64,000 nucleotides of DNA. Source: an uncultured Bdellovibrionales bacterium (GTDB taxonomy: Bacteria > Patescibacteriota > Minisyncoccia > Moranbacterales > UBA1568). The notes under the pieces were generated by a model. The model worked only from the letters and a program-made list of their open reading frames with translations. It had not been told where the DNA came from and did no database searches. This document shows, in pieces, positions 1 through 64,000 of the stretch. The stretch is taken from positions 9,424-73,423 of the forward strand of contig CAZIZG010000005.1 of assembly GCA_964543815.1 (NCBI GenBank). Reading direction: 5' to 3'. Within the stretch, counting starts at the first letter, position 1, and every line of letters starts with the position of its first letter. The translations under genes were made by a program, and so were the position numbers.

Positions 1-1725
1 GTGTCATATTTCTTTTTTATGCCTCAGTGGAAGTACAAAATACAGGTGTTATCCGAGAGTACGGGACAGGAGGAGTTTCATCCGGTGACGGAGGCGCTCT
101 TATATGACCGGGGATACCGGACCAAAGAATCGCGGGAGGAATTTTTGGCCCCCAATTTTGATCGGGATATTCATGACCCGTTTCTTTTTCTCGATATGGA
201 GAAAATCGTGGCACGACTCGGTGATGCACGTAAGAATCTAGAAACCGTAGGTGTTTTTGGTGACTTTGATGCTGATGGCGTGACCTCGTCCGTCATCATG
301 CGGGAGGCACTCCAGGCTATCGGAGTTCCGGTTGAAGTCTATATTCCCGAAAAGGTCAATGAGGGCCATGGCTTTAATTTGCTCGCGGTAGATTTTTTTG
401 AGAGTAAGGGTATCAAACTTGTTTTGACGCTTGATTGTGGCATCATGAATCATGAGGTGATTGCTGAAGCGAAGCGGCGTGGTATTGCTACCATTGTCAT
501 CGATCACCATCACGTGCCGGAGGTGATGCCTGATGCTTATGCGATCGTCAACCCCAAGGTACCAACCGAAACCTATCCCTTTCGGGAACTCTGCGGAGCC
601 GGAACGAGCTTCAAGGTGGCCCAGGCTTTGTATCAGCGTTACCTGCCGAAAGAAGTGGATCAGCTCAAATGGTTGCTGGATGTGGTGGCCACTGGTACGG
701 TGGCCGATGTCATGCCACTTATCGGCGAGAACCGCTGTATCGTGAAGTACGGTCTCATAGTGCTTTCTAAAACACGACGCATTGGGTTTCAAGAGATGTT
801 TGCTGTGGGGCGCATCAAGATTGATGAACAGAATTTACCTGATGCCCGGATGATAGGATTTCAAATCGCACCACGAATCAATGCGGCGTCACGAATGGCT
901 CATGCCATGCTGGCTCACCGTCTCCTCATGGAGCGCAATCAGGCAGAAGCTCGAGTGCTGGCACTTGAGCTTGATGACTGTAACGTCAGGCGTCAGAAAG
1001 TGAGTACCGAAGTAACTGATCAGGTGCGCAAAATCGCCCTTGAAAAATTTTTCGATAAAAAATTTATTTTTGCGGCTGATGAACATTTCCCCTATGGAGT
1101 AGTGGGTCTCATCGCTGGTCGGATTGCGAACGAATTCCATAAACCAACCTGTGTCATGACGCGAGGTGAAGTGACGAGCACCGGGTCGTTTCGGAGTATT
1201 CCCGAACTCAATATTATTGAAACCCTTGAGGAGTGCGGCGATATGCTTGAGAAATTTGGTGGTCATGCCCAGGCAGCTGGTATGACTATCCGAAATGACC
1301 GGATGGAGGAATTTTATGAAAAATTTAATGCTTTGGTAGAGAAGAAACTCGTAGATGTGGTGACGGAACCGGAGCAGTGGATCGACCTCGTGGTGAGGCC
1401 CGAGCATCTCACTTCCAAACTGGCGCGGGATCTGCGTGCCTTTGCTCCTTTTGGCGAGGGAAATCCGGAGCCAGTTTTTGCTCTCATGAACATGGTGGTA
1501 CGTGAGGCGCGATTGGTAGGAAATGGCTCCAAACACTGGAAGCTCTCTTTGGTAGAGCAAGGAGGTATCAAGTGTTTCGATGCTATTGGCTTCTCATTTG
1601 GTCAGGCCTTCCCGGACTTGAAGGAGAATGACGTGCTCGATGTGGCCTGTACCCTTGATGAAAATACCTGGAATGGATCGACCTCGCTTCAGCTCAAGCT
1701 GGTCGACATCAAGCGGAAAGATTGA
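1..1725 (+). CDS. recJ: Single-stranded-DNA-specific exonuclease RecJ (DHH/DHHA1 family). It begins with GTG at the window edge, so the 5' end may be truncated.
   Basis: 574-aa ORF with DHH-family motifs (DFDADGVTS, IVIDHHH) and a C-terminal OB-like region typical of RecJ. Confidence 0.85.
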   Translation: MSYFFFMPQWKYKIQVLSESTGQEEFHPVTEALLYDRGYRTKESREEFLAPNFDRDIHDPFLFLDMEKIVARLGDARKNLETVGVFGDFDADGVTSSVIMREALQAIGVPVEVYIPEKVNEGHGFNLLAVDFFESKGIKLVLTLDCGIMNHEVIAEAKRRGIATIVIDHHHVPEVMPDAYAIVNPKVPTETYPFRELCGAGTSFKVAQALYQRYLPKEVDQLKWLLDVVATGTVADVMPLIGENRCIVKYGLIVLSKTRRIGFQEMFAVGRIKIDEQNLPDARMIGFQIAPRINAASRMAHAMLAHRLLMERNQAEARVLALELDDCNVRRQKVSTEVTDQVRKIALEKFFDKKFIFAADEHFPYGVVGLIAGRIANEFHKPTCVMTRGEVTSTGSFRSIPELNIIETLEECGDMLEKFGGHAQAAGMTIRNDRMEEFYEKFNALVEKKLVDVVTEPEQWIDLVVRPEHLTSKLARDLRAFAPFGEGNPEPVFALMNMVVREARLVGNGSKHWKLSLVEQGGIKCFDAIGFSFGQAFPDLKENDVLDVACTLDENTWNGSTSLQLKLVDIKRKD

Positions 1726-1747
1726 TTTTCTGATACAATAGGGTTAT

Positions 1748-2176
1748 ATGGAAAAAATTGTTATGTACAGCGATGGGGGGTCACGAGGAAATCCGGGACC
1801 GGCGGCAACAGGTGTCTATATTGAGACGCTTGATGTAGCATTTGGTGAATTCCTTGGGACAAAAACTAATAACGAAGCCGAGTACAGCGCTATCATCGCA
1901 GGGCTTAAAAAGATTAAGGCGCTCATCGGCAAGGAGAAAGCCAAGAAAACGAAGGTAGAGTGTCGGATGGACTCGGAACTGGCTTGTAAGCAGCTCAATC
2001 ACGTGTATAAGATAGAGAACGAAAAACTCCAACCTCTTTTTTTTCAGGTCTGGAATCTCATGCTCGATTTTTCGGAAGTACAGTTCGTGCATGTCAGGCG
2101 GGAACTCAATACTCGGGCTGACGCTGAAGCCAACAAAGCCATGGATCTCGCCGCCAAACAAACACCACTTCTCTAA
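1748..2176 (+). CDS. rnhA: Ribonuclease HI
   Basis: 142 aa; N-terminal SDGGSRGNPGPAA motif and conserved acidic residues typical of type-1 RNase H. Confidence 0.85.
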   Translation: MEKIVMYSDGGSRGNPGPAATGVYIETLDVAFGEFLGTKTNNEAEYSAIIAGLKKIKALIGKEKAKKTKVECRMDSELACKQLNHVYKIENEKLQPLFFQVWNLMLDFSEVQFVHVRRELNTRADAEANKAMDLAAKQTPLL

Positions 2177-2179
2177 ACT

Positions 2180-3181
2180 ATGTTTACTAAGAAAAAAATC
2201 ATTATCGCCATCCTCGTCATCGTTGCCATAGTCGGCGGGTATTATTTTTTTACACGGCGTGATACGGCGGTGGCAGTGCAAACGGAAACAGTGAAGCGGG
2301 GTGACGTATCGGAAACAGTGAGCGTGACCGGAGAGCTCGTGCCTGAGGAATATGCTGATTTATCGTTTGCTAGCGCCGGGACGATTGATGCGGTTATGGT
2401 AGCGGTTGGCGACAGCGTGACGGAGGGCGATCGAATAGTTTCGCTTGATCGTGAGGTGCTCTTTTCTCAGTTGAAAGAGGCTCGCGTCGTTGCCAGAGTG
2501 GCAGAGCAGACGGAACAGTTGCTTCGTCGAGGACGGACCAATTACGCCCCTGAGGAATTGATGGCCAAGAAACTGCTGTCTGAGCAAGCTCGGGAGAACG
2601 TCCGTACCCTTGAAGCCCAGATGAAAGAAAATGTTTTGATATCGCCGATGACTGGACAGATTTCCAAGTTTGATACTCGAGTGGGCGAGGTAGTAACACT
2701 CGGCAAGGTAATCGCTCGTGTCATCAAACCAGGGAGTTATCTTCTCGAATCACGGGTGCCGGAATCGGATATCGCCAAGATACAAATTGGGATGAAAGCG
2801 CGAATTACCTTCGATGCACTCACGAATGAAGACGTGTTTGAGGGTGCCGTAGAGAGTATTGATCCAGCGGCAACGGTTGTTCAGGATGTGGTGTCCTATA
2901 AGGTAAAGTTTCGCCTGTCTCATTCTGATGAGCGTCTGAAAGAAGGCATGACAGGAAACATTGATGTGGAGACGGCTGAGCGTCAGAACGTGCTCTGGGT
3001 ACCTTATCGAGCCCTTACCAAAGAAGGATCGAAGACCTACGCCGAGGTAAAGCGTGGGCCAACCAACTTTGAAAAAGTGGAAGTAACGACTGGCTTGGAA
3101 GGTGATGAGGGAACCATCGAGGTAAAGACCGGGCTGAAAGAAGGGGATGAGGTGACTATTGGTGCGACCCAGAAAAAATGA
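2180..3181 (+). CDS. HlyD/MacA-family periplasmic adaptor subunit of a tripartite efflux pump
   Basis: 333 aa with an N-terminal TM anchor, coiled-coil region and lipoyl/beta-barrel pattern; immediately upstream of a MacB-type ATPase and permeases. Confidence 0.75.
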   Translation: MFTKKKIIIAILVIVAIVGGYYFFTRRDTAVAVQTETVKRGDVSETVSVTGELVPEEYADLSFASAGTIDAVMVAVGDSVTEGDRIVSLDREVLFSQLKEARVVARVAEQTEQLLRRGRTNYAPEELMAKKLLSEQARENVRTLEAQMKENVLISPMTGQISKFDTRVGEVVTLGKVIARVIKPGSYLLESRVPESDIAKIQIGMKARITFDALTNEDVFEGAVESIDPAATVVQDVVSYKVKFRLSHSDERLKEGMTGNIDVETAERQNVLWVPYRALTKEGSKTYAEVKRGPTNFEKVEVTTGLEGDEGTIEVKTGLKEGDEVTIGATQKK

Positions 3182-3900
3182 GTTTGATTGCTGTCAACAA
3201 CTTAGAAAAGGTCTACTCGAATGAAGGAGTAGAAACGAGGGCTCTTTTTGGAGCGAACTTTTCTATTGAAAAGGGAGAGTTTATCGCTATCATGGGACCG
3301 TCGGGATCGGGCAAGTCGACCTTGATGCAGGTTTTAGGGCTCCTTGATAGGGCTACTGGAGGTAGTTACAAGCTTGGCGGTAAGGATGTGGCTCAATTTA
3401 CTGATGATGAATTGGCACGTCTGCGCAACAAAGAGGTAGGGTTTATTTTTCAGGCATTCAACCTTCTTCCCAAGACCAGCGTGGCAGAAAATGTTGAATT
3501 GCCTCTTCTGTACGATGATACCCCTGATTCTTCCAATGAAAAACGGATTGAAGAAGCATTGTTGGCGGTAGGTATGTCTCATCGAGCGACGTATCTTTCG
3601 AACCAGCTTTCTGGTGGCGAAAAGCAGCGAGTGGCTATCGCTCGTGCCCTGGTCAATAATCCGGAGATTATTTTTGCTGATGAACCAACTGGAAACCTGG
3701 ATTCCAAATCAGGATTGCAGGTGATGGCTATTTTGCAAAAACTCAATGATGAGGGAAAAACTATTATCCTCGTGACGCATGAGACATCAACGGCCGAGCA
3801 CGCTAAACGTATTTTGCGTATGGTTGATGGTCAGATTGTAGGCGATGAAGTGGTGCCCAGACGACGTTTGGCCTCTGCTGAAACTGAACTGCTCAAGTAG
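3178..3900 (+). CDS. ABC transporter ATP-binding protein (MacB/LolD-like)
   Basis: Walker [10 protein letters not shown], signature [15 protein letters not shown] and Walker [13 protein letters not shown]; start overlaps the upstream stop by 4 nt. Confidence 0.9.
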
Positions 3901-3924
3901 CAAGCGTTTGTATTACTCTACGGT

Positions 3925-5166
3925 ATGAAATTTTCTGACCCGATGAAGATAACCTATCGGTCGCTTGCCGCCTCGAAACTCCGGTTTCTTTTGACAGTGC
4001 TCGGTGTGGTGATCGGAGTGGCCGCTGTCATCATGGTGATGGCCATCGGGGCGAGTGCTCAGAAGCTGGTGTTGTCACAGATTGAAAATGTTGGCTCCAA
4101 TCTCGTCGCTATTCTTCCTGGAGCTTCAGAGGAAAAAGGACCGCCGGCTTCAGCACTCGGTATTGTCACAACCACTCTCAAAAATGATGATTTACGTGCG
4201 CTCCGGGAACGACGCAATGTTCCACATCTTTCGGCAGTAACTGGTTATGTCAGTGGTTCGGCTACCGTAGAATCAAGCGTGGCCTCGTTTGAAGCGAGTT
4301 TCCAGGGAGTATCGCCAGAGATGATTGAAGTAGAAAATATTAAGGTAGAACAGGGGCGGTTTTTCTTTCCAGAAGAAGAGAGTGATCTGTCTCGGGTGGT
4401 GGTGCTGGGAGCGAGTCGGGCGGACGATCTCTTTCCTGGACGTAATCCGATTGGAGAAATTGTGAAGATTAAAAAGAATCCATTTAAAGTAGTAGGGGTA
4501 CTTGAGGAGCGCGGATCAGCCGCTTTTTCCAATCCCGACACCCTCATTTTTGTTCCCCTTGAGACCGCTCAGAAGATACTACTTGGTATTGACTATCTGA
4601 ACTTTGCTCGTGGGAAAGTGGATACTCCTGATAATATCGAACGGACCATGGCTGATATGACGCTACTCCTTCGGAAACGTCATGATCTCAAGGAGAATGA
4701 GGAATCTGATTTTTCTGTCCGCAGTACCAAGGCAGCACTCGGTATTCTCACGAGTATTACTGATGTGCTCAAGTATTTTCTGATTGCTATTGCCTCCATT
4801 TCTCTTTTGGTAGGAGGGATTGGTATTATGAACTCCATGCTTATTTCGGTGTCGCAACGGATTCGAGAAATCGGTTTGCGGAAAGCTGTGGGAGGGAGAC
4901 CGGTCCATATCATGACGCAGTTTCTCATCGAATCGTCTTTTGTGACACTCATCGGTGGGGTTATCGGAATTCTGTTTGGTGTTCTCATCGCCTACGTAGC
5001 CGCGCTTATCATTCCGAGTCTAGGATATGATTGGCAGTTCTTGGTACCGCTCTCATCGATTGTCATTGGATTTTCCGTTTCACTCGTTATTGGAATTACG
5101 TTTGGTCTTTACCCGGCTTTCAAAGCTTCTCGAGTCAGTCCGATGGAAGCACTCCGTTATGAATAA
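3925..5166 (+). CDS. ABC transporter permease, MacB/FtsX family (first copy)
   Basis: 413 aa with an N-terminal TM helix, large periplasmic domain and C-terminal FtsX-like 3-TM bundle (GIMNSMLISVSQRIREIGLRKAVG). Confidence 0.8.
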   Translation: MKFSDPMKITYRSLAASKLRFLLTVLGVVIGVAAVIMVMAIGASAQKLVLSQIENVGSNLVAILPGASEEKGPPASALGIVTTTLKNDDLRALRERRNVPHLSAVTGYVSGSATVESSVASFEASFQGVSPEMIEVENIKVEQGRFFFPEEESDLSRVVVLGASRADDLFPGRNPIGEIVKIKKNPFKVVGVLEERGSAAFSNPDTLIFVPLETAQKILLGIDYLNFARGKVDTPDNIERTMADMTLLLRKRHDLKENEESDFSVRSTKAALGILTSITDVLKYFLIAIASISLLVGGIGIMNSMLISVSQRIREIGLRKAVGGRPVHIMTQFLIESSFVTLIGGVIGILFGVLIAYVAALIIPSLGYDWQFLVPLSSIVIGFSVSLVIGITFGLYPAFKASRVSPMEALRYE

Positions 5167-6415
5167 AAAACACTTCATCCCATTTTTCTTTGCGATTCAG
5201 ACGATTCGTACTCACAAAGCACGAACAGCTTTGGCGCTCCTGGGAGTAGTGATTGGTGTCTTTGCGGTAGTAGTAGTGACGAGTCTCGGCGAGGGAGTTA
5301 AAGGTTTTATTTTGGGACAGGTAGAAAGTTTCGGGAGCGATCTTATCCAGGTGGAAGTCAAAATTCCCAACACAACCGCCATGTCGAGTGAGAACTCAAC
5401 TGGTCGAGCCCAAGGGACTCAGATTACGACGCTTACTGTCAAAGATGGTGAAGCTATTGAAAAACTTCCTAATGTGGCAGCGGTCTACGCTGGCACTATC
5501 GGACAGGAGCGGGCCACGTATGACGCAACCGGGAAGCGTATCTCACTTTTTGGAACCGGAGCGGATGTGGCTGAAGTAGACAGTAATTTGAAACTTGAGA
5601 GCGGGCGCTTCTTTACGAGTGAAGAGGACAGGAGTCTCGCTCAAGTGGCGGTGCTCGGGAGTGATATCAAAGAAACGTTTTTTGGATCGAGTGAAGCGGT
5701 CGGGCAGTATATTACTCTCAAAGGGGAGAAATATCGAGTTATTGGTGTTTTGGCATCTCGGGGAGCGGTGGCCTTTCTTAATTTCGATACCTTTACCTAT
5801 GTGCCAGTTCAGACGCTACAAAAAAAGTTGCTGGGAGTGGACTACGTGCAGTTTATTTCTGTTAAAATGGAAAATCCGAATCAAGAGGCTGAAACGGTAG
5901 CTGATATCGTAGCTCTGCTTCGAAAGCGTCACGATATTGATAATCCCGACAAAGATGATTTTTCGGTTACCTCAACCAAGGAAGCGCAAAAAACTTTCAG
6001 CGATATCTTGGGATCACTTTCGATACTGCTCCTCGCTCTCACCTCCATCTCACTCGTAGTTGGTGGGGTTGGTATCATGAACGTCATGTACGTATCGGTT
6101 TCTGAACGTACTTCGGAGATTGGGCTGCGTAAAGCAGTAGGGGCAACATCAGGCAGTATTTTGCAACAGTTTTTGTTTGAGGCACTCATCATCACGCTGG
6201 TCGGAGGACTTATCGGGATTCTGTTTGGGACACTCCTGACACTGCTCCTTGGTGTTGTTTTTGCCTCGTTTGGCTTTGCTTTGCCACTCTCGTTTTCTGG
6301 ACAGTCATTTCTCTTGGGAGTGGGGTTTTCGACCGCAGTGGGGATTATTTTTGGTCTGGCGCCGGCCTATCGGGCAGCCTCACTTACTCCGATGGAAGCC
6401 CTCCGTAAGGATTGA
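5159..6415 (+). CDS. ABC transporter permease, MacB/FtsX family (second copy)
   Basis: Same architecture as the first copy (GIMNVMYVSVSERTSEIGLRKAVG); the ATG at 5159 overlaps the upstream stop, so the six-frame ORF start at 5027 is rejected. Confidence 0.8.
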   Translation: MNKKHFIPFFFAIQTIRTHKARTALALLGVVIGVFAVVVVTSLGEGVKGFILGQVESFGSDLIQVEVKIPNTTAMSSENSTGRAQGTQITTLTVKDGEAIEKLPNVAAVYAGTIGQERATYDATGKRISLFGTGADVAEVDSNLKLESGRFFTSEEDRSLAQVAVLGSDIKETFFGSSEAVGQYITLKGEKYRVIGVLASRGAVAFLNFDTFTYVPVQTLQKKLLGVDYVQFISVKMENPNQEAETVADIVALLRKRHDIDNPDKDDFSVTSTKEAQKTFSDILGSLSILLLALTSISLVVGGVGIMNVMYVSVSERTSEIGLRKAVGATSGSILQQFLFEALIITLVGGLIGILFGTLLTLLLGVVFASFGFALPLSFSGQSFLLGVGFSTAVGIIFGLAPAYRAASLTPMEALRKD

Positions 6416-6504
6416 CAGTATAGTAAAAAAATGCTATACTATTTTGTCCAGTTTGGACATGTTTTTTATTCCGTCATTGTGACGGAATCAACCAGGAGTC
6501 CTTC

Positions 6505-6864
6505 ATGAACGTACGTGCTTTGGTGGCTGCGGTTGCAGTCACGGTCTCGTTTTCCAGCACAGCTGAAACCATCCTCCTTACCAAGGAGGGCGGTGCGCTC
6601 GACACGCCTACCGTGGCGACGCTCCTCATCGAGTTTCGTCCCAAGCCGGGTGTGAAGGACGAAGCGGCTAAGAAGCTGTTTGAAACAGCTCTCTACGCTT
6701 CTTACGACGAGCCGGGTCAGTTCACTGGCGGCGAGGATTTGCCGCGGTGCGTTCGAACCAAGGCAGCTGCCAACGGCTATGGCACATGGGTGCGCCGAGT
6801 GGTGACAAAAGCCAAGGTGCCGGTGTGGGTCACCAGAATCACCTACAACTGCATCAAGAAATGA
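6505..6864 (+). CDS. Hypothetical small secreted protein in a GC-rich segment
   Basis: 119 aa with an N-terminal signal-peptide-like segment; AGGAG Shine-Dalgarno 6 nt upstream; sampled GC about 55-65% against flanks in the 40s. Confidence 0.55.
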   Translation: MNVRALVAAVAVTVSFSSTAETILLTKEGGALDTPTVATLLIEFRPKPGVKDEAAKKLFETALYASYDEPGQFTGGEDLPRCVRTKAAANGYGTWVRRVVTKAKVPVWVTRITYNCIKK

Positions 6865-6908
6865 GACTTCAGAGGTCGTAATCAGCCGGCCACTCAGGTC
6901 AGTCAATA

Positions 6909-6955
6909 AAAGGGTCACTACCATTGGCCGTGACCCTTCTTCATTTTATTTTTGA
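6909..6955. terminator. Bidirectional rho-independent terminator between convergent genes
   Basis: AAAGGGTCAC / GTGACCCTT stem with 11-nt loop; T-run follows on the plus strand and an A-run precedes it (T-run on the minus strand). Confidence 0.55.
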
Positions 6956-9060
6956 TACATCTTGCGGATATCATCAATCGAGAGAGTGGCGCTCTCGGGT
7001 ATATCATTGAGGGTATCGGCGCTCTCCGCTCTATAGGTGGTGATGCGATTCTTTTTCATTTTTTTCGCTTTACTTTCGGGAATCTCTCGTCCGGTTTTTT
7101 TGTCGATGTAGATGGTTTTGCTACTCATCGAATCAAGAGGGCTCGCCAGATGCTTGTCGGACTCTTCTTTGTAGGCGGTAAAGCCGGTTTCGGGATATTG
7201 CTTCAGGGCGGTATTCATGAAATCACGCCAGATGGGAGCGGCAACGAAGATGCCATCAGCTCCGGCATGCATCGGGTGATTATTATTGTTGCCAGCCCAG
7301 ACGGCGACGGCGATGGATGGGGTGTAACCAACGGTCCAGGCGTCGCGGAAATTTTGCGTGGTACCAGTCTTGGCAGCAACTTGTACGCCAGCTGGAAAAG
7401 CGAGCGGACTCTTTGGTCCAAAGATGGGCGTGCGGGCGGCATTGTCCGAGAGGATGGAGCTAATTTTTCTGGCTACTTCTGGATCAAGGACCTGCTTCGA
7501 TTCTAGGAGTTCACGTTTTGCAACTTCGTGACCGTTTCGATCGATGAGGCGGGTGATGGTGGTAGTGGGATGGTTTTTTCCTTCTTGTCCAAAGACGGAA
7601 AAGGCGTTGGCCATATCAAGCGGTCGGACCTCAGCGCCGCCCAAGACGAGTGAAAGGCCATAACGTTTGGGTTCGGTGAGGGTGGTGATACCGAGGTCGG
7701 TTGCGAGTTTGATAGTATCCGCGACACCAGCCAGGGCGAGCGTTTGGACAGCTGGAATATTGAGAGATTGGGCGAGTGCCTGGCGCATGGTCAAGCGTCC
7801 ATGAAATTTTCCGTCGTAGTTTTGGGGGATATAGTCACGACCAGAACCATCGGGACCGAAGTTGGTGAGGGTATCAATGAGAGGTGTTTCTGGTTGAAAG
7901 CCCTTGGTAAAGGCTGTGGCGTAGGCAAATGGTTTGAAGGCAGATCCTGGTTGACGTTTTTCCAACGTAACATTGACATTGCCGTCGATACTTTGGTCAA
8001 AGTAGTCACGCGAACCAACCATGGCAAGAACATCGCCGTTTTTGGCATCGATGGCCACGAGGGCAGCATTACTGGCTCCATGGCTTAGGTTACGCTTCCC
8101 ACCTTCTTGCACGGCTTGTTCAGCGGCTCTCTGAAGATTGAGATCAAGGGTGGTGATGATATGAAGCCCTTTGGTCTGCAGTTCAGATTCGGAATACTGT
8201 TTCTTTAGTTCATCAATGACTGCAAAGACAAAATGGGGGGCGATAATGGAGGTTGTTCTGGGAATAATTTTGGCAAGAGTATCGCCTTCTTCAGCGGTAT
8301 GCCAGTCGTTTCGTGAAATGAAGCCGAGGGTATACATGCGTTCAAGGATATTTTGTTGCCTGGCTCTCAATTCCTCCTGATTGATGCTATAGGGTGAGAA
8401 ATACGTAGGAGCATTGGGAAGAGCAGCGAGCAGCGCACTTTCATCGAGGGAGAGTTCCTTGGCTGATTTCTGAAAAAACATGTGAGCAGCGGATTCGATG
8501 CCATAGGTGTTAGTGCCATAGGGAACCGTATTGAGATACAAATCAAGTACCTCATCCTTGTGAAGTGTGGCATCAATCTTGATAGCGAGAAGCGCTTCGC
8601 GCACTTTACGTTCGAGGGTACGTTCGTTATTTAGGAACAATGCGCGAGCGAGCTGCTGAGTGATAGTGGAGCCACCCTGTTCAATACGGCCACTCATGAC
8701 ATTGGCTCGAAGAGCGCGCAGAATAGAGAGAGGGTCGATGCCATGATGGGTGTAGAAACTAGCATCCTCGGAGGCGATAGTGGCGAGACGGACGGATTCT
8801 GGGATAGCGTCATGGTCCACCAGGATACGGTTTTCCTCGTCGTAGAGTCGATAGAGCTCGGTTTGTCCAGTCCGGTCGTAGAGGATAGTCGGGAGATGGA
8901 AGGGAAAGTTCCGAATCTGACTGATATCCGGTGTTCCGTAACGATAAATAAGGAAGAGGCCGATGATAATGCCGAGTATGGCGAGTAAGGCAAAAAAGAC
9001 CACTTCGGAAAGAATGGTCAGAAGTGGGCTTTTGAACTTAAAATGAGAGAGATTGAACAT
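6946..9060 (-). CDS. Class A penicillin-binding protein (bifunctional transglycosylase/transpeptidase, PBP1A-type)
   Basis: 704 aa with an N-terminal TM anchor, GT51 motifs (EDASFYTHHGID, GGSTITQQLAR) and transpeptidase motifs SAFKPF, SLN, KTGTT. Confidence 0.9.
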   Translation of the reverse strand: MFNLSHFKFKSPLLTILSEVVFFALLAILGIIIGLFLIYRYGTPDISQIRNFPFHLPTILYDRTGQTELYRLYDEENRILVDHDAIPESVRLATIASEDASFYTHHGIDPLSILRALRANVMSGRIEQGGSTITQQLARALFLNNERTLERKVREALLAIKIDATLHKDEVLDLYLNTVPYGTNTYGIESAAHMFFQKSAKELSLDESALLAALPNAPTYFSPYSINQEELRARQQNILERMYTLGFISRNDWHTAEEGDTLAKIIPRTTSIIAPHFVFAVIDELKKQYSESELQTKGLHIITTLDLNLQRAAEQAVQEGGKRNLSHGASNAALVAIDAKNGDVLAMVGSRDYFDQSIDGNVNVTLEKRQPGSAFKPFAYATAFTKGFQPETPLIDTLTNFGPDGSGRDYIPQNYDGKFHGRLTMRQALAQSLNIPAVQTLALAGVADTIKLATDLGITTLTEPKRYGLSLVLGGAEVRPLDMANAFSVFGQEGKNHPTTTITRLIDRNGHEVAKRELLESKQVLDPEVARKISSILSDNAARTPIFGPKSPLAFPAGVQVAAKTGTTQNFRDAWTVGYTPSIAVAVWAGNNNNHPMHAGADGIFVAAPIWRDFMNTALKQYPETGFTAYKEESDKHLASPLDSMSSKTIYIDKKTGREIPESKAKKMKKNRITTYRAESADTLNDIPESATLSIDDIRKMYQK

Positions 9061-9148
9061 GACGACACTTAGACTGAATTGAGGGTATTATGATACAGTA
9101 GAAGCATCCCAAGCTTCTGTCAACAAAAATCACTTTTCAAGTATTCTT

Positions 9149-9655
9149 ATGAAAATTCCAGTTCGTAAGTCGCTTTATTTTTTTCTTCGCTTCTTTAGTT
9201 TTCCGGTAGTGTGGGAGACATCAGTTGGGGCAGTGGTTTTCCGGATGGTGGACGGGAAGCGGCAGTATCTTCTCCTTCATTATCCGAGCGGTCACTATGA
9301 TTTTGCCAAAGGTCATGTGGAGGCGGGAGAAACTGAGGAAATGACGCTCAGGCGGGAAACAGAGGAGGAGACCGGTATCACGGATCTCGAAGTATTTCCT
9401 CACCGGGTGAGTATTCGCTATTTCTATGTGGCCAAGGGAACGGAGCGGGAGAAGCGGATCAAGCAGGTAGCGGGGCTGTGGATTTTCAAGGAAGTACACT
9501 TCTATCCAGCTCTGACCAAAACGGAAGGAGTGACCATTTCGCATGAACATCAGGGCTATGCTTGGGAGCCTTTTGAGGTAGCCAAGAAACGGGTCACCTT
9601 TGATAACGCCAAGCGGGTACTTCGTGAGACGGAGAAGTATCTTCAAGGGATATGA
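9149..9655 (+). CDS. NUDIX hydrolase
   Basis: NUDIX box GHVEAGETEEMTLRRETEEETGI. The true start may be downstream of 9149 because the N-terminal 30 aa look non-native. Confidence 0.75.
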   Translation: MKIPVRKSLYFFLRFFSFPVVWETSVGAVVFRMVDGKRQYLLLHYPSGHYDFAKGHVEAGETEEMTLRRETEEETGITDLEVFPHRVSIRYFYVAKGTEREKRIKQVAGLWIFKEVHFYPALTKTEGVTISHEHQGYAWEPFEVAKKRVTFDNAKRVLRETEKYLQGI

Positions 9656-9662
9656 AATAAAG

Positions 9663-9702
9663 AAGCCGTGCGGTAGAGTGATCTGATGCACGGCTTTTTT
9701 TG
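9663..9702 (+). terminator. Rho-independent terminator after the NUDIX gene
   Basis: AAGCCGTGC / GCACGGCTT stem followed by a T7 run. Confidence 0.6.
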
Positions 9703-9717
9703 CGGCGGTCGTGGCCG

Positions 9718-10040
9718 CTAGTAGGACATAGCGCGGAAATGTTCCTTGTCGTCTTCCGCCCGGCGCTTTCGCCACTGCTCCAATTCACCTTCGGTGACCC
9801 CGAGATTTTTCAGGGTATCCGTTCGGGCAGCTTCCTCTTCGGGATTGAGATCCATGAAGAGGTAGCTGGCAGTGCCCCATCCGGCGTGGCCAGAGCGGAG
9901 TGCCTCGACCGTACGGGAGAAAAACTGAACATTGTATGTGGGTTGCGGCACGACGTATCCCTTCGTGTTGTGGAGGTACTGGTAGCTATTGGTCTGAAAG
10001 GCGTGATTTCAGCCAATTTTATATTATACATCTAAAATAT
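9718..10040 (-). pseudogene. GC-rich C-terminal gene remnant with no start codon (possible relic of an acquired gene)
   Basis: An open frame of about 107 codons ending at TAG (9718-9720) with no in-frame ATG and an upstream in-frame stop; GC-rich codon usage unlike neighbours. The six-frame track reports only the GTG-initiated 77-aa part. Confidence 0.3.
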
Positions 10041-10123
10041 GAAAAAGTCAATAGTTGGACGACATTGGAATTCAGGGGAAAATACTTGATTTTTTAATGG
10101 AATCGGGGTATACTCCGTTTCCT

Positions 10124-11836
10124 ATGCTGACTCTCAAAAACATTCGAAAAATCTACGGAATTCACCGCGTCCTCGAAAAGGTCTCCTTTTCCATTGGTGA
10201 AGGGCAGAAAGTAGCCCTGGTTGGTCAGAATGGTGTTGGTAAATCGACTCTTCTCAAGATTGCCGCTGGTCTCGAGACTTTTGAAAAAGGTGAGCGTATC
10301 GTGCCAAACCGATGTCTTTTGGGCTATCTCCCGCAGGAAGTGGGGGCGCTTCCGGATGAGACCCTCATTGCCTATCTGCGTCGGATGGCAGGTCTCGCTG
10401 AATTGGAGAAGGAGATGAAACGCCTGGAGAAGCACCTCGATGAAGAGGCAATTCTCGCAGAGTTTGAAGCGGCAGAGCATGACTATACCCGTCTCGGTGG
10501 GTATGACTTTGAGCGAAAGGCTCGGAGTATATTGGAGGGTTTGTTCCTTGATCACGTGGGACTCAATCGTCCGTTATCAGAATTGTCCGGAGGAGAAAAA
10601 CGGAAGGCAGCGCTCGCGGGCGTGCTTTTACGTGGAGTCGATATTTTGTTTCTTGATGAACCGACGAATAACCTTGATCTCCCGGCTCTTCTCTGGCTTG
10701 AAAACTATCTCAAACGTTCGAAAGCAACCTGTCTCATTGCTTCGCATGATCGGCGTTTTCTCGATCATGTGGTGAAAAAAGTCGTGGAGATTGATTGGTT
10801 CAAGCGTGAGGCCATCATGTATACCGGTGGCTGGAGTGAGTACGCCGAGATGAAGGCCCATGCTTTTCGTCGTCATAAAGAACAGTACCGGATGCAAGAA
10901 GCGGAACGAGAACGCCTTTTGGAATCTATGGCTGAGAAAAAAGAATGGGTGATTCGTGTTCAGGAAAAAGCTGCGCCAGACAACGATAAATTTACTTCGA
11001 ACTACAAAAAAGAACGAGCCACTCGCAAGTTCGATGCTTCTGCGAAAGCGCTTGAGGGCCGACAGAGGCGCCTGGATGATATCGAACGGCCGCTGGAACG
11101 GCCGCCGCTGGATATCATTCTCCAAACAGAGAAGAATGATGAAAGTAGTATCGTGGTACAGGATCTCATTTTTGGATATCCCGAGGATGAAGGGAAAAAA
11201 ACGTACAGAGGTGGTCCGGTGAACCTCAATATTCCACTGGGCAGCCGCATTGCTATCTTGGGAAACAACGGGGTTGGTAAATCAACGCTGCTTCAAACAC
11301 TGACCGGTAGTCTCGTTCCTTTGTCGGGTACGGTTACCTGTGGAGCACAGGTGAAATTTGGGTATCTAATGCAAGAACATGAAAATATCATTCAGTCTGA
11401 AACGCCACGTCAGCTTTTCAAGAAACGTTTGCCCGATTTCGATGCCTTCGAGGTTTCACTTATGCTCTCGGAATATCAGTTTCCACCGGATACATTGGAT
11501 AGCAAAATAGTTTATTTGAGTCCTGGTGAGCGAGTGCGGCTCATCTTGGCACTGCTCTCGATGCTACATGCAAACGTTTTGGTCCTCGATGAACCGACCA
11601 ACCATCTTGATTTGGAAGCCATCGAAGCTCTCGAAGAATCGCTCGCGGTTTATCCTGGGACACTTCTTTTGGTAACACACGACCGACTCTTTCTCGAACG
11701 CGTAGAACTGCCAGAAAAATACGTGCTTGAGGCTGGCACACTCACGCGAGTTATGGACTATGCGGCGTATGAAGCAGCTGCTTTGCCTCAGGTGAAGCGA
11801 GTACTCAAGCGCTTGGAAGAAAAACACGGAAAATAA
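10124..11836 (+). CDS. ABC-F family ATPase (two tandem ABC domains, no TM domain)
   Basis: Two Walker A motifs (GQNGVGKST and GNNGVGKST), two signature motifs (LSGGEKRK, LSPGERVR) and an interdomain linker. Start chosen at MLTLKNIRKIYGI, just downstream of a GGGGTATACT -10 element. Confidence 0.85.
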   Translation: MLTLKNIRKIYGIHRVLEKVSFSIGEGQKVALVGQNGVGKSTLLKIAAGLETFEKGERIVPNRCLLGYLPQEVGALPDETLIAYLRRMAGLAELEKEMKRLEKHLDEEAILAEFEAAEHDYTRLGGYDFERKARSILEGLFLDHVGLNRPLSELSGGEKRKAALAGVLLRGVDILFLDEPTNNLDLPALLWLENYLKRSKATCLIASHDRRFLDHVVKKVVEIDWFKREAIMYTGGWSEYAEMKAHAFRRHKEQYRMQEAERERLLESMAEKKEWVIRVQEKAAPDNDKFTSNYKKERATRKFDASAKALEGRQRRLDDIERPLERPPLDIILQTEKNDESSIVVQDLIFGYPEDEGKKTYRGGPVNLNIPLGSRIAILGNNGVGKSTLLQTLTGSLVPLSGTVTCGAQVKFGYLMQEHENIIQSETPRQLFKKRLPDFDAFEVSLMLSEYQFPPDTLDSKIVYLSPGERVRLILALLSMLHANVLVLDEPTNHLDLEAIEALEESLAVYPGTLLLVTHDRLFLERVELPEKYVLEAGTLTRVMDYAAYEAAALPQVKRVLKRLEEKHGK

Positions 11837-11939
11837 AAGAAAAAACTCCAAAATGATTCGTAGCTATTTGGGGTGAAATTTTCTTTTTCCAGGAATCGAC
11901 TTGGGGTATACTATAGATACTTGACGCTCATCGTTTTTT

Positions 11940-12615
11940 TTGTCTTTGACACTGAGAATTTTGAACCACAAATTCCTTCTCGTTATTGCTCTCATAATCT
12001 TCCTTGTGATGGGAGGTCTAGTTTTGCTATGGCAAAAAAAACAGAGTACTGAAACTCCTGAGGTTAAAAAGACTGAGGAACAGCAGTCGGAGCCTACCCT
12101 CACAGAAAAGTACCCGCAACATATCGAGGCTATCCAGGGGAGTGATGAAGTCTGGTATAACATTCCAGAACTCGGTGTGCGGATGAGGCTGAATAGGGGA
12201 TTCGCTGAAGATTTGGTGTATGTTTATTCAAAGTCAGAGGTGAGGGCAACCGAGGATCAAAAAAATACGTTATTCCGTTTGAGGAGAGAGTCGATTTTTC
12301 CACATATTCACTTCAGAAGATTGAACCAGCTTGTGTTCCTGGTACTCGATCGATTGGCGAAATTATCAGAGAGCCCGGAAATATTAAGGACTGGCCGGCA
12401 GCAGATTATTATAATCTCTATCGTCAGTTTCCGAATACTTTTCTTGTATTTGGGATTCCAGCTAGTCAAGACAATCCCAATACTCCCTTGTGCTTGTTAG
12501 GTGCCGACAGTAAATGGTCTTCATCTCAAATTTCAAATGATGAGATACAAAAGAGGGAGGAGCTAATGGATAGACAATCATCAGTTTTGGCGAAGTCCTT
12601 TTCTTTGATGGAGGA
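11940..12615 (+). pseudogene. Membrane-anchored hypothetical protein gene interrupted by a -1 frame change at an A7 run (12259-12265); either a homopolymer indel or a slippery site.
   Basis: The N-terminal frame (TTG/ATG start, TM helix) runs into a nonsense-like tail. A coherent about 115-aa continuation (VIPFEERVDFSTYSLQKIEPACVPGTRSIGEII...SVLAKSFSLMEEVR) lies in the -1 frame and ends at TAA 12613-12615. Confidence 0.5.
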
Positions 12616-12741
12616 AGTTCGATAAGTGTCGGCAATCTCGCCAATTTATGGTGGCAAGCCCCAAGGAATAGAACGGCCATTTTTTTATACTAAAATGGCT
12701 TTTGTTTGCCTCTTTTCTGACTTTCGGGTATACTCGAAGGC

Positions 12742-14430
12742 ATGAAACAACAGGTCAAGATTCGTTATCAGTTCGCTCTCGTGCTCCTTTTGGGGCTTGT
12801 GTGCGGCGTTATTTCTTATCCTCAGGTGGTGAAGCACATCCCGCCTGTTTTCACCGTGTTTGATGCTCTCAAAGTGAACAAGGGTCTCGATTTGCAGGGG
12901 GGTATTCATTTGGAATACAAAGCGGATGTTTCGCAGATTGAGAGTGCCAAGGTGAATGATGCTCTGACCGCTGCTGAGGCAGTGATTGAGCGCCGCGTCA
13001 ATGCCTTTGGTGTTGGAGAGCCACTAGTACAACTGTCTCGTTCCGGGAGTGAACATCGCATCATCGTTGAATTACCAGGAATCAAAGATATCGAGCAGGC
13101 AAAAAAGATGATTAAAGAGACGCCGTTTTTGGAGTTTCGTGAATCCTCTGATGGTACGGTGAGTCCTGAGGATCAAAGCCAGCTTGATAGTATGAATCAA
13201 TCAAACAAGGCCAAGGCCGAAGGAATATTGGCCCGGGTTAAAAACGGCGAAGATTTCTCGGCATTGGCGAGTGAATTCAGTCAAGATCCTGGCTCGAAAG
13301 ACAAGGGTGGCGATCTTGATTTTGTGAAGAGTGGTACGTTTGTACCTGAGTTCGATCAAACGCTTTTTGATACAAATTTGCCATCTGGGGCAGTCTCTCC
13401 TCATCTGGTGGAGAGTCAGTTTGGTTGGCACATCATCAAAAAAATTGAAGAGCGTGGGTCAGGCGATGAGCGCGAAGTTCACGGTGCTCACATTCTCTTC
13501 CGGAAGTATGCCGCTACTGATTTCCCGAAGCTTGCCTTTAAGGCCACCGGTCTTTCTGGTAAGAATTTGAAAAATGCCTATGTTGACTACCAAAGTCAGG
13601 GAGTAGGGTCGCCGCAGATTGCGCTCCAGTTCGATGATGAGGGCACCAGGTTGTTTGCGGAAATTACCAAGCGAAACATTGGCAAGCCGGTAGCGATTTT
13701 CCTTGATGACGAAATCATTAGTCAGCCGACGGTCCAAAATGAAATCGTGGCTGGTCAGGCGGTTATCACGGGAAACTTTACCATGAAAGAAGCCAATGAT
13801 TTGGTGAAACGTCTCAATGAAGGAGCGCTTCCGGTACCGATTACCCTCGTGGGTCAACAGAGTGTGGATGCTTCTCTTGGTGAGAGCGCCTTGCAGAAGA
13901 GTCTCTTTGCTGGTCTGGTTGGTCTCGCGGCAGTGGCAGTTTTCATGGTCTTCTACTACCGTCTTCTTGGAGTGGTGGCGGTGTTTGCTCTTCTTCTTTA
14001 TACGGCAATGCTTCTTACCCTCTTTAAGCTTTCCGTTTTTACACCTTTTGCTATTACCGTGACGCTCTCGGGTATCGCTGGTTTCATCCTTTCGATTGGT
14101 ATCGCGGTTGATGCGAACGTTCTCATCTTTGAACGTACACGAGAAGAACTTTCTTATGGTAAGGGAGTGATTCGTTCTATTACAGAAGGATTTCGCCGCG
14201 CTTGGCCGAGTATTCGTGATGGCCACGTCTCTACCCTCATCACCACAGTCATCCTTATTGGACTCGGGACAGGATTTGTCAAAGGATTTGCAGTGATACT
14301 GGCTCTTGGTGTGCTTCTCTCGCTCTTTACCGCAGTGGTTTTGGTTCGTATCACGACGACATTCCTCGCTGGCGATTGGATGGAACGTCATGCCTGGCTT
14401 CTCGTCTCTCCTAAGAAACCACTCGAATAG
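12742..14430 (+). CDS. secD: Protein translocase subunit SecD with an embedded PpiC/parvulin-type peptidyl-prolyl isomerase domain
   Basis: Canonical SecD N-terminus and P1 motifs (LDLQGGIHL, RRVNAFGVGEPLVQ, VELPGIKD) and six C-terminal TMs. A parvulin signature (KDKGGDLDFVKSGTFVPEFDQTLF...SQFGWHIIKK) sits inside the periplasmic P1 domain. Confidence 0.9.
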   Translation: MKQQVKIRYQFALVLLLGLVCGVISYPQVVKHIPPVFTVFDALKVNKGLDLQGGIHLEYKADVSQIESAKVNDALTAAEAVIERRVNAFGVGEPLVQLSRSGSEHRIIVELPGIKDIEQAKKMIKETPFLEFRESSDGTVSPEDQSQLDSMNQSNKAKAEGILARVKNGEDFSALASEFSQDPGSKDKGGDLDFVKSGTFVPEFDQTLFDTNLPSGAVSPHLVESQFGWHIIKKIEERGSGDEREVHGAHILFRKYAATDFPKLAFKATGLSGKNLKNAYVDYQSQGVGSPQIALQFDDEGTRLFAEITKRNIGKPVAIFLDDEIISQPTVQNEIVAGQAVITGNFTMKEANDLVKRLNEGALPVPITLVGQQSVDASLGESALQKSLFAGLVGLAAVAVFMVFYYRLLGVVAVFALLLYTAMLLTLFKLSVFTPFAITVTLSGIAGFILSIGIAVDANVLIFERTREELSYGKGVIRSITEGFRRAWPSIRDGHVSTLITTVILIGLGTGFVKGFAVILALGVLLSLFTAVVLVRITTTFLAGDWMERHAWLLVSPKKPLE

Positions 14431-14447
14431 TTTCTCTCGATATACTT

Positions 14448-15344
14448 ATGCTCAAAATCATTCAGAAAAGAAAATACGCCTATATCCTCTCCGGCCTACT
14501 GACGCTCGCGAGTGTAGCAGTATTAATCGTCTGGGGTTTGAAGCCGGGAATTGATTTCAAAGGTGGGACGCTCATGGAGGTTCAGTTTTCGGTAGAGCCC
14601 GTGCCGACGGTACAGACGATTGAATCAACGCTGGCTGATTTGTCTCTCAAGAGTCTGACGGTGCAGCCGACGGAAAATCGCGGTATGCTCCTTCGTTATC
14701 TCGCTTCTGATGAAGTTGCCAATAATCAGGTGCTTGCCAAGCTGACGAGTCTCGATACCGATATTAAACAGCTTCGGACAGACTTTATCGGTGGTTCTGT
14801 TTCAGACCAAATCAAACGCAATGCCTTTACGGGTGTTATTCTTTCGATTATCGGTATCGCACTCTATATCGCCTGGGCCTTCCGGCGGGTATCGGGTGTT
14901 GTTACATCCTGGGAATACGGTCTCGGAGCGGTCATTGCGCTGGCTCATGATATCATCATCGTGATCGGTATCTTCGTACTTCTTGGTCACTACTATGATA
15001 TCGAGATTGGTATCCCTTTCATCGCAGCACTGCTGACTATCTTGGGGTACTCGGTCAATGACACCATCGTTGTATACGATCGGGTACGGGAGAACCTCAT
15101 GCGTTCCAGTCGCAAGGAAGATTTTGAAAATATCGTCAATCGTTCGCTCAACGAGACGCTGGGACGCTCTATCAACACCTCGATGACGGTTATCATTACG
15201 CTTGTGGCCATTGTGCTATTCGGTGGCGAGAGCATCAAATATTTCGGTGTAGCACTCCTTTCTGGTGTGGTGTTTGGTACGTACTCGTCCATTTATATTG
15301 CCTCGGCCCTCTTGGTATCACGCTATAAGATGAAGACTGAATAA
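14448..15344 (+). CDS. secF: Protein translocase subunit SecF
   Basis: 298 aa with SecF topology and motifs (IDFKGGT, six TMs), immediately downstream of secD. Confidence 0.9.
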   Translation: MLKIIQKRKYAYILSGLLTLASVAVLIVWGLKPGIDFKGGTLMEVQFSVEPVPTVQTIESTLADLSLKSLTVQPTENRGMLLRYLASDEVANNQVLAKLTSLDTDIKQLRTDFIGGSVSDQIKRNAFTGVILSIIGIALYIAWAFRRVSGVVTSWEYGLGAVIALAHDIIIVIGIFVLLGHYYDIEIGIPFIAALLTILGYSVNDTIVVYDRVRENLMRSSRKEDFENIVNRSLNETLGRSINTSMTVIITLVAIVLFGGESIKYFGVALLSGVVFGTYSSIYIASALLVSRYKMKTE

Positions 15345-15354
15345 TGACAAAACT

Positions 15355-15648
15355 ATGAAATGGAATCCATTCAAAAAAGATGATGCGGCAGAGAAAAATG
15401 ATGAGCTCCCTCATATCCCAGGTATGCCGGACATGAAGGATATGAATATGCTCCAGCGTTTCGCTATGAAGCGCCTCATGAATATGAGCCCGGCCGAACG
15501 CGAAAAAACTCTCCGGAAGGCCATGACGCCTAAAAATATTGAGAAGCACAAGGATGAAATCCTGGCCTCACTTGAAGCGATGCGCAAAGCGGGACAAATG
15601 TCTGATGATCAATACCGTCTCGCCAAGGCCCGGTTTGGACTCAAGTAG
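15355..15648 (+). CDS. Hypothetical small Met/Lys-rich protein
   Basis: 97-aa ORF tightly packed between secF and tyrS; no recognisable motifs. Confidence 0.4.
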   Translation: MKWNPFKKDDAAEKNDELPHIPGMPDMKDMNMLQRFAMKRLMNMSPAEREKTLRKAMTPKNIEKHKDEILASLEAMRKAGQMSDDQYRLAKARFGLK

Positions 15649-15667
15649 ATTCTTTTTCTATATATCT

Positions 15668-16858
15668 ATGGAAAACAAAGAACAACTCATCGATGAAATT
15701 CTCTCTCGGGGAGTGGCTGAAGTGATTGACCGTGATCATTTGAGGCAACGCCTCCTTGAGGGGAAACCACTTCGTATCAAACTCGGTATCGATCCAACCA
15801 GTCCCAATATTCATATTGGACGAGCCGTGGTACTTCTCAAGATGCGGGACTTGCAGCGATTGGGGCATAAGATTGTCCTTATCGTCGGTGATTTTACGGG
15901 GGTGATTGGTGATACGTCTGACAAGGAGAGTGAGCGGCCGATGCTCACCACCGATGCTATCGAGGCCAACATGAAAAACTATACTGAGCAAATGGGCAAG
16001 CTCATTGATTTAGAGCAGGCTGAGGTGCACTACAATTCTACCTGGCTTGAGAAACTTGGCTATGAGGAGATTGGGACGCAGGCTAATGTTTTTTCTTTGG
16101 CCGAATTTATTTCCCGGGAGAACATTCGCAAGCGGCTTGATGAAGGGAAGCGGGTGTCGCTCCGAGAGGTGCTCTATCCACTCATGCAGGGGTTTGACAG
16201 TATCGCGATTAACGCTGATGTAGAGCTCGGGGGTAGCGATCAACGCTTCAACCTGCTCGCTGGTCGGCGTCTTCAAGAGGCCAATGGGCAACCAGCGCAG
16301 GATATTCTCATGACCAATCTCATCCTCGGGACGGATGGTCGCAAGATGAGTTCGAGCTGGGGCAACACTATCAACTTAACCGATGTGCCCAATGAGATGT
16401 TTGGCAAGGTGATGAGTGTGCCAGATAATCTAATAACAGAGTATTTCGTGCACTGCACTCGGGTACCAATGGCTGAGATTGGAAAGATGGCTGAGGATAT
16501 GGTGACCGGTGGCAACCCGCGTGATGCCAAAGTACGTTTGGCTAAGGAAATGGTCCGTCTCTATCATGGTGACGTCGAAGCAGACAAGGCGGAACAGTAT
16601 TTTATTGATACCTTTTCAAAGGGGGCTGTACCAGAAGAGGTGCGGACAGTGTCGGTCGTTTCTGGTACAAAATTGATAGACATGCTTGCTGAGGCGGGGT
16701 TGGCGGAAAGTAAGGCTGATGCTCGTCGCAAGGCAGAGCAGGGCGGTGTTTCAATTGATGGTGACAAGCTTGCTTTTGATACTATCCTTGAAAAGGAAAA
16801 ATTTGATGGCAAAGTGCTGAAGGTCGGAAAAAAAGATTTTGTTAAGATTGTTTTTTAG
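15668..16858 (+). CDS. tyrS: Tyrosine--tRNA ligase
   Basis: Class I HIGH-like PNIHIGR, KMSSS (KMSKS), TyrRS-specific IVGDFTGVIGDTSDKESER and a C-terminal S4-like RNA-binding domain. Start at ATG 15668 (MENKEQL) rather than the ORF-track start. Confidence 0.85.
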   Translation: MENKEQLIDEILSRGVAEVIDRDHLRQRLLEGKPLRIKLGIDPTSPNIHIGRAVVLLKMRDLQRLGHKIVLIVGDFTGVIGDTSDKESERPMLTTDAIEANMKNYTEQMGKLIDLEQAEVHYNSTWLEKLGYEEIGTQANVFSLAEFISRENIRKRLDEGKRVSLREVLYPLMQGFDSIAINADVELGGSDQRFNLLAGRRLQEANGQPAQDILMTNLILGTDGRKMSSSWGNTINLTDVPNEMFGKVMSVPDNLITEYFVHCTRVPMAEIGKMAEDMVTGGNPRDAKVRLAKEMVRLYHGDVEADKAEQYFIDTFSKGAVPEEVRTVSVVSGTKLIDMLAEAGLAESKADARRKAEQGGVSIDGDKLAFDTILEKEKFDGKVLKVGKKDFVKIVF

Positions 16859-16890
16859 TCAAAAACTGAAAAATTGAGTAGAATGGAATC

Positions 16891-17928
16891 ATGAAAGAAC
16901 GGATTGAAAAAATTGGACAGGCAGGCGAAGCAGCACTGGCGGCGGTCAAGACCATGGCCGAGCTGGAGACATGGGAGATTACGTATCTTGGTCGCAAGAG
17001 CGAGCTCAATACTCTCCTCAAGGGGCTACGTGACTTGTCTCCGGAAGATAAGAAGGTTATCGGACCGCTCGGAAACAGTACCAAGCAAAGATTGATTGCT
17101 TCGTTTGATGCTAAGAAAAAGGATCTGCTTGAGCAGAGTATCGATTGGCAGGCTGTCGGGGTGGATATCACTGCTCCGGGTTTGGCGGTACGCGCTGGTC
17201 ACCTCCATCCCATTACTCGTCTCGAGCATGAGATTGAGGATATTTTTGCTTCCATGGGTTTTGCTATTGCTGATGGACCGGAAGTGGAATTGGAAGCTTA
17301 TAACTTTGATGCACTCAACTTTCCCAAGGATCATCCATCGCGGGATATGCAGGATACGTTCTGGGTTAAGCCCGAAAAGAAATCTCATGATCGGTATTTG
17401 CCTCGCACTCACACTTCGGGAGTCCAAGTGAGGTATATGGAGACGCATACGCCACCACTTCGGGTTATTGTGCCGGGACGAGTGTTTCGTAACGAAGCGA
17501 CGGATGCCTCACATGAGCACACCTTCCATCAGTTTGAGTGTCTCATGGTGGATGTGGAGGGAGAGGTTACTGTGGCAACGTTTAAGTTTGTGGCTGAGGA
17601 ATTCTTCAGTAAGTTTTTTGGAGAGAAAGTGAGCGTTCGGTTACGGCCAAGTTTTTTTCCTTTTACCGAGCCGTCTTTCGAATTTGATATCAGCTGTATC
17701 CTTTGTGAGGGGAAGGGTTGTGCCACTTGCAAGCAAAGTGGTTGGCTTGAAATTGGTGGCGCTGGCATGGTCAATCAGCGGGTGTTTGAAGCAGCTGGTT
17801 ACAAGCGGGGTGTTTACCAAGGCTTTGCTTGGGGCTTTGGTATGACGAGACTCGCCATGATGAAATATAAAATTACCGATATTCGTCTTCTTATGAGTGG
17901 CGACCTCCGATTTATTCGCCAATTCTAG
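16891..17928 (+). CDS. pheS: Phenylalanine--tRNA ligase alpha subunit
   Basis: Class II motifs including FRNEATDASHEHTFHQFE, FPFTEPSFEFD and GWLEIGGAGMV. Confidence 0.95.
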   Translation: MKERIEKIGQAGEAALAAVKTMAELETWEITYLGRKSELNTLLKGLRDLSPEDKKVIGPLGNSTKQRLIASFDAKKKDLLEQSIDWQAVGVDITAPGLAVRAGHLHPITRLEHEIEDIFASMGFAIADGPEVELEAYNFDALNFPKDHPSRDMQDTFWVKPEKKSHDRYLPRTHTSGVQVRYMETHTPPLRVIVPGRVFRNEATDASHEHTFHQFECLMVDVEGEVTVATFKFVAEEFFSKFFGEKVSVRLRPSFFPFTEPSFEFDISCILCEGKGCATCKQSGWLEIGGAGMVNQRVFEAAGYKRGVYQGFAWGFGMTRLAMMKYKITDIRLLMSGDLRFIRQF

Positions 17929-17938
17929 GTAGTACTCT

Positions 17939-20332
17939 ATGAAATACAGTTATCGTTTTCTCAAAGAATTGTCTGGGACCAAAAAAAGTCCTGAACAGTT
18001 GGCGCGTCTTCTCATGACCCATGCTTTCGAAGTGGAGGGCATCGAGAAATTCGCGCATGGTATTGATGGGGTAGTTATCGGCCAAGTTGTTAGTCTGGCA
18101 CAGCATCCCGATGCGGACAAGCTTCGGGTGGCTCAGGTAGAAGTCGGAAAAAAAGATATTCGTACGATTGTTTGTGGCGCGCCGAACATCGCTGAGGGAC
18201 AGAAAGTAGCCGTGGCTTTGCCCGGATCGACCTTGCCTGGGGGTGTCCATATTCAAGAAACAGCGCTTCGGGGCGTTGTGTCGCAGGGGATGATTTGTGG
18301 TGCCGATGAACTTGGGCTGTCACAGGAACACGAGTGTATTTTGGTTTTGCCTGAAGATGCTCCTATTGGCGCTTCGTTTGTGAAGTATGTTTCTCTCGAT
18401 GACAGCATTATTGAGGTCAAGATTTTACCGGATCGTGGCTCAGATGCTCTCGCGTATCAGGGCTTGGCTCGAGAGATTGCCGCACTTGACGGTCACGCGC
18501 CGCATTTCGGAGAGAAAGTCATGAAACCCGTTCGTTTTCCTTCATATAATAAGGCAGCCAAAGTGGCCATCGTTGACAAGAAGGGTTGCCCTCGCTATGG
18601 AGCACTCATGCTCCGTGATGTGACGGTAGATGAATCACCGCTCTGGCTCAAGGTCCGGCTTATCGTGTCAGGTCTACGCCCAATCAACAATATCGTCGAT
18701 GCAACGAACTATCTCATGCTTCTTACTGGTCAACCCATGCATGCTTTTGATGCTGACAAGATTACAGGTGCGATTTCTGTGCGTCGAGCCAAGAGGAATG
18801 AAAAACTTGTACTCTTGACTGGTGAGACCAAGAAGCTTACGTCGGATGATTTAGTTATTGCCGACAGTAAACGAGCTTTAGCTCTGGCCGGGGTGATGGG
18901 CGGACAGTTTTCTGCTGTTACGAGTGAAACTAAGAATATTTTTTTGGAAGTAGCTAATTTTGAAGGGTCGTCTATCCGTCGTACGAAAAATCGTCATAAC
19001 CTGCCGACTGACGCGAGCTATCGATTTGAGCGCAATATTGATCCAAATCTGGTGGGTGATGCTCTAAGAGAGGCAGCGGCGCTCGTGCCTCTGCTTACCA
19101 ATGGGAAGATTGTGGGCATGCGTGATGTGATTGCGAAGAAAGTGATGCCAACCAAAATCACCCTGTCGCTTGATCGGGTCGAACATGTACTCGGAGTGAA
19201 ACTGCCGCTTTTTGAAGTAGTGCAGCACTTGGCACTCCTCGGACTTAAGGTGAAGAAAGTAACTAACGAACGCAAACTCCTGGTGACTGTTCCAACGAGG
19301 CGTCCTGATTTGCGCGACGAATGGGATTTAATTGAAGAAATTGGCCGGATGCATGGGTATGATCGTATCGAGGCAGCGGCACCGCTTCTGCCGCTTCAGG
19401 CACGACAGCTTGTTTTGGAAAAGTCATTCGAACGAGCTTCCAAGGAATATCTGGCAGGCGCTGGGTTTGATGAGCTCATGACCTATTCGTTTTATGGCGA
19501 ACGAGAGATTGCAGCTGCTCGTTTACCGTTGTCTCATCATGTAGAACTCGAAAATCCACTTAGCCCAGATCAGAAGTACTTGAGAATGTCACTGGTCCCA
19601 CTTCACTTACGTAAGGCAGCGGAAAATTTGCGCCACCTTGAATGTTTTGATTGTTTCGAATGGGGGAAGGTGTTCTCAAAGCACCAGAAAACGAAACGTC
19701 CGGTAGAAGTGAGCACGATTTCGTTTATTACGGCATTAGCAAAAAAGAGCGAACGTGGTGAAGCGTTTTTTGCCCTGAAGGGGAAAGTGGCGGCCTATCT
19801 TGAGGCGTTACACATCGATCAAGCCAAGCTATCTCTCTCGCTTCCGGCAGAATACCCTGAGGTGCCGGTGCTTTCCATGCTTCATCCCACTCGCAGTGCC
19901 TGTTTTGTGGCGGATGGGAAGGTCATAGGTGTCTTGGGTGAGCTCCATCCTCAGGTGGCACATGCCTTTGGTTTGGAATCACGGGTAGCTATAGGTGGAT
20001 TTATTGCCTCAGAGCTACTGGCTCTGCAAAATCATGAAACGACTTTTGAGTCACTCCAAAAATTTCCGTATGCGCTCCGCGATATTTCACTTGTGTTTCC
20101 GCGAGAGATGACAGTTGGTCGGATAGAACGTCTACTCTTTGAAGCGGGTGCGCCGCTTTTGAAGCAGGCCAAGCTGTTTGATATCTACGAAAAAGATACG
20201 GAAAAAAGCTTTGCTTTTCATTTGGCTTTTGGGGCTGATGACCGAACACTTTCGAGTGAAGAGATGGATGAATCTTTTGATCGTATTGTCTCTCGTGCTA
20301 CTCGGGATGGTGGTCGTTTGCGTCTCTCATGA
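17939..20332 (+). CDS. pheT: Phenylalanine--tRNA ligase beta subunit
   Basis: 797 aa with N-terminal tRNA-binding fold, B3/B4 and B5 regions and C-terminal FDX-ACB domain; adjacent to pheS. Confidence 0.9.
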   Translation: MKYSYRFLKELSGTKKSPEQLARLLMTHAFEVEGIEKFAHGIDGVVIGQVVSLAQHPDADKLRVAQVEVGKKDIRTIVCGAPNIAEGQKVAVALPGSTLPGGVHIQETALRGVVSQGMICGADELGLSQEHECILVLPEDAPIGASFVKYVSLDDSIIEVKILPDRGSDALAYQGLAREIAALDGHAPHFGEKVMKPVRFPSYNKAAKVAIVDKKGCPRYGALMLRDVTVDESPLWLKVRLIVSGLRPINNIVDATNYLMLLTGQPMHAFDADKITGAISVRRAKRNEKLVLLTGETKKLTSDDLVIADSKRALALAGVMGGQFSAVTSETKNIFLEVANFEGSSIRRTKNRHNLPTDASYRFERNIDPNLVGDALREAAALVPLLTNGKIVGMRDVIAKKVMPTKITLSLDRVEHVLGVKLPLFEVVQHLALLGLKVKKVTNERKLLVTVPTRRPDLRDEWDLIEEIGRMHGYDRIEAAAPLLPLQARQLVLEKSFERASKEYLAGAGFDELMTYSFYGEREIAAARLPLSHHVELENPLSPDQKYLRMSLVPLHLRKAAENLRHLECFDCFEWGKVFSKHQKTKRPVEVSTISFITALAKKSERGEAFFALKGKVAAYLEALHIDQAKLSLSLPAEYPEVPVLSMLHPTRSACFVADGKVIGVLGELHPQVAHAFGLESRVAIGGFIASELLALQNHETTFESLQKFPYALRDISLVFPREMTVGRIERLLFEAGAPLLKQAKLFDIYEKDTEKSFAFHLAFGADDRTLSSEEMDESFDRIVSRATRDGGRLRLS

Positions 20333-21309
20333 ATACTATGACGATACGACGTCTCTCATCGTATCTTGTTTTAGGGACTCTTTTCTTGGGCACGGTATAT
20401 TTGTGGCATACGGTAATACTGCCTTGTGAGCAACCACTCGAGTATTCCCTGGGGGCTATTGATGGTCGATTTGGTTTGAACGTAGCAGATATTTTACGGG
20501 AGGCAGCGGCTGCCGAGCAACTTTGGGAGCAGGCTGCCGGTAAAGAATTGTTCCGTTATGTTCCTGATGCGGCGTTTAAGATTCATTTTATCTTTGATGA
20601 TCGGCAAGCGCAGACCCTTGAGGGGCATAAACTGGAATCTTCCCTCAAAGACGTTGAAGATTCTCAGGAGACGATTGATCGTAAGCAGCGAGAAATTCTT
20701 GGGGTCTATCAAGCTGAGAGTGCTCTGTATGAGCGTGATATTATTGCCTATAAGCGACAATTAGATGCTTATAATGAGGAAGTGGAAAAATGGAATCGAA
20801 GCGGAGGGGCGCCATCTGAAGAGTATGATCGATTAGAGCGGGTATCAAAGGAGTTGTCACGATCGCTTCAGGCACTAGAGGCTAAGCGACAAAAGGTCAA
20901 TCGACTTGCTCAATCAGTCAATGCTTTTTCCAAGCAAAAAGTAGCACTTGTTGAGGAGTATAATGCTCAAGTGGAGCAATTTGTGGGTCGGTATGGTACG
21001 CCGGGAGAATTTGATCAGGGAGAGTACGTTGGTCAGGAGATAAATATCTATCAGTACGAGGATTTTCCTCATTTGCGGGCGGTACTGACCCATGAGTTCG
21101 GGCATGCTCTTGGTCTCGTCCATGGGGCCAATCCTCAGTCGGTTATGTATCACCTCATGAAGGACCAGGATCTTAATCCGCTCACGCTGTCTGATGAGGA
21201 CCAGGCTATGCTCTCCACTCAGTGTGGTCAGACGATTTGGGATGTTATACCCGAGAGACTAAATCTTCTCAGAGAAAGGGTATTTTCGAAAGCTATGGAT
21301 GTGGAGTAA
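20329..21309 (+). CDS. Membrane-anchored matrixin-like zinc metalloprotease with a long coiled-coil insertion
   Basis: N-terminal TM; HEFGHALGLVHGANPQSVMY matches HExxHxxGxxH plus Met-turn; about 130 aa of heptad-like charged sequence precedes the active-site helix. Confidence 0.65.
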   Translation: MNTMTIRRLSSYLVLGTLFLGTVYLWHTVILPCEQPLEYSLGAIDGRFGLNVADILREAAAAEQLWEQAAGKELFRYVPDAAFKIHFIFDDRQAQTLEGHKLESSLKDVEDSQETIDRKQREILGVYQAESALYERDIIAYKRQLDAYNEEVEKWNRSGGAPSEEYDRLERVSKELSRSLQALEAKRQKVNRLAQSVNAFSKQKVALVEEYNAQVEQFVGRYGTPGEFDQGEYVGQEINIYQYEDFPHLRAVLTHEFGHALGLVHGANPQSVMYHLMKDQDLNPLTLSDEDQAMLSTQCGQTIWDVIPERLNLLRERVFSKAMDVE

Positions 21310-21318
21310 AGTAAAGAT

Positions 21319-22434
21319 ATGAAAATCGCTTTGGTACATGATTATCTGGTGCAGTACGGCGGAGCGGAGCGAGTGCTTCAGGCTTTTACGGAACTTTTTC
21401 CTTACGCGCCGATTTATACGCTTATTCATGATGATGAAGCAATGCGGGGTCAGTTTTCTGACAAACGCATTTACACTTCATTTTTGCAAAAGATGCCGTT
21501 TTCTCGTAAGCGTCACCGGTTTTTCCCGCCGCTTATGCCACTCGCTATCGAGGAATTTGACTTCAGTCAGTATGATATCGTGTTGTCGGACTCGTCGAGT
21601 TATGCCAAGGGTATTATCACTCGGCCTGAGACACTTCATATCTGCTACATGCATACACCGATGCGCTATGCCTGGGATGATTGCCAGAAATATACTCAGG
21701 ATTTTGGTTTTCCGAACGTGATTAAAAAATTGGTGCCGTTTTTTATGAGTCCGATTCGGCTATGGGACAAGGCGAGTGCTGATCGGGTGGATCGCTATCT
21801 TGCCAATTCTCAATTTGTGAGTAAACGTATTCAAAAATATTATCACAAAGATGCGACAGTGATTCATCCGCCCGTCAATGTAGAGAATTTTTATGTTGCC
21901 AAACCAGAGGAACGAAAGCCGTATTTTCTCATGGTGGGGCGACTGATTGCCTACAAACGTCATGACATTGCCATCGAGGCGTTCAATCGTCTTGGTTTGC
22001 CCCTCAAAATTATTGGTCGGGGACCAGAAATGAAGCGGTTACAGAAGTTAGCTGGACCAACCGTAGAATTTCTTGGGCGAGTGCCAGAGGAGGAATTGCC
22101 TCGGTACTATGCTGAGTGTCGGGGATTTGTTTTTCCTCAGGAGGAGGATTTTGGGATCGTGGCGATTGAAGCCATGGCTTCCGGCCGACCGTTGATTGCT
22201 TATCGTGGCGGTGATATTGTTGAGCATATGATAGAGGGTCAGATGGGAGTGTATTTTGACGAACAGACTTCCGATGCCATTGTCGATGCGGTTGCTCGAT
22301 TTGATGAACATCAGTACCATCCTGATTTTATTCGCCAGCAGGCCCTCCGTTTTGACAAAGAGCAGTTTAAAGCTACAATAAAAAACCACGTTGAACAGGC
22401 ACTTCAAGAGCACTTAGCCAAGAGAAATTCATAA
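21319..22434 (+). CDS. Glycosyltransferase family 4
   Basis: GT-B/GT4 C-terminal EX7E-type region (GFVFPQEEDFGIVAIEAMASGRP). Confidence 0.8.
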   Translation: MKIALVHDYLVQYGGAERVLQAFTELFPYAPIYTLIHDDEAMRGQFSDKRIYTSFLQKMPFSRKRHRFFPPLMPLAIEEFDFSQYDIVLSDSSSYAKGIITRPETLHICYMHTPMRYAWDDCQKYTQDFGFPNVIKKLVPFFMSPIRLWDKASADRVDRYLANSQFVSKRIQKYYHKDATVIHPPVNVENFYVAKPEERKPYFLMVGRLIAYKRHDIAIEAFNRLGLPLKIIGRGPEMKRLQKLAGPTVEFLGRVPEEELPRYYAECRGFVFPQEEDFGIVAIEAMASGRPLIAYRGGDIVEHMIEGQMGVYFDEQTSDAIVDAVARFDEHQYHPDFIRQQALRFDKEQFKATIKNHVEQALQEHLAKRNS

Positions 22435-22445
22435 TTGACAGGCCT

Positions 22446-23057
22446 ATGGAACTTCGAGAATTACTGGCAGTTTTACGCGGACACAGAAATCAGTACTTAG
22501 GGATTATTCTGGTATTTGTCTTTGTCGCGTGGGTATGGCAGAAGGAACAACCTGTCTCCTACCAGGCTACCCTCCTCATGAATATTGGTCGGGCCGGTGC
22601 GAGTGAAACGACAGACTATACGTATGATAGTTTCTATCGCCTTCAGGCCGATGAGCGGTTCGCTGATACGGTGGTGCGATGGCTCTCTACTCCAAGGGTT
22701 GTTGAAGATATCTATAAGGAGGCTCAGTTGAATAGTGCCTCGCTTGGTATCAAAGATCTCAGCAGAGCTTTTACGGCTGGTCGGCTATCCTCCCAGGTTA
22801 TTTCTGTTCAGTATCGGAGTGAAAATGAGAAACGACTAGAAAATCTCGCTCAGGCTGCAGTTACGGTACTCAATCGTTATACGGATACACTCAACACCAA
22901 CGAACGTGAAAAGAGCTGGTTTGTTATCATTGGGAGCGACCCAGTCATTCGTGATGGAAGGGTCAGTCTTGGCCTGGCACTCATGGTTGGTTTCCTGGTC
23001 GGACTCTTTGTTGGTTTTTGGGTGGTACTCTTCAAACATTACTTTTCTAGGAACTGA
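22446..23057 (+). CDS. Wzz/polysaccharide co-polymerase-like protein (paralog 1 of 3)
   Basis: 203 aa with TM helices at both ends flanking a periplasmic alpha/beta region; similar to the proteins at 45636 and 60811; sits between two GT4 genes. Confidence 0.5.
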   Translation: MELRELLAVLRGHRNQYLGIILVFVFVAWVWQKEQPVSYQATLLMNIGRAGASETTDYTYDSFYRLQADERFADTVVRWLSTPRVVEDIYKEAQLNSASLGIKDLSRAFTAGRLSSQVISVQYRSENEKRLENLAQAAVTVLNRYTDTLNTNEREKSWFVIIGSDPVIRDGRVSLGLALMVGFLVGLFVGFWVVLFKHYFSRN

Positions 23058-23062
23058 CTGAC

Positions 23063-24214
23063 ATGCGCATAGGGATAGATATACGGTGTCTTGCGGAGGG
23101 AAAGCGCACAGGAGTCGAAGAATATACCATAGCTCTGCTCCGAGAGCTGTTTGAGCATGACCAGGAAAATGAGTACATACTTTTCTTTAACGCCTGGCGA
23201 CGTACTACCCCAGACTTTACTTGGGTGACACGCTCTCCGAGAGTAACGCTTCGCACGTTTCATTTTCCTAATAAGCTCCTCAATCTTTCTTTGTGGTATT
23301 TTGGCTGGCCCAAGCTCGATCGTTTGATTGGGGGAACGGATATTTTTTTTCTACCAAACCTCAATTTTGCTGCCGTCTCACGTCACACGAAACTCGTGGT
23401 AACGGCTCACGATCTTTCTTTTGAACTGTTTCCGGAAACATTCTCATGGAAGCAGCGTTTTTGGCACTACCTCATCGATTTCCGTCGTCTTACCAGGCAG
23501 GCACATCGGGTGATTGCTGTCTCATGTTCAACGAAGCAGGATTTGATAGCTGAGTATAGGGTGCCAGAGAAAAAGATTGTGATTATTAAAAGTGGTATTG
23601 ATGCTCGCTTTATACCCATGAATCGGAATGATGCCGAACTCATTCGTATCAAAGAACGATATAGGTTACCATATCGCTTCATTTTGTATCTTGGAACCTT
23701 TGAGCCACGCAAAAATATTTTAGCCCTGGTGCGAGCGTATGAGGCGCTCATGCGAACAGGTGGACCGGCCCTGGAGAAGTATGAGCTCGTGCTGGCTGGT
23801 GCGCCTGGATGGAAGTTCCAGGAGCTTCTGGAAGCTTGCCAGTCTTCGCTCTATCACGAAAAAATCCACTTGACAGGTTTTATTGCTGATCAGGACAAGG
23901 TAGGATTATATAATTTGGCGAGTGTTTTTGTCTACCCTTCGTTTTATGAAGGTTTCGGTTTTCCGCCACTTGAAGCCATGGCGTGCGGTATTCCGGCTAT
24001 CACCTCTCATTCCTCTTCGTTGCCGGAAGTGGTTGGCAAAGCGGGTATAACCATTGATCCGTACCAGCCGGATGAACTGTATCAAGCGCTCAAAAGCGTT
24101 TTGGAACAGCCGGAATTGGTACGTGCTCTTGAACAATCTGGACCGAAGCAGGCAGCGCAATTTTCTTGGACCAAGGCGGCTCATGACACACTGGCGCTTT
24201 TTCGTGGCCTCTGA
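23063..24214 (+). CDS. Glycosyltransferase family 4
   Basis: GT4 signature region FVYPSFYEGFGFPPLEAMACGIPAI. Confidence 0.8.
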   Translation: MRIGIDIRCLAEGKRTGVEEYTIALLRELFEHDQENEYILFFNAWRRTTPDFTWVTRSPRVTLRTFHFPNKLLNLSLWYFGWPKLDRLIGGTDIFFLPNLNFAAVSRHTKLVVTAHDLSFELFPETFSWKQRFWHYLIDFRRLTRQAHRVIAVSCSTKQDLIAEYRVPEKKIVIIKSGIDARFIPMNRNDAELIRIKERYRLPYRFILYLGTFEPRKNILALVRAYEALMRTGGPALEKYELVLAGAPGWKFQELLEACQSSLYHEKIHLTGFIADQDKVGLYNLASVFVYPSFYEGFGFPPLEAMACGIPAITSHSSSLPEVVGKAGITIDPYQPDELYQALKSVLEQPELVRALEQSGPKQAAQFSWTKAAHDTLALFRGL

Positions 24215-24309
24215 TTTCCGGGAATACGCCTTGGCTTCTTTGCTTGCCAAATTTAAGGGAAAAACGGTACTATGGAGATACTAATTTGCTTTGTTGTGAA
24301 AGAAATATT

Positions 24310-24972
24310 ATGAACGGATTGATGAAAATTGGCGGAGCAGCCATTTTGGTTATCGGAGCATTTTTTCTTTTCAAATACGGGTTTAGCTCTGATTCTGATG
24401 CGACTGGGTCAATTAATAGTGCGCTTACTGACGTGACAGAGCAGGACTGGGTGAAGGGAAGCGCTGATGCGCCGGTGACGCTCGTTGAATATACGGACTT
24501 TCAGTGCCCGGCTTGCGGCGCCTATTACCCGATAGTAAAACAACTCATAGATGAAAAGAGTGATCAGTTACGATTGGTTGTTAGACAGTATCCGCTCATT
24601 CAAATCCACAAAAATGCTTTGACGGGCGCCAGGGCCTCCGAAGCCGCTGGCAAACAAGGGAAGTTTTGGGAGATGTATGACCTCCTTTTTACTAATCAGG
24701 CAGAGTGGTCCAATGCTGACGATCCGATGAAGAGCATCATTCCTTCTTATGCCGGCCGGATTGGTCTCGATATCGAGCGGTTTCGTAAGGATATGACTGA
24801 CCAGGCCATTGATGACAAGATTACCCATGATCGCAAGACGGGGGACGATCTCAAGATTACGGGGACACCAAGTTTTTTCCTCAATGGCAAGCAGGTTGAA
24901 TTGAAAAATATTCGGAGCTTTGATGATTTCAAAAAAATCGTTGAAAAGGCGATTGCTGACAGTCAAAAGTAA
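24310..24972 (+). CDS. DsbA-like thiol:disulfide oxidoreductase, membrane-anchored
   Basis: N-terminal TM then a thioredoxin fold with CPAC active site (FQCPACGAYYP). ATG 24310 chosen over the ORF-track start. Confidence 0.7.
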   Translation: MNGLMKIGGAAILVIGAFFLFKYGFSSDSDATGSINSALTDVTEQDWVKGSADAPVTLVEYTDFQCPACGAYYPIVKQLIDEKSDQLRLVVRQYPLIQIHKNALTGARASEAAGKQGKFWEMYDLLFTNQAEWSNADDPMKSIIPSYAGRIGLDIERFRKDMTDQAIDDKITHDRKTGDDLKITGTPSFFLNGKQVELKNIRSFDDFKKIVEKAIADSQK

Positions 24973-25064
24973 GTACCTTGTCAGGTTTTTCGCTCACGAT
25001 ATACTGGAAAGGCACAGATTTGTGCCAGTTTATAGCTAAATCGTGACTGGCTAAAAATAAAAAT

Positions 25065-26438
25065 ATGGGGCTGCGGGATAAAAAAAGGAAATCGATATCG
25101 TCAGTTTTGTTGGCGAGCTTGTCTTTTGTGATGTTGGCTGGAGCAGCTTTGTTTGTCACCGCTCATACGCAGTCTTGGGTGCCGGTTTCATTGGCTAAAG
25201 GGGATGACAACGGGGATGATGGTGATGACGACGGAGGCGATGATGGTGATAGCAAGGATGATAAAGAGAAGGAGAGCGAAAAAAAGAAATCAGAGGCTGA
25301 CAAGAAAGCCAAAGAGGAGGCAAAGAAGAAGGCTGAACGAGAGTCTGAAGCTGCCAAAAAGTCGGCTGAACAAATGCGGAAGTCTTCAGGAAGTGGAAAC
25401 GAGGCGGAAAACGAATCTGACGATATCAATGATGATCATGGTATCGAGGTTGAGGATGAGGACGAGAATGAGAGTGGCGATGATAACGGAATGTTTAAGG
25501 ATCGCACCAAGACTCTTTCTAAACTTGATGAAGAGTTAGCGAAAGCTGAAAAGGAAATTCTTGAGAAGCAGGCCGAGGGTGTTGATGTAACAGCCGCTCT
25601 TGCTCGATTGGCTGAGGCCAAGGCGAAAGCTGGTACAGTCGGCGCTGCTTTTGACGCCAATGACTTGGCAGCAGTGAAGGATCTTGGCCAAGAAGTGAAG
25701 AAACTTGCTCATTTTGCCAGTCACGACGATCTTCATGATGCCAAAAAGGTCGCGGAGAATGTAGCGCGTGTAGCGAAGCGCATCGCTCAAACAACCGGAA
25801 AAATATCGCTTCTTGAAGCGGTCGGAGGTGATGGTTCAGCATTTAAGGCTTCCTTGGCAACGCTCGAGACGGAATACGCCGGGCTCAAAGAAACCGTCAC
25901 AGCCGGGAGTTATGATGTGGTAGCTATGGAAGCTTCACTTCGTACCCTTGAGCGCAAGGTGAAGGCTGTTAAGAGTAGTGTTGAAGCCGCTATCTATGCC
26001 CTGGGTGGTACTGATAGTAAATACGATGATGATTATGAGGATGAGTCTCATGACGTGGCGGAGCATTTAAATGATGTGGCGGAGATCGAGGATGATCATG
26101 TCGGCTTGGTTATCCATGGCATTGCCGAGGATCACAAGAGTTCTGCCAAAAAGGTTGGAGAGGTGGTTACTAAGATTGACAATCGTAACCCGGTACTGCA
26201 GACACTTCTTGGTTCGAGCAGTAGTGATTTGAACGAGCTTGAGCAGGAGATTGCTGCTAATAAGTCACGGGTTGAGATGTTGACTCAGGCAGCGAACTCC
26301 GTGTCAGACCCGGATGTTCAGACAATGCTGTTTGACCAGATAGAGACCCTCAAAGAACAGACTGCCAAGCTCGAAACATTTGTAGAAGGTCAGCGTGACC
26401 GCCTCAGCGTCCTTGGTTGGTTCTTTAAGTTGTTCTAA
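25065..26438 (+). CDS. Hypothetical membrane-anchored, highly charged (D/E/K-rich) coiled-coil surface protein
   Basis: 457 aa with an N-terminal hydrophobic anchor, a poly-acidic DDNGDDGDDDGGDDGD tract, a KE-rich low-complexity region and alpha-helical heptad-like repeats. Confidence 0.5.
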   Translation: MGLRDKKRKSISSVLLASLSFVMLAGAALFVTAHTQSWVPVSLAKGDDNGDDGDDDGGDDGDSKDDKEKESEKKKSEADKKAKEEAKKKAERESEAAKKSAEQMRKSSGSGNEAENESDDINDDHGIEVEDEDENESGDDNGMFKDRTKTLSKLDEELAKAEKEILEKQAEGVDVTAALARLAEAKAKAGTVGAAFDANDLAAVKDLGQEVKKLAHFASHDDLHDAKKVAENVARVAKRIAQTTGKISLLEAVGGDGSAFKASLATLETEYAGLKETVTAGSYDVVAMEASLRTLERKVKAVKSSVEAAIYALGGTDSKYDDDYEDESHDVAEHLNDVAEIEDDHVGLVIHGIAEDHKSSAKKVGEVVTKIDNRNPVLQTLLGSSSSDLNELEQEIAANKSRVEMLTQAANSVSDPDVQTMLFDQIETLKEQTAKLETFVEGQRDRLSVLGWFFKLF

Positions 26439-26452
26439 AGGAAGTCTGCTAA

Positions 26453-26486
26453 AAAAGAAAAGAGAGCTCGAGCTCTCTTTTCTTTT
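26453..26486. terminator. 34-bp perfect palindrome (AAAAGAAAAGAGAGCTCGAGCTCTCTTTTCTTTT), probable bidirectional terminator
   Basis: Perfect 15-bp arms around a CTCGAG centre with T-run/A-run arms; lies 15 nt after the stop of the upstream gene. Confidence 0.55.
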
Positions 26487-26551
26487 CGTACAGTCGTTTT
26501 CATGGTAAAATTTGTTTACATTGAAGTGGTAACCCGCCATTTTTTGTTTCT

Positions 26552-26977
26552 ATGGATAGAAAATCAGAGCTGATATCTTGGATATTTTTTGTGGTATCAG
26601 CTTTCGTAATTGTGACTCTTTTTTCAAAATTTTATATATTAAGAGATTATACTTTGCGAAGTGAGGTTGCGTGTAATCCCCAATCGGAAGTTTGTTTTAT
26701 TCGGTCTTGCTCTGAAGACTGTGAGGAAGAAGCTAGCCCCGAATATTATAAGATTCGAATGATTCATGCTAGTGATGTGCCGTTATGTGATCCACATGTG
26801 GAGGAGTGCGCTCAAATCGATTGTAAGTCAGTGATTTCATGTGAAGAGCAATATTGCACTGAAGAATCTGTTCCGGAAGGCGAATCTTGTAGCGCAATTG
26901 AAAACTTTTTGATTGAGGAATCAGAGGGTGATACGGAGGAAGTGATGGAAATAAATGATAATCCCGAAGAAGAATAG
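26552..26977 (+). CDS. Hypothetical Cys-rich small membrane protein with an acidic C-terminal tail
   Basis: 141 aa with an N-terminal TM helix, 15 cysteines in the extracytoplasmic part and a C-terminal EESEGDTEEVMEINDNPEEE; the stop lies 4 nt before the next start. Confidence 0.5.
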   Translation: MDRKSELISWIFFVVSAFVIVTLFSKFYILRDYTLRSEVACNPQSEVCFIRSCSEDCEEEASPEYYKIRMIHASDVPLCDPHVEECAQIDCKSVISCEEQYCTEESVPEGESCSAIENFLIEESEGDTEEVMEINDNPEEE

Positions 26978-26981
26978 TGTT

Positions 26982-28277
26982 ATGAGGGTGTTGTTTATTT
27001 CTGAAGAATTAGGAGCTGCTGAACTGGCTCTAAAGCTTAAGAGTGAAGGAAATGATGTTAAGCTTTATATCCACCTTGATGAGTTGAGGGATTGTTTGAA
27101 TGGTCTAATCGAAAAGACTGATCACTGGAAAAATGAGCTAAATTGGGTTGGGAAGGATGGACTTATTGTTTTTGATGATGTTGGCTATGGTATTGAACAA
27201 GATCAATTACGAAAAGATGGTTATAGAGTGGTTGGTGGTAGTGCGGCTGGCGATAGAATAGAAGAAGACAGGGAATATGGCCAGACTATTCTTCGTCAGT
27301 GTGGTATTCAGACCCTTCCTTGTCATAATTTTGAAAATGCGGATGAAGCCATCGTTTTCGTCAAAGACCACATGAATGATTTGTGGGTTGTGAAGAAGAA
27401 TGGTGGTCATATTAGTCACTATTGCTATGTTCCTGATGATAAGAGTGCTAATCGTGACACGATTGGTTTACTTGAACGATACTCTGCACTTGGCTTCAAA
27501 AATATTAATCTTCAGAAGAAAGCTCAAGGGGTTGAAATTGGTATTGGTAGGTATTTCAATGGAAATGATTGGGTCGGGCCAATTGAAATAAATATCGAGC
27601 ACAAAGGGCTGTTTCCTGGTGATGTTGGTCCGAAAACGCCTGAGATGGGGACATTAATTTGGTATGAAAAAGATGAAAATAGCCGACTCTTTATTGAAAC
27701 CCTGGGTAAGATGAAGGAATATCTTCACTCGATTGATTTTAGGGGTGATATAGACTTGAGCTGCTTTGTCTCGGAGCAGGAAATTTGGCCGTTAGAATTT
27801 ACGGCGCGTTTTGGGAATCCCGCGACTGCTTTACAGATCGAGTTGCAAAATTCTCCGTGGACCGAATTTCTCTCAGCGTTGGCTGATGGAGTCTCGTATG
27901 ATCTGGATTGCAAGGAGGGTGTTGGTGTTGTCGTGACATTGGCTGTGCCGCCTTTTCCGTACTATTTTACCCAGCCTTCCTCTGAAAGTTCGGTCGGTTT
28001 TCCCGTTGTTTTCTCAGACACATTATCACGGGAAGATATGCAGCACTATTATTTCGAAGAGATAAACAGAATTGATAGTTTTGGTTATTCAGTGGCTGGT
28101 GCCAGGGGATGTGTTATGCATGTTGGTGCAGTAGGAGAAAACATCAAAAAAGCAAGGGATTTGGTGTATGAGCGCATTGGCAAGGTTCATATTCCTAAGA
28201 TGTTCTATCGAGATGATATTGGCTTGGATTTTGAAAAGCGAGGAAGAGAATTATTGAAAAAATGGAATTGGATTTGA
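26982..28277 (+). CDS. Divergent PurD-like (phosphoribosylamine-glycine ligase family) ATP-grasp ligase
   Basis: EFTARFGNPATA aligns with PurD EFNCRFGDPETQ and the C-terminal RDDIG matches PurD; the canonical N-terminal GGREHAL and KADGLAAGKGV motifs are not conserved. Confidence 0.55.
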   Translation: MRVLFISEELGAAELALKLKSEGNDVKLYIHLDELRDCLNGLIEKTDHWKNELNWVGKDGLIVFDDVGYGIEQDQLRKDGYRVVGGSAAGDRIEEDREYGQTILRQCGIQTLPCHNFENADEAIVFVKDHMNDLWVVKKNGGHISHYCYVPDDKSANRDTIGLLERYSALGFKNINLQKKAQGVEIGIGRYFNGNDWVGPIEINIEHKGLFPGDVGPKTPEMGTLIWYEKDENSRLFIETLGKMKEYLHSIDFRGDIDLSCFVSEQEIWPLEFTARFGNPATALQIELQNSPWTEFLSALADGVSYDLDCKEGVGVVVTLAVPPFPYYFTQPSSESSVGFPVVFSDTLSREDMQHYYFEEINRIDSFGYSVAGARGCVMHVGAVGENIKKARDLVYERIGKVHIPKMFYRDDIGLDFEKRGRELLKKWNWI

Positions 28278-28298
28278 ATATTTTTTGACTAAATATTT

Positions 28299-29237
28299 AT
28301 GTTAGAAAATTGGCTTCTCGTGGCATTCATTGCGCCGATGCTGTGGTCTTTAGTCAATTTGATTGATGTGTATTTTGTGAATGATGTCTATCGGGATGAA
28401 TATGATGGAGCAATTATTTCTGGCCTTTTTCCGATATTGCCTTGGACTCTGGTATTGTTTGGAGTCGTAGCCTTTAATTTTCCAGATACTGGATGGATGT
28501 GGTTTCTCACGGGAGGGGCACTTTTTCTGTTCGCAAACTTTTTTTACTTTAAAAGTCTTTTCCGAAATAATGACGCGGCATTGGTACAGATTTTTTGGAA
28601 CTTAACCGTCCCATTTACCTTGTTGTTTTCCTGGTTTTTTTTTCAAGAGAGTCTAAATCTTAAAGAGTATATTGGTATTGCTATTGTTTTAATCGGAGTA
28701 ATATACCTTTCGCTACAGGAGAAGGGGGATGAGTGGAAAATAAAGGATGTGTTAAAAAATATTATCCCAGCTTCTGTTTTGCTTGCTTCTAGTCTCGTTT
28801 GCACGAACTATGCCTATGAATCATCAGAGGTGCATTTTTTTGATGGGTATCTGGTGTTCGCCTCTGGTATGGTTCTAGGTGCTCTCGCACTTAATCTTTT
28901 TGATAAAACAAGTCTTAAAAATCGCTTTTCTCAAATTACCGTACTGACTAAGAAATATTTTCTGGTATTTTTTGCAGCTGAGCTTTTGGCTCTTGTAGGA
29001 ACAATCACCTCTCAAAGGGCTCTAGATCTTAGTCCTTCAGCGTCCTTTGTTGCCACTATTGAAAGCCTAAGCCCAGTTTTCGTTATGTTTTTCAGTCTCG
29101 TTATTGTGGTTTTGGGAAGAACATTGATTCGTGATTTTTCTGTGAGTGAATCTTTATACAACGCCCAATTTAGAGCTTTGAAAAAAAAATTTTTTGCAGT
29201 CACTACTATTGCTATTGGGATTTTTCTAGTGAGCTAG
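28299..29237 (+). CDS. DMT-superfamily (EamA-like) transporter
   Basis: 312 aa, about 10 TMs in two internal repeats, each ending in EamA-like IGIAIVLIGVIYLS / IAIGIFLVS motifs. Confidence 0.6.
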   Translation: MLENWLLVAFIAPMLWSLVNLIDVYFVNDVYRDEYDGAIISGLFPILPWTLVLFGVVAFNFPDTGWMWFLTGGALFLFANFFYFKSLFRNNDAALVQIFWNLTVPFTLLFSWFFFQESLNLKEYIGIAIVLIGVIYLSLQEKGDEWKIKDVLKNIIPASVLLASSLVCTNYAYESSEVHFFDGYLVFASGMVLGALALNLFDKTSLKNRFSQITVLTKKYFLVFFAAELLALVGTITSQRALDLSPSASFVATIESLSPVFVMFFSLVIVVLGRTLIRDFSVSESLYNAQFRALKKKFFAVTTIAIGIFLVS

Positions 29238-29296
29238 ACATTTCTCCTGTGCTACAATGTAAGCATTGTTAGGGGATTTCTATTAAAAAAGTACCT

Positions 29297-30952
29297 ATGT
29301 TTTGTACAGATATACCAAGTCCAATTGCGCTGATTTTTTCGAGTTCAACGCCCCAGTTGTTGTATTATTCTCACCTCCCCGCTGTTTTTTCAGCAGTTCT
29401 TGTTGGGTTGCTTATTTATTCAAAAAATAAGACTTTACAAGCAAAGTTGTTACTAACGTTGGTTCTATTGTTCTCGCTTTGGAATTTCATTGATCTTGTG
29501 AATTGGACAAATGTTGATAGTCGAAGGATTATGCTGACTTGGTCGATAATGAATTTTGTCGCTATTTTAATTGCAGTAACCACGCTTTATTTTTCGTACG
29601 CTTTTTTGGAAAAAAAGGATGTATCATGGAAAATAAAGTATATTGTGGCTACCCTGATTCTCCCGTACCTCATTCTTCTTCCGACATCAATGAATATTTC
29701 CGTGTTTGACCTGTCTCTTTGTGAGGCAGAGGAGGGTATACTAACTCTATATTTTTACTTCTTGCAAGGGGTATTTTTATTGTGGACGCCATCCTACTTG
29801 ATATATCGGTATATCAATACGCCAAGCCAAAAAAAAGCCGAGGTCTCATTTCTCGCTCTCGGAGTTCTATTTTTTCTTATGTTATTTTTTGGGGGAACCT
29901 TTGTAGCATCGTATAGCGGTGTTTGGGAGTATGAGCAGTATGGACTTTTCGGCATGATTTTATTCCTTGGACTGCTGACAGTGCTTGTTGTTCGTTATCA
30001 AGCCTTCAATGTTCGAATGATTGGAGCGCAGGCATTAGTGCTTGCGTTGGTGCTTTTGATTGGGTCACAGTACTTTTTTACGGTAGATGCCACTAATTTA
30101 ATTTTAATTTCAATTACTCTTCTACTCACCTTTGTTTTTGGTATCATTCTCATTCGCTCGGTCAAAGAGGAGGTGCGGAGAAAAGAAGAGTTACAGGTTT
30201 TGACCCAGGAGCTGGCGCAGGCCAATCAGGAACTTAAGCGGTTGGATGCGGCTAAGAGCGAATTTATCTCCATTGCTTCGCACCAGCTGCGGACGCCACT
30301 GACCGCTATTAAGGGCTATATTTCGCTTGTGCTTGAGGGCTCCTACGGCAAGGTAATTCCATCGGTGCAGGATGTTTTGAACAAAGTATATCTCGTCAAC
30401 AATCGTATGGGTCAACTGGTTGAGGACTTGCTGAGTATTTCTCGGATTGAATCCGGTCGGGTCCAGTATAATTTTGTTGAGGCGCAACTTGAGCCGATGG
30501 TGGCAGACATCGTGGATATGTTCGCGCTCATGGCTAAGGACAAAAAATTATCTCTCAAAATAAAGTTGCCCAAGAAGTCACTTCCAAAGTTGACGCTTGA
30601 TGTCAACAAAATGCGAGAGGTGGTTTCTAATCTTATCGATAACGCTCTCAAATATACCAAAGAGGGCGGTGTGACGGTCGAGGTAGATGAGGAGCCTGGT
30701 TTTGCGGTTGTTAGGGTGAGGGATACCGGTATTGGGGTTGACCCGAGAGATACTGATCGTCTCTTCGAAAAGTTTACTCGGAGTACAGAAACGATGAAGC
30801 TTGATGTCTCCGGAACAGGACTCGGTCTCTATGTTGGCAAAAATTTTGTTCAGGCTCATGGCGGGACACTTGCCGTCGAGTCTGAGGGAGCCGGCAAAGG
30901 GGCCTGCTTCATTATTCGGCTGCCACTGAAGTCTGCTGTTCAGAAAGGTTGA
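29297..30952 (+). CDS. Sensor histidine kinase with a large polytopic N-terminal membrane domain
   Basis: About 290 aa of TM helices, a coiled-coil linker, HisKA H-box IASHQLRTPLTAIKGY and HATPase_c N/G boxes (IDNALKYT, GTGLGLYV). Confidence 0.85.
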   Translation: MFCTDIPSPIALIFSSSTPQLLYYSHLPAVFSAVLVGLLIYSKNKTLQAKLLLTLVLLFSLWNFIDLVNWTNVDSRRIMLTWSIMNFVAILIAVTTLYFSYAFLEKKDVSWKIKYIVATLILPYLILLPTSMNISVFDLSLCEAEEGILTLYFYFLQGVFLLWTPSYLIYRYINTPSQKKAEVSFLALGVLFFLMLFFGGTFVASYSGVWEYEQYGLFGMILFLGLLTVLVVRYQAFNVRMIGAQALVLALVLLIGSQYFFTVDATNLILISITLLLTFVFGIILIRSVKEEVRRKEELQVLTQELAQANQELKRLDAAKSEFISIASHQLRTPLTAIKGYISLVLEGSYGKVIPSVQDVLNKVYLVNNRMGQLVEDLLSISRIESGRVQYNFVEAQLEPMVADIVDMFALMAKDKKLSLKIKLPKKSLPKLTLDVNKMREVVSNLIDNALKYTKEGGVTVEVDEEPGFAVVRVRDTGIGVDPRDTDRLFEKFTRSTETMKLDVSGTGLGLYVGKNFVQAHGGTLAVESEGAGKGACFIIRLPLKSAVQKG

Positions 30953-31006
30953 TGGTGAGCTACTTTTCTGGTACCGTGGAAATGATATATAACCAAATTC
31001 AAGTCT

Positions 31007-31819
31007 ATGTCGAGAATTTTGTTGGTAGAGGATGACCCGTTTATTGCTGAAATATACAAGAAAAAATTAGAGAGTTCCGGTTTTGAGCTCGTGAACGTGA
31101 CTTCCGGCCGAGCTGTTCTTAAAGAAGTGAAAGAAAAAAATTTTGATCTCATTTTGCTTGATTTGGTGTTGCCCGAAATGAGTGGCACTGAGGTGCTAAG
31201 TGAACTTCGACACAACAAAGAGTATGACCCGAATCTCAAGATAGTAGTTTTCAGTAATTTGAGTAGTAGCGAAGATCGAGAACAGGTTTTGCGACTTGGT
31301 GCCAATGGTTTTATCTCCAAGACGGAATTTTCACCATCGGAAGTGGTGGGGGAAATTGAGCGTTTTTTGCGGCAATTCAGAGAACAGGACAAGAATTCCG
31401 CTGCAGAGGCCCAGGTACCAGAAGAAAAAAAGACGCTTGGTAAAAAAATCCTTCTCATTGAGGATGAAGCTGTTTTTGTTGAGATGTTCAGTAAGCGGTT
31501 GCGCAGTGAAGGGTACGAGGTGACCACGGAGCAAAACGGAGAGGCTGGTCTCAAGACCGCTCTTTCACAATCATTTGACCTCATTATTACGGATGTTATG
31601 ATGCCCAACATGGATGGGCGAGAATTTATCGGAAAACTCAAGGAGGAGGAGGCGGGTAAAAATGTTCCTATTTTTCTCCTCTCAGCTTCTGTGTCAATCG
31701 AGGATGAAAGCGTCAGGACGTTAACGGATGCGGGGATTGTTACCAAAGCCTTTCTCAAAACAGAAATTACTCCCAGTGAGCTGACCTATGCGGTCAATGA
31801 TTATTTTTCTGGTAAATAG
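31007..31819 (+). CDS. Response regulator with two tandem receiver domains and no output domain
   Basis: REC1 (ILLVEDD...LILLDLVLPEMSG...K) and REC2 (ILLIEDE...LIITDVMMPNMDG...K), each with a phospho-acceptor Asp; no HTH. Confidence 0.85.
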   Translation: MSRILLVEDDPFIAEIYKKKLESSGFELVNVTSGRAVLKEVKEKNFDLILLDLVLPEMSGTEVLSELRHNKEYDPNLKIVVFSNLSSSEDREQVLRLGANGFISKTEFSPSEVVGEIERFLRQFREQDKNSAAEAQVPEEKKTLGKKILLIEDEAVFVEMFSKRLRSEGYEVTTEQNGEAGLKTALSQSFDLIITDVMMPNMDGREFIGKLKEEEAGKNVPIFLLSASVSIEDESVRTLTDAGIVTKAFLKTEITPSELTYAVNDYFSGK

Positions 31820-31843
31820 AACGATTTTTTAACGGATGAGAGT

Positions 31844-33169
31844 ATGGAACGAATACTGATACAAGAAGCGGTCAATCAAGTTGGTACCGAGGTGAAGCTT
31901 TCTGGTTGGATTAGCGTCCGTCGGGATCATGGTAAACTCATCTTTTTTGAGTTGCGAGACCGAAGTGGTCGAGTGCAACTCGTGATTACCCCGGAGAAAT
32001 CTGAAGTTATTGAGGTGGCCAAGGATGTCCGTTCTGAGTATGCGGTGATGGTGACCGGATTAGTGAAGGAACGACCAGTGAAGAAGGGACAAGAAGTTAA
32101 GCAATCAACCGATCAGATTGAGGTAGAGGTGACGGGGTTGTCTGTTCTCAGTAAGCCCGTGGAAGATTTGCCTGTTGATGTTTCTCAGTCGGAAATGAAT
32201 TTGCAGCTTGAAACCCTCCTCAACTATCGGACGGCGACACTCCGTAACTCCAAGGTTCAGGCTATTTTTGATGTATATGACGCTCTTCTTGCTGGCTATG
32301 CTCTCTTTATGCGAAGCGAAGGGTTTCGAGAAATCAAGACTCCTAAAATTCTCTCGGCTGCTACAGAAGGCGGAGCCAATTTTTTCAAAATCAAGTATTT
32401 TGATCGAGATGCTTACCTGGCCCAGAGCCCCCAGTTTTATAAGCAGGCAGGTATGAGCGCTTTCGAGCGCGTGTTTGAAGTCGGGTCTGTTTTTCGAGCT
32501 GAACCGAGTTATACCACTCGTCACGTGACTGAGTTCACTGGCTTGGATGCGGAGATGGGATTTATTGAGAGCATGGAGGATGTCATGATGATGCTCGAGA
32601 GGACCATTCATTCTGTTTTGAAGCATATCGGAGCGACGTGTCAGTCATCACTCGCTCTCTATGGGGCAGTTATTCCTGAGCCGGTTGCTATTCCGCGTAT
32701 CCGGCTCTCTGAAGCGTTCGAAATTTTGAAAAGAGAGTATGGCAAGGTTCTGGAAGAAGGGGATATTGATGGTGAAGGTGAGCGGATGATTGGAGAGTAT
32801 GTAAAGAAGAAATACAATTCTGACTTTGTATTTTTGACGCATTATCCGACGGCTACCCGCGCTTTCTACAGTTTACCCAGTCCAGAAAATCCCAAAGTGT
32901 GCGAATCGTATGACTTGGTATTCCGGGGAGTGGAAATTGCCTCGGGTGCCCAGCGTGTCCATGACTATGATCAATTGAAGAGTATTATCGAAGGCCGAGG
33001 ATTAGACCCAGAATCTTTCAAAGATTACCTTGATATTTTCAAGTATGGTGCTCCGCCGCATGGCGGCTGGGGATTGGGGAGTGAGCGTATTGTTCAGAAG
33101 TTGCTCGGTCTCGCTTCCATCAAAGAGGCTATCCTCTATCCACGGGATGTGAAGCGTCTGACGCCGTAG
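31844..33169 (+). CDS. aspS: Aspartate--tRNA ligase (short archaeal/type-2 form; possibly non-discriminating)
   Basis: 441 aa with an N-terminal OB anticodon-binding domain; class II motifs FRAEPS, QSPQFYKQ and GLGSERIV. Confidence 0.8.
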   Translation: MERILIQEAVNQVGTEVKLSGWISVRRDHGKLIFFELRDRSGRVQLVITPEKSEVIEVAKDVRSEYAVMVTGLVKERPVKKGQEVKQSTDQIEVEVTGLSVLSKPVEDLPVDVSQSEMNLQLETLLNYRTATLRNSKVQAIFDVYDALLAGYALFMRSEGFREIKTPKILSAATEGGANFFKIKYFDRDAYLAQSPQFYKQAGMSAFERVFEVGSVFRAEPSYTTRHVTEFTGLDAEMGFIESMEDVMMMLERTIHSVLKHIGATCQSSLALYGAVIPEPVAIPRIRLSEAFEILKREYGKVLEEGDIDGEGERMIGEYVKKKYNSDFVFLTHYPTATRAFYSLPSPENPKVCESYDLVFRGVEIASGAQRVHDYDQLKSIIEGRGLDPESFKDYLDIFKYGAPPHGGWGLGSERIVQKLLGLASIKEAILYPRDVKRLTP

Positions 33170-33192
33170 GTTTTGCCAAAAGCAAAAGAGAG

Positions 33193-33222
33193 AAACCTGC
33201 CTAGAAGGCAGGTTTTTATTTC
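33193..33222 (+). terminator. Rho-independent terminator after aspS
   Basis: AAACCTGCC / GGCAGGTTT stem, 5-nt loop, followed by TTTATTT. Confidence 0.65.
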
Positions 33223-33300
33223 AAGGCTGGAAAAATTCTTGGGGATGGGATAGAATGGGGAATGTCCCATTTTTGAGCCCGTTTGGGGAATTTTTCGGCT

Positions 33301-34395
33301 ATGTCGAGTCTTGAGCGTTTTATCAAAAACTTCCAAAAAGGCCTTATTGATAGGTTTTTTAGTCATTTGTCCCAGGATATAGGGATTGATTTGGGGACGG
33401 CTAATACTCTCGTCTATGTCCGGGGGAAGGGCATAGTGATCAATGAACCATCAGTAGTGGCTGTCAATCAGCGTACCGGGCAAATTTTGGCTATTGGGCG
33501 CGAAGCCAAGAAGATGGTTGGGAAAACCCCAGGCCATATCGTCGCCACCCGACCACTGGTGGATGGTGTTATTAGTGATTTCGAGGTGACGGAACAAATG
33601 CTTCGTTATTTTATTAACCGGGTTAATCAGGATAATTTTTCTTTTCTTCGGCGACCCCGGGTCCTTATCGGTATTCCTTCTGGTGTAACAGAGGTGGAAA
33701 AGCGAGCGGTTATTGAGGCTGCCATGAATGCCGGAGCACGACAGGCTTTTCTTATTGATGAGCCGATGGCTGCAGCTATTGGCGCGCGACTTCCGGTAAC
33801 GGATGCTGCTGGTAATATGGTGGTGGATATCGGGGGTGGCACAACTGAAATCGCCGTTATTTCACTTGGCGGTGTGGTCATTTCCCGTAGCTTGCGTATT
33901 GCTGGTGACGAAATGAATGAGGACATCGTGCGCTACAGTCGAGATGAGTTCAATATTCTCATAGGAGAGCGGACAGCAGAAGAAGCGAAGATCACTATCG
34001 GGAGCGCGTATCCGCAGCGTGAGCGCCTGACATTTCCCCTTCGCGGTCGTGATTTGGTTTCGGGTTTACCCAAGGAAGTGTTGGCATCGGATGAGCATAT
34101 TCGAGAGGCGCTGTCGCGATCCATCCGTATCATCGTGAATAATATCAAGACTATTGTGGAGGAAACTCCACCGGAATTGTTGGCTGATGTGATGCAGCGC
34201 GGTATTATTCTCGCGGGTGGAGGGAGTCTTATTCGCGGGATGGATAAGCTCATCGCTAACCAGACGGGTATCCCAGTACGTATGATGGAGGATCCGCTCA
34301 CTGCGGTGGTTCGAGGCACTGGTATTGTGCTTGACGATATGGAGAGTCTCAAAGAGGTTCTTATCGAAGAGGAGCCAAACAAGCCCTTGGGCTAG
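33301..34395 (+). CDS. mreB: Rod shape-determining protein MreB
   Basis: Actin-fold motifs IGIDLGTANTLVYV and DIGGGTTEIAV; followed by mreC and mreD. Confidence 0.9.
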   Translation: MSSLERFIKNFQKGLIDRFFSHLSQDIGIDLGTANTLVYVRGKGIVINEPSVVAVNQRTGQILAIGREAKKMVGKTPGHIVATRPLVDGVISDFEVTEQMLRYFINRVNQDNFSFLRRPRVLIGIPSGVTEVEKRAVIEAAMNAGARQAFLIDEPMAAAIGARLPVTDAAGNMVVDIGGGTTEIAVISLGGVVISRSLRIAGDEMNEDIVRYSRDEFNILIGERTAEEAKITIGSAYPQRERLTFPLRGRDLVSGLPKEVLASDEHIREALSRSIRIIVNNIKTIVEETPPELLADVMQRGIILAGGGSLIRGMDKLIANQTGIPVRMMEDPLTAVVRGTGIVLDDMESLKEVLIEEEPNKPLG

Positions 34396-34418
34396 TAATT
34401 GGTAATGATTGTTTTAAA

Positions 34419-35243
34419 ATGGCGCTCCGACAGAAATTTACACAGACAAAGTTCTTTCGAGCCCTGATGGCAGTGGCTATTCTCTTGTTGTGTATTTTTT
34501 TTCCGCCTCGTTTTGTATTGGAGCCACTTCGAACTGTCCTCGCAACCGTTGCTTGGCCCTTACAGGTTGTATTGGCACCTCTGGCGTTTGAGGTCAAAGA
34601 TACTCTCTATTTTCTCGGTTCAATAGGTGAACTGAAAAATGAAAATGAGCGATTGATGCGTGAAAATATTCGATTGCAGGCCGAAAATGTCAAATGGCAA
34701 TCGGTCGCATCGGAGAATGATGCCCTTCGTACGGAAATCGGACTTTTGCCGAAAGAAAAATATGAATTGGAAGCGACAGAGGTAATTGGACGCGATGCCG
34801 CCGGACTTGGGAATTGGCTGACCGTCGATCGGGGGAGTTTTCAGGGAGTTGAGCGGGGGATGCCGGTCATTGTTTCAGGAGGCGTTCTTGTGGGGAGAGT
34901 GGCTGAGGTTTTTCCGCATAGTGCTCGGGTGATGCTTCTCTCTCATCCAGATAGCTTAGTGAGTGGGGTAACTACCGAGGGGAACGCTCAGGGTATTGCG
35001 AAGGGGGAATATGGCCTGGGAATTCTTTTTGATATGGTCCTTCAGGATTCGACACTTCATGCTTCGGACCGGGTTCTCACGTCGGGTCTCGGTGGGGACT
35101 TTCCAAAAAATCTGTTGATTGGGACGCTTCAGGAGCCTAAACCGTCAACTGACCATCTGTACCAACGGGCTTCGATTGTTTCTCCAGTAAATTTTCAATC
35201 GTTGCAGTACGTTTTCATTATCAAACATGTTTTTTCATCATGA
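34419..35243 (+). CDS. mreC: Rod shape-determining protein MreC
   Basis: N-terminal TM, coiled-coil region and C-terminal beta domain (VVSGGVLVGRV); operon position. Confidence 0.75.
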   Translation: MALRQKFTQTKFFRALMAVAILLLCIFFPPRFVLEPLRTVLATVAWPLQVVLAPLAFEVKDTLYFLGSIGELKNENERLMRENIRLQAENVKWQSVASENDALRTEIGLLPKEKYELEATEVIGRDAAGLGNWLTVDRGSFQGVERGMPVIVSGGVLVGRVAEVFPHSARVMLLSHPDSLVSGVTTEGNAQGIAKGEYGLGILFDMVLQDSTLHASDRVLTSGLGGDFPKNLLIGTLQEPKPSTDHLYQRASIVSPVNFQSLQYVFIIKHVFSS

Positions 35244-35782
35244 AGGTCTTTTTTCTCCGCAGTGCATTTTTTATACTTCTCGTTTTTCTCCAGATTTCTT
35301 TTTTTGGTATCATTTTCCCTTGGTTCCATGCCCCATTATTTTTGATAGGTGTTGTTGTTGCTATGACGCTTGTGCGGAGTTTTCCCGATGTGCTTTTTAT
35401 CGTGCTTCCGGTTACGCTTCTCTTTGATGTTGCTTCGAGTGGTACGATTACCTGGTTCTCCGTTTTTGCAATCCTGACATCTTATGTGACGAGTTTTCTT
35501 TTGAGGCGGCTTATGATTGATCATCGAGGGATGGGGCTGGTGCTGTATGCTCTTGAGTCGTACGGAGCAACACTGCTGTACCAAGGAGTTTTCTTTGCTC
35601 TGCTCTATCGTCAGACAATAGTTGATCATACCGTAATGATTTCAAATTTGCCCTCTGTTGATAGTCTGCTGTTCGCTCTTGTTTCGTTCATCCCTGTTTT
35701 TTTTCTGACATACGTCATAGTACGACGGTTCGAGGATTTCATTGAGGTGCTCAATCAGAAGCAGTTCCGCGGTATTCGCTAA
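35240..35782 (+). CDS. mreD: Rod shape-determining protein MreD
   Basis: 180-aa polytopic membrane protein overlapping the mreC stop and preceding PBP2. Confidence 0.6.
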   Translation: MKVFFLRSAFFILLVFLQISFFGIIFPWFHAPLFLIGVVVAMTLVRSFPDVLFIVLPVTLLFDVASSGTITWFSVFAILTSYVTSFLLRRLMIDHRGMGLVLYALESYGATLLYQGVFFALLYRQTIVDHTVMISNLPSVDSLLFALVSFIPVFFLTYVIVRRFEDFIEVLNQKQFRGIR

Positions 35783-35786
35783 TCGT

Positions 35787-37673
35787 ATGGGAATATTTGT
35801 CCGTAAAGGCATATTTTTACACAACAAAGGCGGTATTGAAATTGATGATGCCGTATTGACCATGACCGAGAAGGATGCTGTCAAAATGGAATGGCCGCTC
35901 AATCGTTCCCTTTCTCTTTGGTTCTTCTTTGTAATGGGGCTATTTCTTGCGGTATTGGGAGGCCGAGTTTTCTATCTCAGTATTATTAAGGGCGAGGAGT
36001 ATAGCTCCATAGCGCTTCGTAATAGTTTGCGGGCTATTATTATTCCGGCGCCTCGCGGCATTATGTATGATACGTTTGGTAAACCTCTGGTACAGAATAC
36101 CCCCAGTATGGATGCGGTCTTGATCCCAGCTGATATGCCAACTGATGGGGAGGCACTTAGCATGTTAAAGCGCTTGATAGCCGATACCTTTTCCCTTGAT
36201 GGAGCAGTTATAGATGATGTTTTTGACCGTATTGATCGGCGTTCGACCCTACCACTTCTTCTCAAGGAACGTATCAGTCAGGAAGAAACGCTTTTGTACC
36301 TGAGTCGCAGCCGAGATTTGGTTGGAATCAACTTGTATAAAACAACCAAACGTAATTACATCGACAGCCTTATTTTTTCCCATGTCTTGGGATACGAAGG
36401 AAAAGTACGTAAGGAAGAACTTGTCACACATCCGGATTATTTGTTTACCGACTCTATTGGAAAGCAGGGCATAGAGAAAAGTTATGAGGAGTATCTGCGA
36501 GGCAAACACGGTTTTGAGCGGGTCGAGGTAGATGCTTTTGGTAAGGTCAAAAAGGAACTTGGCATAGTAGAACCGACGCCAGGTCAGGATCTCATACTCA
36601 ACATCGATGCTGATTTACAGAAGAAGCTTTTTGATAGTTTACAAGCCCTCCTTGAAAAAAATGACTTGAAACGAGCAGCGGCTGTGGCGCTCGACCCCCG
36701 GAATGGGGCCGTGCGGGCACTGGTGAGTTTGCCGAGTTTTGATAATAATTTGTTTGCTTCTGGCATTTCAACTGAGGCCTATCGAGCGCTCGCATCAGAT
36801 CCAGCCGAGCCACTTTTTAATCGAGTAGTATCAGGAGAATATCCTCCCGGTTCAACTATTAAACCAGTACTTGCCAGTGCGGCCCTTGCTGAGGGAGTCA
36901 TTGATGAACGTACGCAGATAGAGAGTCGTGGCGGGATTAGCGTGGGCAAATTCTTTTTTGGTGATTGGAAGGTTCATGGCTTTACTGATATCAGGCGGGC
37001 CATTGCGGTCTCGAGCGACGTGTTCTTTTATTCGGTAGGAGGTGGATATGGCAATACGCTCGGACTGGGTATGGATCGAATGAAGAAATACGAAGAATTA
37101 TTTGGATATGGATCCAAAACAGGAATTGATCTTGGTGGTGAAGCCAGTGGTCTTATCCCGGATTCGGCCTGGAAACTCAAGAAAATTGGCGAGCGATGGT
37201 ATGTCGGCGATGACTATCATGCGGCTATTGGTCAGGGTTTTGTCACCGCGACACCACTTCAGATTCTCAACTCTATCGCGGCTATTGCCAATGGAGGAAC
37301 GTTATATACACCACGTATCGTTGGTCAGATTCGTTCGTTTGATGGTAAAGTGACAGTGCTGCCACCAAAGATACTTCGTGCGGGTTTCATTGATTCAGAT
37401 ATTCTTCGTATCGTACGAGAGGGTATGCGTGAGACAGTGACAGAAGGGACGGCTCAGCCGCTTCGCGACCTTCCAGTAGCAGTGGCTGGCAAGACGGGAA
37501 CAGCTCAGTTTGGGACCGGAAAAAATACTCACGGTTGGTTTGTTTCTTTTGCGCCGTTTGAGGCACCAGAACTTTCTATGATTGTCCTAGTGGAGGGACA
37601 AGGTGAAGAGGGCTACAATGCGGTACCGGTAACCAAAGATGTCTATGAGTGGTACTTTACGCGGAATAAATAG
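35787..37673 (+). CDS. mrdA: Penicillin-binding protein 2 (elongation transpeptidase)
   Basis: N-terminal TM, PBP dimerisation domain, transpeptidase motifs STIKP, SSD and KTGTAQ. Start chosen at ATG 35787, just after the mreD stop. Confidence 0.85.
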   Translation: MGIFVRKGIFLHNKGGIEIDDAVLTMTEKDAVKMEWPLNRSLSLWFFFVMGLFLAVLGGRVFYLSIIKGEEYSSIALRNSLRAIIIPAPRGIMYDTFGKPLVQNTPSMDAVLIPADMPTDGEALSMLKRLIADTFSLDGAVIDDVFDRIDRRSTLPLLLKERISQEETLLYLSRSRDLVGINLYKTTKRNYIDSLIFSHVLGYEGKVRKEELVTHPDYLFTDSIGKQGIEKSYEEYLRGKHGFERVEVDAFGKVKKELGIVEPTPGQDLILNIDADLQKKLFDSLQALLEKNDLKRAAAVALDPRNGAVRALVSLPSFDNNLFASGISTEAYRALASDPAEPLFNRVVSGEYPPGSTIKPVLASAALAEGVIDERTQIESRGGISVGKFFFGDWKVHGFTDIRRAIAVSSDVFFYSVGGGYGNTLGLGMDRMKKYEELFGYGSKTGIDLGGEASGLIPDSAWKLKKIGERWYVGDDYHAAIGQGFVTATPLQILNSIAAIANGGTLYTPRIVGQIRSFDGKVTVLPPKILRAGFIDSDILRIVREGMRETVTEGTAQPLRDLPVAVAGKTGTAQFGTGKNTHGWFVSFAPFEAPELSMIVLVEGQGEEGYNAVPVTKDVYEWYFTRNK

Positions 37674-37705
37674 CATATTAATGGCTTTATAAAGCCATTA
37701 ATATG
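37674..37705. repeat. 32-bp perfect palindrome (CATATTAATGGCTTTATAAAGCCATTAATATG) abutting the greA promoter
   Basis: Perfect 15-bp arms with no downstream T-run; it ends 4 nt before the -35 TTGACA of the greA promoter. Confidence 0.55.
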
Positions 37706-37709
37706 AGCA

Positions 37710-37737
37710 TTGACAATCTTTAGAATTTTGGTAGTAT
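37710..37737 (+). promoter_or_regulatory. Sigma70-type promoter for greA
   Basis: TTGACA, 16-nt spacer, TAGTAT. Confidence 0.55.
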
Positions 37738-37805
37738 TGAGGAACTCTTAAACCAATTTTTCTTCTTTCCTTGGGGAGGAAGTTTTCTTTTGTAATAGCA
37801 CTATC

Positions 37806-38261
37806 ATGGCAAAAATTTTTACCGAGGAGGGTCTCAAAAAACTGAACGCTGAGCTCGAAGAGCGCAAGACGAAAATTCGTCATGAGATAGCGGAGGCCAT
37901 CAAGGAGGCCAAGGAGCAAGGTGATCTCTCTGAAAATGCCGAGTACTCAGAGGCCAAGCACAATCAAAACGAGAATGAATCTCGCATTGCTGAACTCGAA
38001 GGGATGCTCAAGGATTCTGTGGTGGCTGAGAAGCATAAAGGCACTTCAACAGTAGGAATGGGATCGAAACTAACGGTCAAAGTTCATGGTAAAGAGTTTC
38101 ATTTTGAAATTGTCGGTTCGAACGAAGTTGACCCATCCGCCGGTAAGATTTCCAATGAATCTCCGCTTGGCCAGGCTTTCTTGGGTAAAGGGAAGGGCGA
38201 CAAAGTTGAGGTGACTACTCCGGCTGCCACCGTCAAGTACGAAATTCTTTCTGTAAACTAA
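37806..38261 (+). CDS. greA: Transcription elongation factor GreA
   Basis: 151 aa with an N-terminal coiled coil carrying conserved acidic tip residues and a C-terminal FKBP-like domain. Confidence 0.9.
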   Translation: MAKIFTEEGLKKLNAELEERKTKIRHEIAEAIKEAKEQGDLSENAEYSEAKHNQNENESRIAELEGMLKDSVVAEKHKGTSTVGMGSKLTVKVHGKEFHFEIVGSNEVDPSAGKISNESPLGQAFLGKGKGDKVEVTTPAATVKYEILSVN

Positions 38262-38279
38262 CTCTTCCGTTGGAATCCT

Positions 38280-38319
38280 GACGTCTCACCGATTTCACTG
38301 GTGAGACGTCTTGCTTTTT
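38280..38319 (+). terminator. Rho-independent terminator after greA
   Basis: GACGTCTCACC / GGTGAGACGTC stem, 9-nt loop, then TTGCTTTTTG. Confidence 0.7.
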
Positions 38320-38347
38320 GCTTTAGAGGAGGCTACAATGGGTCCAT

Positions 38348-39805
38348 ATGCGTGAAGATATTCTCTCAACTAAACTCGAGAAACTCGAGAAGATTACTAC
38401 GGCCTGCGGGACCGCTTATCCTGATACGGTGACACGAACCCATACCAATAGTGAAGTACTCGAACAGTTCGAAGCACTGAGTGGTACTGATATTCAGGTT
38501 TCCGTCGTCGGGCGAATTAAATCCCTACGTGTGATGGGAAAAATCGCCTTTTGCCATTTAGAAGATGGAACCGGAAAAATGCAGGCATTTTTTTCGTTGG
38601 AAGGATCGGGCGAGGAATCGTTTCAGCTATTTAAAAGCGTAGTTGATCTCGGTGACTTCATTGGTGTAACCGGAACTGTTTTTCTTACCAAGCAGAATGA
38701 AAAGAGTGTCCGCGTGGAACGCTGGCAGATGCTCACAAAGTCGCTTCGCCCAATCCCGACAGAATTTTACGGGTTGAAGGACGAAGAGGAGCTGCTCCGT
38801 CGTCGCTATCTCGATCTTCTTATGAATGAGGAGACGCGGGAGCTTTTTGTAAAAAAGAATGCTTTCTGGCAGACAGTACGACGAGTGCTCTCTGAAAAAC
38901 AGTTTCTTGAGGTTCAGACACCGGTACTTGAACATATTCCTGGTGGCGCTGAAGCGGAGCCGTTTATCACTCACCATAATGCGCTCGATCAGGATTTTTA
39001 CCTTCGTATCTCGCTTGAACTAGCGCTGAAGCGTCTCCTCGTTGGAGGCTATGAGCGGGTGTTTGAAATTGGTCGAGTGTTTCGTAACGAGGGAATCGAT
39101 CGGGAACACTTGCAGGAGTTTGATCACATGGAGTTCTACGCTGCCTATATGAATATGGAGCAGGGCATGGAGCTCGTGGAGCGCCTCTACAAGGATATCG
39201 TCCGAGCTGTGGTTGGAGACCGTATGATGACAGAGCATGAGGGTGAGACAATCAATTGGGACGTTACTTTTCCGCGCGTAGATTATTTTATCGAGTTTCA
39301 GAAAGAAACCGGTATCGATTTGGCTGGTGAAGTGAGTGTTACGGATTTACAGAAGAAGGCTGACGAACTTCATATCAAGTACGAAAAGAACTATGGCAAG
39401 GGCCGTATGATTGATACCCTGTATAAAAAAACAGTTCGTCAGAAACTCATTCAGCCGTGTTTTCTCGTCGGTCATCCGATTGAGGTGTCGCCACTCGCTA
39501 AAACTGACCCGAAGAATCCGCGTCGGACGCTCCGGTTTCAGCCTATCGCCGGACGAAGTGAGCTCGGAAATGGCTTTGCAGAATTGAATGACGCCATCGA
39601 TCAGCGAGCTCGTTTTGAGGAGCAGATGAAACTACGTGATGCCGGAGATAAAGAAGGAATGATGCTTGATGAAGACTTCATTCAGGCGCTTGAATACGGT
39701 ATGCCACCAGCTTGTGGGTTTGGAATGAGCGAACGACTGTTTGCTATCCTTATGAATCGCTCGATTCGAGAAACCGTTATCTTCCCTCCACTTAAGACGA
39801 AATAG
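38348..39805 (+). CDS. lysS: Lysine--tRNA ligase (class II)
   Basis: 485 aa with an N-terminal OB domain; class II motifs FRNEGID, EFDHMEFY and GFGMSERL. Confidence 0.9.
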   Translation: MREDILSTKLEKLEKITTACGTAYPDTVTRTHTNSEVLEQFEALSGTDIQVSVVGRIKSLRVMGKIAFCHLEDGTGKMQAFFSLEGSGEESFQLFKSVVDLGDFIGVTGTVFLTKQNEKSVRVERWQMLTKSLRPIPTEFYGLKDEEELLRRRYLDLLMNEETRELFVKKNAFWQTVRRVLSEKQFLEVQTPVLEHIPGGAEAEPFITHHNALDQDFYLRISLELALKRLLVGGYERVFEIGRVFRNEGIDREHLQEFDHMEFYAAYMNMEQGMELVERLYKDIVRAVVGDRMMTEHEGETINWDVTFPRVDYFIEFQKETGIDLAGEVSVTDLQKKADELHIKYEKNYGKGRMIDTLYKKTVRQKLIQPCFLVGHPIEVSPLAKTDPKNPRRTLRFQPIAGRSELGNGFAELNDAIDQRARFEEQMKLRDAGDKEGMMLDEDFIQALEYGMPPACGFGMSERLFAILMNRSIRETVIFPPLKTK

Positions 39806-39807
39806 GT

Positions 39808-40239
39808 ATGCACCCCTCTATTGTTTTTGCTCTGTGCGTTGCTGTGGTCGCTTCCCTTTATCAAGTGTTTCAACGTCAAGCTTCGGGTGTGAATCCCTAC
39901 ATCGTCGGTATTATGGTCAGTGCCGTGGCTATCATGTTTGGTATCGTGGCTATGCTTTCTGGGGGGAAGATAAGTGCTGATGATATCACGCAGGCCAAAT
40001 CAACCTGGATTTTTCTCGTACTGATTGGATTGTGTGCCTTTGGTATCGATTTCTTTACCTCCAAGGCGTACACTGCCGGCGGCAGCGTTTCGGTTATTGG
40101 GCCGATCATCATCTGTGGTGTGGTGCTACTCACGGCTATTTTTGGAGCCATCTTTTTTAAGGAGCCATTGACCCTGCTCAGGGGATTTGGGATTGCCCTT
40201 ATGATTGGCGGGATGTTTCTTGTCTCTGGCAACAGATGA
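39808..40239 (+). CDS. Small DMT/EamA-like half-transporter membrane protein
   Basis: 143 aa, 4-5 TMs, C-terminal GFGIALMIGGMFLVS; start 3 nt after the lysS stop. Confidence 0.5.
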   Translation: MHPSIVFALCVAVVASLYQVFQRQASGVNPYIVGIMVSAVAIMFGIVAMLSGGKISADDITQAKSTWIFLVLIGLCAFGIDFFTSKAYTAGGSVSVIGPIIICGVVLLTAIFGAIFFKEPLTLLRGFGIALMIGGMFLVSGNR

Positions 40240-40264
40240 TGGTAGCGTAGGTGAGAGACGTTTC

Positions 40265-40338
40265 GGATGATTAGCTCAGTTGGTTAGAGCACAGCATTCA
40301 CATTGCTGGGGTCACTGGTTCGAATCCAGTATCATCCA
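40265..40338 (+). tRNA. tRNA-Val (anticodon CAC)
   Basis: Manual cloverleaf fold: acceptor GGATGAT/ATCATCC, D-arm GCTC/GAGC, anticodon stem CAGCA/TGCTG with loop TTCACAT, T-arm ACTGG/CCAGT with loop TTCGAAT, discriminator A; CCA not encoded. Confidence 0.8.
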
Positions 40339-40360
40339 CTCAAATATTACCAGTTTTCTT

Positions 40361-41683
40361 ATGCTCGATATCCAATTTATCCGCAGTAACGTCGAGGCTG
40401 TCAAAGCAGCGGTGACTGCTAAAAACCTTTCTCTTGATGTTGATGCCTTGCTTGCTAAGGATCAGGAGCGCATTGCTCTCCTTCAGGAAATCGAAGAATT
40501 GAAGTCGCTTAAAAATGATATTAACGACCTGATTCAAAATGCGAAGACACCCGAGGAACGATCCGAGGTGATTGAAAAGGGAAAAGAAATCAAACAGAAG
40601 ACTGAGGAGAAAGAACCGTTGTTTGCTAAGGTCAAAGCAGAGTTCGATGGACTCATGGCTCAGGTGCCTAATATCATTTCTCCTGATACTCCGATTGGCA
40701 AAAGTGATGCGGAGAATGTTGAGATTGGGAAGTATGGTGAGATTGCCTCATTTGATTTCACGCCACGTACTCATATCGAGCTGGGTCAGATGCTTGATAT
40801 TCTTGATTTGGAACGAGGCACTAAAGTGTCGGGGTATCGGGGGTACTATTTGAAAAATGAAGGCACGCTCCTCGTCATGGGGCTCATGATGTATGCAGTA
40901 CAGAAGATGGTACAGAAGGGATTCTCACCCATGATTCCGCCGACCCTGGTCAAAAGCTTTCCGCTCTTTGGGAGTGGCTACTTTAAGGGTTTGGAATACG
41001 ATGGAGGCATTGATGAAATTTATCAGGTGGCTACTTCTGACAAGGAAGCGGACGGGAGTCTCTCAAAAGAATCAAAATTTTTGGTTGGAACGGCCGAACC
41101 ATCGCTCCTTGCCTATTATTCAGGTGAGGTGCTCGATGGGGCGACATTACCGTTGCGGTTGGCTGGGTATAGTCAGTGTTATCGCAGTGAAATTGGGAGT
41201 TATGGTAAGGACACCAAGGGTATGTATCGGGTCCATGAGTTTATGAAGGTAGAACAGGTGGTACTCTGTCCAGCTGATATCACACTCGCCAACCAATTGC
41301 AGGATGAGATGATTGCTGTCTCAGAAGAGATGCACCGAGAACTTGGGCTTCCATATCGTAAGATTCAGATTTGTAGTGGTGATATGAGCGCCGGTAAGTA
41401 CCGCGCCTTTGACCTTGAGGCTTGGATGCCGGGCATGAATCGCTACGGTGAAACAGGATCGGCCAGTAACTTTCTCGATTGGCAGGCGCGTCGTCTCAAC
41501 GTTAAGTATAAAGATGACAATGGCGAGAAGAAACATGTCTATATGCTCAACAATACAGCCCTCCCGAGCCCACGTATTTTTATAGCCATCCTTGAAAACT
41601 ACCAGCAGACTGATGGCTCAGTGGTGGTACCGGAGGTACTTCGGCCATTCGTTGGGAAAGATATCATTCGACCAAAGGTGTAG
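40361..41683 (+). CDS. serS: Serine--tRNA ligase
   Basis: N-terminal coiled-coil arm; class II motifs including YSQCYRSEIGSYGKDTKGMYRVHEF and GETGSASN. The start was moved to ATG 40361 because the ORF-track start overlaps tRNA-Val. Confidence 0.9.
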   Translation: MLDIQFIRSNVEAVKAAVTAKNLSLDVDALLAKDQERIALLQEIEELKSLKNDINDLIQNAKTPEERSEVIEKGKEIKQKTEEKEPLFAKVKAEFDGLMAQVPNIISPDTPIGKSDAENVEIGKYGEIASFDFTPRTHIELGQMLDILDLERGTKVSGYRGYYLKNEGTLLVMGLMMYAVQKMVQKGFSPMIPPTLVKSFPLFGSGYFKGLEYDGGIDEIYQVATSDKEADGSLSKESKFLVGTAEPSLLAYYSGEVLDGATLPLRLAGYSQCYRSEIGSYGKDTKGMYRVHEFMKVEQVVLCPADITLANQLQDEMIAVSEEMHRELGLPYRKIQICSGDMSAGKYRAFDLEAWMPGMNRYGETGSASNFLDWQARRLNVKYKDDNGEKKHVYMLNNTALPSPRIFIAILENYQQTDGSVVVPEVLRPFVGKDIIRPKV

Positions 41684-41712
41684 TCAGTGGTTGGGAAGTG
41701 ACAAAAAGAAAG

Positions 41713-41750
41713 ACGGGCCGCTCGCGTGTTTGCGAGGGCCCGTTTTGTTG
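41713..41750. terminator. GC-rich hairpin terminator between convergent serS and the minus-strand gene
   Basis: ACGGGCCGCTCGC / GCGAGGGCCCGT imperfect stem followed by TTTTGTTG. Confidence 0.55.
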
Positions 41751-41763
41751 ACGAAAAGTGTAT

Positions 41764-42225
41764 TTAGAGACGCAGAAGCTCTTCAGCGTAGCTTAGAACA
41801 CCGTTGAATGTTTCTGGGTCGTTCATGTGACCGAGTATTCGGCCCTCTTGTCGCATGGTGTTGGCCCCGGGGATGTAGAGCGCCCGATGCTGAACGGGGA
41901 AGTAGTGGCAGAATCGATCAAAGTCCGCTAAGCTGCCAACAACGCCATCGCTGGCGCGATCCCCACTTCTATTCAAGTACGAGGGATTGTCCGAGAAGAT
42001 GAGGTGTCGCCTCTGGCCGATGCTGTACCCAATCACGTGGGTGTGGATTCTCTCGGGGGGACCGCGTCGCGTACCGTTGTTATAGAGGCGAAAGATGTCC
42101 TCCATGTGTCGCGCCGGGATCACGATGACGGTTCCATTGTTTCGGTCGTAGTACCACAGACTCTTCGGAATGAAGAGCCAGATATACAAGCGCCAAACCA
42201 TTTGTTTGAAAAGGTTCATGTCCAC
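41764..42225 (-). CDS. Hypothetical protein, moderately GC-rich with SD, adjacent to tRNA-Lys
   Basis: 153-aa ORF with AAGGAG upstream of the ATG; GC and codon usage are elevated relative to serS; no recognisable motif. Confidence 0.45.
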   Translation of the reverse strand: MDMNLFKQMVWRLYIWLFIPKSLWYYDRNNGTVIVIPARHMEDIFRLYNNGTRRGPPERIHTHVIGYSIGQRRHLIFSDNPSYLNRSGDRASDGVVGSLADFDRFCHYFPVQHRALYIPGANTMRQEGRILGHMNDPETFNGVLSYAEELLRL

Positions 42226-42342
42226 GATACACTCCTTGCCTGCCTCGCACCAGTCTCTTCTCAGTGCACCTGTTGCTAGAGATAGAGTAGAATTGAGGAC
42301 TTATTAGCGTTTGTATATAATCACAGAATTTGTTTTTTGTCA

Positions 42343-42367
42343 ATAATAAAAACTCCCAAATGGGAGT
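42343..42367 (-). terminator. Rho-independent terminator for tRNA-Lys
   Basis: On the minus strand: ACTCCC-ATTT-GGGAGT hairpin followed by TTTTATTATT, starting 13 nt after the tRNA 3' end. Confidence 0.6.
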
Positions 42368-42380
42368 CTTATCTCATTAG

Positions 42381-42453
42381 TGGGTGCGGGGGGAATCGAA
42401 CCCTCGACCGTTGGCTTAAAAGGCCACTGCTCTACCGACTGAGCTACGCACCC
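42381..42453 (-). tRNA. tRNA-Lys (anticodon UUU)
   Basis: Manual fold of the reverse complement: acceptor GGGTGCG/CGCACCC, D-arm GCTC/GAGC, anticodon loop CTTTTAA, T-loop TTCGATT. The T-stem GAGGG/CCCCC has one A-C mismatch; CCA not encoded. Confidence 0.75.
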
Positions 42454-42474
42454 GATTTGGATATAACAGTGTGT

Positions 42475-42503
42475 AGTCTAATGAATTTCTTCATATTCGT
42501 CAA
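42475..42503 (-). promoter_or_regulatory. Sigma70-type promoter driving tRNA-Lys
   Basis: Minus-strand TTGACG, 17-nt spacer, TAGACT, placing the TSS about 15 nt upstream of the tRNA 5' end. Confidence 0.6.
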
Positions 42504-42574
42504 TCTCACTGACCTATCATTTCTTTTCTGTGACTAGCCTTTCTGTTATACTGAGGAGGAAATTACATATCAAT

Positions 42575-43762
42575 ATGGTCAAAAAAATACTGCTGCTTGC
42601 AGGGCTTTCGGTGATGTTATCTGGGTGTACGATTCAACTTCCGATTCCAGTAACGGGTCCAGATTCTGCCTTGACTGGCAATACGATAAAAAAGGGAAGT
42701 CTCTGGAAGACGAGTGACTCTGGTCAATCTTTTGAATTGAAATCGACCATTGATGAAAAAACAAGTATTACCAAAGCAGATATTCTTTCTGTCGCTTTTC
42801 ATCCCAAGACGCCTGGGACGATATATGTCAGCTCGATAGAGAATGGTATTTTTAAAACCGAGAATGGAGGGGAACAGTGGATGCCAATTGCGTTTCCGCC
42901 AAAGAAAATATACAGCTTTATCCTCGACAAAAATAATCCCGATACTCGTATGTTCGCATCGGGCGTAGTGGGGGATTGGGGTAAAATTTTTCGGACTGAT
43001 GATGGTGGAGAGAAATGGGACCCGGTGTACACAGAGCCTGGTCAGCAGGTGCCAGTGACAGCCCTTTCGCAACATCCGGCGGATATGAATGTTATCTTTG
43101 CTGGAACCTATACGGGAACTGTTATTAAAAGTGTCGATAGTGGAGATACTTGGAAAAATGTAGGTAGCAAGATCGATGGTATCGTGGCGGATATAGTTTT
43201 TGACGCCAAAAAACAATTTGTCACATATCTCCTTACTTTCAATCAGAAAGTATATTATTCTCCGGATGGCGGGGTGTCATGGATTGACTGGGAGGAAGAG
43301 AAGCAGAAAGAGGTGACTGCCCTTCAAAAGGAAGCGAGCGATGTGGCAGCCCGCGGAGATGCTAAGAGGGCAGAAGTATTACTTAAGTCAGCCCAAGCGT
43401 TGATGGAGCGTAATCAGAAAGATAAGATGCCGCCGAATATTGTATCTGTGGCAGCTGACCCTGTGGAGACCGGTGTTTTGTATGCCGGAACAAATGCCGG
43501 TATTTTCAGGAGTCCCGATTATGGAAAATACTGGTATGAACTCAATATCATTGAAAGTGCTAAAAAATTCCCCATTCGATCAATAGCTATCAGTCCAGGG
43601 GATTCAAATGAGATTGTTTTTGTTTCAGGGAAGGCTTTTTATAGATCAACTGATAAGGGCGCGACTTGGTCAGTGACCGGATTAGAGGTTGATAGGAATG
43701 CTTCTTTTGTTTCTTATGATCCCTTTGACACTAAGTCGCTGTTTGTTGGGCTTCGGAAGTAA
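42575..43762 (+). CDS. BNR/Asp-box repeat beta-propeller lipoprotein (sialidase-fold, non-catalytic or glycan-binding)
   Basis: Lipobox LSGC and seven S-x-D-x-G-x-x-W Asp-box repeats (SDSGQSF, TENGGEQW, TDDGGEKW, SVDSGDTW, SPDGGVSW, SPDYGKYW, STDKGATW). Confidence 0.7.
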   Translation: MVKKILLLAGLSVMLSGCTIQLPIPVTGPDSALTGNTIKKGSLWKTSDSGQSFELKSTIDEKTSITKADILSVAFHPKTPGTIYVSSIENGIFKTENGGEQWMPIAFPPKKIYSFILDKNNPDTRMFASGVVGDWGKIFRTDDGGEKWDPVYTEPGQQVPVTALSQHPADMNVIFAGTYTGTVIKSVDSGDTWKNVGSKIDGIVADIVFDAKKQFVTYLLTFNQKVYYSPDGGVSWIDWEEEKQKEVTALQKEASDVAARGDAKRAEVLLKSAQALMERNQKDKMPPNIVSVAADPVETGVLYAGTNAGIFRSPDYGKYWYELNIIESAKKFPIRSIAISPGDSNEIVFVSGKAFYRSTDKGATWSVTGLEVDRNASFVSYDPFDTKSLFVGLRK

Positions 43763-43793
43763 TAAACTATACTCGTAAAACCGTTTAACCTCT

Positions 43794-44351
43794 ATGGTCA
43801 AGGAACTGATACAGGACAAGAAGGAAAATTTTGATAGTGCTGTTGTGCACTTCAGTGAAGAAGCCGCCAAGATTCGTACCGGTCGAGCTCATCCGGGGTT
43901 AGTGGAGAATCTTTCGGTTGACTACTACGGTACCCGTACGCCGCTTCGTCAAATTGCGAGTATCAGTATTCCGGAAGCTCGTCAGATTCTCATTTCACCT
44001 TGGGATAAAGGGAGTCTGGTGCTGATTGAGGCGGCTATCCGAGAGTCAGATTTGGGATTAGCTCCCGGCAATGATGGTGTGGCACTTCGGATTACGCTTC
44101 CGGCACTAACGGAGGAAACTCGCAAGAACCTGGTCAAGACGCTTAATCAGAAGGCTGAGGAGGCCCGGATTGCGGTCCGCAACATTCGTGAAGAAATTTG
44201 GAAGGATATCCAGGACTTTGAAAAGTCCGGCGACATTTCTGAAGATGATAAGTTTGCTGGTAAAGAAGAATTGCAGAAAGTGGTTGATGAGTATAACCAA
44301 AAACTAGAAGTGTTGCGCAAGAAAAAAGAAGAAGAGGTAATGACTGTTTAA
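43794..44351 (+). CDS. frr: Ribosome recycling factor
   Basis: 185 aa with the typical RRF three-helix bundle and conserved region (PRLLG-like RTGRAHPGLVENLSVDYYG). Confidence 0.9.
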   Translation: MVKELIQDKKENFDSAVVHFSEEAAKIRTGRAHPGLVENLSVDYYGTRTPLRQIASISIPEARQILISPWDKGSLVLIEAAIRESDLGLAPGNDGVALRITLPALTEETRKNLVKTLNQKAEEARIAVRNIREEIWKDIQDFEKSGDISEDDKFAGKEELQKVVDEYNQKLEVLRKKKEEEVMTV

Positions 44352-44361
44352 TATTGAAACT

Positions 44362-45507
44362 ATGCTGACGCTCCTGACATTTGTTATTCTCCTGGGTATC
44401 CTCGTGTTTGTTCATGAGTTGGGACATTTCCTAACTGCCAAAAGAAATGGTATCGCTGTAGACGAGTTTGGCTTCGGGTTTCCACCGAGACTACTCGGAG
44501 TGGTAAAAAACGAGACTGGGCGGTATCAGCTGGTATGGGGGAATAAGGAGATGCCGACTGGAGAGACCGTGTACTCACTTAACTGGATTCCGCTAGGCGG
44601 GTTTGTGAAGATTGTGGGTGAAGATGGTCACGATACGAATAATCCAACGAGCTTTGCTGGTAAATCAGCTTGGACGCGGATTAAGGTGCTCGGGGCGGGG
44701 GTGGCCATGAACTTCCTCTTAGCCTGGGTCCTGTTCTCCGTTGTGTTCATGCTGGGACTGCCTCAACCGATTGATTCAAGTGAACATGGCAAATATCCTG
44801 ATGCTAAGATTCAAATTCTTTCGGTTGGGAAAGGTACACCGGCTGAAGCGATGGGACTCAGTATGGGGGATGCCATTGTTTCCCTCAATGGTCAACCGGT
44901 GGAGAGTCTGGAGCAGATTGCTGAGGGTATTGCTTCCCATAAGGGCGAGAGTATAACAATTGGCGTTGATCGATTTGGTCAGATACTTACTCTCTCTGGT
45001 ACGCCACGTCTTGATTATCCAGTGAGTGAGGGTGCTCTCGGGATTTCTTTTTCTGAGACGGCCGTGGTTTCGTACCCGTGGTATGAGGCAATCTATCAGG
45101 GAGCACTCAGTACGTATCATATTACCGTCGCTATTCTCGAGGCGTTTGGGAAAATGATTGCCTCTCTCTGGAGTGCTGAGAAGACCCCTCTTGATGTTAC
45201 TGGTCCGGTTGGGATTGTGTATCTTACTAAACAGATGAGTGATCTCGGGTTGCCGTATCTCCTCCAGTTTGCGGCTCTCCTTTCCATCAATCTCGGCATC
45301 ATTAATATTCTGCCCATCCCGGCACTCGACGGTGGCCGCATCCTCTTTATTCTTATTGAGCGTCTCAAGGGGAGTCCCGTCAGTCGACAAGTCGAAGGTA
45401 TCATTCACCAAGTAGGGTTTATCGCCCTTCTACTCCTCATGCTTTTTGTCACCATTCGGGATTTTTCCCAGTTTCAGATTCTTGATAAGTTGACCCGTCT
45501 CTTCTAG
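44362..45507 (+). CDS. rseP: RIP site-2 metalloprotease RseP (M50 family) with PDZ domain
   Basis: HELGHFLTAK in TM1, a central PDZ domain (GTPAEAMGLSMGDAIVSLNG) and C-terminal LDGG motif (PIPALDGGRILF). Confidence 0.85.
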   Translation: MLTLLTFVILLGILVFVHELGHFLTAKRNGIAVDEFGFGFPPRLLGVVKNETGRYQLVWGNKEMPTGETVYSLNWIPLGGFVKIVGEDGHDTNNPTSFAGKSAWTRIKVLGAGVAMNFLLAWVLFSVVFMLGLPQPIDSSEHGKYPDAKIQILSVGKGTPAEAMGLSMGDAIVSLNGQPVESLEQIAEGIASHKGESITIGVDRFGQILTLSGTPRLDYPVSEGALGISFSETAVVSYPWYEAIYQGALSTYHITVAILEAFGKMIASLWSAEKTPLDVTGPVGIVYLTKQMSDLGLPYLLQFAALLSINLGIINILPIPALDGGRILFILIERLKGSPVSRQVEGIIHQVGFIALLLLMLFVTIRDFSQFQILDKLTRLF

Positions 45508-45578
45508 CGATAAAAAAGCTTTAGAAAAGCCTCAATCCGTACTCATGCGGGAGGGGCTTTTCTTCTTTCTTGGCTCTA

Positions 45579-45607
45579 TTGACATTTCCTGTATTTTTTG
45601 GTAATAT
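45579..45607 (+). promoter_or_regulatory. Sigma70-type promoter for the downstream Wzz-like gene
   Basis: TTGACA, 17-nt spacer, TAATAT; preceded by an imperfect hairpin with T-rich tail at about 45521-45572 that probably terminates rseP. Confidence 0.55.
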
Positions 45608-45635
45608 ATAAGGTCTATAAATAGTATCAACATTT

Positions 45636-46301
45636 ATGGGAAATCAGAATCTTTTCGTGTTGCTTCGCTCGAAATTTGGTACCCTGGTCATCTGGGGATT
45701 GCTTTTCGGCGCCTTGGCATTCTTCGGTCTTCTTATGACCGAAAAGCCATTTCAGACCAAGATGGATTTCTTGGTAGTGCAGGCTAATGCGACCAATCAG
45801 GATTTCTATACCCAGTTTAAATCCTCTGAGTATCTGGGCAAGATTTTGTCTGAGGCGGTGTACAGCGATCGCTTTATTGATGCCCTTGTTGAAACTGGCA
45901 AGGTAAATAAAGAATTCCTGCCTTTTGATAAACAGCAACGCCTCGCTACTTGGAGCAAGATGGTCCAGGTTGATAAGAACCTTGAACTCGGTATCATCAG
46001 TGTGACTGTCAAAGGTGATCGTGAACGCGATGTTGCTCGAATCATGGATGGTATCGCCGAGGTACTGACGACGCGCAATTCCCTCTTCCGTGGTGGTGAT
46101 GAAAAGAGCGTGGAGATCCGAATTCTTTCCGGCCCCATTCTTGAGCAGAATCCTGGGATGGCCAAGACACTGAAAGTGGTGCTCGTTGCCTTCCTCGCTG
46201 GACTGTTTGTTTCAGCCTTTGTCATCATCGTGAAAGCTGAATCCAAAACGAAGCCAGTCATTCGTCCGGATGGTCTTCATTTGAACGATACCATAGTCTA
46301 A
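45636..46301 (+). CDS. Wzz/polysaccharide co-polymerase-like protein (paralog 2 of 3)
   Basis: 221 aa with TM helices at both ends; the periplasmic region resembles the proteins at 22446 and 60811 (QANATNQDFYTQFKSSEYLGKIL). Confidence 0.45.
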   Translation: MGNQNLFVLLRSKFGTLVIWGLLFGALAFFGLLMTEKPFQTKMDFLVVQANATNQDFYTQFKSSEYLGKILSEAVYSDRFIDALVETGKVNKEFLPFDKQQRLATWSKMVQVDKNLELGIISVTVKGDRERDVARIMDGIAEVLTTRNSLFRGGDEKSVEIRILSGPILEQNPGMAKTLKVVLVAFLAGLFVSAFVIIVKAESKTKPVIRPDGLHLNDTIV

Positions 46302-46454
46302 GTAATTCCTTGATACTTGTGGCTTTCTGGTCATAAGTATCCTGGGAAGAGAGCGGTGTAGCGTTATCGTCATCACTGCTTTCTTCCTAGGATAGATTCG
46401 AAAGTGTAGTTTAACAATCAGTCTATCAGTTTTCAACTTCAACCTGGAGGTCGT

Positions 46455-47582
46455 ATGACCATGTTTCATAAGCTTTTGCTTCTGATCGTGTACGCGGCCT
46501 TCGCTGGTTGTGCCACGAATCCGCGTTTTGCCACTGAACTGCCCGCGAGTCATATCTCGGGTCAGAAGGTGTGTGAAGTGCCACAGCATTGGGAGGCGCT
46601 GGCGCTGAAAGGCGTCAATATGAAGTCGCTTACCAAGGCGAATGTGATTCAAGTGAGGATTCCGCCACAATGGGTGGGGGATGCGCTCGGGTGGTTTGTC
46701 GAGAGCGAGGAAGCTCGTACACTCGAACACTATCCGCGTATGACATGGCAAGCGCTGGTGGTAAATCAGCGTGGCGAGAAACAGATGTTTCCCGCCGTCA
46801 TGAAGAACCCGCTCGTTTCACCGATACTGACGATCATCATTGCAGACCCGGCATTTTCGATGGGGGATGAAGTGAACGTGTATGTGCCATCGGGCGCCTA
46901 CACCAAGCTTCTGACTACCACCGGTGATATGCTGCGTCTACCGATGAGTATGGACTGCCTTGGATTGGTTGATGCCGAATTCGTTCGGTCATTTCCGTCC
47001 AAGGCTCGAGTGCTGCCGGCAGGTGAAAGTCTGCTTGCGGGTATTCGGAAGGACTTCTCTGAGCCATCACTGCAAAGCGATGGCACGGTCTATTCCATCA
47101 GTCCGTTGGCGCTCACTCCGCAAGTGGTGGGTGACCTCCGTCAGGTGACACAGGGTGAGCGTATCGCTGAACGTGGTTTGCCGATTGCCTTTCCTCCAGG
47201 ATTGGGCACGGCAATTTCGCTCACTGTTGCTCTCGCGAGCACTGGTGACGATAAGTACGTCGGACCTTTCGGGGAACGGCTGTACTCACCACCTGAGGTG
47301 AATGCTGCGCTCGCTCGATATCTGCGCGTTTACAACTCGCTTAAGAATGACCTGGAATGGCGTCTGGGGATACCTCCTTCGGATGCTGTTGCTCCTCACC
47401 TGACCTTTGACGGACGCAAGTCCGGCTGGGAAATCGGTGAAGAGATGGTCTTTCGAGTGAGGGCCATGTGGGAAGTGCTCGATCAGTTGAAAGAGCGCTT
47501 TCTGTCTCGCACCAAGGAGAAAGGTGCACCTGCAATGAAAGAAGCAACTCAGACCGGGCTGCTTCCGAGCAGCTCACCTTAA
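46455..47582 (+). CDS. Hypothetical lipoprotein (island gene 1)
   Basis: Signal peptide with lipobox-like AAFAGC; GGAGG SD 6 nt upstream; GC-rich codon usage; no catalytic motifs recognised. Confidence 0.5.
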   Translation: MTMFHKLLLLIVYAAFAGCATNPRFATELPASHISGQKVCEVPQHWEALALKGVNMKSLTKANVIQVRIPPQWVGDALGWFVESEEARTLEHYPRMTWQALVVNQRGEKQMFPAVMKNPLVSPILTIIIADPAFSMGDEVNVYVPSGAYTKLLTTTGDMLRLPMSMDCLGLVDAEFVRSFPSKARVLPAGESLLAGIRKDFSEPSLQSDGTVYSISPLALTPQVVGDLRQVTQGERIAERGLPIAFPPGLGTAISLTVALASTGDDKYVGPFGERLYSPPEVNAALARYLRVYNSLKNDLEWRLGIPPSDAVAPHLTFDGRKSGWEIGEEMVFRVRAMWEVLDQLKERFLSRTKEKGAPAMKEATQTGLLPSSSP

Positions 47583-47602
47583 ACCCTTTGGAAGGAGTTC
47601 CC

Positions 47603-49120
47603 ATGAAATGGCTTCCCTCTCTCCTGCTGCTCCTCGGAGCGGCGGGTGCGTGGGCTGGTCAACCACCAGACCACAGGATCGAGCCAGGTGAAACGCTTGG
47701 CAAGATCGCGCAGAAGTACGGTTACGACTACAAGGTGCTTGGCGCCTTCAATGGTCTGACCAATCCGAACAAGATCCAGGCAGGAGCGATGATCCGGTTT
47801 CCGGCTCGTGGTGCCTCGCCTGCGATCAAGTCAGAACTTTCGTGCATTACGCTCGGTGCTGCTCCCTTCAACCCGGAGCACGTACTGAAGCGGACGCTCG
47901 AGGGTATCGACCTGCTTCAGACGCTGACCCCTCAACAACGGGAGTTGGCCAAGAACAAGGTTCTGCTCGGCGAGGTCGCAACGAGGAACGAATTGGTGGG
48001 GCAGCAAATCTTCACGGAAATGTTGTACCAATCCAAGTTCGGCAAGAAGCAAGTGGTGCACGTGTTCGGCAAGCCGATTTGCAGCCCGGAACAAGGGGGG
48101 CAGCCGGAGGTGATGAACACGTATGACCTGGGTGAGGGGGTATTTCTCTCCATCCCACGTCGGTGCGGCAACCCGTCAGTTTTCACCAAGCCGGTGAAGC
48201 CGACAACTCCGCCCCCGCCACCTCCTCCGCCACCAGCTACCACTCCCGATCCGACTCCTCCGGTGACATCACAACCCGATGAACCCGTAGAAGTTGAGCG
48301 GGTGGCACGTGACTACGATTGGGACGCGGGTCTCTTCGTAGGTGGCGACAAGGACGTGCGCTTTGCCGGTGGTGAAGGTGCTGGTTACCCGGTCATCAAG
48401 TATTACGACTGGGGACGCTACGCCCTCGGTGGTGGTGGTTCGTTTAGCCTCTGGAACGGCGGTACGCCTGATGGGTACCGCTACCGGGGTGAAACGGCTG
48501 CCTTTGGTCTGGCTCAGAAGTTTTCGTTCACAGGCGGTCGTGATCTGGGAGTCAAGTTCCCGATGTACGGTGACCTGTGGACGAGGGGTCATGACGCGAG
48601 TGGCAAGTACCAGCAGAAGACGCATGCCAGCATGCTCTGCGCTTCAGTGAGTTATACCGATGCTTCCCGTGAAAAGGAAGGCAAGACGGTGGCTCCCGAG
48701 TGGCAGCTGTGGGCATCGTTCTGCGACCCGTTCTCGCAGACCAAGTCGCACAGTTACGACGGCAAGCCTCTCGATGCGGCGACGATTCCCAACGTGAAGT
48801 ACGTGGCGGGCGTCGGCGGTCGGGTGATTCTGTCGAAGAATCTGGGCGACAGCGGTCTCGCGGCGAAGTTGCAACCGTTTGTGGAAGTGGGTGTCAATCA
48901 GACGGCGCCTAACCCACTCTCTGGACACGCCTACATCGGCCTGCGAACGGTCAACAAGGTGTGGGGTTGTGGAATCGGCGTGCACTACGCTGAGACCGGC
49001 AGTCTCCCCGGAGCTACCTGTACGTACGACCTCGGTCGTGACGTCAAGCTCCGGATCCAGAAGGAACGGTGGGATGCAATGATTCGGAGCCTCGAAGCTC
49101 TGGGTGTTGCTACCGACTGA
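47603..49120 (+). CDS. Secreted LysM-domain protein with poly-proline linker and a C-terminal Gly/Tyr/Trp-rich beta-rich domain (island gene 2)
   Basis: Signal peptide MKWLPSLLLLLGAAGAWA; LysM motif HRIEPGETLGKIAQKYGYDYKVLGAFNGLTNPNKIQAGAMIRFP; PTTPPPPPPPPPATTPDPTPP linker; GGAAGGAG SD. Start at 47603 rather than the ORF-track start. Confidence 0.65.
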   Translation: MKWLPSLLLLLGAAGAWAGQPPDHRIEPGETLGKIAQKYGYDYKVLGAFNGLTNPNKIQAGAMIRFPARGASPAIKSELSCITLGAAPFNPEHVLKRTLEGIDLLQTLTPQQRELAKNKVLLGEVATRNELVGQQIFTEMLYQSKFGKKQVVHVFGKPICSPEQGGQPEVMNTYDLGEGVFLSIPRRCGNPSVFTKPVKPTTPPPPPPPPPATTPDPTPPVTSQPDEPVEVERVARDYDWDAGLFVGGDKDVRFAGGEGAGYPVIKYYDWGRYALGGGGSFSLWNGGTPDGYRYRGETAAFGLAQKFSFTGGRDLGVKFPMYGDLWTRGHDASGKYQQKTHASMLCASVSYTDASREKEGKTVAPEWQLWASFCDPFSQTKSHSYDGKPLDAATIPNVKYVAGVGGRVILSKNLGDSGLAAKLQPFVEVGVNQTAPNPLSGHAYIGLRTVNKVWGCGIGVHYAETGSLPGATCTYDLGRDVKLRIQKERWDAMIRSLEALGVATD

Positions 49121-49262
49121 TAGACACTCCTCTCTCATGTAAAGTCCGAGACAGAATAAGTCTCAAGGCGAGCCTCTCAAGGGGCCGCCTCATAAAAAGT
49201 GTACGCTCTGACGTACTGGCTCATGGAGAGTAGGAAAACAGTCGCGACATCGTTCGCACAAT

Positions 49263-49306
49263 CAGGGCAGGAAGTTCATCCGAACGACCTGCCCTTGATC
49301 TTTTTA
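49263..49306 (+). terminator. Rho-independent terminator after the LysM gene
   Basis: AGGGCAGG / CCTGCCCT stem with 16-nt loop, followed by TTGATCTTTTTATA. Confidence 0.6.
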
Positions 49307-49332
49307 TACCTCCATAAAGCCATAATTTAGAT

Positions 49333-49361
49333 ATTGACAAAACAGGGAAAAGGGTGTATAC
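49333..49361 (+). promoter_or_regulatory. Near-consensus sigma70 promoter for island gene 3
   Basis: TTGACA, 17-nt spacer, TATACT; about 125-nt structured leader before the ATG at 49492. Confidence 0.65.
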
Positions 49362-49491
49362 TGAGTCGTTCAGTGGAAATCTCGTATGAGGTATCTCCTG
49401 AACGGTTTCGAATGTGCCTGAACATCCCAACCTCGGTTGGGTCGATGTGTCAGGCACATCTCATCACCCAACCACGTGCAAGGAGCACACC

Positions 49492-50103
49492 ATGTCGAAG
49501 AAGTTCGTTCTCATCGCTCTGACCGCCATCGCGGCCATCACCACCAATGCCTGGTCCGCTGGTGACCCCCTGAAGGGTGTCGCTGGCTACGATTCGGCAG
49601 GTGGCAGCAGCATCACGCTCACGGCCTCGGCGGTGAAGGACAAGTCCTACACCATCACCATCGCCGGCATGATCGGCGTCACGCCCGACGCGCTGAATGG
49701 CCTGACGCCCTACGCCAAGGTCATGGACGTCCCCCTGAAGAAGGAGGTCGGCCTGTACAAGCTGCCCGAAGGAACCAAGGTGTACGCCATGGGCCTGGGC
49801 CGTGACTGGGGCGACATGAGCGAGGAATTGGCCAAGATCGAGCTGGCCAAGGCCAAGGCCGAAGCCACGCTGGGCGCCGACGGCAAGCTCACCTTCACCT
49901 TCACCAAGGGCGAGGAACGCTGCCGGACGGTCAATTGGGTGGCGGTGCTGCCGGGCGGCGAGCAGCGCGCCTGGGGTGGTCATCCCGGCGCCTGGGTTGC
50001 CAAGAACGTGAACGATTCGCCGCGCACCGCCTGGTGCTTCCAAGGCGACAAGGTCGTCCAGATGGACCAGGCCACCAAGGTGGCGCTGGCCGGCAAGAAG
50101 TAG
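49492..50103 (+). CDS. Hypothetical secreted protein, very GC-rich (island gene 3)
   Basis: 203 aa with signal peptide ending AWSAG; AAGGAG SD 6 nt upstream; strongly GC3-biased codons; the long antisense ORF here is a GC artefact. Confidence 0.55.
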   Translation: MSKKFVLIALTAIAAITTNAWSAGDPLKGVAGYDSAGGSSITLTASAVKDKSYTITIAGMIGVTPDALNGLTPYAKVMDVPLKKEVGLYKLPEGTKVYAMGLGRDWGDMSEELAKIELAKAKAEATLGADGKLTFTFTKGEERCRTVNWVAVLPGGEQRAWGGHPGAWVAKNVNDSPRTAWCFQGDKVVQMDQATKVALAGKK

Positions 50104-50146
50104 CCAAGGCGGCCACAGCAGCTCCGCGTCAGTGACGCGGTTCCAA

Positions 50147-50190
50147 AGGAGTTTCAAAGTACACTGTACTGCGAAACTCCTCTTTTTTTA
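50147..50190 (+). terminator. Rho-independent terminator closing the GC-rich island
   Basis: AGGAGTTTC / GAAACTCCT stem with an internally palindromic loop, followed by a T8 run. Confidence 0.7.
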
Positions 50191-50235
50191 TTCAAAAATA
50201 TCCCCAGGCTACTCTTTTCATCTTGCTTCTTTCCT

Positions 50236-50275
50236 AATTCCTCACTTTCTTACGACCGTGAAAAAGTGAGGAATT
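50236..50275. repeat. Hairpin element A (AATTCCTCACTTT-N14-AAAGTGAGGAATT), 3' of the PaaX-like gene
   Basis: Perfect 13-bp inverted repeat with loop CTTACGACCGTGAA; about 90% identical to the reverse complement of element B. Confidence 0.6.
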
Positions 50276-50278
50276 TAT

Positions 50279-50827
50279 TTATTTGAGTTTGAATAACTTT
50301 TTTAACACCGCTTCGTTGTTTATATATTCGGCCGTAATAATGCGGACAAATGGTTCTGCTTGATAGAGTTTTACGAGAGATGTTATCTCCTTTTCACACG
50401 GGAAGGGAAAGATAAACACACTGTGTTGAAGTTCGTGAAATCCTACCGCTTTGAGATGAGAACGGAAGATATCACGGAATTTTCTGTGTTTTTCCGGGAT
50501 ATCGAAGAGTACTAATCGCCACAAGCTATCCCAATGCTTTGGATTCTTTATCTTTATACCTAAAAGTTGGCCAAGAGTCGCGCGTCGTCTGCCCTCGGTG
50601 GTGAGGTGTAGCGAAACTGATCCATCAGAGTGTTTTTTCTCAAAAATGAGTTGGTGCGAATAAAGTGAACGAACAGTCCTGGTTAGATTTGAGTGGTTGA
50701 TTTTCCGCCATTCTTTGCTGGCTAGGCTGAGTATTCGGAAGCTTTGTTTTGGAGAAGAAGAGCAGCTCAGAGCTATTCCGCTGAGAAGGAGTAAGAGGAC
50801 TTTTTCTTGTGCTGTTCCAGGTTTCAT
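50279..50827 (-). CDS. Short PaaX-family-like transcriptional regulator (wHTH N-terminus plus Cas2-like PaaX_C C-terminus)
   Basis: The C-terminal WRLVLFDIPEKHRKFRDIFRSHLKAVGFHELQHSVFIFPFP fits the PaaX_C/Cas2-like pattern. Start chosen at MKPGTAQ (50827) because the ORF-track N-terminal extension runs through hairpin element B. Confidence 0.55.
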   Translation of the reverse strand: MKPGTAQEKVLLLLLSGIALSCSSSPKQSFRILSLASKEWRKINHSNLTRTVRSLYSHQLIFEKKHSDGSVSLHLTTEGRRRATLGQLLGIKIKNPKHWDSLWRLVLFDIPEKHRKFRDIFRSHLKAVGFHELQHSVFIFPFPCEKEITSLVKLYQAEPFVRIITAEYINNEAVLKKLFKLK

Positions 50828-50837
50828 AATTCTTGCT

Positions 50838-50873
50838 TTCCTCATTTTTTCACGGTCGTGAGAAAATGAGGAA
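50838..50873. repeat. Hairpin element B (TTCCTCATTTT-N14-AAAATGAGGAA), 5' of the PaaX-like gene
   Basis: 11-bp inverted repeat with loop TTCACGGTCGTGAG, the reverse complement of the element A loop (one mismatch). Confidence 0.6.
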
Positions 50874-50903
50874 TTAAAGAAGGAGAAAAGTAGCAACGAA
50901 GAA

Positions 50904-52283
50904 TTATTTTTTTTCTGAATTTTTTTGGTCGGAGAGGGCAAGGAGAGCACCAAAGGCGGTGAAGAACAACCATTGGACTGGCGTGTTTTTGAAAATGTTG
51001 TCCGTTAACGCCGAGAGTTCGAGGGTGACGAAGAAAACAAAGAGGATACCAAAGGCAATCTGGAGGGCGCTGCCCCGACGACTGCTTCGGTAACGGCGAA
51101 TGAGTAGTGTAGCGATAGATCCAAGGTAGGTGATGAGTGCCACGACACCAATGACGCCACCTTCGACATAAAATTTTACCAGATCATTATGGGGATCATT
51201 GGGACCGTGATTGGTACCACGGACACTCTCGGAAATTCTGGGAAAGGTATCCATGCCGGCACCGAGGAGTACTCGATTGTCCTGACGGGTAGCGACGGTA
51301 ACATCGTTCCAGAGAGTCTGACGCCAGACAATCGAGCTATCGGGATCAGGATGAAAGCTTTCAGAAACACGTGATTGGAAACTCGGCGAAAAGACAAAGA
51401 GGACGAAAGGAAACAGAAAAAGAGGAAAGAGGAGTAGTCGGTATCGGAAGAGTGCTACGAGAAAAACAAAGAGAAAGAGGGCGACCCAGGCGACCCGGGC
51501 GAAAGTAAGGAGGAGCATGGTGGCAAAAATACCGAGGATAGCGAGCATGAGGATGCGCTTCAGGCCGCTTTCGGCGAAGAGAACGAGGTACATCACCCCA
51601 AAGACAATCATGGCAAAGAGGTAGAGTGAATAGACGTTCGGGTGACTAAAGGTACCAAAGATGCGGAGAATCGAGACATTTTCATCCGAGAGGCCAATAT
51701 GAAACACAAACTGGTAGAGGCCAAAGAGAATCGGGAGGATGCTCGAGATAAAAAAGGCTTGGAGGAGGTATTGAAAATCACGGGTAGTCCGGATAGTAGC
51801 ATAGGCGAGAAAGCCGAGAGCAAACAAATCAAAGACGCGGAGGAGCTCCTGGAGCGTCACTCGAGGATAGAGGGAGTAGAGGAGGGTGAGTCCACCCCAG
51901 AGAAAAATGACTAAAAAAGGGAAGTTGAGAGGAAAGCGTGGGAGAGTGGCACGCTTCAAGATGAGTACGAGTATTCCAAGGAAGGCAATGCCGACGCCGA
52001 CTAGCTGTGAAAGGGTGAGAGTGATGTCGTAGAGAGTGATACTCACGTACTGTGATGAGTAGTCGAGGGACATACGTACGATGACGAGGAGAAAAAGGAG
52101 GAGGAGTGGGGATTGAAACAAGAGAACAAGCGAAAGTATCCCCACGACAAAAAGTGGCGCGATGAAAAGCGAAAGGTGGAGCACCAGTGAGAGCGCGAGA
52201 CCTACCAGGAGCACAGTTCCGAGTGCTCCAATGAGGAACGGGTGACGAAGGACGGCAAAGGGGTTGTCAGTAGGATTTGTCAT
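50904..52283 (-). CDS. O-antigen ligase/polymerase-family (Wzy_C-like) polytopic membrane protein
   Basis: 459 aa, about 12 TMs with a large extracytoplasmic loop carrying conserved His/Arg (GTNHGPNDPHNDLVKFYVEGG), in a polysaccharide gene neighbourhood. Confidence 0.5.
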   Translation of the reverse strand: MTNPTDNPFAVLRHPFLIGALGTVLLVGLALSLVLHLSLFIAPLFVVGILSLVLLFQSPLLLLFLLVIVRMSLDYSSQYVSITLYDITLTLSQLVGVGIAFLGILVLILKRATLPRFPLNFPFLVIFLWGGLTLLYSLYPRVTLQELLRVFDLFALGFLAYATIRTTRDFQYLLQAFFISSILPILFGLYQFVFHIGLSDENVSILRIFGTFSHPNVYSLYLFAMIVFGVMYLVLFAESGLKRILMLAILGIFATMLLLTFARVAWVALFLFVFLVALFRYRLLLFPLFLFPFVLFVFSPSFQSRVSESFHPDPDSSIVWRQTLWNDVTVATRQDNRVLLGAGMDTFPRISESVRGTNHGPNDPHNDLVKFYVEGGVIGVVALITYLGSIATLLIRRYRSSRRGSALQIAFGILFVFFVTLELSALTDNIFKNTPVQWLFFTAFGALLALSDQKNSEKK

Positions 52284-52291
52284 GATTTCAC

Positions 52292-52945
52292 TTACTGGTG
52301 TTTATCCCAAATGACTGTAAAGGTCATTGGTAGGCCACAGAAACGGTTTTTGATAAGCGTGTAGTTACTGATACCAACTTCAGAAAAAAGACGTCTCAAG
52401 TCAGATTCTGAGAGGAGAGACATATAGTCACCAGCTGCCCAGGATTTGCCAATCCAGGTGACGAAACGATCAAAATTTTTTTTGGAGAGGAGGAGGTGGA
52501 GGAGTGGTATGCGGGTATGGAGTTCAACCGGGAAGTGACGGTTGGGGGTGGTGAGGTAGCCACGGCCACTGATTCGGACGAGCTCCGAAAGGAAGCGCCG
52601 TTGATCATCAAAGTTTCCGACGTGTTCGATAACAGCATTGGAATAGGCGATAGCAAAAGTATCATCCGGAAAGGTTAGGGCTCGGCCATCGCCCGAGAGA
52701 CTGGTGACGAGGGGGTAGCGCTCTTTGAAGGCGGTAAAATCTCCGAGGCCAACGACGGTAATTTTTTCTGGATGCGGATAAAATTTTTCTAAGTAGTTAT
52801 CGGTATCGGAATATTCGGTAGTGTTGACTCCAACATCAACAATAGTCTCCTCTGGTTTTGGGGAGATGAGAGTGAGAAACTGGGTAAATTTTTTCTTCCG
52901 GCTCTCGGCGGAGATAGAGTAGGCGATTCTTTCAATGATAGACAC
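52292..52945 (-). CDS. Class I SAM-dependent methyltransferase
   Basis: Motif I-like IVDVGVN and an acidic motif II/III arrangement of about 217 aa; co-directional with and 8 nt from the ligase-like gene. Confidence 0.55.
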   Translation of the reverse strand: MSIIERIAYSISAESRKKKFTQFLTLISPKPEETIVDVGVNTTEYSDTDNYLEKFYPHPEKITVVGLGDFTAFKERYPLVTSLSGDGRALTFPDDTFAIAYSNAVIEHVGNFDDQRRFLSELVRISGRGYLTTPNRHFPVELHTRIPLLHLLLSKKNFDRFVTWIGKSWAAGDYMSLLSESDLRRLFSEVGISNYTLIKNRFCGLPMTFTVIWDKHQ

Positions 52946-53020
52946 AGTGTTGTTCTTAGGTCTTTTTTTACCTATAATGCCATTATAACGGGTATTCTAG
53001 AGAGAGCAAAGCTTGTAAAT

Positions 53021-54247
53021 ATGCGTGTTCTCCTTATCGACAAATATCATCGGCAGTATGCTGGTCCGCAGCGGTTGTATTTTGATACAGCCAAACTGTT
53101 AGAGTCACAGGGTCACGAAGTGGCTTTTTTTGCTATGGCCCATCCCAAGAATGAAGAGACAGTTTGGAGTCGTTTCTTTGTTGATCAGGTAGACTACGAA
53201 GAAGCGAATCAGCTGTCGTTTTGGGATAAGGTAAAAGTGGCCCGAAACATTATTTGGAATCCTCAGGCCAAGAAAAATCTGGAAGCGCTCATTGATGAAT
53301 TTAAGCCTGATGTGGCACATTTGTTTGTGACGTATCATCAGTTGTCACCGTCGATTATTTGGGCCCTCAAGGGTCGGGGAATTCCCATGGTGATGACGCT
53401 CTGTGACTATAAGCTTGCCTCGCCCAATTACAGTTTGTTTGTTCGTGGTCAAATCTGGGAGCATGCCTCTGGTTTTCGTTGTCTCGCTGATCGCTGCGTT
53501 AAGGATTCTTATGGAAAGAGTCTCGTTTGTGTGTTAGAGCAATGGTTCCATAGGATTATCGGTACCTATGGCAAGGTTGATGCTTACATTGGACTCAGCC
53601 AGTTCCTCATCGATACCTATAAACGCCTTGGGTTTCCCTATTTGATAATGCTCTTACCACAGCCATTAGTGCCCTTGCCTGACGTCAATGCCCCGCTCCC
53701 TGAAAAAATGAGTAAAAATTTTCTCTATTTTGGTCGGCTGTCGGCTGAAAAGGGGATAGCTACTCTCATTCAATCCTTTAGCGAACTGAATGATGGTGAG
53801 ACTCTTTCTATCATTGGATTTGGTCCGGAAGAAGAGCGTTTGAAGCGATTAGTCTCAGAGCTTGGGCTAGAGAATAAAGTTTCGTTCTTGGGTCCGGTGT
53901 ACGGCGATGATTTGAAAGAGCGATTATCGTTTGCCCGAGCGGTCGTGGTACCATCGGAGTGGTATGAGAATACGCCCTATGCTCTGCTTGAAACGTTGGC
54001 CTCCGGGACACCAGTGATAGCCGCTCGTGTAGGATCACTCCCTGAGCGCGTACGCGACAACTACAATGGACTCCTTTTTACCCCGGGTGATGCTCATGAT
54101 TTGGCTGAGAAAATGAAACAAATTTTGACCTTGGACACACCATCGCTTCAGAAATGCGCCAGAGAGAGTGTTCTTCCGCTGGATCAAAAAAGCTACCTGG
54201 CAGTCCTTATAGACCTCTATTCTTCCCTTATCAAAGCCAAAAAGTAG
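53021..54247 (+). CDS. Glycosyltransferase family 4
   Basis: GT4 C-terminal domain (VVVPSEWYENTPYALLETLASGTPVIAARVGSLPE). Confidence 0.8.
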   Translation: MRVLLIDKYHRQYAGPQRLYFDTAKLLESQGHEVAFFAMAHPKNEETVWSRFFVDQVDYEEANQLSFWDKVKVARNIIWNPQAKKNLEALIDEFKPDVAHLFVTYHQLSPSIIWALKGRGIPMVMTLCDYKLASPNYSLFVRGQIWEHASGFRCLADRCVKDSYGKSLVCVLEQWFHRIIGTYGKVDAYIGLSQFLIDTYKRLGFPYLIMLLPQPLVPLPDVNAPLPEKMSKNFLYFGRLSAEKGIATLIQSFSELNDGETLSIIGFGPEEERLKRLVSELGLENKVSFLGPVYGDDLKERLSFARAVVVPSEWYENTPYALLETLASGTPVIAARVGSLPERVRDNYNGLLFTPGDAHDLAEKMKQILTLDTPSLQKCARESVLPLDQKSYLAVLIDLYSSLIKAKK

Positions 54248-54261
54248 CTTATTTCCAGCTC

Positions 54262-54290
54262 TTGACAAAACTGAAAAAATAGTGTAATAT
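54262..54290 (+). promoter_or_regulatory. Sigma70-type promoter for the epimerase gene
   Basis: TTGACA, 17-nt spacer (AAACTGAAAAAATAGTG), TAATAT. Confidence 0.6.
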
Positions 54291-54323
54291 GACCCGTTAA
54301 CAGTAATTCGGGTGATATTTCCT

Positions 54324-55325
54324 ATGGGAAAGAAATGTCTGGTACTGGGTGGGGACGGATTCCTCGGCAGTCACTTGGTTGACGATCTCTTGGCACGCGG
54401 CTATGACGTGCGGGTGTTTGATCGTTTCCGTAAAGGACATATCAAAAACTTGAATCACGTAAAGGGGAAAATCGAGATTCACAAGGGAGACTTTTTGAAC
54501 AAGCGACACCTTTCTCGGGCACTTCAGGGTGTGGAGTATGTTTTTCACTTCGTGTCACTGAGTACGCCAGCTTCTACTGCCAATGACCCGCAGCGGGAAA
54601 TCAAACTGAACCTCGAGGGGACGCTTCAGCTTCTTGATTTGTGTGTGAAATATGGCGTGAAGAAAGTAATCTATCCTTCCTCAGGTGGAGCAGTATATGG
54701 GAATGCCCTCGATGAGGTGGCAGATGAAACAACTCAGCCTCGCCCGATGTCGCCGTATGCGGTGACTAAGCTCGCTATCGAAGAGCATTTACACTACTAT
54801 CGCCGCCAGCACAACTTACCGTTTGTTATTTACCGTATCGCCAATCCCTACGGTGAACGTCAGGATCCGAATGGTATTCAAGGAGCTATCCCGATTTTCA
54901 TGAAGCACATGATGAAAAATGAGCTGCTTGAGCTCTATGGGAATACCGTTCGCGACTACGTATATGTCAAGGATGTGACCGGCTTTATTGCTGAGAACTT
55001 TGCCATAAAGCACAAGAATTCAACCTATAATGTTGGGAGTGGTCGCGGAGTGGCTCTCTTTGAGTTGGTGCTCATGTTGGCCAAAACAACGCAGTCGATG
55101 CCTCGTATCAAACGTTTGGAAAAACGTCCGTTTGACGTCCAAAAAATCGTACTTGATATTAGTCGCTCCAGTGAAGAATTTGGCTTCTATCCGATTACCA
55201 GTCTTGAGGTTGGTCTTGAAAAGACCTATGCTTTTCTCAAACAAAAATATGCCCACGAAGCCGTGGTGCGTACCTCATGGTTTGACATGAATGTTGCAAA
55301 GTTCATAAAATGGGACCGAGTCTAA
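54324..55325 (+). CDS. NAD-dependent epimerase/dehydratase (UDP-sugar 4-epimerase-like SDR)
   Basis: Rossmann GGDGFLGSHL and catalytic YAVTK (YxxxK); about 330 aa. Confidence 0.85.
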   Translation: MGKKCLVLGGDGFLGSHLVDDLLARGYDVRVFDRFRKGHIKNLNHVKGKIEIHKGDFLNKRHLSRALQGVEYVFHFVSLSTPASTANDPQREIKLNLEGTLQLLDLCVKYGVKKVIYPSSGGAVYGNALDEVADETTQPRPMSPYAVTKLAIEEHLHYYRRQHNLPFVIYRIANPYGERQDPNGIQGAIPIFMKHMMKNELLELYGNTVRDYVYVKDVTGFIAENFAIKHKNSTYNVGSGRGVALFELVLMLAKTTQSMPRIKRLEKRPFDVQKIVLDISRSSEEFGFYPITSLEVGLEKTYAFLKQKYAHEAVVRTSWFDMNVAKFIKWDRV

Positions 55326-55397
55326 GACCCATCCTCATGTTTTACTGAAAACGTCAGTTTTTAGTAGAGTTGTTTGACAATCACAGTGGAGATCCTT

Positions 55398-55886
55398 ATG
55401 TTGCGAATTTTTTTTCGTGCTTGCATCGCGTTCATGAGTGCGTTCGCTATCCTGCTGGCGGGAAGCGTGATCCTAAGCTACGCTCATGCCGCCGAGTCCA
55501 AGGGCTTTTCGGCTACCTATGTGGCCAAGGACGCTCATTTGGCGCAGGTCTATCTCTTTGTGGAGTATTACTCCGCTGGGAGGACAGCGACGAGTCCGGC
55601 GGCTAAGAAACTGGCCAGGGAATTGAATCGGGCGCTCAGTACTTCATTTCAACCAATCATGGGAGGCGGCAGGGGTGCTGTGCGGGCACACTGCAACATC
55701 GTTCTCCGTGATTGGAAAGACGGGGAAGGTGATCCGAACTTCCAGGTTCGTTGTGAGACATCGGCAGGTGGAACTGAAGTGGCGCCATTCGTTTCGATGG
55801 ACCTGCCGGAAACGGTCGCAGACGTGATGAAGCTCGTCAACGCTTTGATGATTGAGCACAGGCGTCGTATCGCACATCCCGGCTAA
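55398..55886 (+). CDS. Hypothetical secreted protein in a moderately GC-rich insert
   Basis: Signal peptide MLRIFFRACIAFMSAFAILLAGSVILSYAHA; GGAGA SD-like sequence 6 nt upstream; GC above neighbours; the TTG-started ORF-track extension is rejected. Confidence 0.45.
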   Translation: MLRIFFRACIAFMSAFAILLAGSVILSYAHAAESKGFSATYVAKDAHLAQVYLFVEYYSAGRTATSPAAKKLARELNRALSTSFQPIMGGGRGAVRAHCNIVLRDWKDGEGDPNFQVRCETSAGGTEVAPFVSMDLPETVADVMKLVNALMIEHRRRIAHPG

Positions 55887-55986
55887 GTCTCGCATGGCGT
55901 ATGCAGCCACGGTAATACCGCTCGGCTGTTTTTTATTTTCTGAAGGTATCCTCTATACTGAGAGAGGCATTACTTCAAAAAAATGT

Positions 55987-56400
55987 ATGAGTTTCTTTTC
56001 TTCAAAAAATCTTATTTTATTTCTTCGATGGTGTTCCGGAGGAATTTTTGTAGTAGCTGGTGTTGTTGAGTTATGTGGTTTTTCCGGGTACGTTTCACCT
56101 ATGGAAATTTTTGGTCCGGGCATATCACGCAGTGTGGTAACCCTTTCGGCACTGATAGAAATAATGAGTACAATACCAATTTTGTTAGGAAGGTTAACGG
56201 GATTATTTTTTATTTTGGTGACAGCTCTCGTTGTCTATAAGGGTATGGCCCTCGGATATAGTTTTTATCGAGAGCTGGGAGGAACTCCAGGCTGGGTCCT
56301 CTGGCTTCAGGCAATGGTTATGATTCAGGGCGTTGTATATTTAGGTATCAGCCTGTTTCAGGCACAACAACGGCGTAAGCAGATAGAAGAAGGATTCTAA
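55987..56400 (+). CDS. Small 4-TM membrane protein (DoxX-like)
   Basis: About 137 aa with four hydrophobic helices; start ATG 55987. Confidence 0.4.
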   Translation: MSFFSSKNLILFLRWCSGGIFVVAGVVELCGFSGYVSPMEIFGPGISRSVVTLSALIEIMSTIPILLGRLTGLFFILVTALVVYKGMALGYSFYRELGGTPGWVLWLQAMVMIQGVVYLGISLFQAQQRRKQIEEGF

Positions 56401-58502
56401 ATTTTTTGAAGGGTAATGCGGGCATCAAGCACACGGAAACGCTCAGCTTCTTTGAATGCGAGGAGAGGATTGATATCGAGCTCGACTATTTCTGGGAAAT
56501 CTTCAATGAGGAGTGAGAGGCGCCCTATAGCATCTTTCAGTGCTTCAAGGTCGATGCCAGTTTGACCGCGAGCCCCGGTGAGAAGAGGAAGGCTTTTGAG
56601 CTCCTCAATCATTTCGCGAGCATCTTCTTCTTGGAGTGGAGCGAAACGAAAGGCTACATCCTTGAAAACTTCAACAAAAATACCACCTAGCCCCACCATG
56701 AGGAGAGCACCGAGACCTGGTTCGCGCTTCATGCCAAGAATAATCTCTCGGCCACCGGATTCTGCCATTTCAACCATGAGCGCTCCTTCGAGGATTGCCT
56801 CTGGTGCGCGCTCTTTGACACGAGCCAGAAGGAGGTCGTACTTTTCTCCGACTTCTTCAGGGGCGATATCAAGGAGTACCCCACCAACATCAGATTTGTG
56901 GGTGATTTGTGGAGAAATAATCTTGAGAGCGATTTTTCCAGTAAAGTGTTTGGCTGCTACCTCGGCCTCTTCGCGATTGTGGGCAGAGGCACTTTCCAGA
57001 AAACGGAATCCATAAGCAGAAAGAATGTCCCAAACCTCCGTTTCGTAGAGAGCAGAGCGCCCTTCTTTAGTGGCTCTTGTTATTACTCGTGCTGCACTTT
57101 CTTTGTCGATATCGTTAAAGTGAAAGGATGTCGCAAGGTTCTGTTCTCGCCATGATGCCACTTGAGCTAATGCTGCCAACCCCTGGGCTCCGGCCTCTGG
57201 ATAGATGAGGGTAGCAACTTGATTTTTTTGAAGGACACTAAGGCCTGAAGCAAGGGCAGTTTTGCCAGCGAGGACGGCCACGATGGGTTTGGAGCTGTGG
57301 TTTTTCGTATCTGCTATCGCTTCTGCTGTTTCCTTGGCCTGGGTCATTGCCTGGGGGGTGATAATGGTAAGGATCATATCAACCTGAGAATCAGCCGAGA
57401 GTGCTTCTAATGCGAGTTTGTAGCGATCGGCTAGGGCGTCACCGAGGACGTCGACGGGATTGTGACGTGATGCTGCCGCGGGTAAGGCACTAAGTTTTTC
57501 AATGGTTTCGGGCGAGAGAGTGGCGATTTTGAGACCATGTTTTTCAGCGGCATCTGTAGCGAGGACACCGAGCCCACCGGCATTGGTAATAATGCCAATA
57601 TTTTTTCCTTGAGGAAGGGGATTTTGTGAAAATACAGCAAGGAGATCAGAGAGGGATTCGAGTGACTCTGCTCGGATGATGCGAGCCTGGCGGAAAAGCG
57701 CCTGATAGGCAGCATCGCTTCCAGCGAGGGCGCCAGTATGAGAACTCGAAGCGGCCGTGCCTGAAGTAGTGGTGCCTGATTTGAGAGCGATGAGGGGTTT
57801 AGGTGTTGGGCGTGCGAGAATAGCTCGGCCCGTTTCGATAATATGCTTAGCATCAGTCAGCCCTTCGGTATAAAAGCTAATGACGGACGTTTCCTCGTCA
57901 GCAGCAAAATATCGAAGGAGTTCGTTTTCACCAACTACCGCCTTGTTGCCATCGCTGACAAAGGATGAAAAACCCAGTGTATCACCAGTGAGATCGAGGA
58001 GGGCAGTACAGAGGGCCCCGCTTTGTGAAAAGAAGGCAATGTGGCCAGCTACTGGGAGACCAGAGGCAAATGAGGCATTGAGTCCGAGCTTAGGATGGAG
58101 AAAGCCGAGACAGTTGGGACCAAGGAGGGCGATATTATATTCTTCAGCGATATCTTTAATCTCTTGTTCAAGCGCCGAACCTTTTTCGCCTGTTTCTTTA
58201 AACCCTGAGGAAATAATGATAGCAGCCGGTATATTTTTTTCACCGGCAGCCCGGAGTGCTTCTGGTACGGCTGCAGCTGGAATAATAATAATCGCCAAAT
58301 CAACTTCGTGGGGGATGTTGGTAATACTCGGAAAACAAGGGAGGTTAAAAAGAGTATCTGTTTTTGGATTTACCGGGTAGACGGTGCCGCTATAGCCGTG
58401 AGTGAGTAAATTATGAGTGAGGTTCCAGCCGACACTCCCTTCTTTGGTGGAGGCGCCAACGACAGCGATAGAGCGGGGCGAAAAAAGACTTGAGAGTTGC
58501 AT
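56397..58502 (-). CDS. Acetate--CoA ligase (ADP-forming), fused alpha/beta (NDP-forming acyl-CoA synthetase)
   Basis: 701 aa with an N-terminal CoA-binding domain (RSIAVVGAS), a succinyl-CoA-synthetase-like ligase domain with phospho-His loop, and a C-terminal ATP-grasp domain. Confidence 0.85.
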   Translation of the reverse strand: MQLSSLFSPRSIAVVGASTKEGSVGWNLTHNLLTHGYSGTVYPVNPKTDTLFNLPCFPSITNIPHEVDLAIIIIPAAAVPEALRAAGEKNIPAAIIISSGFKETGEKGSALEQEIKDIAEEYNIALLGPNCLGFLHPKLGLNASFASGLPVAGHIAFFSQSGALCTALLDLTGDTLGFSSFVSDGNKAVVGENELLRYFAADEETSVISFYTEGLTDAKHIIETGRAILARPTPKPLIALKSGTTTSGTAASSSHTGALAGSDAAYQALFRQARIIRAESLESLSDLLAVFSQNPLPQGKNIGIITNAGGLGVLATDAAEKHGLKIATLSPETIEKLSALPAAASRHNPVDVLGDALADRYKLALEALSADSQVDMILTIITPQAMTQAKETAEAIADTKNHSSKPIVAVLAGKTALASGLSVLQKNQVATLIYPEAGAQGLAALAQVASWREQNLATSFHFNDIDKESAARVITRATKEGRSALYETEVWDILSAYGFRFLESASAHNREEAEVAAKHFTGKIALKIISPQITHKSDVGGVLLDIAPEEVGEKYDLLLARVKERAPEAILEGALMVEMAESGGREIILGMKREPGLGALLMVGLGGIFVEVFKDVAFRFAPLQEEDAREMIEELKSLPLLTGARGQTGIDLEALKDAIGRLSLLIEDFPEIVELDINPLLAFKEAERFRVLDARITLQKI

Positions 58503-58569
58503 AGAAAAGTGTATAAAGAATGGTTTTTTAGAGCCAGAAACCCCTTTAGTTTACCGCACAATTGTACCC

Positions 58570-58598
58570 TTGACAAAAAGGCAAAAATTTGATAAGAT
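58570..58598 (+). promoter_or_regulatory. Sigma70-type promoter; transcript is leaderless or has a very short leader
   Basis: TTGACA, 17-nt spacer, TAAGAT, overlapping the ATG at 58597. Confidence 0.5.
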
Positions 58599-59586
58599 GG
58601 AGGGTCTAAAAATTCATGATTTTATTCGTATGCAGGCTCGTAATTTTTGGCTTTCTCGAGAGGTTATTCTCGGTTTTGCACTGACCGTGCTTATTGCTGT
58701 TCCGGTTATGGTGTTTGGTGGTAGCAAACAGGTCTATGTAGATAAAGATGCCAAGGGATCCGAAGAAGGAACTTCGAATCATCCCTATCACAGCATTGGC
58801 AAAGCGCTCAAACATACTGATGGGAGTGCTGAAATTCATATTGCCAAAGGGACATACAAGGAAAATATTACTCTTCCCAAAGGAGTAAAGCTTTTTGGGA
58901 AGAAAAGCGACATTGGTGATGTCGTGATTAAATCTGACAATGGTGACAAACCGGCTGTTACGATGAAGCATCAGACGGAACTCAACTTTCTAACAGTTGA
59001 AGGTGGTCGTCACGGTGTTCGTGTTTTGGAGGATGCCAAGGTGAAAATCTACAAGGTCAATATCAAGAAGAGTAACCGAGATGGTATTCATATTGATGCC
59101 GCACCACGTGATAAGAAACACCGTGCACTTATCGATAACGTTGAAATAGAAAATAATGATCGGACCGGTATCTATTCTGAAAAACGTGACATTGTTGTTA
59201 TCAACAGTAACATCCATAACAATGGGAGTGATGGTCTCGATTTAGCGGCGGGTATGGAGGCCTGGTTTGAAAACAATCGTATCAATAACAATGGCGGCAG
59301 TGGTATCAAGGTAGTACTTGATGGCGCTTCTGTCTGGACCAAATCAAACAGTATTCGCAACAACAAGCGCGAGGGTGTTGAGGTCAATGCTTATGGCGCG
59401 GCCGGTAATTTCGGTCTGAAGAAGGCTTCTCTCATCGGGAATGGCCGTTACGGTGTGGCTCGTGTTGCTCGTACAGCAAGTGGCTTCAAATCATTTGGTG
59501 GTATCATCTTAGGTACCGGGGTCAATGACAATCGTCTTGAATCAAACGCTATCGGCAGCACTTCTCCGGTTTTGCGTGGCTTCTAA
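58597..59586 (+). CDS. Membrane-anchored right-handed parallel beta-helix (PbH1) repeat protein
   Basis: N-terminal TM followed by repeated NNG/NNxxxG beta-helix turns (NNDRTGI, NNGSDGL, NNGGSGI, NNKREGV). The start may instead be the downstream Met (58630). Confidence 0.6.
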   Translation: MEGLKIHDFIRMQARNFWLSREVILGFALTVLIAVPVMVFGGSKQVYVDKDAKGSEEGTSNHPYHSIGKALKHTDGSAEIHIAKGTYKENITLPKGVKLFGKKSDIGDVVIKSDNGDKPAVTMKHQTELNFLTVEGGRHGVRVLEDAKVKIYKVNIKKSNRDGIHIDAAPRDKKHRALIDNVEIENNDRTGIYSEKRDIVVINSNIHNNGSDGLDLAAGMEAWFENNRINNNGGSGIKVVLDGASVWTKSNSIRNNKREGVEVNAYGAAGNFGLKKASLIGNGRYGVARVARTASGFKSFGGIILGTGVNDNRLESNAIGSTSPVLRGF

Positions 59587-59639
59587 ATGAGGGGTCCTGT
59601 TAAAGAGTAGTTTCCTTCGTTCTCTAATCAACTCCACGT

Positions 59640-60803
59640 ATGAAAATCGCTTTCATCGGACAGAAGGGGATTCCAGCTGTTGCTGGCGGCGTGGAGAAAC
59701 ACGTCGAAAAATTAGCGACCAGGCTGGTGCTTCAGGGTCATGAAGTGACGGTGTATGTGCGTTCGCATTATACGCCCACTTCCCTTCATGAGTTTGAAGG
59801 AGTGAAACTCGTCCACGTGCCGAGTATTCATACGAAACACCTGGACGCTCTCTCTCATGCATTCTTCGCGACGGTTCATGCTTTGCTCATGCCGTATGAC
59901 GTCATTCACTATCAGTCCATTGGGCCGAGTATCCTTTCGATTTTGCCAAGGCTATTTAAACCCAAAGCTCGAGTGGTGGCCACCTTTCACAGTCGTGACT
60001 ATACTCACAAGAAGTGGGGATGGTTTGCGCGAATCTGTCTGCATATAGCTGAATACATAGCCTGTACTGTGCCAGAGCGGACGATTGTTTCCAGTGAAAC
60101 ACTCATCGAATATACCAAAGAATCGTACCATCGAGACGTGACATTTATTCCGAGCGGAGCAGAGGTGGCTTACGAAAAAAATACCGCCGTACTCACCGAA
60201 TTAGGACTTCGACCGAAGCGCTATATCCTTGCTGTCCATCGTTTGGTGCCACACAAAGGTACACATTATCTGATTAAGGCTTTTAAGGAACTGGAGGATA
60301 CCAATCGTCTTCCAAACAATTTTAAATTGGTTATTGTTGGGACACATGCTGATACTGAAGAGTATGAAAAGTTTCTGAAACACCTGGCCGATGGTCGTTC
60401 CAATATCATCATGGCGGGTGAACGAACCGGCGTAGCTATGGAATCGCTCTATTCCCATGCTTACCTCTATGTGCAGCCCTCTGAACAAGAGGGATTGTCA
60501 CTTGCTTTGCTCGAAGCGATGGGACACGGTCTTTTGCCACTCGTAAGTGATATCGAACCACATAAAGAGGCCGTGGCGAATACAGGAGTTTATTTTCCGG
60601 TGAAAGATATCGAGGGACTGAAGCGAGAACTTGCTTATCTGGTGAATCGAAGTGACGAAGTATCAGCTCTCGGGCGAGTAGCTCAGGAGCGAGTGCGCGA
60701 GCACTATAGTTGGGATGCGGTAGCCAAGAAAACCGTCGATGTCTATCGCGATGTCATGGGTGGCGTACCGAAAGAATATTCGGCTCATGTCCATCACAAA
60801 TAA
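59640..60803 (+). CDS. Glycosyltransferase family 4
   Basis: GT4 signature EGLSLALLEAMGHGLLPLVSD. Confidence 0.8.
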   Translation: MKIAFIGQKGIPAVAGGVEKHVEKLATRLVLQGHEVTVYVRSHYTPTSLHEFEGVKLVHVPSIHTKHLDALSHAFFATVHALLMPYDVIHYQSIGPSILSILPRLFKPKARVVATFHSRDYTHKKWGWFARICLHIAEYIACTVPERTIVSSETLIEYTKESYHRDVTFIPSGAEVAYEKNTAVLTELGLRPKRYILAVHRLVPHKGTHYLIKAFKELEDTNRLPNNFKLVIVGTHADTEEYEKFLKHLADGRSNIIMAGERTGVAMESLYSHAYLYVQPSEQEGLSLALLEAMGHGLLPLVSDIEPHKEAVANTGVYFPVKDIEGLKRELAYLVNRSDEVSALGRVAQERVREHYSWDAVAKKTVDVYRDVMGGVPKEYSAHVHHK

Positions 60804-60810
60804 ATCTATG

Positions 60811-61839
60811 CCGATGTCTGTCCGCAATTATTTTCAGGAATTCCGTGCTGACTGGCAGCGCTCATTTTTTGTAGCGCTTTTTTTCGTGACAATTGCGGCG
60901 CTTTTGTTTTGGCTCGATACGTTCCATGTTTATCAGTCTGATATTCGAATTCTAGTTATTGGTAAGGTGCCGACCGTGGCGACTGATCAGGTGGTAGAAA
61001 ACTTTGCTGAACTATCACGCAATCTCTCATTCTATGAGCAAGTTTTGGCAGGAAACGACTTGATTGATGATGACTTTGATGGATATTCCAAAGATGAACG
61101 CAAAAAACTGTGGAATGAAACAGTGACCGTTACCCGCAGCGACAAGAGTGGCGTGCTCGTGGTAAGTGCGCGTCAAGATAGTCCGGAAAAGGCAACGCGA
61201 CTGGCTGAAGCAACTGTGCAAACACTCTTTGCTACTGCTTCGTTTTACTATAATATCAAGACGGATATTGATCTTCGAATCGTTGATGAGTCAATTGTCA
61301 AAACGACTATCAATAATCCAATCGCATATGTGACCCTGAGTATTTTTAGTGCCGGGGTGGTAACAATTACTTTTTTTGGAATTCTTTCAGTGATCCCGTT
61401 CTTTTTTGGTCGGCGAACAAAGAGGGAGGTTCCAGAATTTCCCATTGGTGCCAGTGTGCCGTTTATCGACCCACAGAAATTCGTCCCGGAGCGCCCGACT
61501 TTGTCTTTTGAATCATCACACCAGGAGCAACAGACATTTGAAGAAATTGAAGAAAATCCTTCCTCTCCAACACCATCAAATGAGCGGATGTTACCAGGTA
61601 TGGATGCAACCGAACTCCCATTTCAGTTTGAGGCATCGTTTCCTGATGAAGAAGTGATTGATGCGAAACCTGAATTTGATGATTTGCCAGTAACGAATGG
61701 GCTGATCATGGATACTGTGGCGGCGTCAGAAGTGACTTCCGTGGAGTCGGTTACTCCTGAGATTGAAGTAAAAAAAGGAGAGCCAACTATCGAAGAATAT
61801 AAACGACGTTTGAATGAATTGTTAGCTGGCGGTAAATAA
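60811..61839 (+). CDS. Wzz/polysaccharide co-polymerase-like protein with a disordered C-terminal extension (paralog 3 of 3)
   Basis: N-terminal TM, periplasmic region similar to the paralogs, a second TM, then an acidic/proline-rich tail. Start at ATG 60811 after the upstream stop. Confidence 0.45.
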   Translation, partial: PMSVRNYFQEFRADWQRSFFVALFFVTIAALLFWLDTFHVYQSDIRILVIGKVPTVATDQVVENFAELSRNLSFYEQVLAGNDLIDDDFDGYSKDERKKLWNETVTVTRSDKSGVLVVSARQDSPEKATRLAEATVQTLFATASFYYNIKTDIDLRIVDESIVKTTINNPIAYVTLSIFSAGVVTITFFGILSVIPFFFGRRTKREVPEFPIGASVPFIDPQKFVPERPTLSFESSHQEQQTFEEIEENPSSPTPSNERMLPGMDATELPFQFEASFPDEEVIDAKPEFDDLPVTNGLIMDTVAASEVTSVESVTPEIEVKKGEPTIEEYKRRLNELLAGGK

Positions 61840-61850
61840 ATCAACTTCTT

Positions 61851-63224
61851 ATGAAGGAACGCTCATCAACATTTTGGTTTGCCTTCGTTACCCTCTCGCT
61901 TATCTTTTTGGCAGGCTGGTTTGTGTTTTGGCAGGTACGCACTGGCGGTTGGGACAGCCTGAAGCGTCTTTTAGGTTGGTTGCCAGTGACGCAAGAGACA
62001 AAGACTGATCTTGATACCGTTATTTCTTTGGCTAACTCATTGCTTGATACTGACGGTGAAGAAAAGGTGTTTCTTATTCTGTTTCAAAATAACTTGGAAC
62101 TTCGCCCTGGAGGGGGATTTATTGGGAGTTTCGGTATTTTAAAGGTACGTGATGGACATATTACTCATTTCATGGTGCACGATACAGGTAATTTCGACGG
62201 ACGAATTCCGGATGCAGTAGCGCCACCATACCCCATGAAAGAAACACTCAAGATTCCGTCTTGGAAATTGCGTGACTCAAACTATTCTCCCGATTTTTCG
62301 GAAAATGCCAAATGGGCAGTGGATTTCTATCACATGGGAAAGGGTGAAGAGCAGTTTGATGGTGTCATTGGTGTTACGGCCAATGTCCTCACTTCTTTTT
62401 TGCGAGTAACTGGACCAGTGGAACTCGAAGGCTATCCTGGGACATATGGTGCCGACAATGCCATTCTTGATTTGGAATACCAGGTTGAGCAAGGATACCT
62501 CAAACAGAATATCGATTTTGGTGAGCGTAAATCCGTCATGGGCATCCTCGGATTAGAAATTTTGAAGCGCGTGAAAGAATTGTCGCTCCCGAAAAAGTAT
62601 GAATTATTCCAGGTGATGCTTGATGATTTGCGGCGCAAGGATGTACAGCTCTCTTTTAAGGATCAGAATTTGCAAGATGACGTCGTAGCTGCTCATTGGG
62701 ATGGCCGTCTCGATGCTGATTGGAAAAACGATTACCTTTTACTCGTTGATGCGAACCTGAATTCATTCAAGAGTGACTATTTTGTGAAGCGGTCGTATCA
62801 GTACACGATTGATCTCTCAAAGGAAACTCCTGAGGCGACGCTTTCAGTTACCTATAAGCACACAGCCCCTAAGAAAGACTGGTTTACCAAGGACTATCAG
62901 TCATATTTGCGTGTCTATGTTCCAAGGGGGAGTTATCTCGTGGATGTGACGAATGCAGCGACCAAGCCAGTTTTTGGCGAATTTCTGAATAAGAAATATT
63001 TTGGTACTCTTATTCAGGTACCGCTTGGGAGTGAAAAAACAGTGACGTTCCATTATACCCTTCCTAAAGATATTGAACGAACCTGGTATGATTTGAAGGT
63101 AGAGAAGCAACCAGGATTGAACGATGTGCCAGTTTCAACCACTGTCATCGGAACTGATGGCACCAAGATGGAAAAATCTTTCACGTTGAACCAAAATACG
63201 GTGTGGAGTGAGATCAAACAATAG
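61851..63224 (+). CDS. Hypothetical membrane-anchored extracytoplasmic protein (possibly DUF4012-like)
   Basis: 457 aa with an N-terminal TM and the motif LELRPGGGFIGSFGILKV; immediately downstream of the polysaccharide locus. Confidence 0.45.
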   Translation: MKERSSTFWFAFVTLSLIFLAGWFVFWQVRTGGWDSLKRLLGWLPVTQETKTDLDTVISLANSLLDTDGEEKVFLILFQNNLELRPGGGFIGSFGILKVRDGHITHFMVHDTGNFDGRIPDAVAPPYPMKETLKIPSWKLRDSNYSPDFSENAKWAVDFYHMGKGEEQFDGVIGVTANVLTSFLRVTGPVELEGYPGTYGADNAILDLEYQVEQGYLKQNIDFGERKSVMGILGLEILKRVKELSLPKKYELFQVMLDDLRRKDVQLSFKDQNLQDDVVAAHWDGRLDADWKNDYLLLVDANLNSFKSDYFVKRSYQYTIDLSKETPEATLSVTYKHTAPKKDWFTKDYQSYLRVYVPRGSYLVDVTNAATKPVFGEFLNKKYFGTLIQVPLGSEKTVTFHYTLPKDIERTWYDLKVEKQPGLNDVPVSTTVIGTDGTKMEKSFTLNQNTVWSEIKQ

Positions 63225-63391
63225 ACCTGTTTCGAAGTCCTGCAAGGGCGCTTCGGGGCAGTAGCCAAGGGGTATCGATGCATGTGCACGTTGGTGCGAT
63301 GCCCCTTCACTACTGCCTTTTTCTTTGGCAGCGTACCTTAATCATCGCCTCAACAGAGGCTCGCTCATTGCACAAACACGGAGGAAGAACC

Positions 63392-64000
63392 ATGTTCGAT
63401 GCCACTTTGTGGTTGGGATGCTATGCCGTCGGGACTCTGTTCCTGATGGTCGAAACGCTGACCATTTCTGGGATTGCCTCTTATGAGGTCAGGGATTTGC
63501 GCGAGGACTTTGCTCGAGTGGATTCGTTCCTCGTACCACGAGTGATTGCCGCTGCTCGACCATGGCGTCACGTGTTGCGCATTGCTCCACTGGTATTGAT
63601 CAACGTCCTGTGGGGCTACTTCTTGGTCTTTGGCCTAGGGCTCGAAGCTGATGAGCGGCTCATCGGGGCGCTCGGAGGAATTCTGGCGCTGGAATGGCTC
63701 GTCATGGCTGTGGTGCGGAGAATCAACGCTCGCAAGTATCGGGAAGATATCGAGGAGTGCAAGCTCTTGGCTCATCCGGATAACCTGCGAGTTATCGGTT
63801 GTCTTCAGGACCGATCGCCACCGGATGCCTACAACTTCAATCCGGACGAACTAGGACCTGGGCGTTCATTCCGGGCTGGACACGTCGTGCGTGGTGGTCG
63901 ACTCATCACGGTCGTGACGGAGACTGATCGGGTCATGCTCTTCTTACCGCTGGCTTTCTATGGTCCCCGCCCAGTCGAAGAGACCGATGCGCCGGTGGTG
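63392..64000 (+). CDS. Hypothetical GC-rich membrane protein, 3'-partial at the window end (missing from the ORF track)
   Basis: Stop-free frame from ATG 63392 to the window end (at least 203 aa) with two N-terminal TM helices; GGAGGAAG SD 5 nt upstream; GC-rich codons unlike the preceding gene. Confidence 0.4.
   Translation, partial: MFDATLWLGCYAVGTLFLMVETLTISGIASYEVRDLREDFARVDSFLVPRVIAAARPWRHVLRIAPLVLINVLWGYFLVFGLGLEADERLIGALGGILALEWLVMAVVRRINARKYREDIEECKLLAHPDNLRVIGCLQDRSPPDAYNFNPDELGPGRSFRAGHVVRGGRLITVVTETDRVMLFLPLAFYGPRPVEETDAPVV

Follow-up and report, generated by a model that had tools for sequence, protein, structure and literature searches.

A SecD protein of a Moranbacteria bacterium with a predicted circularly permuted parvulin domain inserted in its extracytoplasmic P1 region

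Introduction

The SecD and SecDF proteins of T. thermophilus (3AQP), D. radiodurans (5XAN) and E. coli (SecD) have one plus five transmembrane (TM) helices, an extracytoplasmic P1 region with a GG motif, a SecD_1st domain and a head, a membrane Asp and an adjacent secF. How unfolded proteins are received as they leave SecYEG is an open question. Recent proposals are that the periplasmic domains of SecDF recruit SurA in E. coli and that a peptidyl-prolyl isomerase (PPIase) 'dome' sits on SecDF in the genome-reduced Mycoplasma.

Four parvulin-containing systems are relevant here. PrsA, a Gram-positive lipoprotein foldase (4WO7, 6VJ4, 6XD8), is an extracytoplasmic, membrane-tethered parvulin with a His/Asp/Ser-Thr/His site; it is proposed to fold proteins after translocation, at the membrane-wall interface, and B. 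subtilis can secrete without its PPIase activity (PMC12445088). SurA is a soluble protein with an N/C chaperone core and two canonical parvulin domains, and AlphaFold models dock these domains on the P1 head of SecDF (Troman et al. 2023, PMC9987972), an association that is non-covalent and is proposed for the diderm periplasm. In Mycoplasma, PPIase proteins resembling PrsA are in a complex with SecD and can be cross-linked to it; in M. pneumoniae, Mpn444 cross-links to SecD and substrate density touches the Mpn444 PPIase domain (10.1101/2024.09.05.611430; 10.1101/2025.04.25.650208). The M. pneumoniae dome (Mpn444/436/489 with SecDF-SecYEG) brings PrsA-like PPIase domains directly over the Sec translocon, as separate lipoproteins of canonical domain order in a trimeric assembly. 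PpiD/YfgM is a membrane-anchored parvulin-containing protein at the periplasmic face of the translocon. The parvulin domain of PpiD is catalytically inactive according to previous reports, and PpiD has additional chaperone domains. In E. coli, PpiD/YfgM is located at SecYEG (PMC8669966; see also PMC9643414).

Here we describe a SecD from a 64-kb stretch of DNA (the whole stretch that was analysed, hereafter the window) that shares the features listed above for canonical SecD and SecDF but has a parvulin-bearing segment where those proteins have a short linker before the P1 head. Unlike PrsA, it has no lipobox and no N/C chaperone domain; SecD itself is the tether, and the strand order of its parvulin is permuted. 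The contact that SurA is proposed to make with the SecDF head would be covalent in this protein. The Mycoplasma dome belongs to another lineage, and PpiD, in contrast to the inserted domain, has its own TM anchor, binds SecY and is not part of SecD.

Results

The gene encodes a 562-aa protein (plus stop) within one open reading frame (ORF) (Table 1). A preliminary description had read this ORF as SecD with an embedded parvulin, and both the SecD and the Rotamase profiles match far above their curated cut-offs. The NCBIfam secD model TIGR01129 scored 374.4 bits (cut-off 244.4), and Pfam recognized Sec_GG at aa 45-62, SecD_1st at aa 77-135 (65.1 bits, cut-off 27), SecDF_P1_head at aa 267-365 (106.5 bits, cut-off 27) and SecD_SecF_C at aa 372-532 (36.5 bits, cut-off 20.5). 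The motifs quoted in that description were all found, namely LDLQGGIHL at aa 49-57, RRVNAFGVGEPLVQ at aa 84-97 and VELPGIKD at aa 109-116, as was the downstream secF, which begins 17 nt 3′ of secD. The best Foldseek matches of the full SecD model were the SecDF structures 5xan, 5yhf, 5xap and 3aqp (E 1e-19 to 1e-23).

Table 1. Features of the secD locus. Coordinates are positions in the window; TM helices and parvulin elements are predicted
Feature	Position (nt)	Strand	Basis or remark
secD with inserted parvulin	12742..14430	+	ORF list; TIGR01129; Foldseek of full model
N-terminal TM helix, aa ~9-31	12766..12834	+	Sequence; AF2 helix 3-25 and 27-30
P1 first part (GG motif, SecD_1st, 'PFLEFRE' strand at end)	12871..13146	+	Pfam; T. 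thermophilus SecDF residues 32-124
Parvulin core, aa 142-238	13165..13455	+	Rotamase_3; domain model pLDDT 93-98; Foldseek; 201/201 homologues
D182	13285-13287	+	Within parvulin core
S225	13414-13416	+	Within parvulin core
H230	13429-13431	+	Within parvulin core
Hairpin loop, aa 239-244, GSGDER	13456..13473	+	DSSP; joins last core strand to relocated strand
Relocated beta1-equivalent strand, aa 245-254, EVHGAHILFR	13474..13503	+	Domain model strand 112-121; H250 at 13489-13491
P1 head subdomain, aa 267-365	13540..13836	+	Pfam; T. thermophilus SecDF residue 164 onward
Five C-terminal TM helices, aa 377-543	13870..14370	+	DSSP of AF2 model
secF, partner subunit	14448..15344	+	TIGR00966 278 bits vs cut-off 160; Pfam SecD_SecF_C 196 bits

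The AF2 model has the one plus five TM helices of a SecD, TM1 and TM2 being separated by a large extracytoplasmic P1 loop. DSSP placed the C-terminal helices at aa 377-406, 408-433, 442-471, 476-508 and 511-543, so that the six C-terminal TM helices proposed earlier become five, with one more at the N-terminus. Topology was assigned by homology to T. thermophilus SecDF; the basic residues K2, K6 and R8 precede the N-terminal TM helix, implying that the N-terminus is inside and P1 outside. A membrane Asp, D457 (14110-14112), lies in AVDANVLIFER and aligns with AVDGNVLSFER of 3aqp, and D457, N459, E464 and R465 were invariant among 67 homologues. The Asp of AVDGNVLSFER in T. thermophilus SecDF is the conserved membrane Asp of the proton pathway.

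At aa ~142-256, after the first P1 segment and ahead of the P1 head, a parvulin (PpiC-type) domain was found. Pfam Rotamase_3 (PF13616) matched aa 151-237 with 84.7 bits (cut-off 22.5, E 9e-24) and Rotamase (PF00639) aa 151-235 with 71.0 bits (cut-off 21.7), a result at odds with reading the segment as a normal part of the P1 head. The parvulin signature reported previously, FSALASEFSQDPGSKDKGGDLDF...ESQFGWHIIKK, is present at aa 172-234. The domain-only AF2 model (mean pLDDT 92.1, pTM 0.84) has the four-stranded sheet and four helices of the parvulin fold, the core being made up of a long helix a1, helices a2-a3, a strand at aa 191-196, helix a4 and the GWHIIKK strand. Profile matches, structure prediction and the survey of homologues agree on a canonical SecD whose extracytoplasmic P1 region has an additional parvulin PPIase domain set into it. 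No further parvulin was found in a scan of the 64-kb window.

The head/base boundaries of P1 were set with the Pfam models and with the alignment to 3aqp. On this basis the insertion point falls in the connector that links the 'LEFR' strand, in the first P1 segment, to the start of the P1 head. The insert had been placed in the head of P1; it does lie in extracytoplasmic P1, but the alignment with T. thermophilus SecDF puts it in the connector before the head, outside the head fold. Where T. thermophilus SecDF has a linker of ~39 residues (125-163), the window SecD has a parvulin-bearing segment of 133 residues; in about 20 ordinary SecDs from the same homologue search the linker measures just 23-50 aa. 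The full-length SecD model has a pTM of 0.43, and any placement of the parvulin relative to the head, the base or SecYEG drawn from it would therefore be unreliable.

Among solved structures, the best match to the insert model was a periplasmic PPIase of Bacteroides fragilis (8HM3/8HM4, the BfUbb target), with 118-124 columns aligned at rmsd 2.1-2.7 A, TM 0.68-0.70 and 33-35% identity (Foldseek). The sequence alignment with this protein, a 427-aa soluble multi-domain protein unlike the window SecD, continues through 'GFHIIQLIEKRGDRINTRHILL', that is, core, short turn and His-strand. Among canonical parvulin structures the closest by Foldseek were those of PrsA (rmsd 1.0-1.4 A over 77 columns, 40-43% identity), and the matches to PrsA (6xd8/6vj4) together with the archaeal Pin parvulins (CsPin 2rqs) covered 77 columns at rmsd 1.0-1.9 A. 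The best sequence match among solved structures was the P2 parvulin of SurA (E 1e-16). The insert did not reach the full-length models of either chaperone: the PrsA models NF002827, NF002846 and NF002824 scored 47.6-53.7 bits against cut-offs of 343-361, at aa 154-238 only, and the SurA model NF008038 scored 47.8 bits against a cut-off of 394, in the parvulin region only.

The insert does not follow the canonical parvulin order (beta1 with the first His, a1-a3, beta2, a4, beta3, beta4 with the second His). The match to PF00639 begins at column 14 of 97 and that to PF13616 covers columns 32-115 of 116, indicating that the usual N-terminal beta1 strand bearing the first catalytic His is absent from this position; a matching strand, EVHGAHILF, comes after the GWHII strand. 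AF2 builds this trailing strand (aa 245-254) into the domain with a pLDDT of 96-98, and H250 falls in the PF13616 column occupied by the canonical His of a close relative with the usual strand order (L072). H250 is predicted to correspond to the first catalytic His found in canonical parvulins. The preliminary description did not mention this strand.

The active-site residues were examined in homologues at 54-91% identity. D182, H230 and S/T225 were kept in all 201 sequences and H250 in 198, and L192, F200 and F204 stay hydrophobic. We take H250, D182, S225, H230, L192, F200 and F204 to be the equivalents of Pin1 H59, C113/Asp, T152, H157, L122, M130 and F134, a numbering obtained by motif alignment with the Pin1 sequence. 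All of the predicted catalytic and proline-pocket residues are retained in the permuted insert.

Given insertion at the connector into the P1 head, the parvulin is expected outside the cytoplasmic membrane, beside the SecYEG exit. The most likely function, with a probability of about 0.7, is that of a translocon-tethered foldase or holdase, in the form of a permuted parvulin, built into the SecDF protein-export motor of a tiny-genome Moranbacteria (Patescibacteria/CPR) bacterium, of which the window protein is the true SecD subunit. The short, variable linker to the mobile, preprotein-binding P1 head has been replaced by a parvulin-type PPIase domain of ~115 residues, which would serve chains emerging from SecYEG, binding them and isomerising their Xaa-Pro bonds while the proton-driven P1 head pulls them out. 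Elsewhere this job falls, in trans, to PrsA, SurA, PpiD or the dome proteins of Mycoplasma. The data show the architecture and how widely it is kept, the fold as predicted, the moved strand and the conserved residues; from these we infer that the domain is enzymatically active, that it acts on substrates during translocation and that it may be coupled to the movement of the head.

An unlikely but appreciable alternative is that the insert, in the manner of SurA P1 or of the parvulin in PpiD, has a structural or substrate-binding role and no catalytic one. It would then add to the surface with which the P1 head binds preproteins, or serve as a holdase, and selection would not be for prolyl isomerisation. 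PPIase-dead PrsA mutants still allow secretion (PMC12445088), and given that this activity is dispensable in B. subtilis, conserved residues are no proof that catalysis is the selected function. Some distant SecD relatives of the same layout (P0126, P0148, P0167 and P0185) have kept the domain and lost both histidines together, the positions reading GFFIVKK/KIKPLSF in P0126 and GYYIVQR/GRYIFFEK in P0167, which points to a non-catalytic role in those lineages, and the first core is degenerate in tandem forms. However, in the clade of the window the His-Asp-Ser/Thr-His set and the hydrophobic proline pocket are kept in 198-201 of the 201 sequences, and conservation of a His on a relocated strand is hard to explain unless the active site is under selection.

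Strand order was compared among 119 close relatives. The His-strand is downstream of the core (permuted) in 113 of them and upstream, in the canonical position, in six (P0394, which is L072, P0410, P0411, P0440, P0449 and P0477), where the strand reads EIHAAHILIAK and none follows the core; natural circular-permutant pairs therefore exist. One such pair, P0394 (from MAG JAZDKA010000010.1) and P0396, is ~87% identical outside the insert and has opposite strand orders. In single-core relatives the His-strand is either upstream or downstream, never absent and never both, and a rough NJ tree suggests at least four switches from permuted to canonical. An artificial 'de-permuted' sequence, with the strand placed before helix a1, extended the PF13616 match to column 19 and put H250 in the canonical-His column, but gained just 1.7 bits with PF13616 and did not extend the PF00639 match. 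As this test gives weak support, the case for permutation is built on the natural pairs. Judged from structure prediction and sequence comparison, the parvulin of the insert is circularly permuted: the core opens with helix a1, and the His-strand follows the last strand as a hairpin, which would put H250 next to H230. The length of the hairpin loop differs among relatives, the loop being expanded in L018, L078, L055 and P0122.

It is improbable that the insert is instead a truncated parvulin lacking beta1, with 'EVHGAHILF' a linker or the relic of a lost second parvulin outside the fold and no permutation involved. The family profile aligns SurA 170-273, a stretch made up of the P1 core and, after it, the first P2 strand (EVHARHILLK), so the trailing strand is homologous to the strand that opens the next parvulin; the SurA junction 'GFHILKV..RGES...EVHARHILLK' resembles the core-to-trailing-strand junction of the window SecD. 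SecDs with tandem parvulins also exist, and the small gain of the 'de-permuted' construct fits a truncation as well. Against this, the high-confidence placement of the strand within the AF2 domain, the near-invariance of H250 and the strict upstream/downstream complementarity of the strand in single-core relatives all argue that the strand belongs to the fold. An origin as a relic is not truly an alternative, because it is compatible with permutation by duplication and deletion.

Less probable still is that the parvulin acts in cis on SecD, for example by isomerising a proline of the P1 hinge and so gating the swing between F-form and I-form. The insert does sit in the connector into the P1 head, and the head moves in the transport cycle (PMC8669966). 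However, ordinary SecDF functions without any PPIase, a conserved hinge proline was not identified in this analysis, and free parvulin chaperones are reported to meet SecDF/SecYEG in trans, which favours a role directed at substrates.

The distribution of the fusion was surveyed in relatives. SecD and a parvulin core occur in a single ORF in 80/80 species-representative genomes (GTDB), mostly of Candidatus Moraniibacteriota, and the best 120 homologues (71-91% identity) all have PF00639/PF13616 plus SecD domains. A parvulin separates SecD_1st from the head in 89 of the 150 best cluster representatives (50% identity). Parvulin-in-SecD(F) architectures of related type were found in Peregrinibacteria, Gracilibacteria and Peribacterales, with a parvulin in 118/120 matches to SecDF proteins of the first two. 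Tandem inserts (e.g. P0129, P0139 and P0150) consist of a degenerate core 1, a His-strand, core 2 and a trailing strand. Database records of the SecD-parvulin proteins say only 'protein translocase subunit SecD', so current annotation does not reveal the additional, putatively enzymatic domain. An artefact of assembly or annotation, whether a frameshift or a chimeric join of a prsA-like gene with secD, has in its favour just the a priori chance in metagenome-derived sequence and was rejected as practically nil, given SecD P1 segments on both sides of the parvulin in one frame, the same ORF in all 80 independent species-level genomes and hundreds of further metagenomic proteins with the fusion (NCBI, JGI, ENA and Logan assemblies).

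Discussion

Literature searches on SecD with parvulin or PPIase, including Patescibacteria/CPR, yielded no description of the SecD-parvulin fusion, and those on circular permutation of parvulins yielded none of a permuted parvulin. A more far-reaching reading, which we put forward only tentatively and regard as doubtful, is that CPR bacteria have hard-wired a post-translocational foldase into the proton-driven SecDF motor in place of free PrsA, SurA or PpiD, and that these inserts are the first natural circular permutants of parvulin, with repeated interconversion. If so, the connector of the swinging P1 head would carry an active parvulin along with it, and each capture-and-release stroke would pass the chain to a prolyl isomerase; the fusion would be a 'Rosetta stone' backing the contact proposed between the SecDF head and parvulin chaperones in ordinary bacteria; and permuted and canonical forms would have been interconverted repeatedly among orthologues with backbones ~87% identical.

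The conserved covalent fusion of SecD and parvulin, found across several candidate-phyla-radiation lineages, offers independent evolutionary evidence for a prolyl isomerase at SecDF, and it may serve as a minimal, genetically linked system in which to test translocation-coupled folding. Permuted and canonical inserts in near-identical SecD backbones represent a rare natural experiment in circular permutation, and such pairs could be used to study the robustness of the fold and to design insertion-tolerant PPIase modules.

SecD with a parvulin domain in the connector to the P1 head

The preliminary description had read the secD ORF as a SecD with an embedded parvulin (PpiC-type) domain, and at the coordinates that it gave this reading holds. 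All of the motifs that it quoted occur in the translation, and a Pfam profile search gave a Rotamase signal far beyond chance. The encoded protein has every testable defining feature of SecD and is a member of this family: the motor motifs are intact, with D457 in AVDANVLIFER invariant among homologues, and the best Foldseek matches of the full-length AlphaFold2 model were SecDF crystal structures. DSSP assignment on this model bore out the described N-terminal transmembrane (TM) helix but gave five C-terminal TM helices rather than six. The insertion had also been located inside the P1 head. Alignment with Thermus thermophilus SecDF moved it to the connector that joins the ‘LEFR’ strand to the P1 head: residues 44–141 and 275–556 align to residues 32–124 and 164–439 of that protein, and 133 residues stand where it has a linker of about 39. 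The basic residues before TM1 and homology to SecDF structures indicate that P1, and hence the parvulin domain that it hosts, lies outside the membrane.

Genes, domains and putative active-site residues of the secD region (domain and residue positions are those of the SecD protein; conservation was counted over 201 distinct homologues of 54–91% identity)
Feature	Position	Strand	Score (cut-off) or conservation
PBP1a gene	6946–9060	−	
secD, 562 codons	12742–14430	+	
Pfam SecD_1st	77–135		65.1 bits (27)
Pfam Rotamase_3	151–237		84.7 bits, E 9e-24 (22.5)
Pfam Rotamase	151–235		71.0 bits (21.7)
Pfam SecDF_P1_head	267–365		106.5 bits (27)
Pfam SecD_SecF_C	372–532		36.5 bits (20.5)
NCBIfam TIGR01129 (secD)	48–537		374.4 bits (244.4)
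secF, next gene (NCBIfam TIGR00966, SecF residues 3–290)	14448–15344		278.2 bits (160)
Asp	D182		201/201
His	H230		201/201
His	H250		198/201
Ser	S225		Ser or Thr in 201/201
Leu, Phe, Phe	L192, F200, F204		hydrophobic throughout

Strand order and predicted fold of the insert

The Rotamase profile matches begin late, at column 14 of 97 (PF00639) and column 32 of 116 (PF13616), so the usual N-terminal position of strand β1, which bears the first catalytic histidine (‘xHILv’), is vacant. The stretch upstream of helix α1 is polar and holds no β1-like strand, and the ‘GWHIIKK’ strand containing H230 is followed directly by ‘IEERGSGDEREVHGAHILFRK’, containing H250. By motif alignment with the Pin1 sequence, we take D182 to correspond to C113 of Pin1 (Asp in many bacterial parvulins), H230 to H157, H250 to H59, S225 to T152, and L192, F200 and F204 to L122, M130 and F134.

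In the full-length AlphaFold2 model (mean pLDDT 75) the insert, residues 141–260, was the most confident part (81–90), and strands 228–238 and 245–254 formed a hairpin; with a pTM of 0.43, this model does not reliably predict how the insert is oriented against the remainder of SecD. Residues 134–268 modelled alone reached a mean pLDDT of 92.1 and a pTM of 0.84, with the trailing strand at 96–98. Foldseek searches of the PDB with the insert model returned canonical parvulins over 77 columns at an rmsd of 1.0–1.9 Å (PrsA 6xd8/6vj4, archaeal Pin 2rqs), the top match being a Bacteroides fragilis periplasmic PPIase (8hm3/8hm4; 118–124 columns, 2.1–2.7 Å). Structure prediction, which the preliminary description had proposed as a check, thus gave a confident parvulin domain for the insert. 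By profile, predicted fold and residues, the insert belongs to the parvulin superfamily; its strand order is not the canonical one, with β1 ahead of α1, and it is therefore a permuted variant. The hairpin loop (residues 239–244) is 10–45 residues longer in the related SecDs L018, L055, L078 and P0122, implying that insertions are tolerated there; the extra residues are often acidic, Asn-rich or Gly/Ser-rich.

Natural permutant pairs

The related SecD locus L072 (MAG JAZDKA010000010.1) has the reverse order: ‘LEFKEEGTGNQLIHEIHAAHILIAKNGG...’ stands ahead of helix α1, ‘GWHIIKKIEEKDVPNQAYVSTGLTGKNL’ runs directly into the P1 head, and the Rotamase match is full length (HMM 1–96, 84.5 bits). Multiple alignment with its nearest relatives showed a clear swap: L072 has a His-strand segment of about 20 residues upstream, whereas the other proteins have it downstream, the swapped strand being near-identical (EIHAAHILIAK versus EIHSAHILIAK). 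Among 119 relatives from a search with the L072 protein that could be classified by strand position, 113 had only the trailing strand, six had only the upstream strand (P0394, which is L072, P0410, P0411, P0440, P0449 and P0477; from NCBI, Logan, JGI and ENA assemblies) and none had both. P0394 and P0396, the latter permuted, share 74% identity overall and differ outside the insert by a Kimura distance of 0.13 (roughly 87% identity); relocation of the strand is essentially what separates them. In a rough neighbour-joining backbone tree, canonical forms appeared at four separate places, each beside permuted neighbours; crude as it is, this tree suggests that strand position has switched repeatedly.

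After regex misses of the His-strand had been checked by hand, about 217 window-like inserts carried the downstream strand only. This strict pattern, in which each core has a single strand either before or after it, is strong comparative evidence that the trailing strand stands in functionally for β1, which makes the domain encoded in the window a circularly permuted parvulin. The permutation likely arose by duplication and subsequent deletion; the family profile aligns to Escherichia coli SurA 170–273 (P1 core plus first P2 strand, ‘EVHARHILLK’) and tandem-parvulin SecDs occur among the relatives. Longer inserts in the SecD or SecDF proteins P0129, P0171, P0173, P0139, P0135, P0144, P0150 and P0158 share one layout, in which a degenerate His-less core (e.g. 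‘GYEIF’, ‘GYYIIKL’) is followed by a His-strand, a second, canonical core, a trailing strand and the P1 head.

Distribution of the fusion

The homologue survey proposed in the preliminary description was carried out on one genome per GTDB species, which returned 130 relatives, 80 of them kept. The same insertion was present in all 80 (54–89% identity), with SecD backbone and parvulin core in a single ORF, ruling out a chimera, or the frameshift between two genes that had been considered, as its origin; the further doubt, that the segment might match no Rotamase profile, was removed by the Rotamase_3 score. These relatives are titled mostly Candidatus Moraniibacteriota/Moranbacteria, some ‘Parcubacteria group’ or ‘Patescibacteria group’. 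Rotamase and SecD domains were also found together in 120/120 best homologues (71–91% identity) from a collection of 5.8 billion proteins, which, where they bear a name, are annotated just as ‘protein translocase subunit SecD’.

With the P1 segment as query, an exhaustive HMMER search gave 305 clusters (50% identity) at E ≤ 1e-30. Among the best 150 of the 305 representatives, 89 had a parvulin core in the stretch that separates SecD_1st from the P1 head; the top matches also included about 20 ordinary SecDs with a linker of 23–50 residues at this site. Inserts fell into window-like (~135 aa), tandem or longer (~245–265 aa, Rotamase match canonical and full length) and ~380-aa classes. The parvulin-bearing relatives include SecD–SecF fusions of 1015–1120 aa; with one such fusion as query, 118/120 matches carried the parvulin, those named being Candidatus Peregrinibacteria, Gracilibacteria or Patescibacteria. 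One further representative is from Candidatus Peribacterales. Across these surveys, the fusion emerges as a lineage-wide trait of several candidate phyla radiation (CPR) groups.

Genomic surroundings

Besides PBP1a, the neighbours of secD are genes for a NUDIX hydrolase, an ABC-F ATPase and a small hypothetical membrane protein, together with secF, tyrS, pheS and pheT; they are housekeeping genes. No second parvulin is encoded within the 64-kb window. Just 5′ of secD, a 186-aa ORF (11940–12500, +) with a TM helix at its N-terminus has no Pfam match; its C-terminal third resembles low-quality or non-coding translation, so the actual gene may be shorter or contain a frameshift. Between secF and tyrS, a Lys/Met-rich 97-aa ORF (15355–15648, +) of no significant family overlaps the long TTG-start form of tyrS (15539–16858); translation of tyrS probably begins downstream of that TTG.

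GC content is 0.54–0.59 at 46000–50100, compared with about 0.47 elsewhere. ORFs 46455–47582, 47468–49120 and 49414–50103 in this region have one LysM domain and otherwise no Pfam match, and Rfam found no rRNA in it; it may be a compositionally odd cluster of cell-wall-associated proteins or foreign DNA. The 26000–30000 stretch has low GC (0.38–0.42) and encodes a divergent GARS-like ATP-grasp protein (Pfam scores barely above cut-offs) and an EamA-family transporter; next comes a 7TM histidine kinase. All 2-kb bins have positive GC skew, cumulative skew climbs monotonically and the plus strand carries nearly all of the long ORFs, so the whole window appears to lie on a single leading-strand replichore. 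Just two tRNAs were found in it (40265–40338, +; 42381–42453, −). The TPA MAGs titled ‘uncultured Bdellovibrionales bacterium’ (contigs CAY*/CAZ*; loci L001, L002, L004–L008, L015, L016, L025, L033, L043, L051, L057, L060, L064, L065, L067 and L075) encode SecDs 55–89% identical to the Moranbacteria type with the same insert, and judging from these proteins the label looks like a placeholder or mislabel.

Putative role at the translocon

The window protein is neither PrsA nor SurA: it scores 47–54 bits against their full-length NCBIfam models (cut-offs 343–394) and has no lipobox and no N/C chaperone domain. It plausibly functions like them. What the analysis showed is a SecD bearing, next to the preprotein-binding P1 head, a confidently predicted parvulin domain whose active-site residues are intact. 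We propose that it would act on polypeptides leaving SecYEG while SecDF pulls them, catalysing Xaa-Pro isomerisation, holding unfolded segments, or both. PrsA has a role of this kind in monoderms (PMC12445088). Such an action would fit AlphaFold models in which the parvulin domains of SurA sit on the P1 head of SecDF and the binding of SurA to the holotranslocon (PMC9987972), the location of PpiD/YfgM on SecYEG (PMC8669966), and the cross-linking of PrsA-like PPIase lipoproteins to SecD, as a translocation-folding complex, in the genome-reduced Mycoplasma pneumoniae (bioRxiv 10.1101/2024.09.05.611430; 10.1101/2025.04.25.650208). The CPR fusion would be a covalent version of this parvulin-at-translocon arrangement.

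As the main alternative, the insert may be a non-catalytic binding module, given that PrsA PPIase activity is dispensable in vivo (PMC12445088) and that some distant relatives are degenerate; the near-perfect conservation of the catalytic residues in the window's clade (198–201/201), however, argues against this alternative there. In the degenerate relatives (P0126, P0148, P0167 and P0185), which are presumably non-catalytic descendants, the insert layout is kept and both catalytic histidines are replaced together, a joint loss that fits the two working as a pair. Examples are GFFIVKK with KIKPLSF and GYYIVQR with GRYIFFEK.

The homologue sequences are already public, annotated only as SecD/SecF, and the Pfam combination will be implicit in domain-architecture databases. 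In the full text of the literature, of which coverage was incomplete, no description of a SecD–parvulin fusion or of a circularly permuted parvulin was found. The fusion lends evolutionary support to translocon-coupled folding, and the pairs of natural permutants came as an unexpected addition.

Follow-up and report, generated by a model that had tools for sequence, protein, structure and literature searches.

The gene at 26982..28277 (+ strand) of the window, the whole 64-kb stretch of DNA that we analyzed, encodes a 431-aa enzyme that has the PurD fold without being PurD and that is a member of a large uncharacterised Patescibacteria family. Its functional link to a Cys-rich membrane protein, a DMT permease and a two-component system across Patescibacteria is supported by conserved, shuffled gene linkage. 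We estimate at roughly 0.55 the probability that this enzyme is a small-molecule ligase, joining a carboxylate to an amine of the agmatine or polyamine type within a transport-sensing module, and that the Cys-rich protein is not its substrate. Patescibacteria/CPR represent a large share of bacterial diversity, and most of their lineage-specific conserved genes are without known function. A literature search returned no paper on this enzyme family or on the module.

Organization of the locus

The enzyme gene is preceded by the gene of a 141-aa Cys-rich membrane protein with an N-terminal hydrophobic helix (26552..26977, +), and its ATG at 26982 lies 4 nt past the stop of this gene. The two ORFs bear out the gene pair of the preliminary description, with its spacing, its TM anchor and its acidic tail. 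Public gene callers give instead an overlapping pair of 128 aa and 440 aa. We preferred the 141-aa and 431-aa starts because M1 is shared by all sequences of the enzyme family alignment and because the MDRKS/MDKKSK N-terminus is conserved among the small-protein homologues. Upstream of the pair, a perfect 15-bp hairpin (AAAAGAAAAGAGAGC / GCUCUCUUUUCUUUU; 26453..26486, +) is located 3' of the preceding gene. Its folding energy is -23 kcal/mol (z -3.5) and none of 200 shuffles folded equally well; this hairpin is likely an intrinsic terminator, beyond which the transcription unit would begin. A putative extended -10 element, judged from the motif TGgTAAAAT at ~26503-26511, lies downstream of it.

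At 21 nt 3' of the enzyme gene, we observed a gene for a 312-aa DMT/EamA-family permease (28299..29237, +), with an EamA score of 32.4 bits for a Pfam gathering score of 28.2. A crude scan of its near-identical homologue from locus L001 gave about nine hydrophobic segments, and the only matches of the permease among PDB sequences were to EmrE and were non-significant (E 0.03). The adjacent DMT protein is as first described; its label of exporter is an assumption, because transport direction is not readable from sequence. It is followed by a histidine kinase gene (29297..30952, +; 551 aa) with a multi-TM N-terminal region and matches to HisKA, HATPase_c and, weakly, HisKA_7TM, and by a response regulator gene (31007..31819, +; 270 aa) encoding a pair of receiver domains without an output domain (Response_reg in two stretches, E 1.9e-45). 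This kinase and this dual-REC regulator had also been recognized at the outset.

The module is surrounded by envelope genes, with GT4 glycosyltransferases, a Wzz-like protein and a DsbA-like protein upstream and MreB/MreC/PBP2 downstream. The DsbA-like gene encodes a membrane-anchored thiol-disulfide oxidoreductase (24244..24972, +; Thioredoxin_4 E 5e-26, DSBA E 1.9e-14) and was found 1.58 kb upstream of the pair, close to the 1.6 kb first reported. With Rfam, the whole 64-kb window contained two tRNAs and nothing else, which ruled out a high-GC stretch as an rRNA operon. Profiles of the AdoMetDC, GAMT, TM6, SET and radical-SAM neighbors found in other lineages had no match in the six-frame translation of the window, so that the lineage of the window carries only the core module within these 64 kb.

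Fold and active-site residues of the enzyme

At E<=0.1, the enzyme matched only GARS_A and GARS_C in Pfam. All its sequence matches in the PDB were PurD chains, with HMMER alignments beginning at residue ~74, the N-domain being not alignable to PurD by sequence. No signal peptide or TM segment was found in the enzyme. The AF2 model (pLDDT 93) was compared to the PDB with Foldseek, and the top 15 structures were all GAR synthetases (among them 2yw2, 2xcl, 1gso and 2qk4), with a TM score of 0.73-0.76 and 17-23% identity. These alignments cover 427-456 columns, that is the full length, and show the same four-domain N-B-A-C ATP-grasp fold. In contrast, the score of the enzyme against the PurD equivalog TIGR00877 was 99.5 bits for a cutoff of 288, about one third.

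We then compared the active sites, taking the residue roles in PurD from PMC8880213 and PMC2978367. The residues of the ATP, Mg and acyl-phosphate machinery are kept: E94, R97, K138, E185, H207, K208, E272 and R276 correspond to E100, K103, K143, E192, H213, K214, E283 and R287 of PurD, including the ATP-binding Lys/Glu, the H-K dyad, the Mg-binding Glu and the acyl-phosphate-stabilising Arg. Four of them, K138, E185, E272 and R276, do not vary among 25 diverse homologues, in keeping with the ATP-binding Lys, ribose-binding Glu, acidic Mg ligand and acyl-phosphate Arg expected of a competent ATP-grasp enzyme. The enzyme also contains EFTARFGNPATA and YRDDIG, the latter being the C-terminal YRxDIG shared with PurD. 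The second Mg ligand, an Asn in PurD (N285), is replaced by an invariant T274 in the family (E-x-N to E-x-T).

By contrast, the substrate-binding residues of PurD are largely lost. Among the four glycine ligands (Asp212, Arg287, Asp290 and Glu292 in Aquifex numbering), the Arg is retained as R276 and D212 is replaced by an invariant E206. Positions 279 and 281, equivalent to D290 and E292, which hold the glycine NH3+ group in PurD (Asp295/Glu297 in human numbering), are variable in the family and are N and A in the window. The GGREHA motif, whose Arg13/Glu14 form the proposed PRA/acyl-phosphate site (PMC2978367), is absent from the N-terminus MRVLFISEELGAAELALKL and from the family consensus. 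Similarly, the GLAAGK B-loop, common to all GARS (PMC2978367), is missing; the aligned segment is KNGGHISHY in the enzyme and KQNGxHxSxxNY in the family consensus. The C-domain Arg of PurD is lost as well. Family-wide loss thus extends to every ligand proposed for PRA and phosphate, and to two of the four that bind glycine. These results agree with the initial reading of a PurD-like protein lacking the GGREHA-type motif and the KADGLAAGKG loop, and answer its proposed check of the PRA/glycine-binding residues: the full set is not there. A cytoplasmic, catalytically competent ATP-grasp ligase descended from PurD is the best explanation of this sequence and of its model. Given the change of E-x-N to E-x-T and the loss of the Gly-rich lid, an altered or reduced ATP chemistry is possible.

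These data bear on the proposal that the enzyme is a true PurD, if a divergent one, serving purine synthesis or salvage next to genes that are neighbors by incidental synteny. Its sole sequence and structure relatives are indeed PurD proteins, and some sources name its homologues phosphoribosylamine-glycine ligase. However, the low equivalog score and the family-wide ligand losses argue against it, as does the genomic context: no pur gene was annotated in ~20 kb around the pair (~10 kb on each side), and none was found by Pfam among the genes at 43.8-52.3 kb. Moreover, PRA has a half-life of 5 s and PurF is required (PMC2978367), and the linkage to DMT, Cys-rich and histidine kinase genes survives gene-order shuffling and horizontal transfer. 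We consider this proposal extremely improbable; a place of the enzyme outside purine metabolism, as first suggested, is retained.

The family comprises more than 1345 homologues, at ~50% identity across CPR, among them an orthologue in Minisyncoccus archaeiphilus (L045), and falls into no fewer than 748 clusters at 50% identity (E<=1e-30). In public records they are labelled 'hypothetical' in some cases and 'phosphoribosylamine-glycine ligase' in others; the cluster members of ten distant homologues have essentially no names. The second of these names would wrongly imply partial purine synthesis in metabolic reconstructions.

A conserved gene module and its Cys-rich member

The conservation of the neighborhood was analyzed in 80 species-level enzyme loci, 47 of them fully flanked. 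Within 6 kb of the enzyme gene, a DMT homologue was present in 47 of the 80 loci and in 31 of the 47 fully flanked ones (adjacent in 20), and a Cys-rich homologue in 46 of the 80, in several gene orders. The pair recurs well beyond close relatives, an outcome favorable to the preliminary description, which had proposed this check. Histidine kinase homologues were found in 56/80 loci (36/47 fully flanked) and response regulator homologues in 24/80. All three partners (DMT, Cys-rich protein and kinase) occurred together in 20 of the 47 fully flanked loci, and only one of these loci had none. Gene orders varied across the enzyme clades, with at least five collinear arrangements plus divergent ones. 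In clades 9-10, a different multi-TM family (TM6) takes the place of the DMT, and a membrane partner of either family is nearly obligatory. At locus L055, enzyme and DMT genes form an island of GC 0.41 in a Rhodospirillales chromosome of GC 0.52-0.55.

The other genes around the window module behave differently. A DsbA homologue was observed near the enzyme in 1/80 loci, in close relatives only, which rules out DsbA as a module member, contrary to what had been supposed. The envelope-gene neighborhood is likewise confined to close relatives (GT4 in 10 and MreB in 10 of the 80 loci).

In the window, the Cys-rich protein consists of a TM helix (residues ~7-29; helix 3-29 in the AF2 model), a 10-Cys domain (residues 41-113, nt 26672-26890, +) and, at its C-terminus, an acidic tail that varies (residues 114-141, nt 26891-26974, +) and ends in ...EESEGDTEEVMEINDNPEEE. 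The cysteine count of the translation is 10, and not 15 as first stated. The AF2 model has a pLDDT of 89, with low confidence in the tail (57-68). At least 135 database proteins belong to the family, with 8-10 conserved Cys. The protein had no match in Pfam, NCBIfam or PHROGs, and its model had no fold match among solved (PDB) or predicted viral (BFVD) structures; on these sequence comparisons it is a new family, and a structural target of interest.

The K+R content of the N-terminal flank (median 3) compared to a post-TM net charge of 0, together with an even number of cysteines in 159/167 members, predicts an extracytoplasmic, disulfide-bonded domain. C53 and C57 are lost together, and the net charge of the ectodomain is strongly negative (median -25). 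A zinc-ribbon reading was ruled out by the presence of CxxC in only 1/167 members and by the even Cys numbers. The DsbA-like protein at 24244-24972 indicates that the organism is able to oxidise extracytoplasmic cysteines.

Is the Cys-rich protein modified by the enzyme? It had been suggested that the ligase adds amino acids to the acidic tail, or cross-links it, in the manner of RimK or graspetide enzymes, and that the DMT exports the modified product. The gap between the two genes, 4 nt here and -1 to 8 nt in the clade of the window, is compatible with translational coupling and a direct physical partnership, and the co-occurrence of the two families in 46/80 loci points the same way. In 95/165 members, the tail is rich in Glu/Asp. 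Furthermore, a large phage sister clade of the enzyme sits in virion/ejection-protein modules, so that a protein-directed activity is conceivable somewhere in the wider family; no Cys-rich protein accompanies these phage homologues, and neither the enzyme nor its phage homologue matched PHROGs.

However, the tail itself varies across the family. After the last Cys it is absent or at most 10 residues long in 52/165 homologues (range 1-89), and the C-terminal residue is D/E in 79/165 and not conserved. The conserved positions of the family are the cysteines. Because the acidic tail is not conserved, modification of this kind is disfavored. The fold and nearest relatives of the enzyme are moreover PurD and not RimK, with no RimK Pfam match, and the 10-Cys domain is predicted outside the cell whereas the enzyme is cytoplasmic. 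The Cys-rich gene is also missing from 17 of the 47 fully flanked enzyme loci, and it neighbors the DMT gene (adjoining it in 18 of the 33 loci with both) or the kinase gene as often as the enzyme gene; in L166/L167 the kinase start overlaps it by 4 nt. At locus L168 it occurs with no enzyme gene within 7 kb. DMT permeases are not known to export proteins, which counts against export of a modified Cys-rich protein. Overall, we assign a small probability to tail modification. Of the modification-and-export module proposed initially, the linkage of the four components is conserved and stands, while the ligation of the acidic tail does not.

Amine-related neighbors, proposed mechanism and known systems

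Among the other neighbors (n=252), AdoMet_dc was the most frequent Pfam family (14); Spermine_synth (3), Arginase, Orn_DAP_Arg_deC and SHMT (2 each) were also present. A pyruvoyl decarboxylase is the immediate partner of the enzyme in many genomes, in place of the Cys-rich protein. A GAMT (guanidinoacetate-N-methyltransferase) homologue was present in 9 loci (E 3e-46 to 3orh/1xcj), and GNATs were among the accessory genes of other lineages. In individual loci, the genes immediately upstream of the enzyme encode an AdoMetDC-SpeE fusion and SpeE (L039), PvlArgDC occupies the decarboxylase slot (L167), and an AdoMet_dc gene adjoins a phage homologue (L084). Three of five AdoMetDC-type neighbors scored at or below the TIGR03330 cutoff; judged on such scores, these proteins could be SAM, arginine or ornithine decarboxylases. 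Polyamine/agmatine-type neighbors were found in a minority of the loci (~20-30%) and nowhere in the 64-kb window.

The fold, the residue pattern, the family size and the gene linkage are observed; the substrate class, the transport direction and the function given below to the Cys-rich protein are inferences. The ligase keeps the ATP and acyl-phosphate machinery, and since the PRA- and glycine-ammonium-binding residues are replaced, it would activate a small carboxylate, which may still be an amino acid, and join it to a different amine. The decarboxylase, GAMT, aminopropyltransferase, arginase-family and GNAT neighbors suggest an arginine-derived or polyamine-type amine, with agmatine favored. 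The DMT permease, or the alternative multi-TM protein, would move the substrate or the product across the membrane. The Cys-rich protein would be a new type of envelope partner, anchored in the membrane, facing outward, rich in disulfides and strongly acidic, which may bind a cationic product or co-sense with the kinase. The multi-TM histidine kinase and the response regulator would form the sensing arm.

An alternative places the reaction in the envelope: the ligase would amidate or aminoacylate the head group of a lipid or a precursor of the cell wall and alter the surface charge, as MprF or D-Asp ligases do, the DMT would be a flippase, and the kinase and the Cys-rich protein would monitor the envelope. 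At locus L166, an MprF-type aminoacyl transferase domain (LPG_synthase_C) replaces the enzyme between AdoMet_dc and EamA-CYS-HK genes, with EamA directly after it, which mimics the synthase and flippase of MprF. The glycosyltransferase, Wzz-like, DsbA and MreB/MreC/PBP2 genes around the window module and the nearly obligatory membrane partner are also consistent with this alternative. However, the replacement was seen in one lineage only and none of the 80 loci had an LPG_synthase_C homologue, the PurD pocket is suited to small soluble substrates, and the envelope neighbors are not conserved beyond close relatives. In addition, 10-TM EamA proteins are mostly solute carriers. We consider this alternative rather unlikely.

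Returning to the small-molecule ligase, a broader form of it, which we put forward as a tentative possibility, is an undescribed Patescibacteria envelope module. The PurD-derived ligase would make an agmatine- or polyamine-amide conjugate, the DMT would transport it, and the disulfide-rich, polyanionic ectodomain protein, of a new fold and wired to the 7TM kinase, would bind or sense it. This would be a lineage-wide system for cationic metabolites or surface charge, with a sister clade recruited to phage virion/ejection modules; such a system could be used in host attachment or nutrient capture. The enzyme family would represent a PurD that has taken on a new function inside a transporter-sensor module, and is now open to tests. 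The ties to pyruvoyl decarboxylases and a GAMT-like methyltransferase lead to a concrete biochemical hypothesis, namely that the product is a new conjugate derived from arginine or a polyamine. These results add to what was recently described for unusual polyamine enzymes of CPR bacteria and phages (PMC10407285, PMC9992855); term searches of these two papers gave no ATP-grasp enzyme, PurD or ligase.

Compared to known systems, the enzyme shares its fold and its catalytic residues with PurD, and differs from it in its genomic partners, which are transporter, kinase and Cys-rich protein genes instead of pur genes. RimK and microviridin-type graspetide ligases belong to the same ATP-grasp superfamily, and here too a protein with an acidic C-terminus is encoded nearby. 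However, the nearest folds of the enzyme are PurD, biotin carboxylase and PurK, and a RimK substrate is expected to have a conserved C-terminal Glu. Graspetide precursors are short, with a conserved Thr/Ser/Lys and Asp/Glu core, whereas the neighbor here is a TM-anchored 10-Cys protein; this distinction was drawn from the general description of such systems. Glutathionylspermidine and trypanothione synthetases, and other carboxylate-polyamine ligases, are alike in the proposed reaction class, in which ATP drives amide formation from a small carboxylate and an amine of the polyamine type. The likeness lies in this putative class, and the enzyme here is PurD-derived; a ligase clustering with polyamine biosynthetic genes has a precedent in the hss-gss clusters (PMC9992855). 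Finally, the LPG_synthase_C and EamA genes of L166 hold the ligase and DMT positions of the module. By analogy, this suggests an MprF-like logic in which a cationic conjugate is made inside and moved outside, MprF being aminoacyl-tRNA dependent and a single fused membrane protein, and the enzyme of the window a soluble ATP-grasp protein.

Gene layout and linkage around the enzyme

Five genes separated by narrow gaps are located on the plus strand of the window, downstream of a strong hairpin (26453-26486, plus strand; dG -23 kcal/mol, with 0 of 200 shuffled sequences folding as well) that lies 3' of the preceding gene's stop codon. They encode a 141-aa Cys-rich protein with a transmembrane (TM) helix and an acidic tail (26552-26977), the 431-aa PurD-like ATP-grasp enzyme, after a 4-nt spacer (26982-28277), a 312-aa EamA-family (DMT) permease (28299-29237), a 551-aa histidine kinase with HisKA and HATPase_c domains and a multi-TM N-terminus (29297-30952), and a 270-aa response regulator with two REC domains (31007-31819). 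A gene for a DsbA-like protein is present 1.58 kb upstream of the first pair. Automatic calls in public assemblies make the two genes of this pair overlap by 23 nt and give their products lengths of 128 aa and 440 aa, the Cys-rich start being placed 13 codons downstream and the enzyme start 9 codons upstream of ours. Since the N-termini of the homologues are conserved at the 141-aa and 431-aa starts, these are the better supported predictions.

Other features of the window were also recorded. The gene immediately upstream of the module (25065-26438, plus strand) encodes a 457-aa protein with an N-terminal hydrophobic segment followed by a long Asp/Glu/Lys-rich low-complexity stretch; it had no Pfam or NCBIfam match, and in 7 of 80 loci a homologue is located close to the enzyme. 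The 46000-50000 stretch is GC-rich (0.54-0.59 vs approximately 0.47 elsewhere) and was ruled out as rRNA. It contains a 375-aa and a 550-aa ORF that share approximately 115 nt, as well as one of 229 aa, with a single domain match, one LysM domain within the 550-aa ORF. A 224-aa protein (50282-50953, minus strand) matched the PaaX central Cas2-like domain (E 1.9e-21), and its gene adjoins that of an O-antigen-ligase-like (Wzy_C) membrane protein (50907-52283).

We analyzed 80 species-level enzyme loci, in which partners were detected within 6 kb of the enzyme by iterated profiles seeded from the window proteins; gene calls were crude (longest ORFs), so that the counts may deviate by a few, and the MAG taxonomic labels are unreliable in several records. 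The DMT permease was found in 47 of the 80 loci (31 of the 47 fully flanked loci, with at least 5 kb on either side of the enzyme), the Cys-rich protein in 46 (30 of 47), the histidine kinase in 56 (36 of 47) and the response regulator in 24 (18 of 47). The first three were present together in 20/47 fully flanked loci and all missing from one. When gene orders were compared with the loci ranked by enzyme similarity, we observed Cys-rich/enzyme/DMT, Cys-rich/DMT/enzyme, DMT/Cys-rich/enzyme, DMT/enzyme/Cys-rich, enzyme/DMT/Cys-rich and divergent arrangements, across many enzyme clades. Because the linkage persists despite such extensive rearrangement, it indicates functional coupling of the enzyme, the permease, the Cys-rich protein and the kinase, and not inherited synteny. 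The functional link between neighbours proposed in the preliminary description, except for DsbA, is conserved across a phylum-level radiation.

Three further observations fit this coupling. In clades 9-10, where the DMT permease is absent, another multi-TM family of 180-360 aa adjoins the enzyme (loci L028 4842-5924, L041 2025-2768, L050 3410-3970 and 14 further loci); it had no Pfam, NCBIfam or PHROG match and is a candidate alternative transporter. In a 6.04-Mb Rhodospirillales MAG chromosome (OZ244972.1; locus L055, 6001-8307), the enzyme and permease genes alone form an island of GC 0.41 between flanks of GC 0.52-0.55, next to a DNA-methylase-like gene. The island looks like a case of horizontal transfer in which the two-gene core left Patescibacteria, or else like a chimeric assembly. 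Finally, DsbA, the GT4 glycosyltransferases, AspRS and MreB accompany the enzyme only in subsets of the 80 loci (1, 10, 20 and 10, respectively).

The Cys-rich membrane protein

The earlier account of the Cys-rich/enzyme pair was correct apart from the cysteine count: the window protein contains 10 cysteines (at 41, 48, 53, 57, 79, 86, 91, 97, 102 and 113), not 15. It belongs to a new family of at least 135 database proteins, every one named 'hypothetical', with no Pfam or NCBIfam model and with the conserved pattern DY...C-D-P-x3-E-x-C-F-x3-C...C...YYK...A...C-D-P-x4-C-x4-C-x5-C-x4-C-x10-C. The AlphaFold2 model (pLDDT 89 overall), confident for residues 1-120 and weak in the tail (57-68), had no fold match in the searched PDB and BFVD libraries. 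Across the family, the N-terminal flank of the helix carries a median of 3 Lys/Arg, compared with zero net charge on the side that follows the helix, and the net charge of the predicted ectodomain has a median of -25. The number of cysteines is even in 159 of 167 members, CxxC occurs in 1 of 167, and C53 and C57 are absent jointly. This charge bias, the cysteine parity, the rarity of CxxC and the joint loss indicate a predicted N-in/C-out topology with a disulfide-bonded ectodomain, which fits the DsbA of the genome.

The enzyme had been proposed to modify the acidic tail by RimK- or graspetide-like ligation before export of the product. We consider this very improbable, although it keeps some weight because the two genes are translationally coupled in the clade of the window and the phage clade of the enzyme sits among virion proteins. 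The tail is not conserved, with a length ranging from 1 to 89 residues, 10 residues or fewer in 52 of 165 members, and Asp or Glu at the C-terminal end in only 79 of 165. Moreover, the putative substrate domain is predicted to be across the membrane from the enzyme, which itself belongs to another branch of the ATP-grasp superfamily than this model requires and has other, more telling partners.

The Cys-rich gene adjoins the DMT gene in 18 of the 33 loci holding both, and in L166 and L167 its end and the start of the kinase gene share 4 nt. More divergent second copies lie between two kinase genes (L034 9516-10154; L042 10373-10996), which hints at a pairing of the family with kinases. Taken together, the topology, the unconserved tail, the permease adjacency, the kinase overlap and the second copies beside second kinases suggest that the protein is an envelope component of the module, which may act as a cationic-product binder or a kinase co-sensor.

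Accessory genes and proposed pathway

In a Pfam census of 252 other genes located no more than three genes away from the enzyme, AdoMet_dc was the top family (14), and we also found Radical_SAM (8), NUDIX (7), SET (4), Spermine_synth (3), the arginase family, Orn_DAP_Arg_deC and SHMT (2 each) and several methyltransferase families, the biggest with 7+2 members. The AdoMetDC-type gene appears in five enzyme clades and often directly precedes that of the enzyme, at a distance between a few and approximately 150 nt; homologues of AdoMetDC from CPR and phages have evolved repeatedly into arginine or ornithine decarboxylases (PMC10407285). In L039, an AdoMetDC fused to SpeE lies immediately before the enzyme, together with a further SpeE. 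Viewed from the Cys-rich gene, L167 has the order PvlArgDC (pyruvoyl arginine decarboxylase), small ORF, enzyme, EamA, Cys-rich, kinase, and L166 the order GNAT, AdoMet_dc, LPG_synthase_C, EamA, Cys-rich, kinase. The 301-aa MprF-type LPG_synthase_C (aminoacyl-transferase) protein of L166 (5115-6020) occupies the usual ATP-grasp slot in one widespread lineage of at least 24 contigs, an apparent non-orthologous displacement. In nine loci (L009 3165-3875; also L008, L014, L016, L021, L032, L037, L064 and L074), a neighbour of approximately 237 aa, usually just downstream of the enzyme, is clearly homologous to guanidinoacetate N-methyltransferase (E 3e-46 to the human/rat structures 3orh/1xcj). 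Hence, as judged by sequence, Patescibacteria encode close homologues of this animal enzyme.

These lines of evidence converge on a pathway in which the amine would be supplied by a decarboxylase. Agmatine is the favoured candidate, given the PvlArgDC, guanidino methyltransferase and arginase-family genes. The enzyme, or its tRNA-dependent substitute, would couple a small carboxylate, perhaps an amino acid, to this amine, and the DMT permease would then move something across the membrane. We infer the substrates, the direction of transport, the topology of the Cys-rich protein and the role of the kinase. None of the accessory genes, such as the decarboxylase or methyltransferase, is present in the 64-kb window. 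In this organism, the amine would have to be made by genes in another part of the genome or be taken up from the surroundings.

The enzyme family and its relation to PurD

A word-indexed search returned more than 1345 homologues, named 'hypothetical' or PurD, which share approximately 50% identity over Moraniibacteriota, Paceibacterota, Gribaldobacteria, Peribacteria and further groups. An exhaustive profile search gave 748 family clusters (50% identity) at E<=1e-30, with smoothly falling scores. The family is large and CPR-centred, with a phage branch: unexpectedly, 223 IMG/VR viral contigs contain full-length relatives (27-45% identity), which make up a large sister clade. The viral genes (L086-L165) typically start 3 nt after genes for internal-virion/ejection proteins of 550-1500 aa that carry transglycosylase domains. 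The viral contigs have no Cys-rich, DMT or kinase partner, and no PHROG family matched the enzyme. Two further, distant members lie in phage-like contigs (L084 6001-7251; L085 6001-7296), one with an AdoMet_dc gene 650 nt away. Four homologues, P0253 (784 aa), P0255 (778 aa), P0260 (1123 aa) and P0273 (749 aa), reach or exceed roughly double the usual length, with 2-3 separate matches to the enzyme profile in each, and could be fusion proteins or carry inteins. A literature search, with most subscription journals outside its scope, returned no description of the enzyme family, the Cys-rich protein or the module.

The enzyme matched Pfam GARS_A and GARS_C and scored 99.5 bits against the PurD equivalog TIGR00877 (cutoff 288). 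Its PDB sequence matches were PurD chains only, starting at residue ~74. For the AlphaFold2 model, built from 25 homologues (pLDDT 93), the best 15 Foldseek matches, which span the full length, were GAR synthetases without exception (TM score 0.73-0.76, 17-23% identity), and biotin carboxylases and PurK ranked far lower. We consider the enzyme a derivative of PurD and not PurD itself, a functionally new form of a known fold; the simplest reading is that it would be an active carboxylate-amine ligase with new substrates. The preliminary view that it does not serve purine metabolism is well supported by the low equivalog score and the loss of PurD substrate residues.

We projected the residue roles of PurD, in which the Asp and Glu holding the glycine ammonium group also serve as base toward PRA (PMC8880213, PMC2978367), onto the enzyme alignments. 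Overall, the enzyme shares with PurD the fold and the ATP and Mg/acyl-phosphate residues, which are invariant in the family (E94, R97, K138, E185, H207-K208, E272, R276). In contrast, Arg13/Glu14 of GGREHA, the GLAAGK lid and the C-domain Arg are lost or changed across the whole family, the glycine-ammonium acids are not kept family-wide (positions 279 and 281 are variable), and the E-x-N Mg ligand of PurD is replaced by an invariant Thr.

Follow-up and report, generated by a model that had tools for sequence, protein, structure and literature searches.

Inverse autotransporters (type Ve), among them intimin and invasin, resemble the product of the middle gene of the block described here (gene 2) in having a signal peptide and an N-terminal LysM domain. 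Unlike them, the gene 2 protein carries no C-terminal passenger of the Ig-like or lectin kind and ends 29 residues past its barrel in a single 23-residue helix, an alpha/beta domain and a proline-rich linker separate its LysM from the barrel, and no Pfam barrel model, IAT_beta included, matches the barrel in sequence. The phylum hosting gene 2, unlike the bearers of type Ve proteins, is not known to have an outer membrane or BAM. In the classical autotransporters (type Va; BrkA, Hbp, EspP, NalP) the N-terminus is an exported passenger, whereas that of gene 2 is a wall-binding LysM module, and a PF03797 match, a beta-helical passenger and an alpha-helical pre-barrel linker are all absent from it. 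Very highly expressed envelope genes of diderm bacteria, such as ompA and lpp of E. coli, have stabilising-type 5′-UTR hairpins, strong Shine-Dalgarno (SD) sites and codon bias. The last gene of the block (gene 3) is similar in its near-consensus promoter, hairpin 5′-UTR, strong SD, extreme codon bias and strong terminator, but it belongs to an orphan family without known fold or function, and its own high expression is a prediction.

As a piece of DNA, the block is reminiscent of horizontally acquired genomic islands, with which it shares deviating GC, GC3, codon usage and tetranucleotides as well as sharp boundaries. In contrast to such islands, its position is conserved within a clade, mobility genes, repeats and foreign homologues are missing, and the deviation has been kept despite saturated synonymous divergence. 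Compositional deviation is the one mark of a recently acquired island found here; patchy distribution, mobility signatures and foreign closest homologues were not found. The block is probably a native, anciently resident envelope operon of a Moranbacteria (CPR) clade, selected for SD-led and probably high expression.

Composition and products of the block

The analysed stretch of DNA, hereafter the window, is 64,000 nucleotides long. A preliminary description had drawn attention to three consecutive genes in it for exported products; they are present as described, with a signal peptide in each, between neighbours that are conserved in related genomes:

45636..46301, + strand: Wzz/CpsC-like chain-length-determinant gene (TIGR01006, E 1e-10), conserved left neighbour
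46455..47582, + strand: gene 1, 375-aa lipoprotein of a lineage-restricted family without known fold match
47603..49120, + strand: gene 2, 505 aa, signal peptide, LysM and barrel
49492..50103, + strand: gene 3, 203-aa secreted protein with a signal peptide and two conserved Cys
50904..52283, − strand: Wzy_C (O-antigen-ligase-like) membrane protein (PF04932), right neighbour conserved in most lineages

The contrast in GC and GC3 with the backbone that had been reported for the three genes holds when quantified. The window has 47.5% GC overall, while the 1-kb bins over 47 to 50 kb reach 57–60% and 200-bp bins up to 69%. GC3 is 0.577 in gene 1, 0.672 in gene 2 and 0.882 in gene 3, whereas the 48 other genes of the window average 0.473 (sd 0.051, maximum 0.608). 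The corresponding z-scores are 2.1, 3.9 and 8.1, and GC3 rises as a gradient from gene 1 to gene 3 and not as a uniform block. In tetranucleotide composition positions 46301-50200 are the strongest outlier of the window (z 7.9 raw, 5.5 with base composition removed). The codon bias is extreme in gene 3 (GC3 0.88), where AAG is used in 20 of 20 cases and ATC, TAC and TTC in 100%; A/T-ending codons are avoided throughout the gene, and no selective codon set is favoured. Its codons (CTG, GCC, GGC, ACC, AAG) match the pattern of high-GC proteobacterial genes exactly, which a foreign origin would fit equally well, and this is a point against the native-operon reading.

The gene 1 protein begins with a signal peptide followed by a lipobox (FAGC, in ...AAFAGC) that contains Cys19, and both G18 and C19 are invariant across 38 homologues, as expected of a bacterial lipoprotein. 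Against Pfam and NCBIfam, whether at default or at relaxed thresholds, LysM was the sole match in the three block proteins and in the accessory cassette proteins of relatives. PDB profile searches likewise returned LysM alone for gene 2 and nothing for genes 1 and 3. The gene 2 protein is divided as follows:

aa 23-67: LysM (PF01476, E 1e-9 at aa 24-67; PDB LysM matches also)
aa 85-195: alpha/beta middle domain
aa 199-236: Pro-rich linker
aa 237-476 (nt 48311-49030): predicted 12-stranded beta-barrel
aa 477-499: C-terminal helix

The barrel is confidently predicted to be of the 12-stranded outer-membrane type and is encoded beside the lipoprotein gene, and the family, which past LysM is matched by no sequence in Pfam, NCBIfam or PDB, had so far been unannotated. 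An outer membrane has been proposed to be absent from Patescibacteria (PMC12102498), and the predicted barrel with the adjacent lipoprotein would constitute a diderm-type module, unexpected in such a phylum. The 64-kb window contains no gene for outer-membrane biogenesis. In a monoderm cell it is not obvious where a transmembrane barrel would reside, which counts against the reading as a native envelope operon.

Conservation of the cassette among Moranbacteria

The order RRF, RseP, Wzz-like gene, cassette, Wzy, MTase and GT1 is conserved in nine of the ten lineages examined, with protein identity as low as 33% (W, which is this window, L017/18, L019, L021, L023, L024, L026, L027 and L033 have the cassette in the RRF-RseP-Wzz slot), and in L030, where the neighbourhood differs, the cassette again lies beside Wzz-like, Wzy_C and GT genes. 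The Wzz-like gene is syntenic in all relatives, native in composition and without SD, L020/L021 lack a called Wzy_C gene, and neither of the flanking Wzz and Wzy genes is enriched in GC3. The surrounding surface-glycan locus is itself variable, accessory genes having been gained and lost among relatives. On the right, the PaaX-like gene to which the preliminary description had assigned inverted hairpin repeats indeed has hairpin-containing 51-nt inverted repeats on both sides. The island proteins are 62–71% identical where housekeeping proteins are 76–89% identical, and 42–44% where the backbone is at 52–82%; since island identity tracks backbone identity, the cassette appears to be vertically inherited.

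All three proteins fall into lineage-restricted families in which the only credible names are Ca. Moranbacteria or Moraniibacteriota. GreA proteins at least 90% identical are so named in three NCBI MAGs, as are family members P0021, P0025 and P0068 and the 652-kb contig CAVURJ01; an alignment scan of genome contigs with gene 1 returned four species genomes. A single Verrucomicrobiota label belongs to a 4-kb contig bearing the same cassette, which appears to be a fragment misbinned into a MAG of that phylum. Three of the four genomes from the gene 1 scan are labelled uncultured Bdellovibrionales, but a backbone from a diderm predator is disfavoured by the GreA and family members that independent submitters named Moranbacteria, by the CPR-like gene content, which includes an ADP-forming acetyl-CoA synthetase and no outer-membrane genes, and by the 652-kb single contig labelled Moranbacteria.

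Expression signals and synonymous divergence

The block carries start, promoter and termination signals at the following positions:

46338..46394, + strand: conserved hairpin of ~20 bp between the Wzz-like gene and gene 1
46446..46450, + strand: SD of gene 1, GGAGG, 4 nt before the ATG; duplex −10.0 kcal/mol
47590..47597, + strand: SD of gene 2, GGAAGGAG; duplex −8.3 kcal/mol
49334..49362, + strand: near-consensus sigma-70 promoter of gene 3, TTGACA, 17 nt, TATACT; 11/12 matches
49370..49491, + strand: structured 5′ leader of gene 3, a 5′ hairpin, then a long hairpin, then the SD AAGGAG
49480-49485, + strand: SD of gene 3, AAGGAG, within the structured leader
50147..50190, + strand: intrinsic terminator of the gene 3 transcript, 17-nt arms 50147-50163 and 50165-50181, then a T-run

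The difference in SD sites between the block and the native genes, proposed earlier by inspection, is borne out by anti-SD duplex energies. Gene 3 reaches −7.7 kcal/mol, so that all three block genes have a strong SD, whereas the mean for the 48 other genes is −2.0 and only two of these are at or below −6, their motifs lying misplaced ~20 nt upstream. An SD-like motif precedes gene 1 in all seven aligned lineages, and across lineages SD sites are found on 31 of 36 cassette genes versus 4 of 85 neighbours (Fisher p 2e-19, in which pooling of related lineages overstates independence). One small genome thus contains two classes of translation start signal, with SD on ~86% of the cassette genes for exported proteins and on ~5% of their neighbours.

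In the hairpin upstream of gene 1, eight of the 20 pairs show compensatory changes (RNAalifold, seven-lineage alignment), and it is probably a stem-loop at the 5′ end of the gene 1-gene 2 transcript, or else a processing or termination site. The promoter core of gene 3 (TTGACA...GGGTGTA) is invariant in five lineages, and its leader (MFE −48.9 kcal/mol, z −3.8) is near-identical in this window, L018 and L021, where the protein identity is just ~60%. No Rfam family was found among the island leaders at the gathering threshold. The strong terminator that had been placed at the end of the block is present, as a stem at 50147-50181 with a T-run. Together, the promoter, SD, codon bias and terminator would suggest high expression.

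At synonymous sites the backbone is saturated or near-saturated (pS 0.67–0.93), and the island has a lower pS of 0.42–0.62 although its dN is higher (0.20–0.34), a combination that marks constrained codon choice. Across lineages, GC3 is ~0.56–0.69 in genes 1 and 2 and 0.71–0.89 in gene 3, compared with 0.43–0.69 in the backbone, and that of the cassette is raised where backbone GC is low; in L033, an accessory cassette gene is at 0.29, the barrel gene at 0.62 and the last gene at 0.75. Because GC3, SD, promoter and structured leaders persist beyond the synonymous saturation of the backbone, the deviant signals appear to be maintained and not left over. The moderately expressed housekeeping genes of the window (RRF, GreA, MreB, SecDF, aaRS) have neither SD nor raised GC3, therefore the codon bias of the block does not represent the general translational-selection pattern of the genome, which speaks against the operon reading.

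Origin of the block and its possible role

The preliminary description had suggested acquisition from a high-GC, SD-using donor such as the host, with an assembly chimera as the alternative. The nearest homologues of the three proteins all come from the same CPR lineage and the same slot, with raised GC3 and SD, an outcome that the preliminary description itself had named as refuting its reading. None were found in Actinobacteria or Proteobacteria, even when 1.84 billion representatives were searched with a profile. A recent transfer into this strain from its current host or another high-GC bacterium would account for the strong contrast in GC, GC3, tetranucleotides and SD with the flanks, yet it is very improbable: at least eight other lineages have orthologous cassettes in the same slot, their proteins diverging in proportion and dS being saturated or nearly so, and no non-CPR homologue was found. 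Neither an integrase nor an adjacent tRNA nor flanking direct repeats accompany the block (the nearest tRNAs are 4–6 kb away, and the neighbours contain no mobility domain). A chimera in which an assembly or binning error joined a fragment of a high-GC organism to a CPR contig is refuted. The composition does change abruptly, and several short contigs end at 50161-50275, beside the terminator and hairpin repeat; however, the left and the right junction are each spanned by six retrieved assemblies from several runs and three assemblers (SPAdes, MEGAHIT, Logan), with SNP differences (99.98–100% identity, 0–3 SNPs), and the same arrangement recurs in divergent relatives, including contigs of 253 kb, 485 kb and 652 kb. 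What survives of the earlier interpretation is the diderm-type barrel/lipoprotein module, for which an ancient diderm origin is plausible but unproven. Since divergence is proportional and backbone synonymous sites are saturated, any transfer would predate the divergence of the clade. Such an ancient transfer, bringing a lipoprotein/OMP/periplasmic-protein module from a diderm, SD-using and probably GC-rich donor into the ancestor of the Moranbacteria clade, with donor-type signals retained since the genes depend on them, is a tentative account; it concerns origin and is compatible with the operon reading. It is weakened by the lack of a donor homologue in the searches, with no Pfam, NCBIfam or PDB match past LysM, by the ~90 barrel-containing representatives of the profile search, which are CPR-type cassettes wherever context or a credible name is available, and by the lack of mobility signatures, and with synonymous sites saturated the composition alone cannot be a relic.

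Raised GC3 could likewise stem from GC-biased gene conversion, if the surface-antigen locus harboured a recombination hot spot, and not from selection on expression. The position of the cassette in a variable surface-glycan locus with turnover of accessory genes, the fast evolution of the island proteins (dN as above) and the across-the-board avoidance of A/T-ending codons with no selective set all agree with it. We nevertheless consider it improbable, as it leaves the SD sites, the invariant promoter and the conserved leaders unexplained, adjacent cassette genes of L033 differ sharply in GC3, and the Wzz and Wzy flanks in the same locus are not enriched.

In the favoured reading of a native envelope operon, two transcription units would be embedded in a Wzy-type surface-glycan locus, one hairpin-led and comprising gene 1 and gene 2 (the lipoprotein and the LysM/beta-barrel protein), the other consisting of gene 3, which has a near-consensus promoter of its own, a structured leader, an SD and a strong terminator. 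The Sec pathway would export all three products, the LysM domain would anchor the gene 2 protein on peptidoglycan, and the proline-rich linker of ~40 residues would hold the 12-stranded outer-membrane-type barrel past the wall. GC3, codon choice and SD sites would be kept by selection on these genes instead of marking un-ameliorated foreign DNA, most likely because abundant envelope proteins would need strong SD-dependent translation and stable mRNA, while the other genes of the genome would start translation without SD. A sharp compositional island can accordingly be an old, vertically inherited operon with GC3, codons and SD held well past synonymous saturation, which calls for caution in HGT detection and binning in CPR genomes.

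As to where the barrel goes, it is conceivable, though unlikely, that the barrel of the peptidoglycan-anchored protein, extended on its long proline-rich tether, becomes lodged in the outer membrane of a Gram-negative host and serves there for attachment or as a pore, or else that the Moranbacteria have an unrecognised outer-membrane-like layer of their own, a separate SD-dependent regime being in either case reserved for exported machinery. Gene 2 offers a defined protein with which the contact between CPR episymbionts and their hosts and the nature of the CPR envelope can be tested. Outside the block, at 55398-55886, the window contains a fourth SD-led gene for a secreted protein, whose GC3 is also raised (0.61).

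Composition and initiation signals of the block

The compositional and Shine-Dalgarno (SD) contrast that the preliminary description attributed to a block of three genes at about 46300-50200 is real. The block, also termed the cassette, contains the following genes:

46455-47582, plus strand: gene 1, lipoprotein
47603-49120, plus strand: gene 2, LysM/barrel protein
49492-50103, plus strand: gene 3, secreted protein

While the GC content of the whole window is 47.5%, the 1-kb bins holding genes 1-3 lie at 57-60% and 200-bp bins reach up to 69%. The codons are likewise GC3-rich as described, with values of 0.577, 0.672 and 0.882 for genes 1, 2 and 3, respectively, against 0.473±0.051 (maximum 0.608) for 48 other long ORFs, and 46301-50200 is the strongest tetranucleotide outlier in the window (z 7.9 raw, 5.5 corrected for base composition). 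The anti-SD duplex energies, computed over the 20 nt preceding the start codon, are -10.0, -8.3 and -7.7 kcal/mol for genes 1, 2 and 3, whereas the 48 other window genes, which had been described as having no SD, average -2.0 kcal/mol, and random 20-mers drawn from the window pair more strongly; no more than two of these 48 reach -6 kcal/mol, with the motif in both misplaced at ~20 nt upstream. The other described features were also recovered, namely an N-terminal signal peptide in all three proteins, accompanied by a lipobox (FAGC) in gene 1 and a LysM domain in gene 2, the terminator at 50147-50190, and the inverted hairpin repeats flanking the PaaX-like gene.

Residence and inheritance of the cassette

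The best-supported reading of these sequences is that the block represents a native, clade-wide envelope operon tied to a Wzy-type surface-glycan locus. The backbone, meaning the other genes of the contig, appears to belong to a Moranbacteria (CPR) genome. In three independent NCBI MAGs, GreA proteins at least 90% identical are named Ca. Moranbacteria/Moraniibacteriota; the families of genes 1 and 2 have named members with this label too, and a 652-kb contig with an orthologous cassette likewise carries it. The window genes are CPR-like (SecDF, aaRS, MreBCD, PBPs, a MacB-type ABC transporter, glycosyltransferases and an ADP-forming acetyl-CoA synthetase), and no outer-membrane biogenesis genes are found in the 64 kb. 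Homologues of gene 2 at 68%, 60%, 42% and 33% identity share one slot, in the order SerRS, BNR lipoprotein, RRF, RseP, Wzz-like, cassette, Wzy_C, methyltransferase and GT1, which is also occupied by two more homologues similar to gene 2 in the barrel only. In a more distant relative the neighbourhood is different (ClpB, HtrA), yet the cassette adjoins Wzz-like, Wzy_C, GT and DUF1565 genes. In some lineages the cassette includes one to three additional SD-led secreted proteins.

An assembly chimera, which had been put forward as an alternative, is rejected, as both junctions recur across assemblers and runs. Contigs assembled by SPAdes, MEGAHIT and Logan from separate runs, 99.98-100% identical and 0-3 SNPs apart, bridge at the nucleotide level the left junction (public contigs L001-L005 and L009) and the right one (L001-L004, L009 and L012), and the exact block proteins with their flanks recur on many public contigs. 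The proposed recent horizontal transfer fails on the criterion set in the preliminary description itself, because the closest homologues of the block proteins belong to the same CPR lineage and have similar GC. The three families, with 32, 8 and 40 hits, are lineage-restricted, contain no foreign-named members among those hits and have no Pfam domains except LysM. The divergence of the block proteins tracks that of the backbone, with 62-71% identity where housekeeping proteins show 76-89%, and 42-44% where backbone proteins show 52-82%. Neither an integrase nor a neighbouring tRNA nor direct repeats on its flanks were found at the block; two tRNA genes at 40265-40338 (+) and 42381-42453 (-) flank SerRS, 4-6 kb away, and are unrelated to the block boundaries. 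An ancient origin of the cassette from a diderm donor would agree with its codon usage and with the barrel fold but lacks support from any donor homologue.

Three cassette-bearing MAGs with CPR-type backbones, L022, L023 and L024 (CAZATJ01, CAZTBI01 and CAYMZY01), are titled 'uncultured Bdellovibrionales', which is probably a taxonomy-label error. The 4.1-kb contig L031 (JBEGTR01), holding only the cassette, sits in a 'Verrucomicrobiota' MAG, probably through mis-binning, perhaps caused by the atypical cassette composition.

Proteins encoded by the cassette

In the predicted model of gene 2 (mean pLDDT 84, barrel >93), the signal peptide is followed by LysM and an alpha/beta domain; a disordered, Pro-rich linker of ~40 residues then leads to twelve long strands in antiparallel arrangement, and a helix closes the C-terminus. 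In Foldseek the C-terminal domain groups with the 12-stranded autotransporter and invasin barrels, and the strands show the hydrophobic/polar alternation and the glycine (15.8%) and aromatic (13.3%) content typical of such barrels, although no Pfam barrel model matches. The nearest architecture is that of the inverse autotransporters, in which a 12-strand barrel comes after LysM; gene 2, however, has no passenger, no sequence-family match and a different cellular context, and therefore does not appear to belong with them. When 1.84 billion representatives were searched by profile, ~90 barrel-containing proteins were retrieved at E < 1e-30, many with exchanged N-terminal regions, and those with retrievable context lie in the same kind of cassette. 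The family is best described as a putative unannotated one of LysM-tethered outer-membrane-type barrels specific to a CPR clade. The cellular site of the barrel is the point of greatest interest, since an outer membrane has been proposed to be absent in Patescibacteria (PMC12102498) and the hosts of Moranbacteria are still unknown (PMC10811913). Gene 1 encodes a conserved lipoprotein for which no structural match was found, and the secreted gene 3 product of 203 residues contains two conserved cysteines, with no relatives detected beyond its own family.

Maintained signals and neighbouring elements

The 'foreign-looking' signals of the block appear to be maintained rather than residual. Between the window and its relatives backbone pS is saturated (0.67-0.93), whereas block pS is lower (0.57-0.62 in genes 1 and 2, 0.42-0.51 in gene 3) and block dN higher (0.20-0.34 versus 0.07-0.16), a combination that points to constraint on the choice of codons, as opposed to recent exchange. 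Over nine lineages the median backbone GC3 spans 0.43-0.69, while that of genes 1 and 2 stays at ~0.53-0.69 and that of the gene 3 orthologue at 0.71-0.89, so only low-GC backbones reveal the contrast. The rise in GC3 from gene 1 through gene 2 to gene 3 is found again in relatives, and the raised GC3 is gene-specific: in the cassette of lineage L033 an accessory gene has 0.29, the barrel gene 0.62 and the last gene 0.75. Counted at -6 kcal/mol or stronger, an SD precedes 31 of 36 cassette genes versus 4 of 85 neighbours (Fisher p 2e-19, the lineages not being independent). Further elements are:

Gene 3 promoter: near-consensus (TTGACA, 17 nt, TATACT), core invariant in five lineages
46338-46394: conserved 20-bp hairpin between the Wzz-like gene and gene 1, upstream of gene 1, 8 of its pairs showing compensatory changes over 7 lineages
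49370-49491: gene 3 leader (5′ UTR of ~125 nt), two strong hairpins, -48.9 kcal/mol, z -3.8
55398-55886: fourth SD-led secreted-protein gene (162 aa), outside the block, GGAG 8 nt before the ATG

The upstream hairpin is followed by a conserved TTAACAAT motif. The gene 3 leader, near-identical in three lineages despite ~60% protein identity and different in two more distant ones, matches no Rfam family and may serve to stabilise the mRNA or represent a regulatory RNA not described before. The fourth gene has the highest GC3 of the non-island genes (0.61), and the SDs of its orthologues in lineages L023, L026 and L017 are stronger (GAGGAGG, AAGGAGGGGG). The cassette genes would follow a distinct expression regime, in which initiation is SD-led, codons are GC-rich, 5′ hairpins have a stabilising role and both promoter and terminator are strong. 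From this we infer high, stable expression; housekeeping genes within the window do not carry this signature. The compositional distinctness of the operon is best described as probably kept by selection.

Several observations concern the surroundings. A 235-aa antisense ORF at 49450-50157 (minus), which spans gene 3 and was called in its place in the public assembly L001, was rejected as an artefact arising from the very high GC3 there. The sequence AGGTCTATAAATAGTATC at 45608-45635, immediately before the ATG of the Wzz-like gene, is common to the window and L017 and, with a few changes, to L021, and its core TAAATAGTAT also lies upstream of the Wzz-like orthologue in L023 and L026; it resembles a -10 box giving a very short leader, which hints at short-leader or leaderless, SD-independent initiation in native genes. 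The PaaX_M/Cas2-like gene at 50279-50845 (minus) is tightly bracketed by 51-nt inverted repeats (50223-50273 and 50838-50888), each holding its own hairpin. Among the other relatives' loci examined, PaaX_M was called only in L027, near the cassette on the opposite strand, and the ends of several short public contigs fall precisely at 50268-50275, suggesting either a presence/absence polymorphism or a small cassette that is mobile or repeated. Finally, the region 26000-30000, which contains genes for a GARS_A-type ATP-grasp protein and an EamA transporter together with the first part of a histidine kinase gene, is the second-strongest tetranucleotide outlier, with low GC (37.5-42%) and gene GC3 of 0.35-0.37, and may be a separate compositional anomaly.
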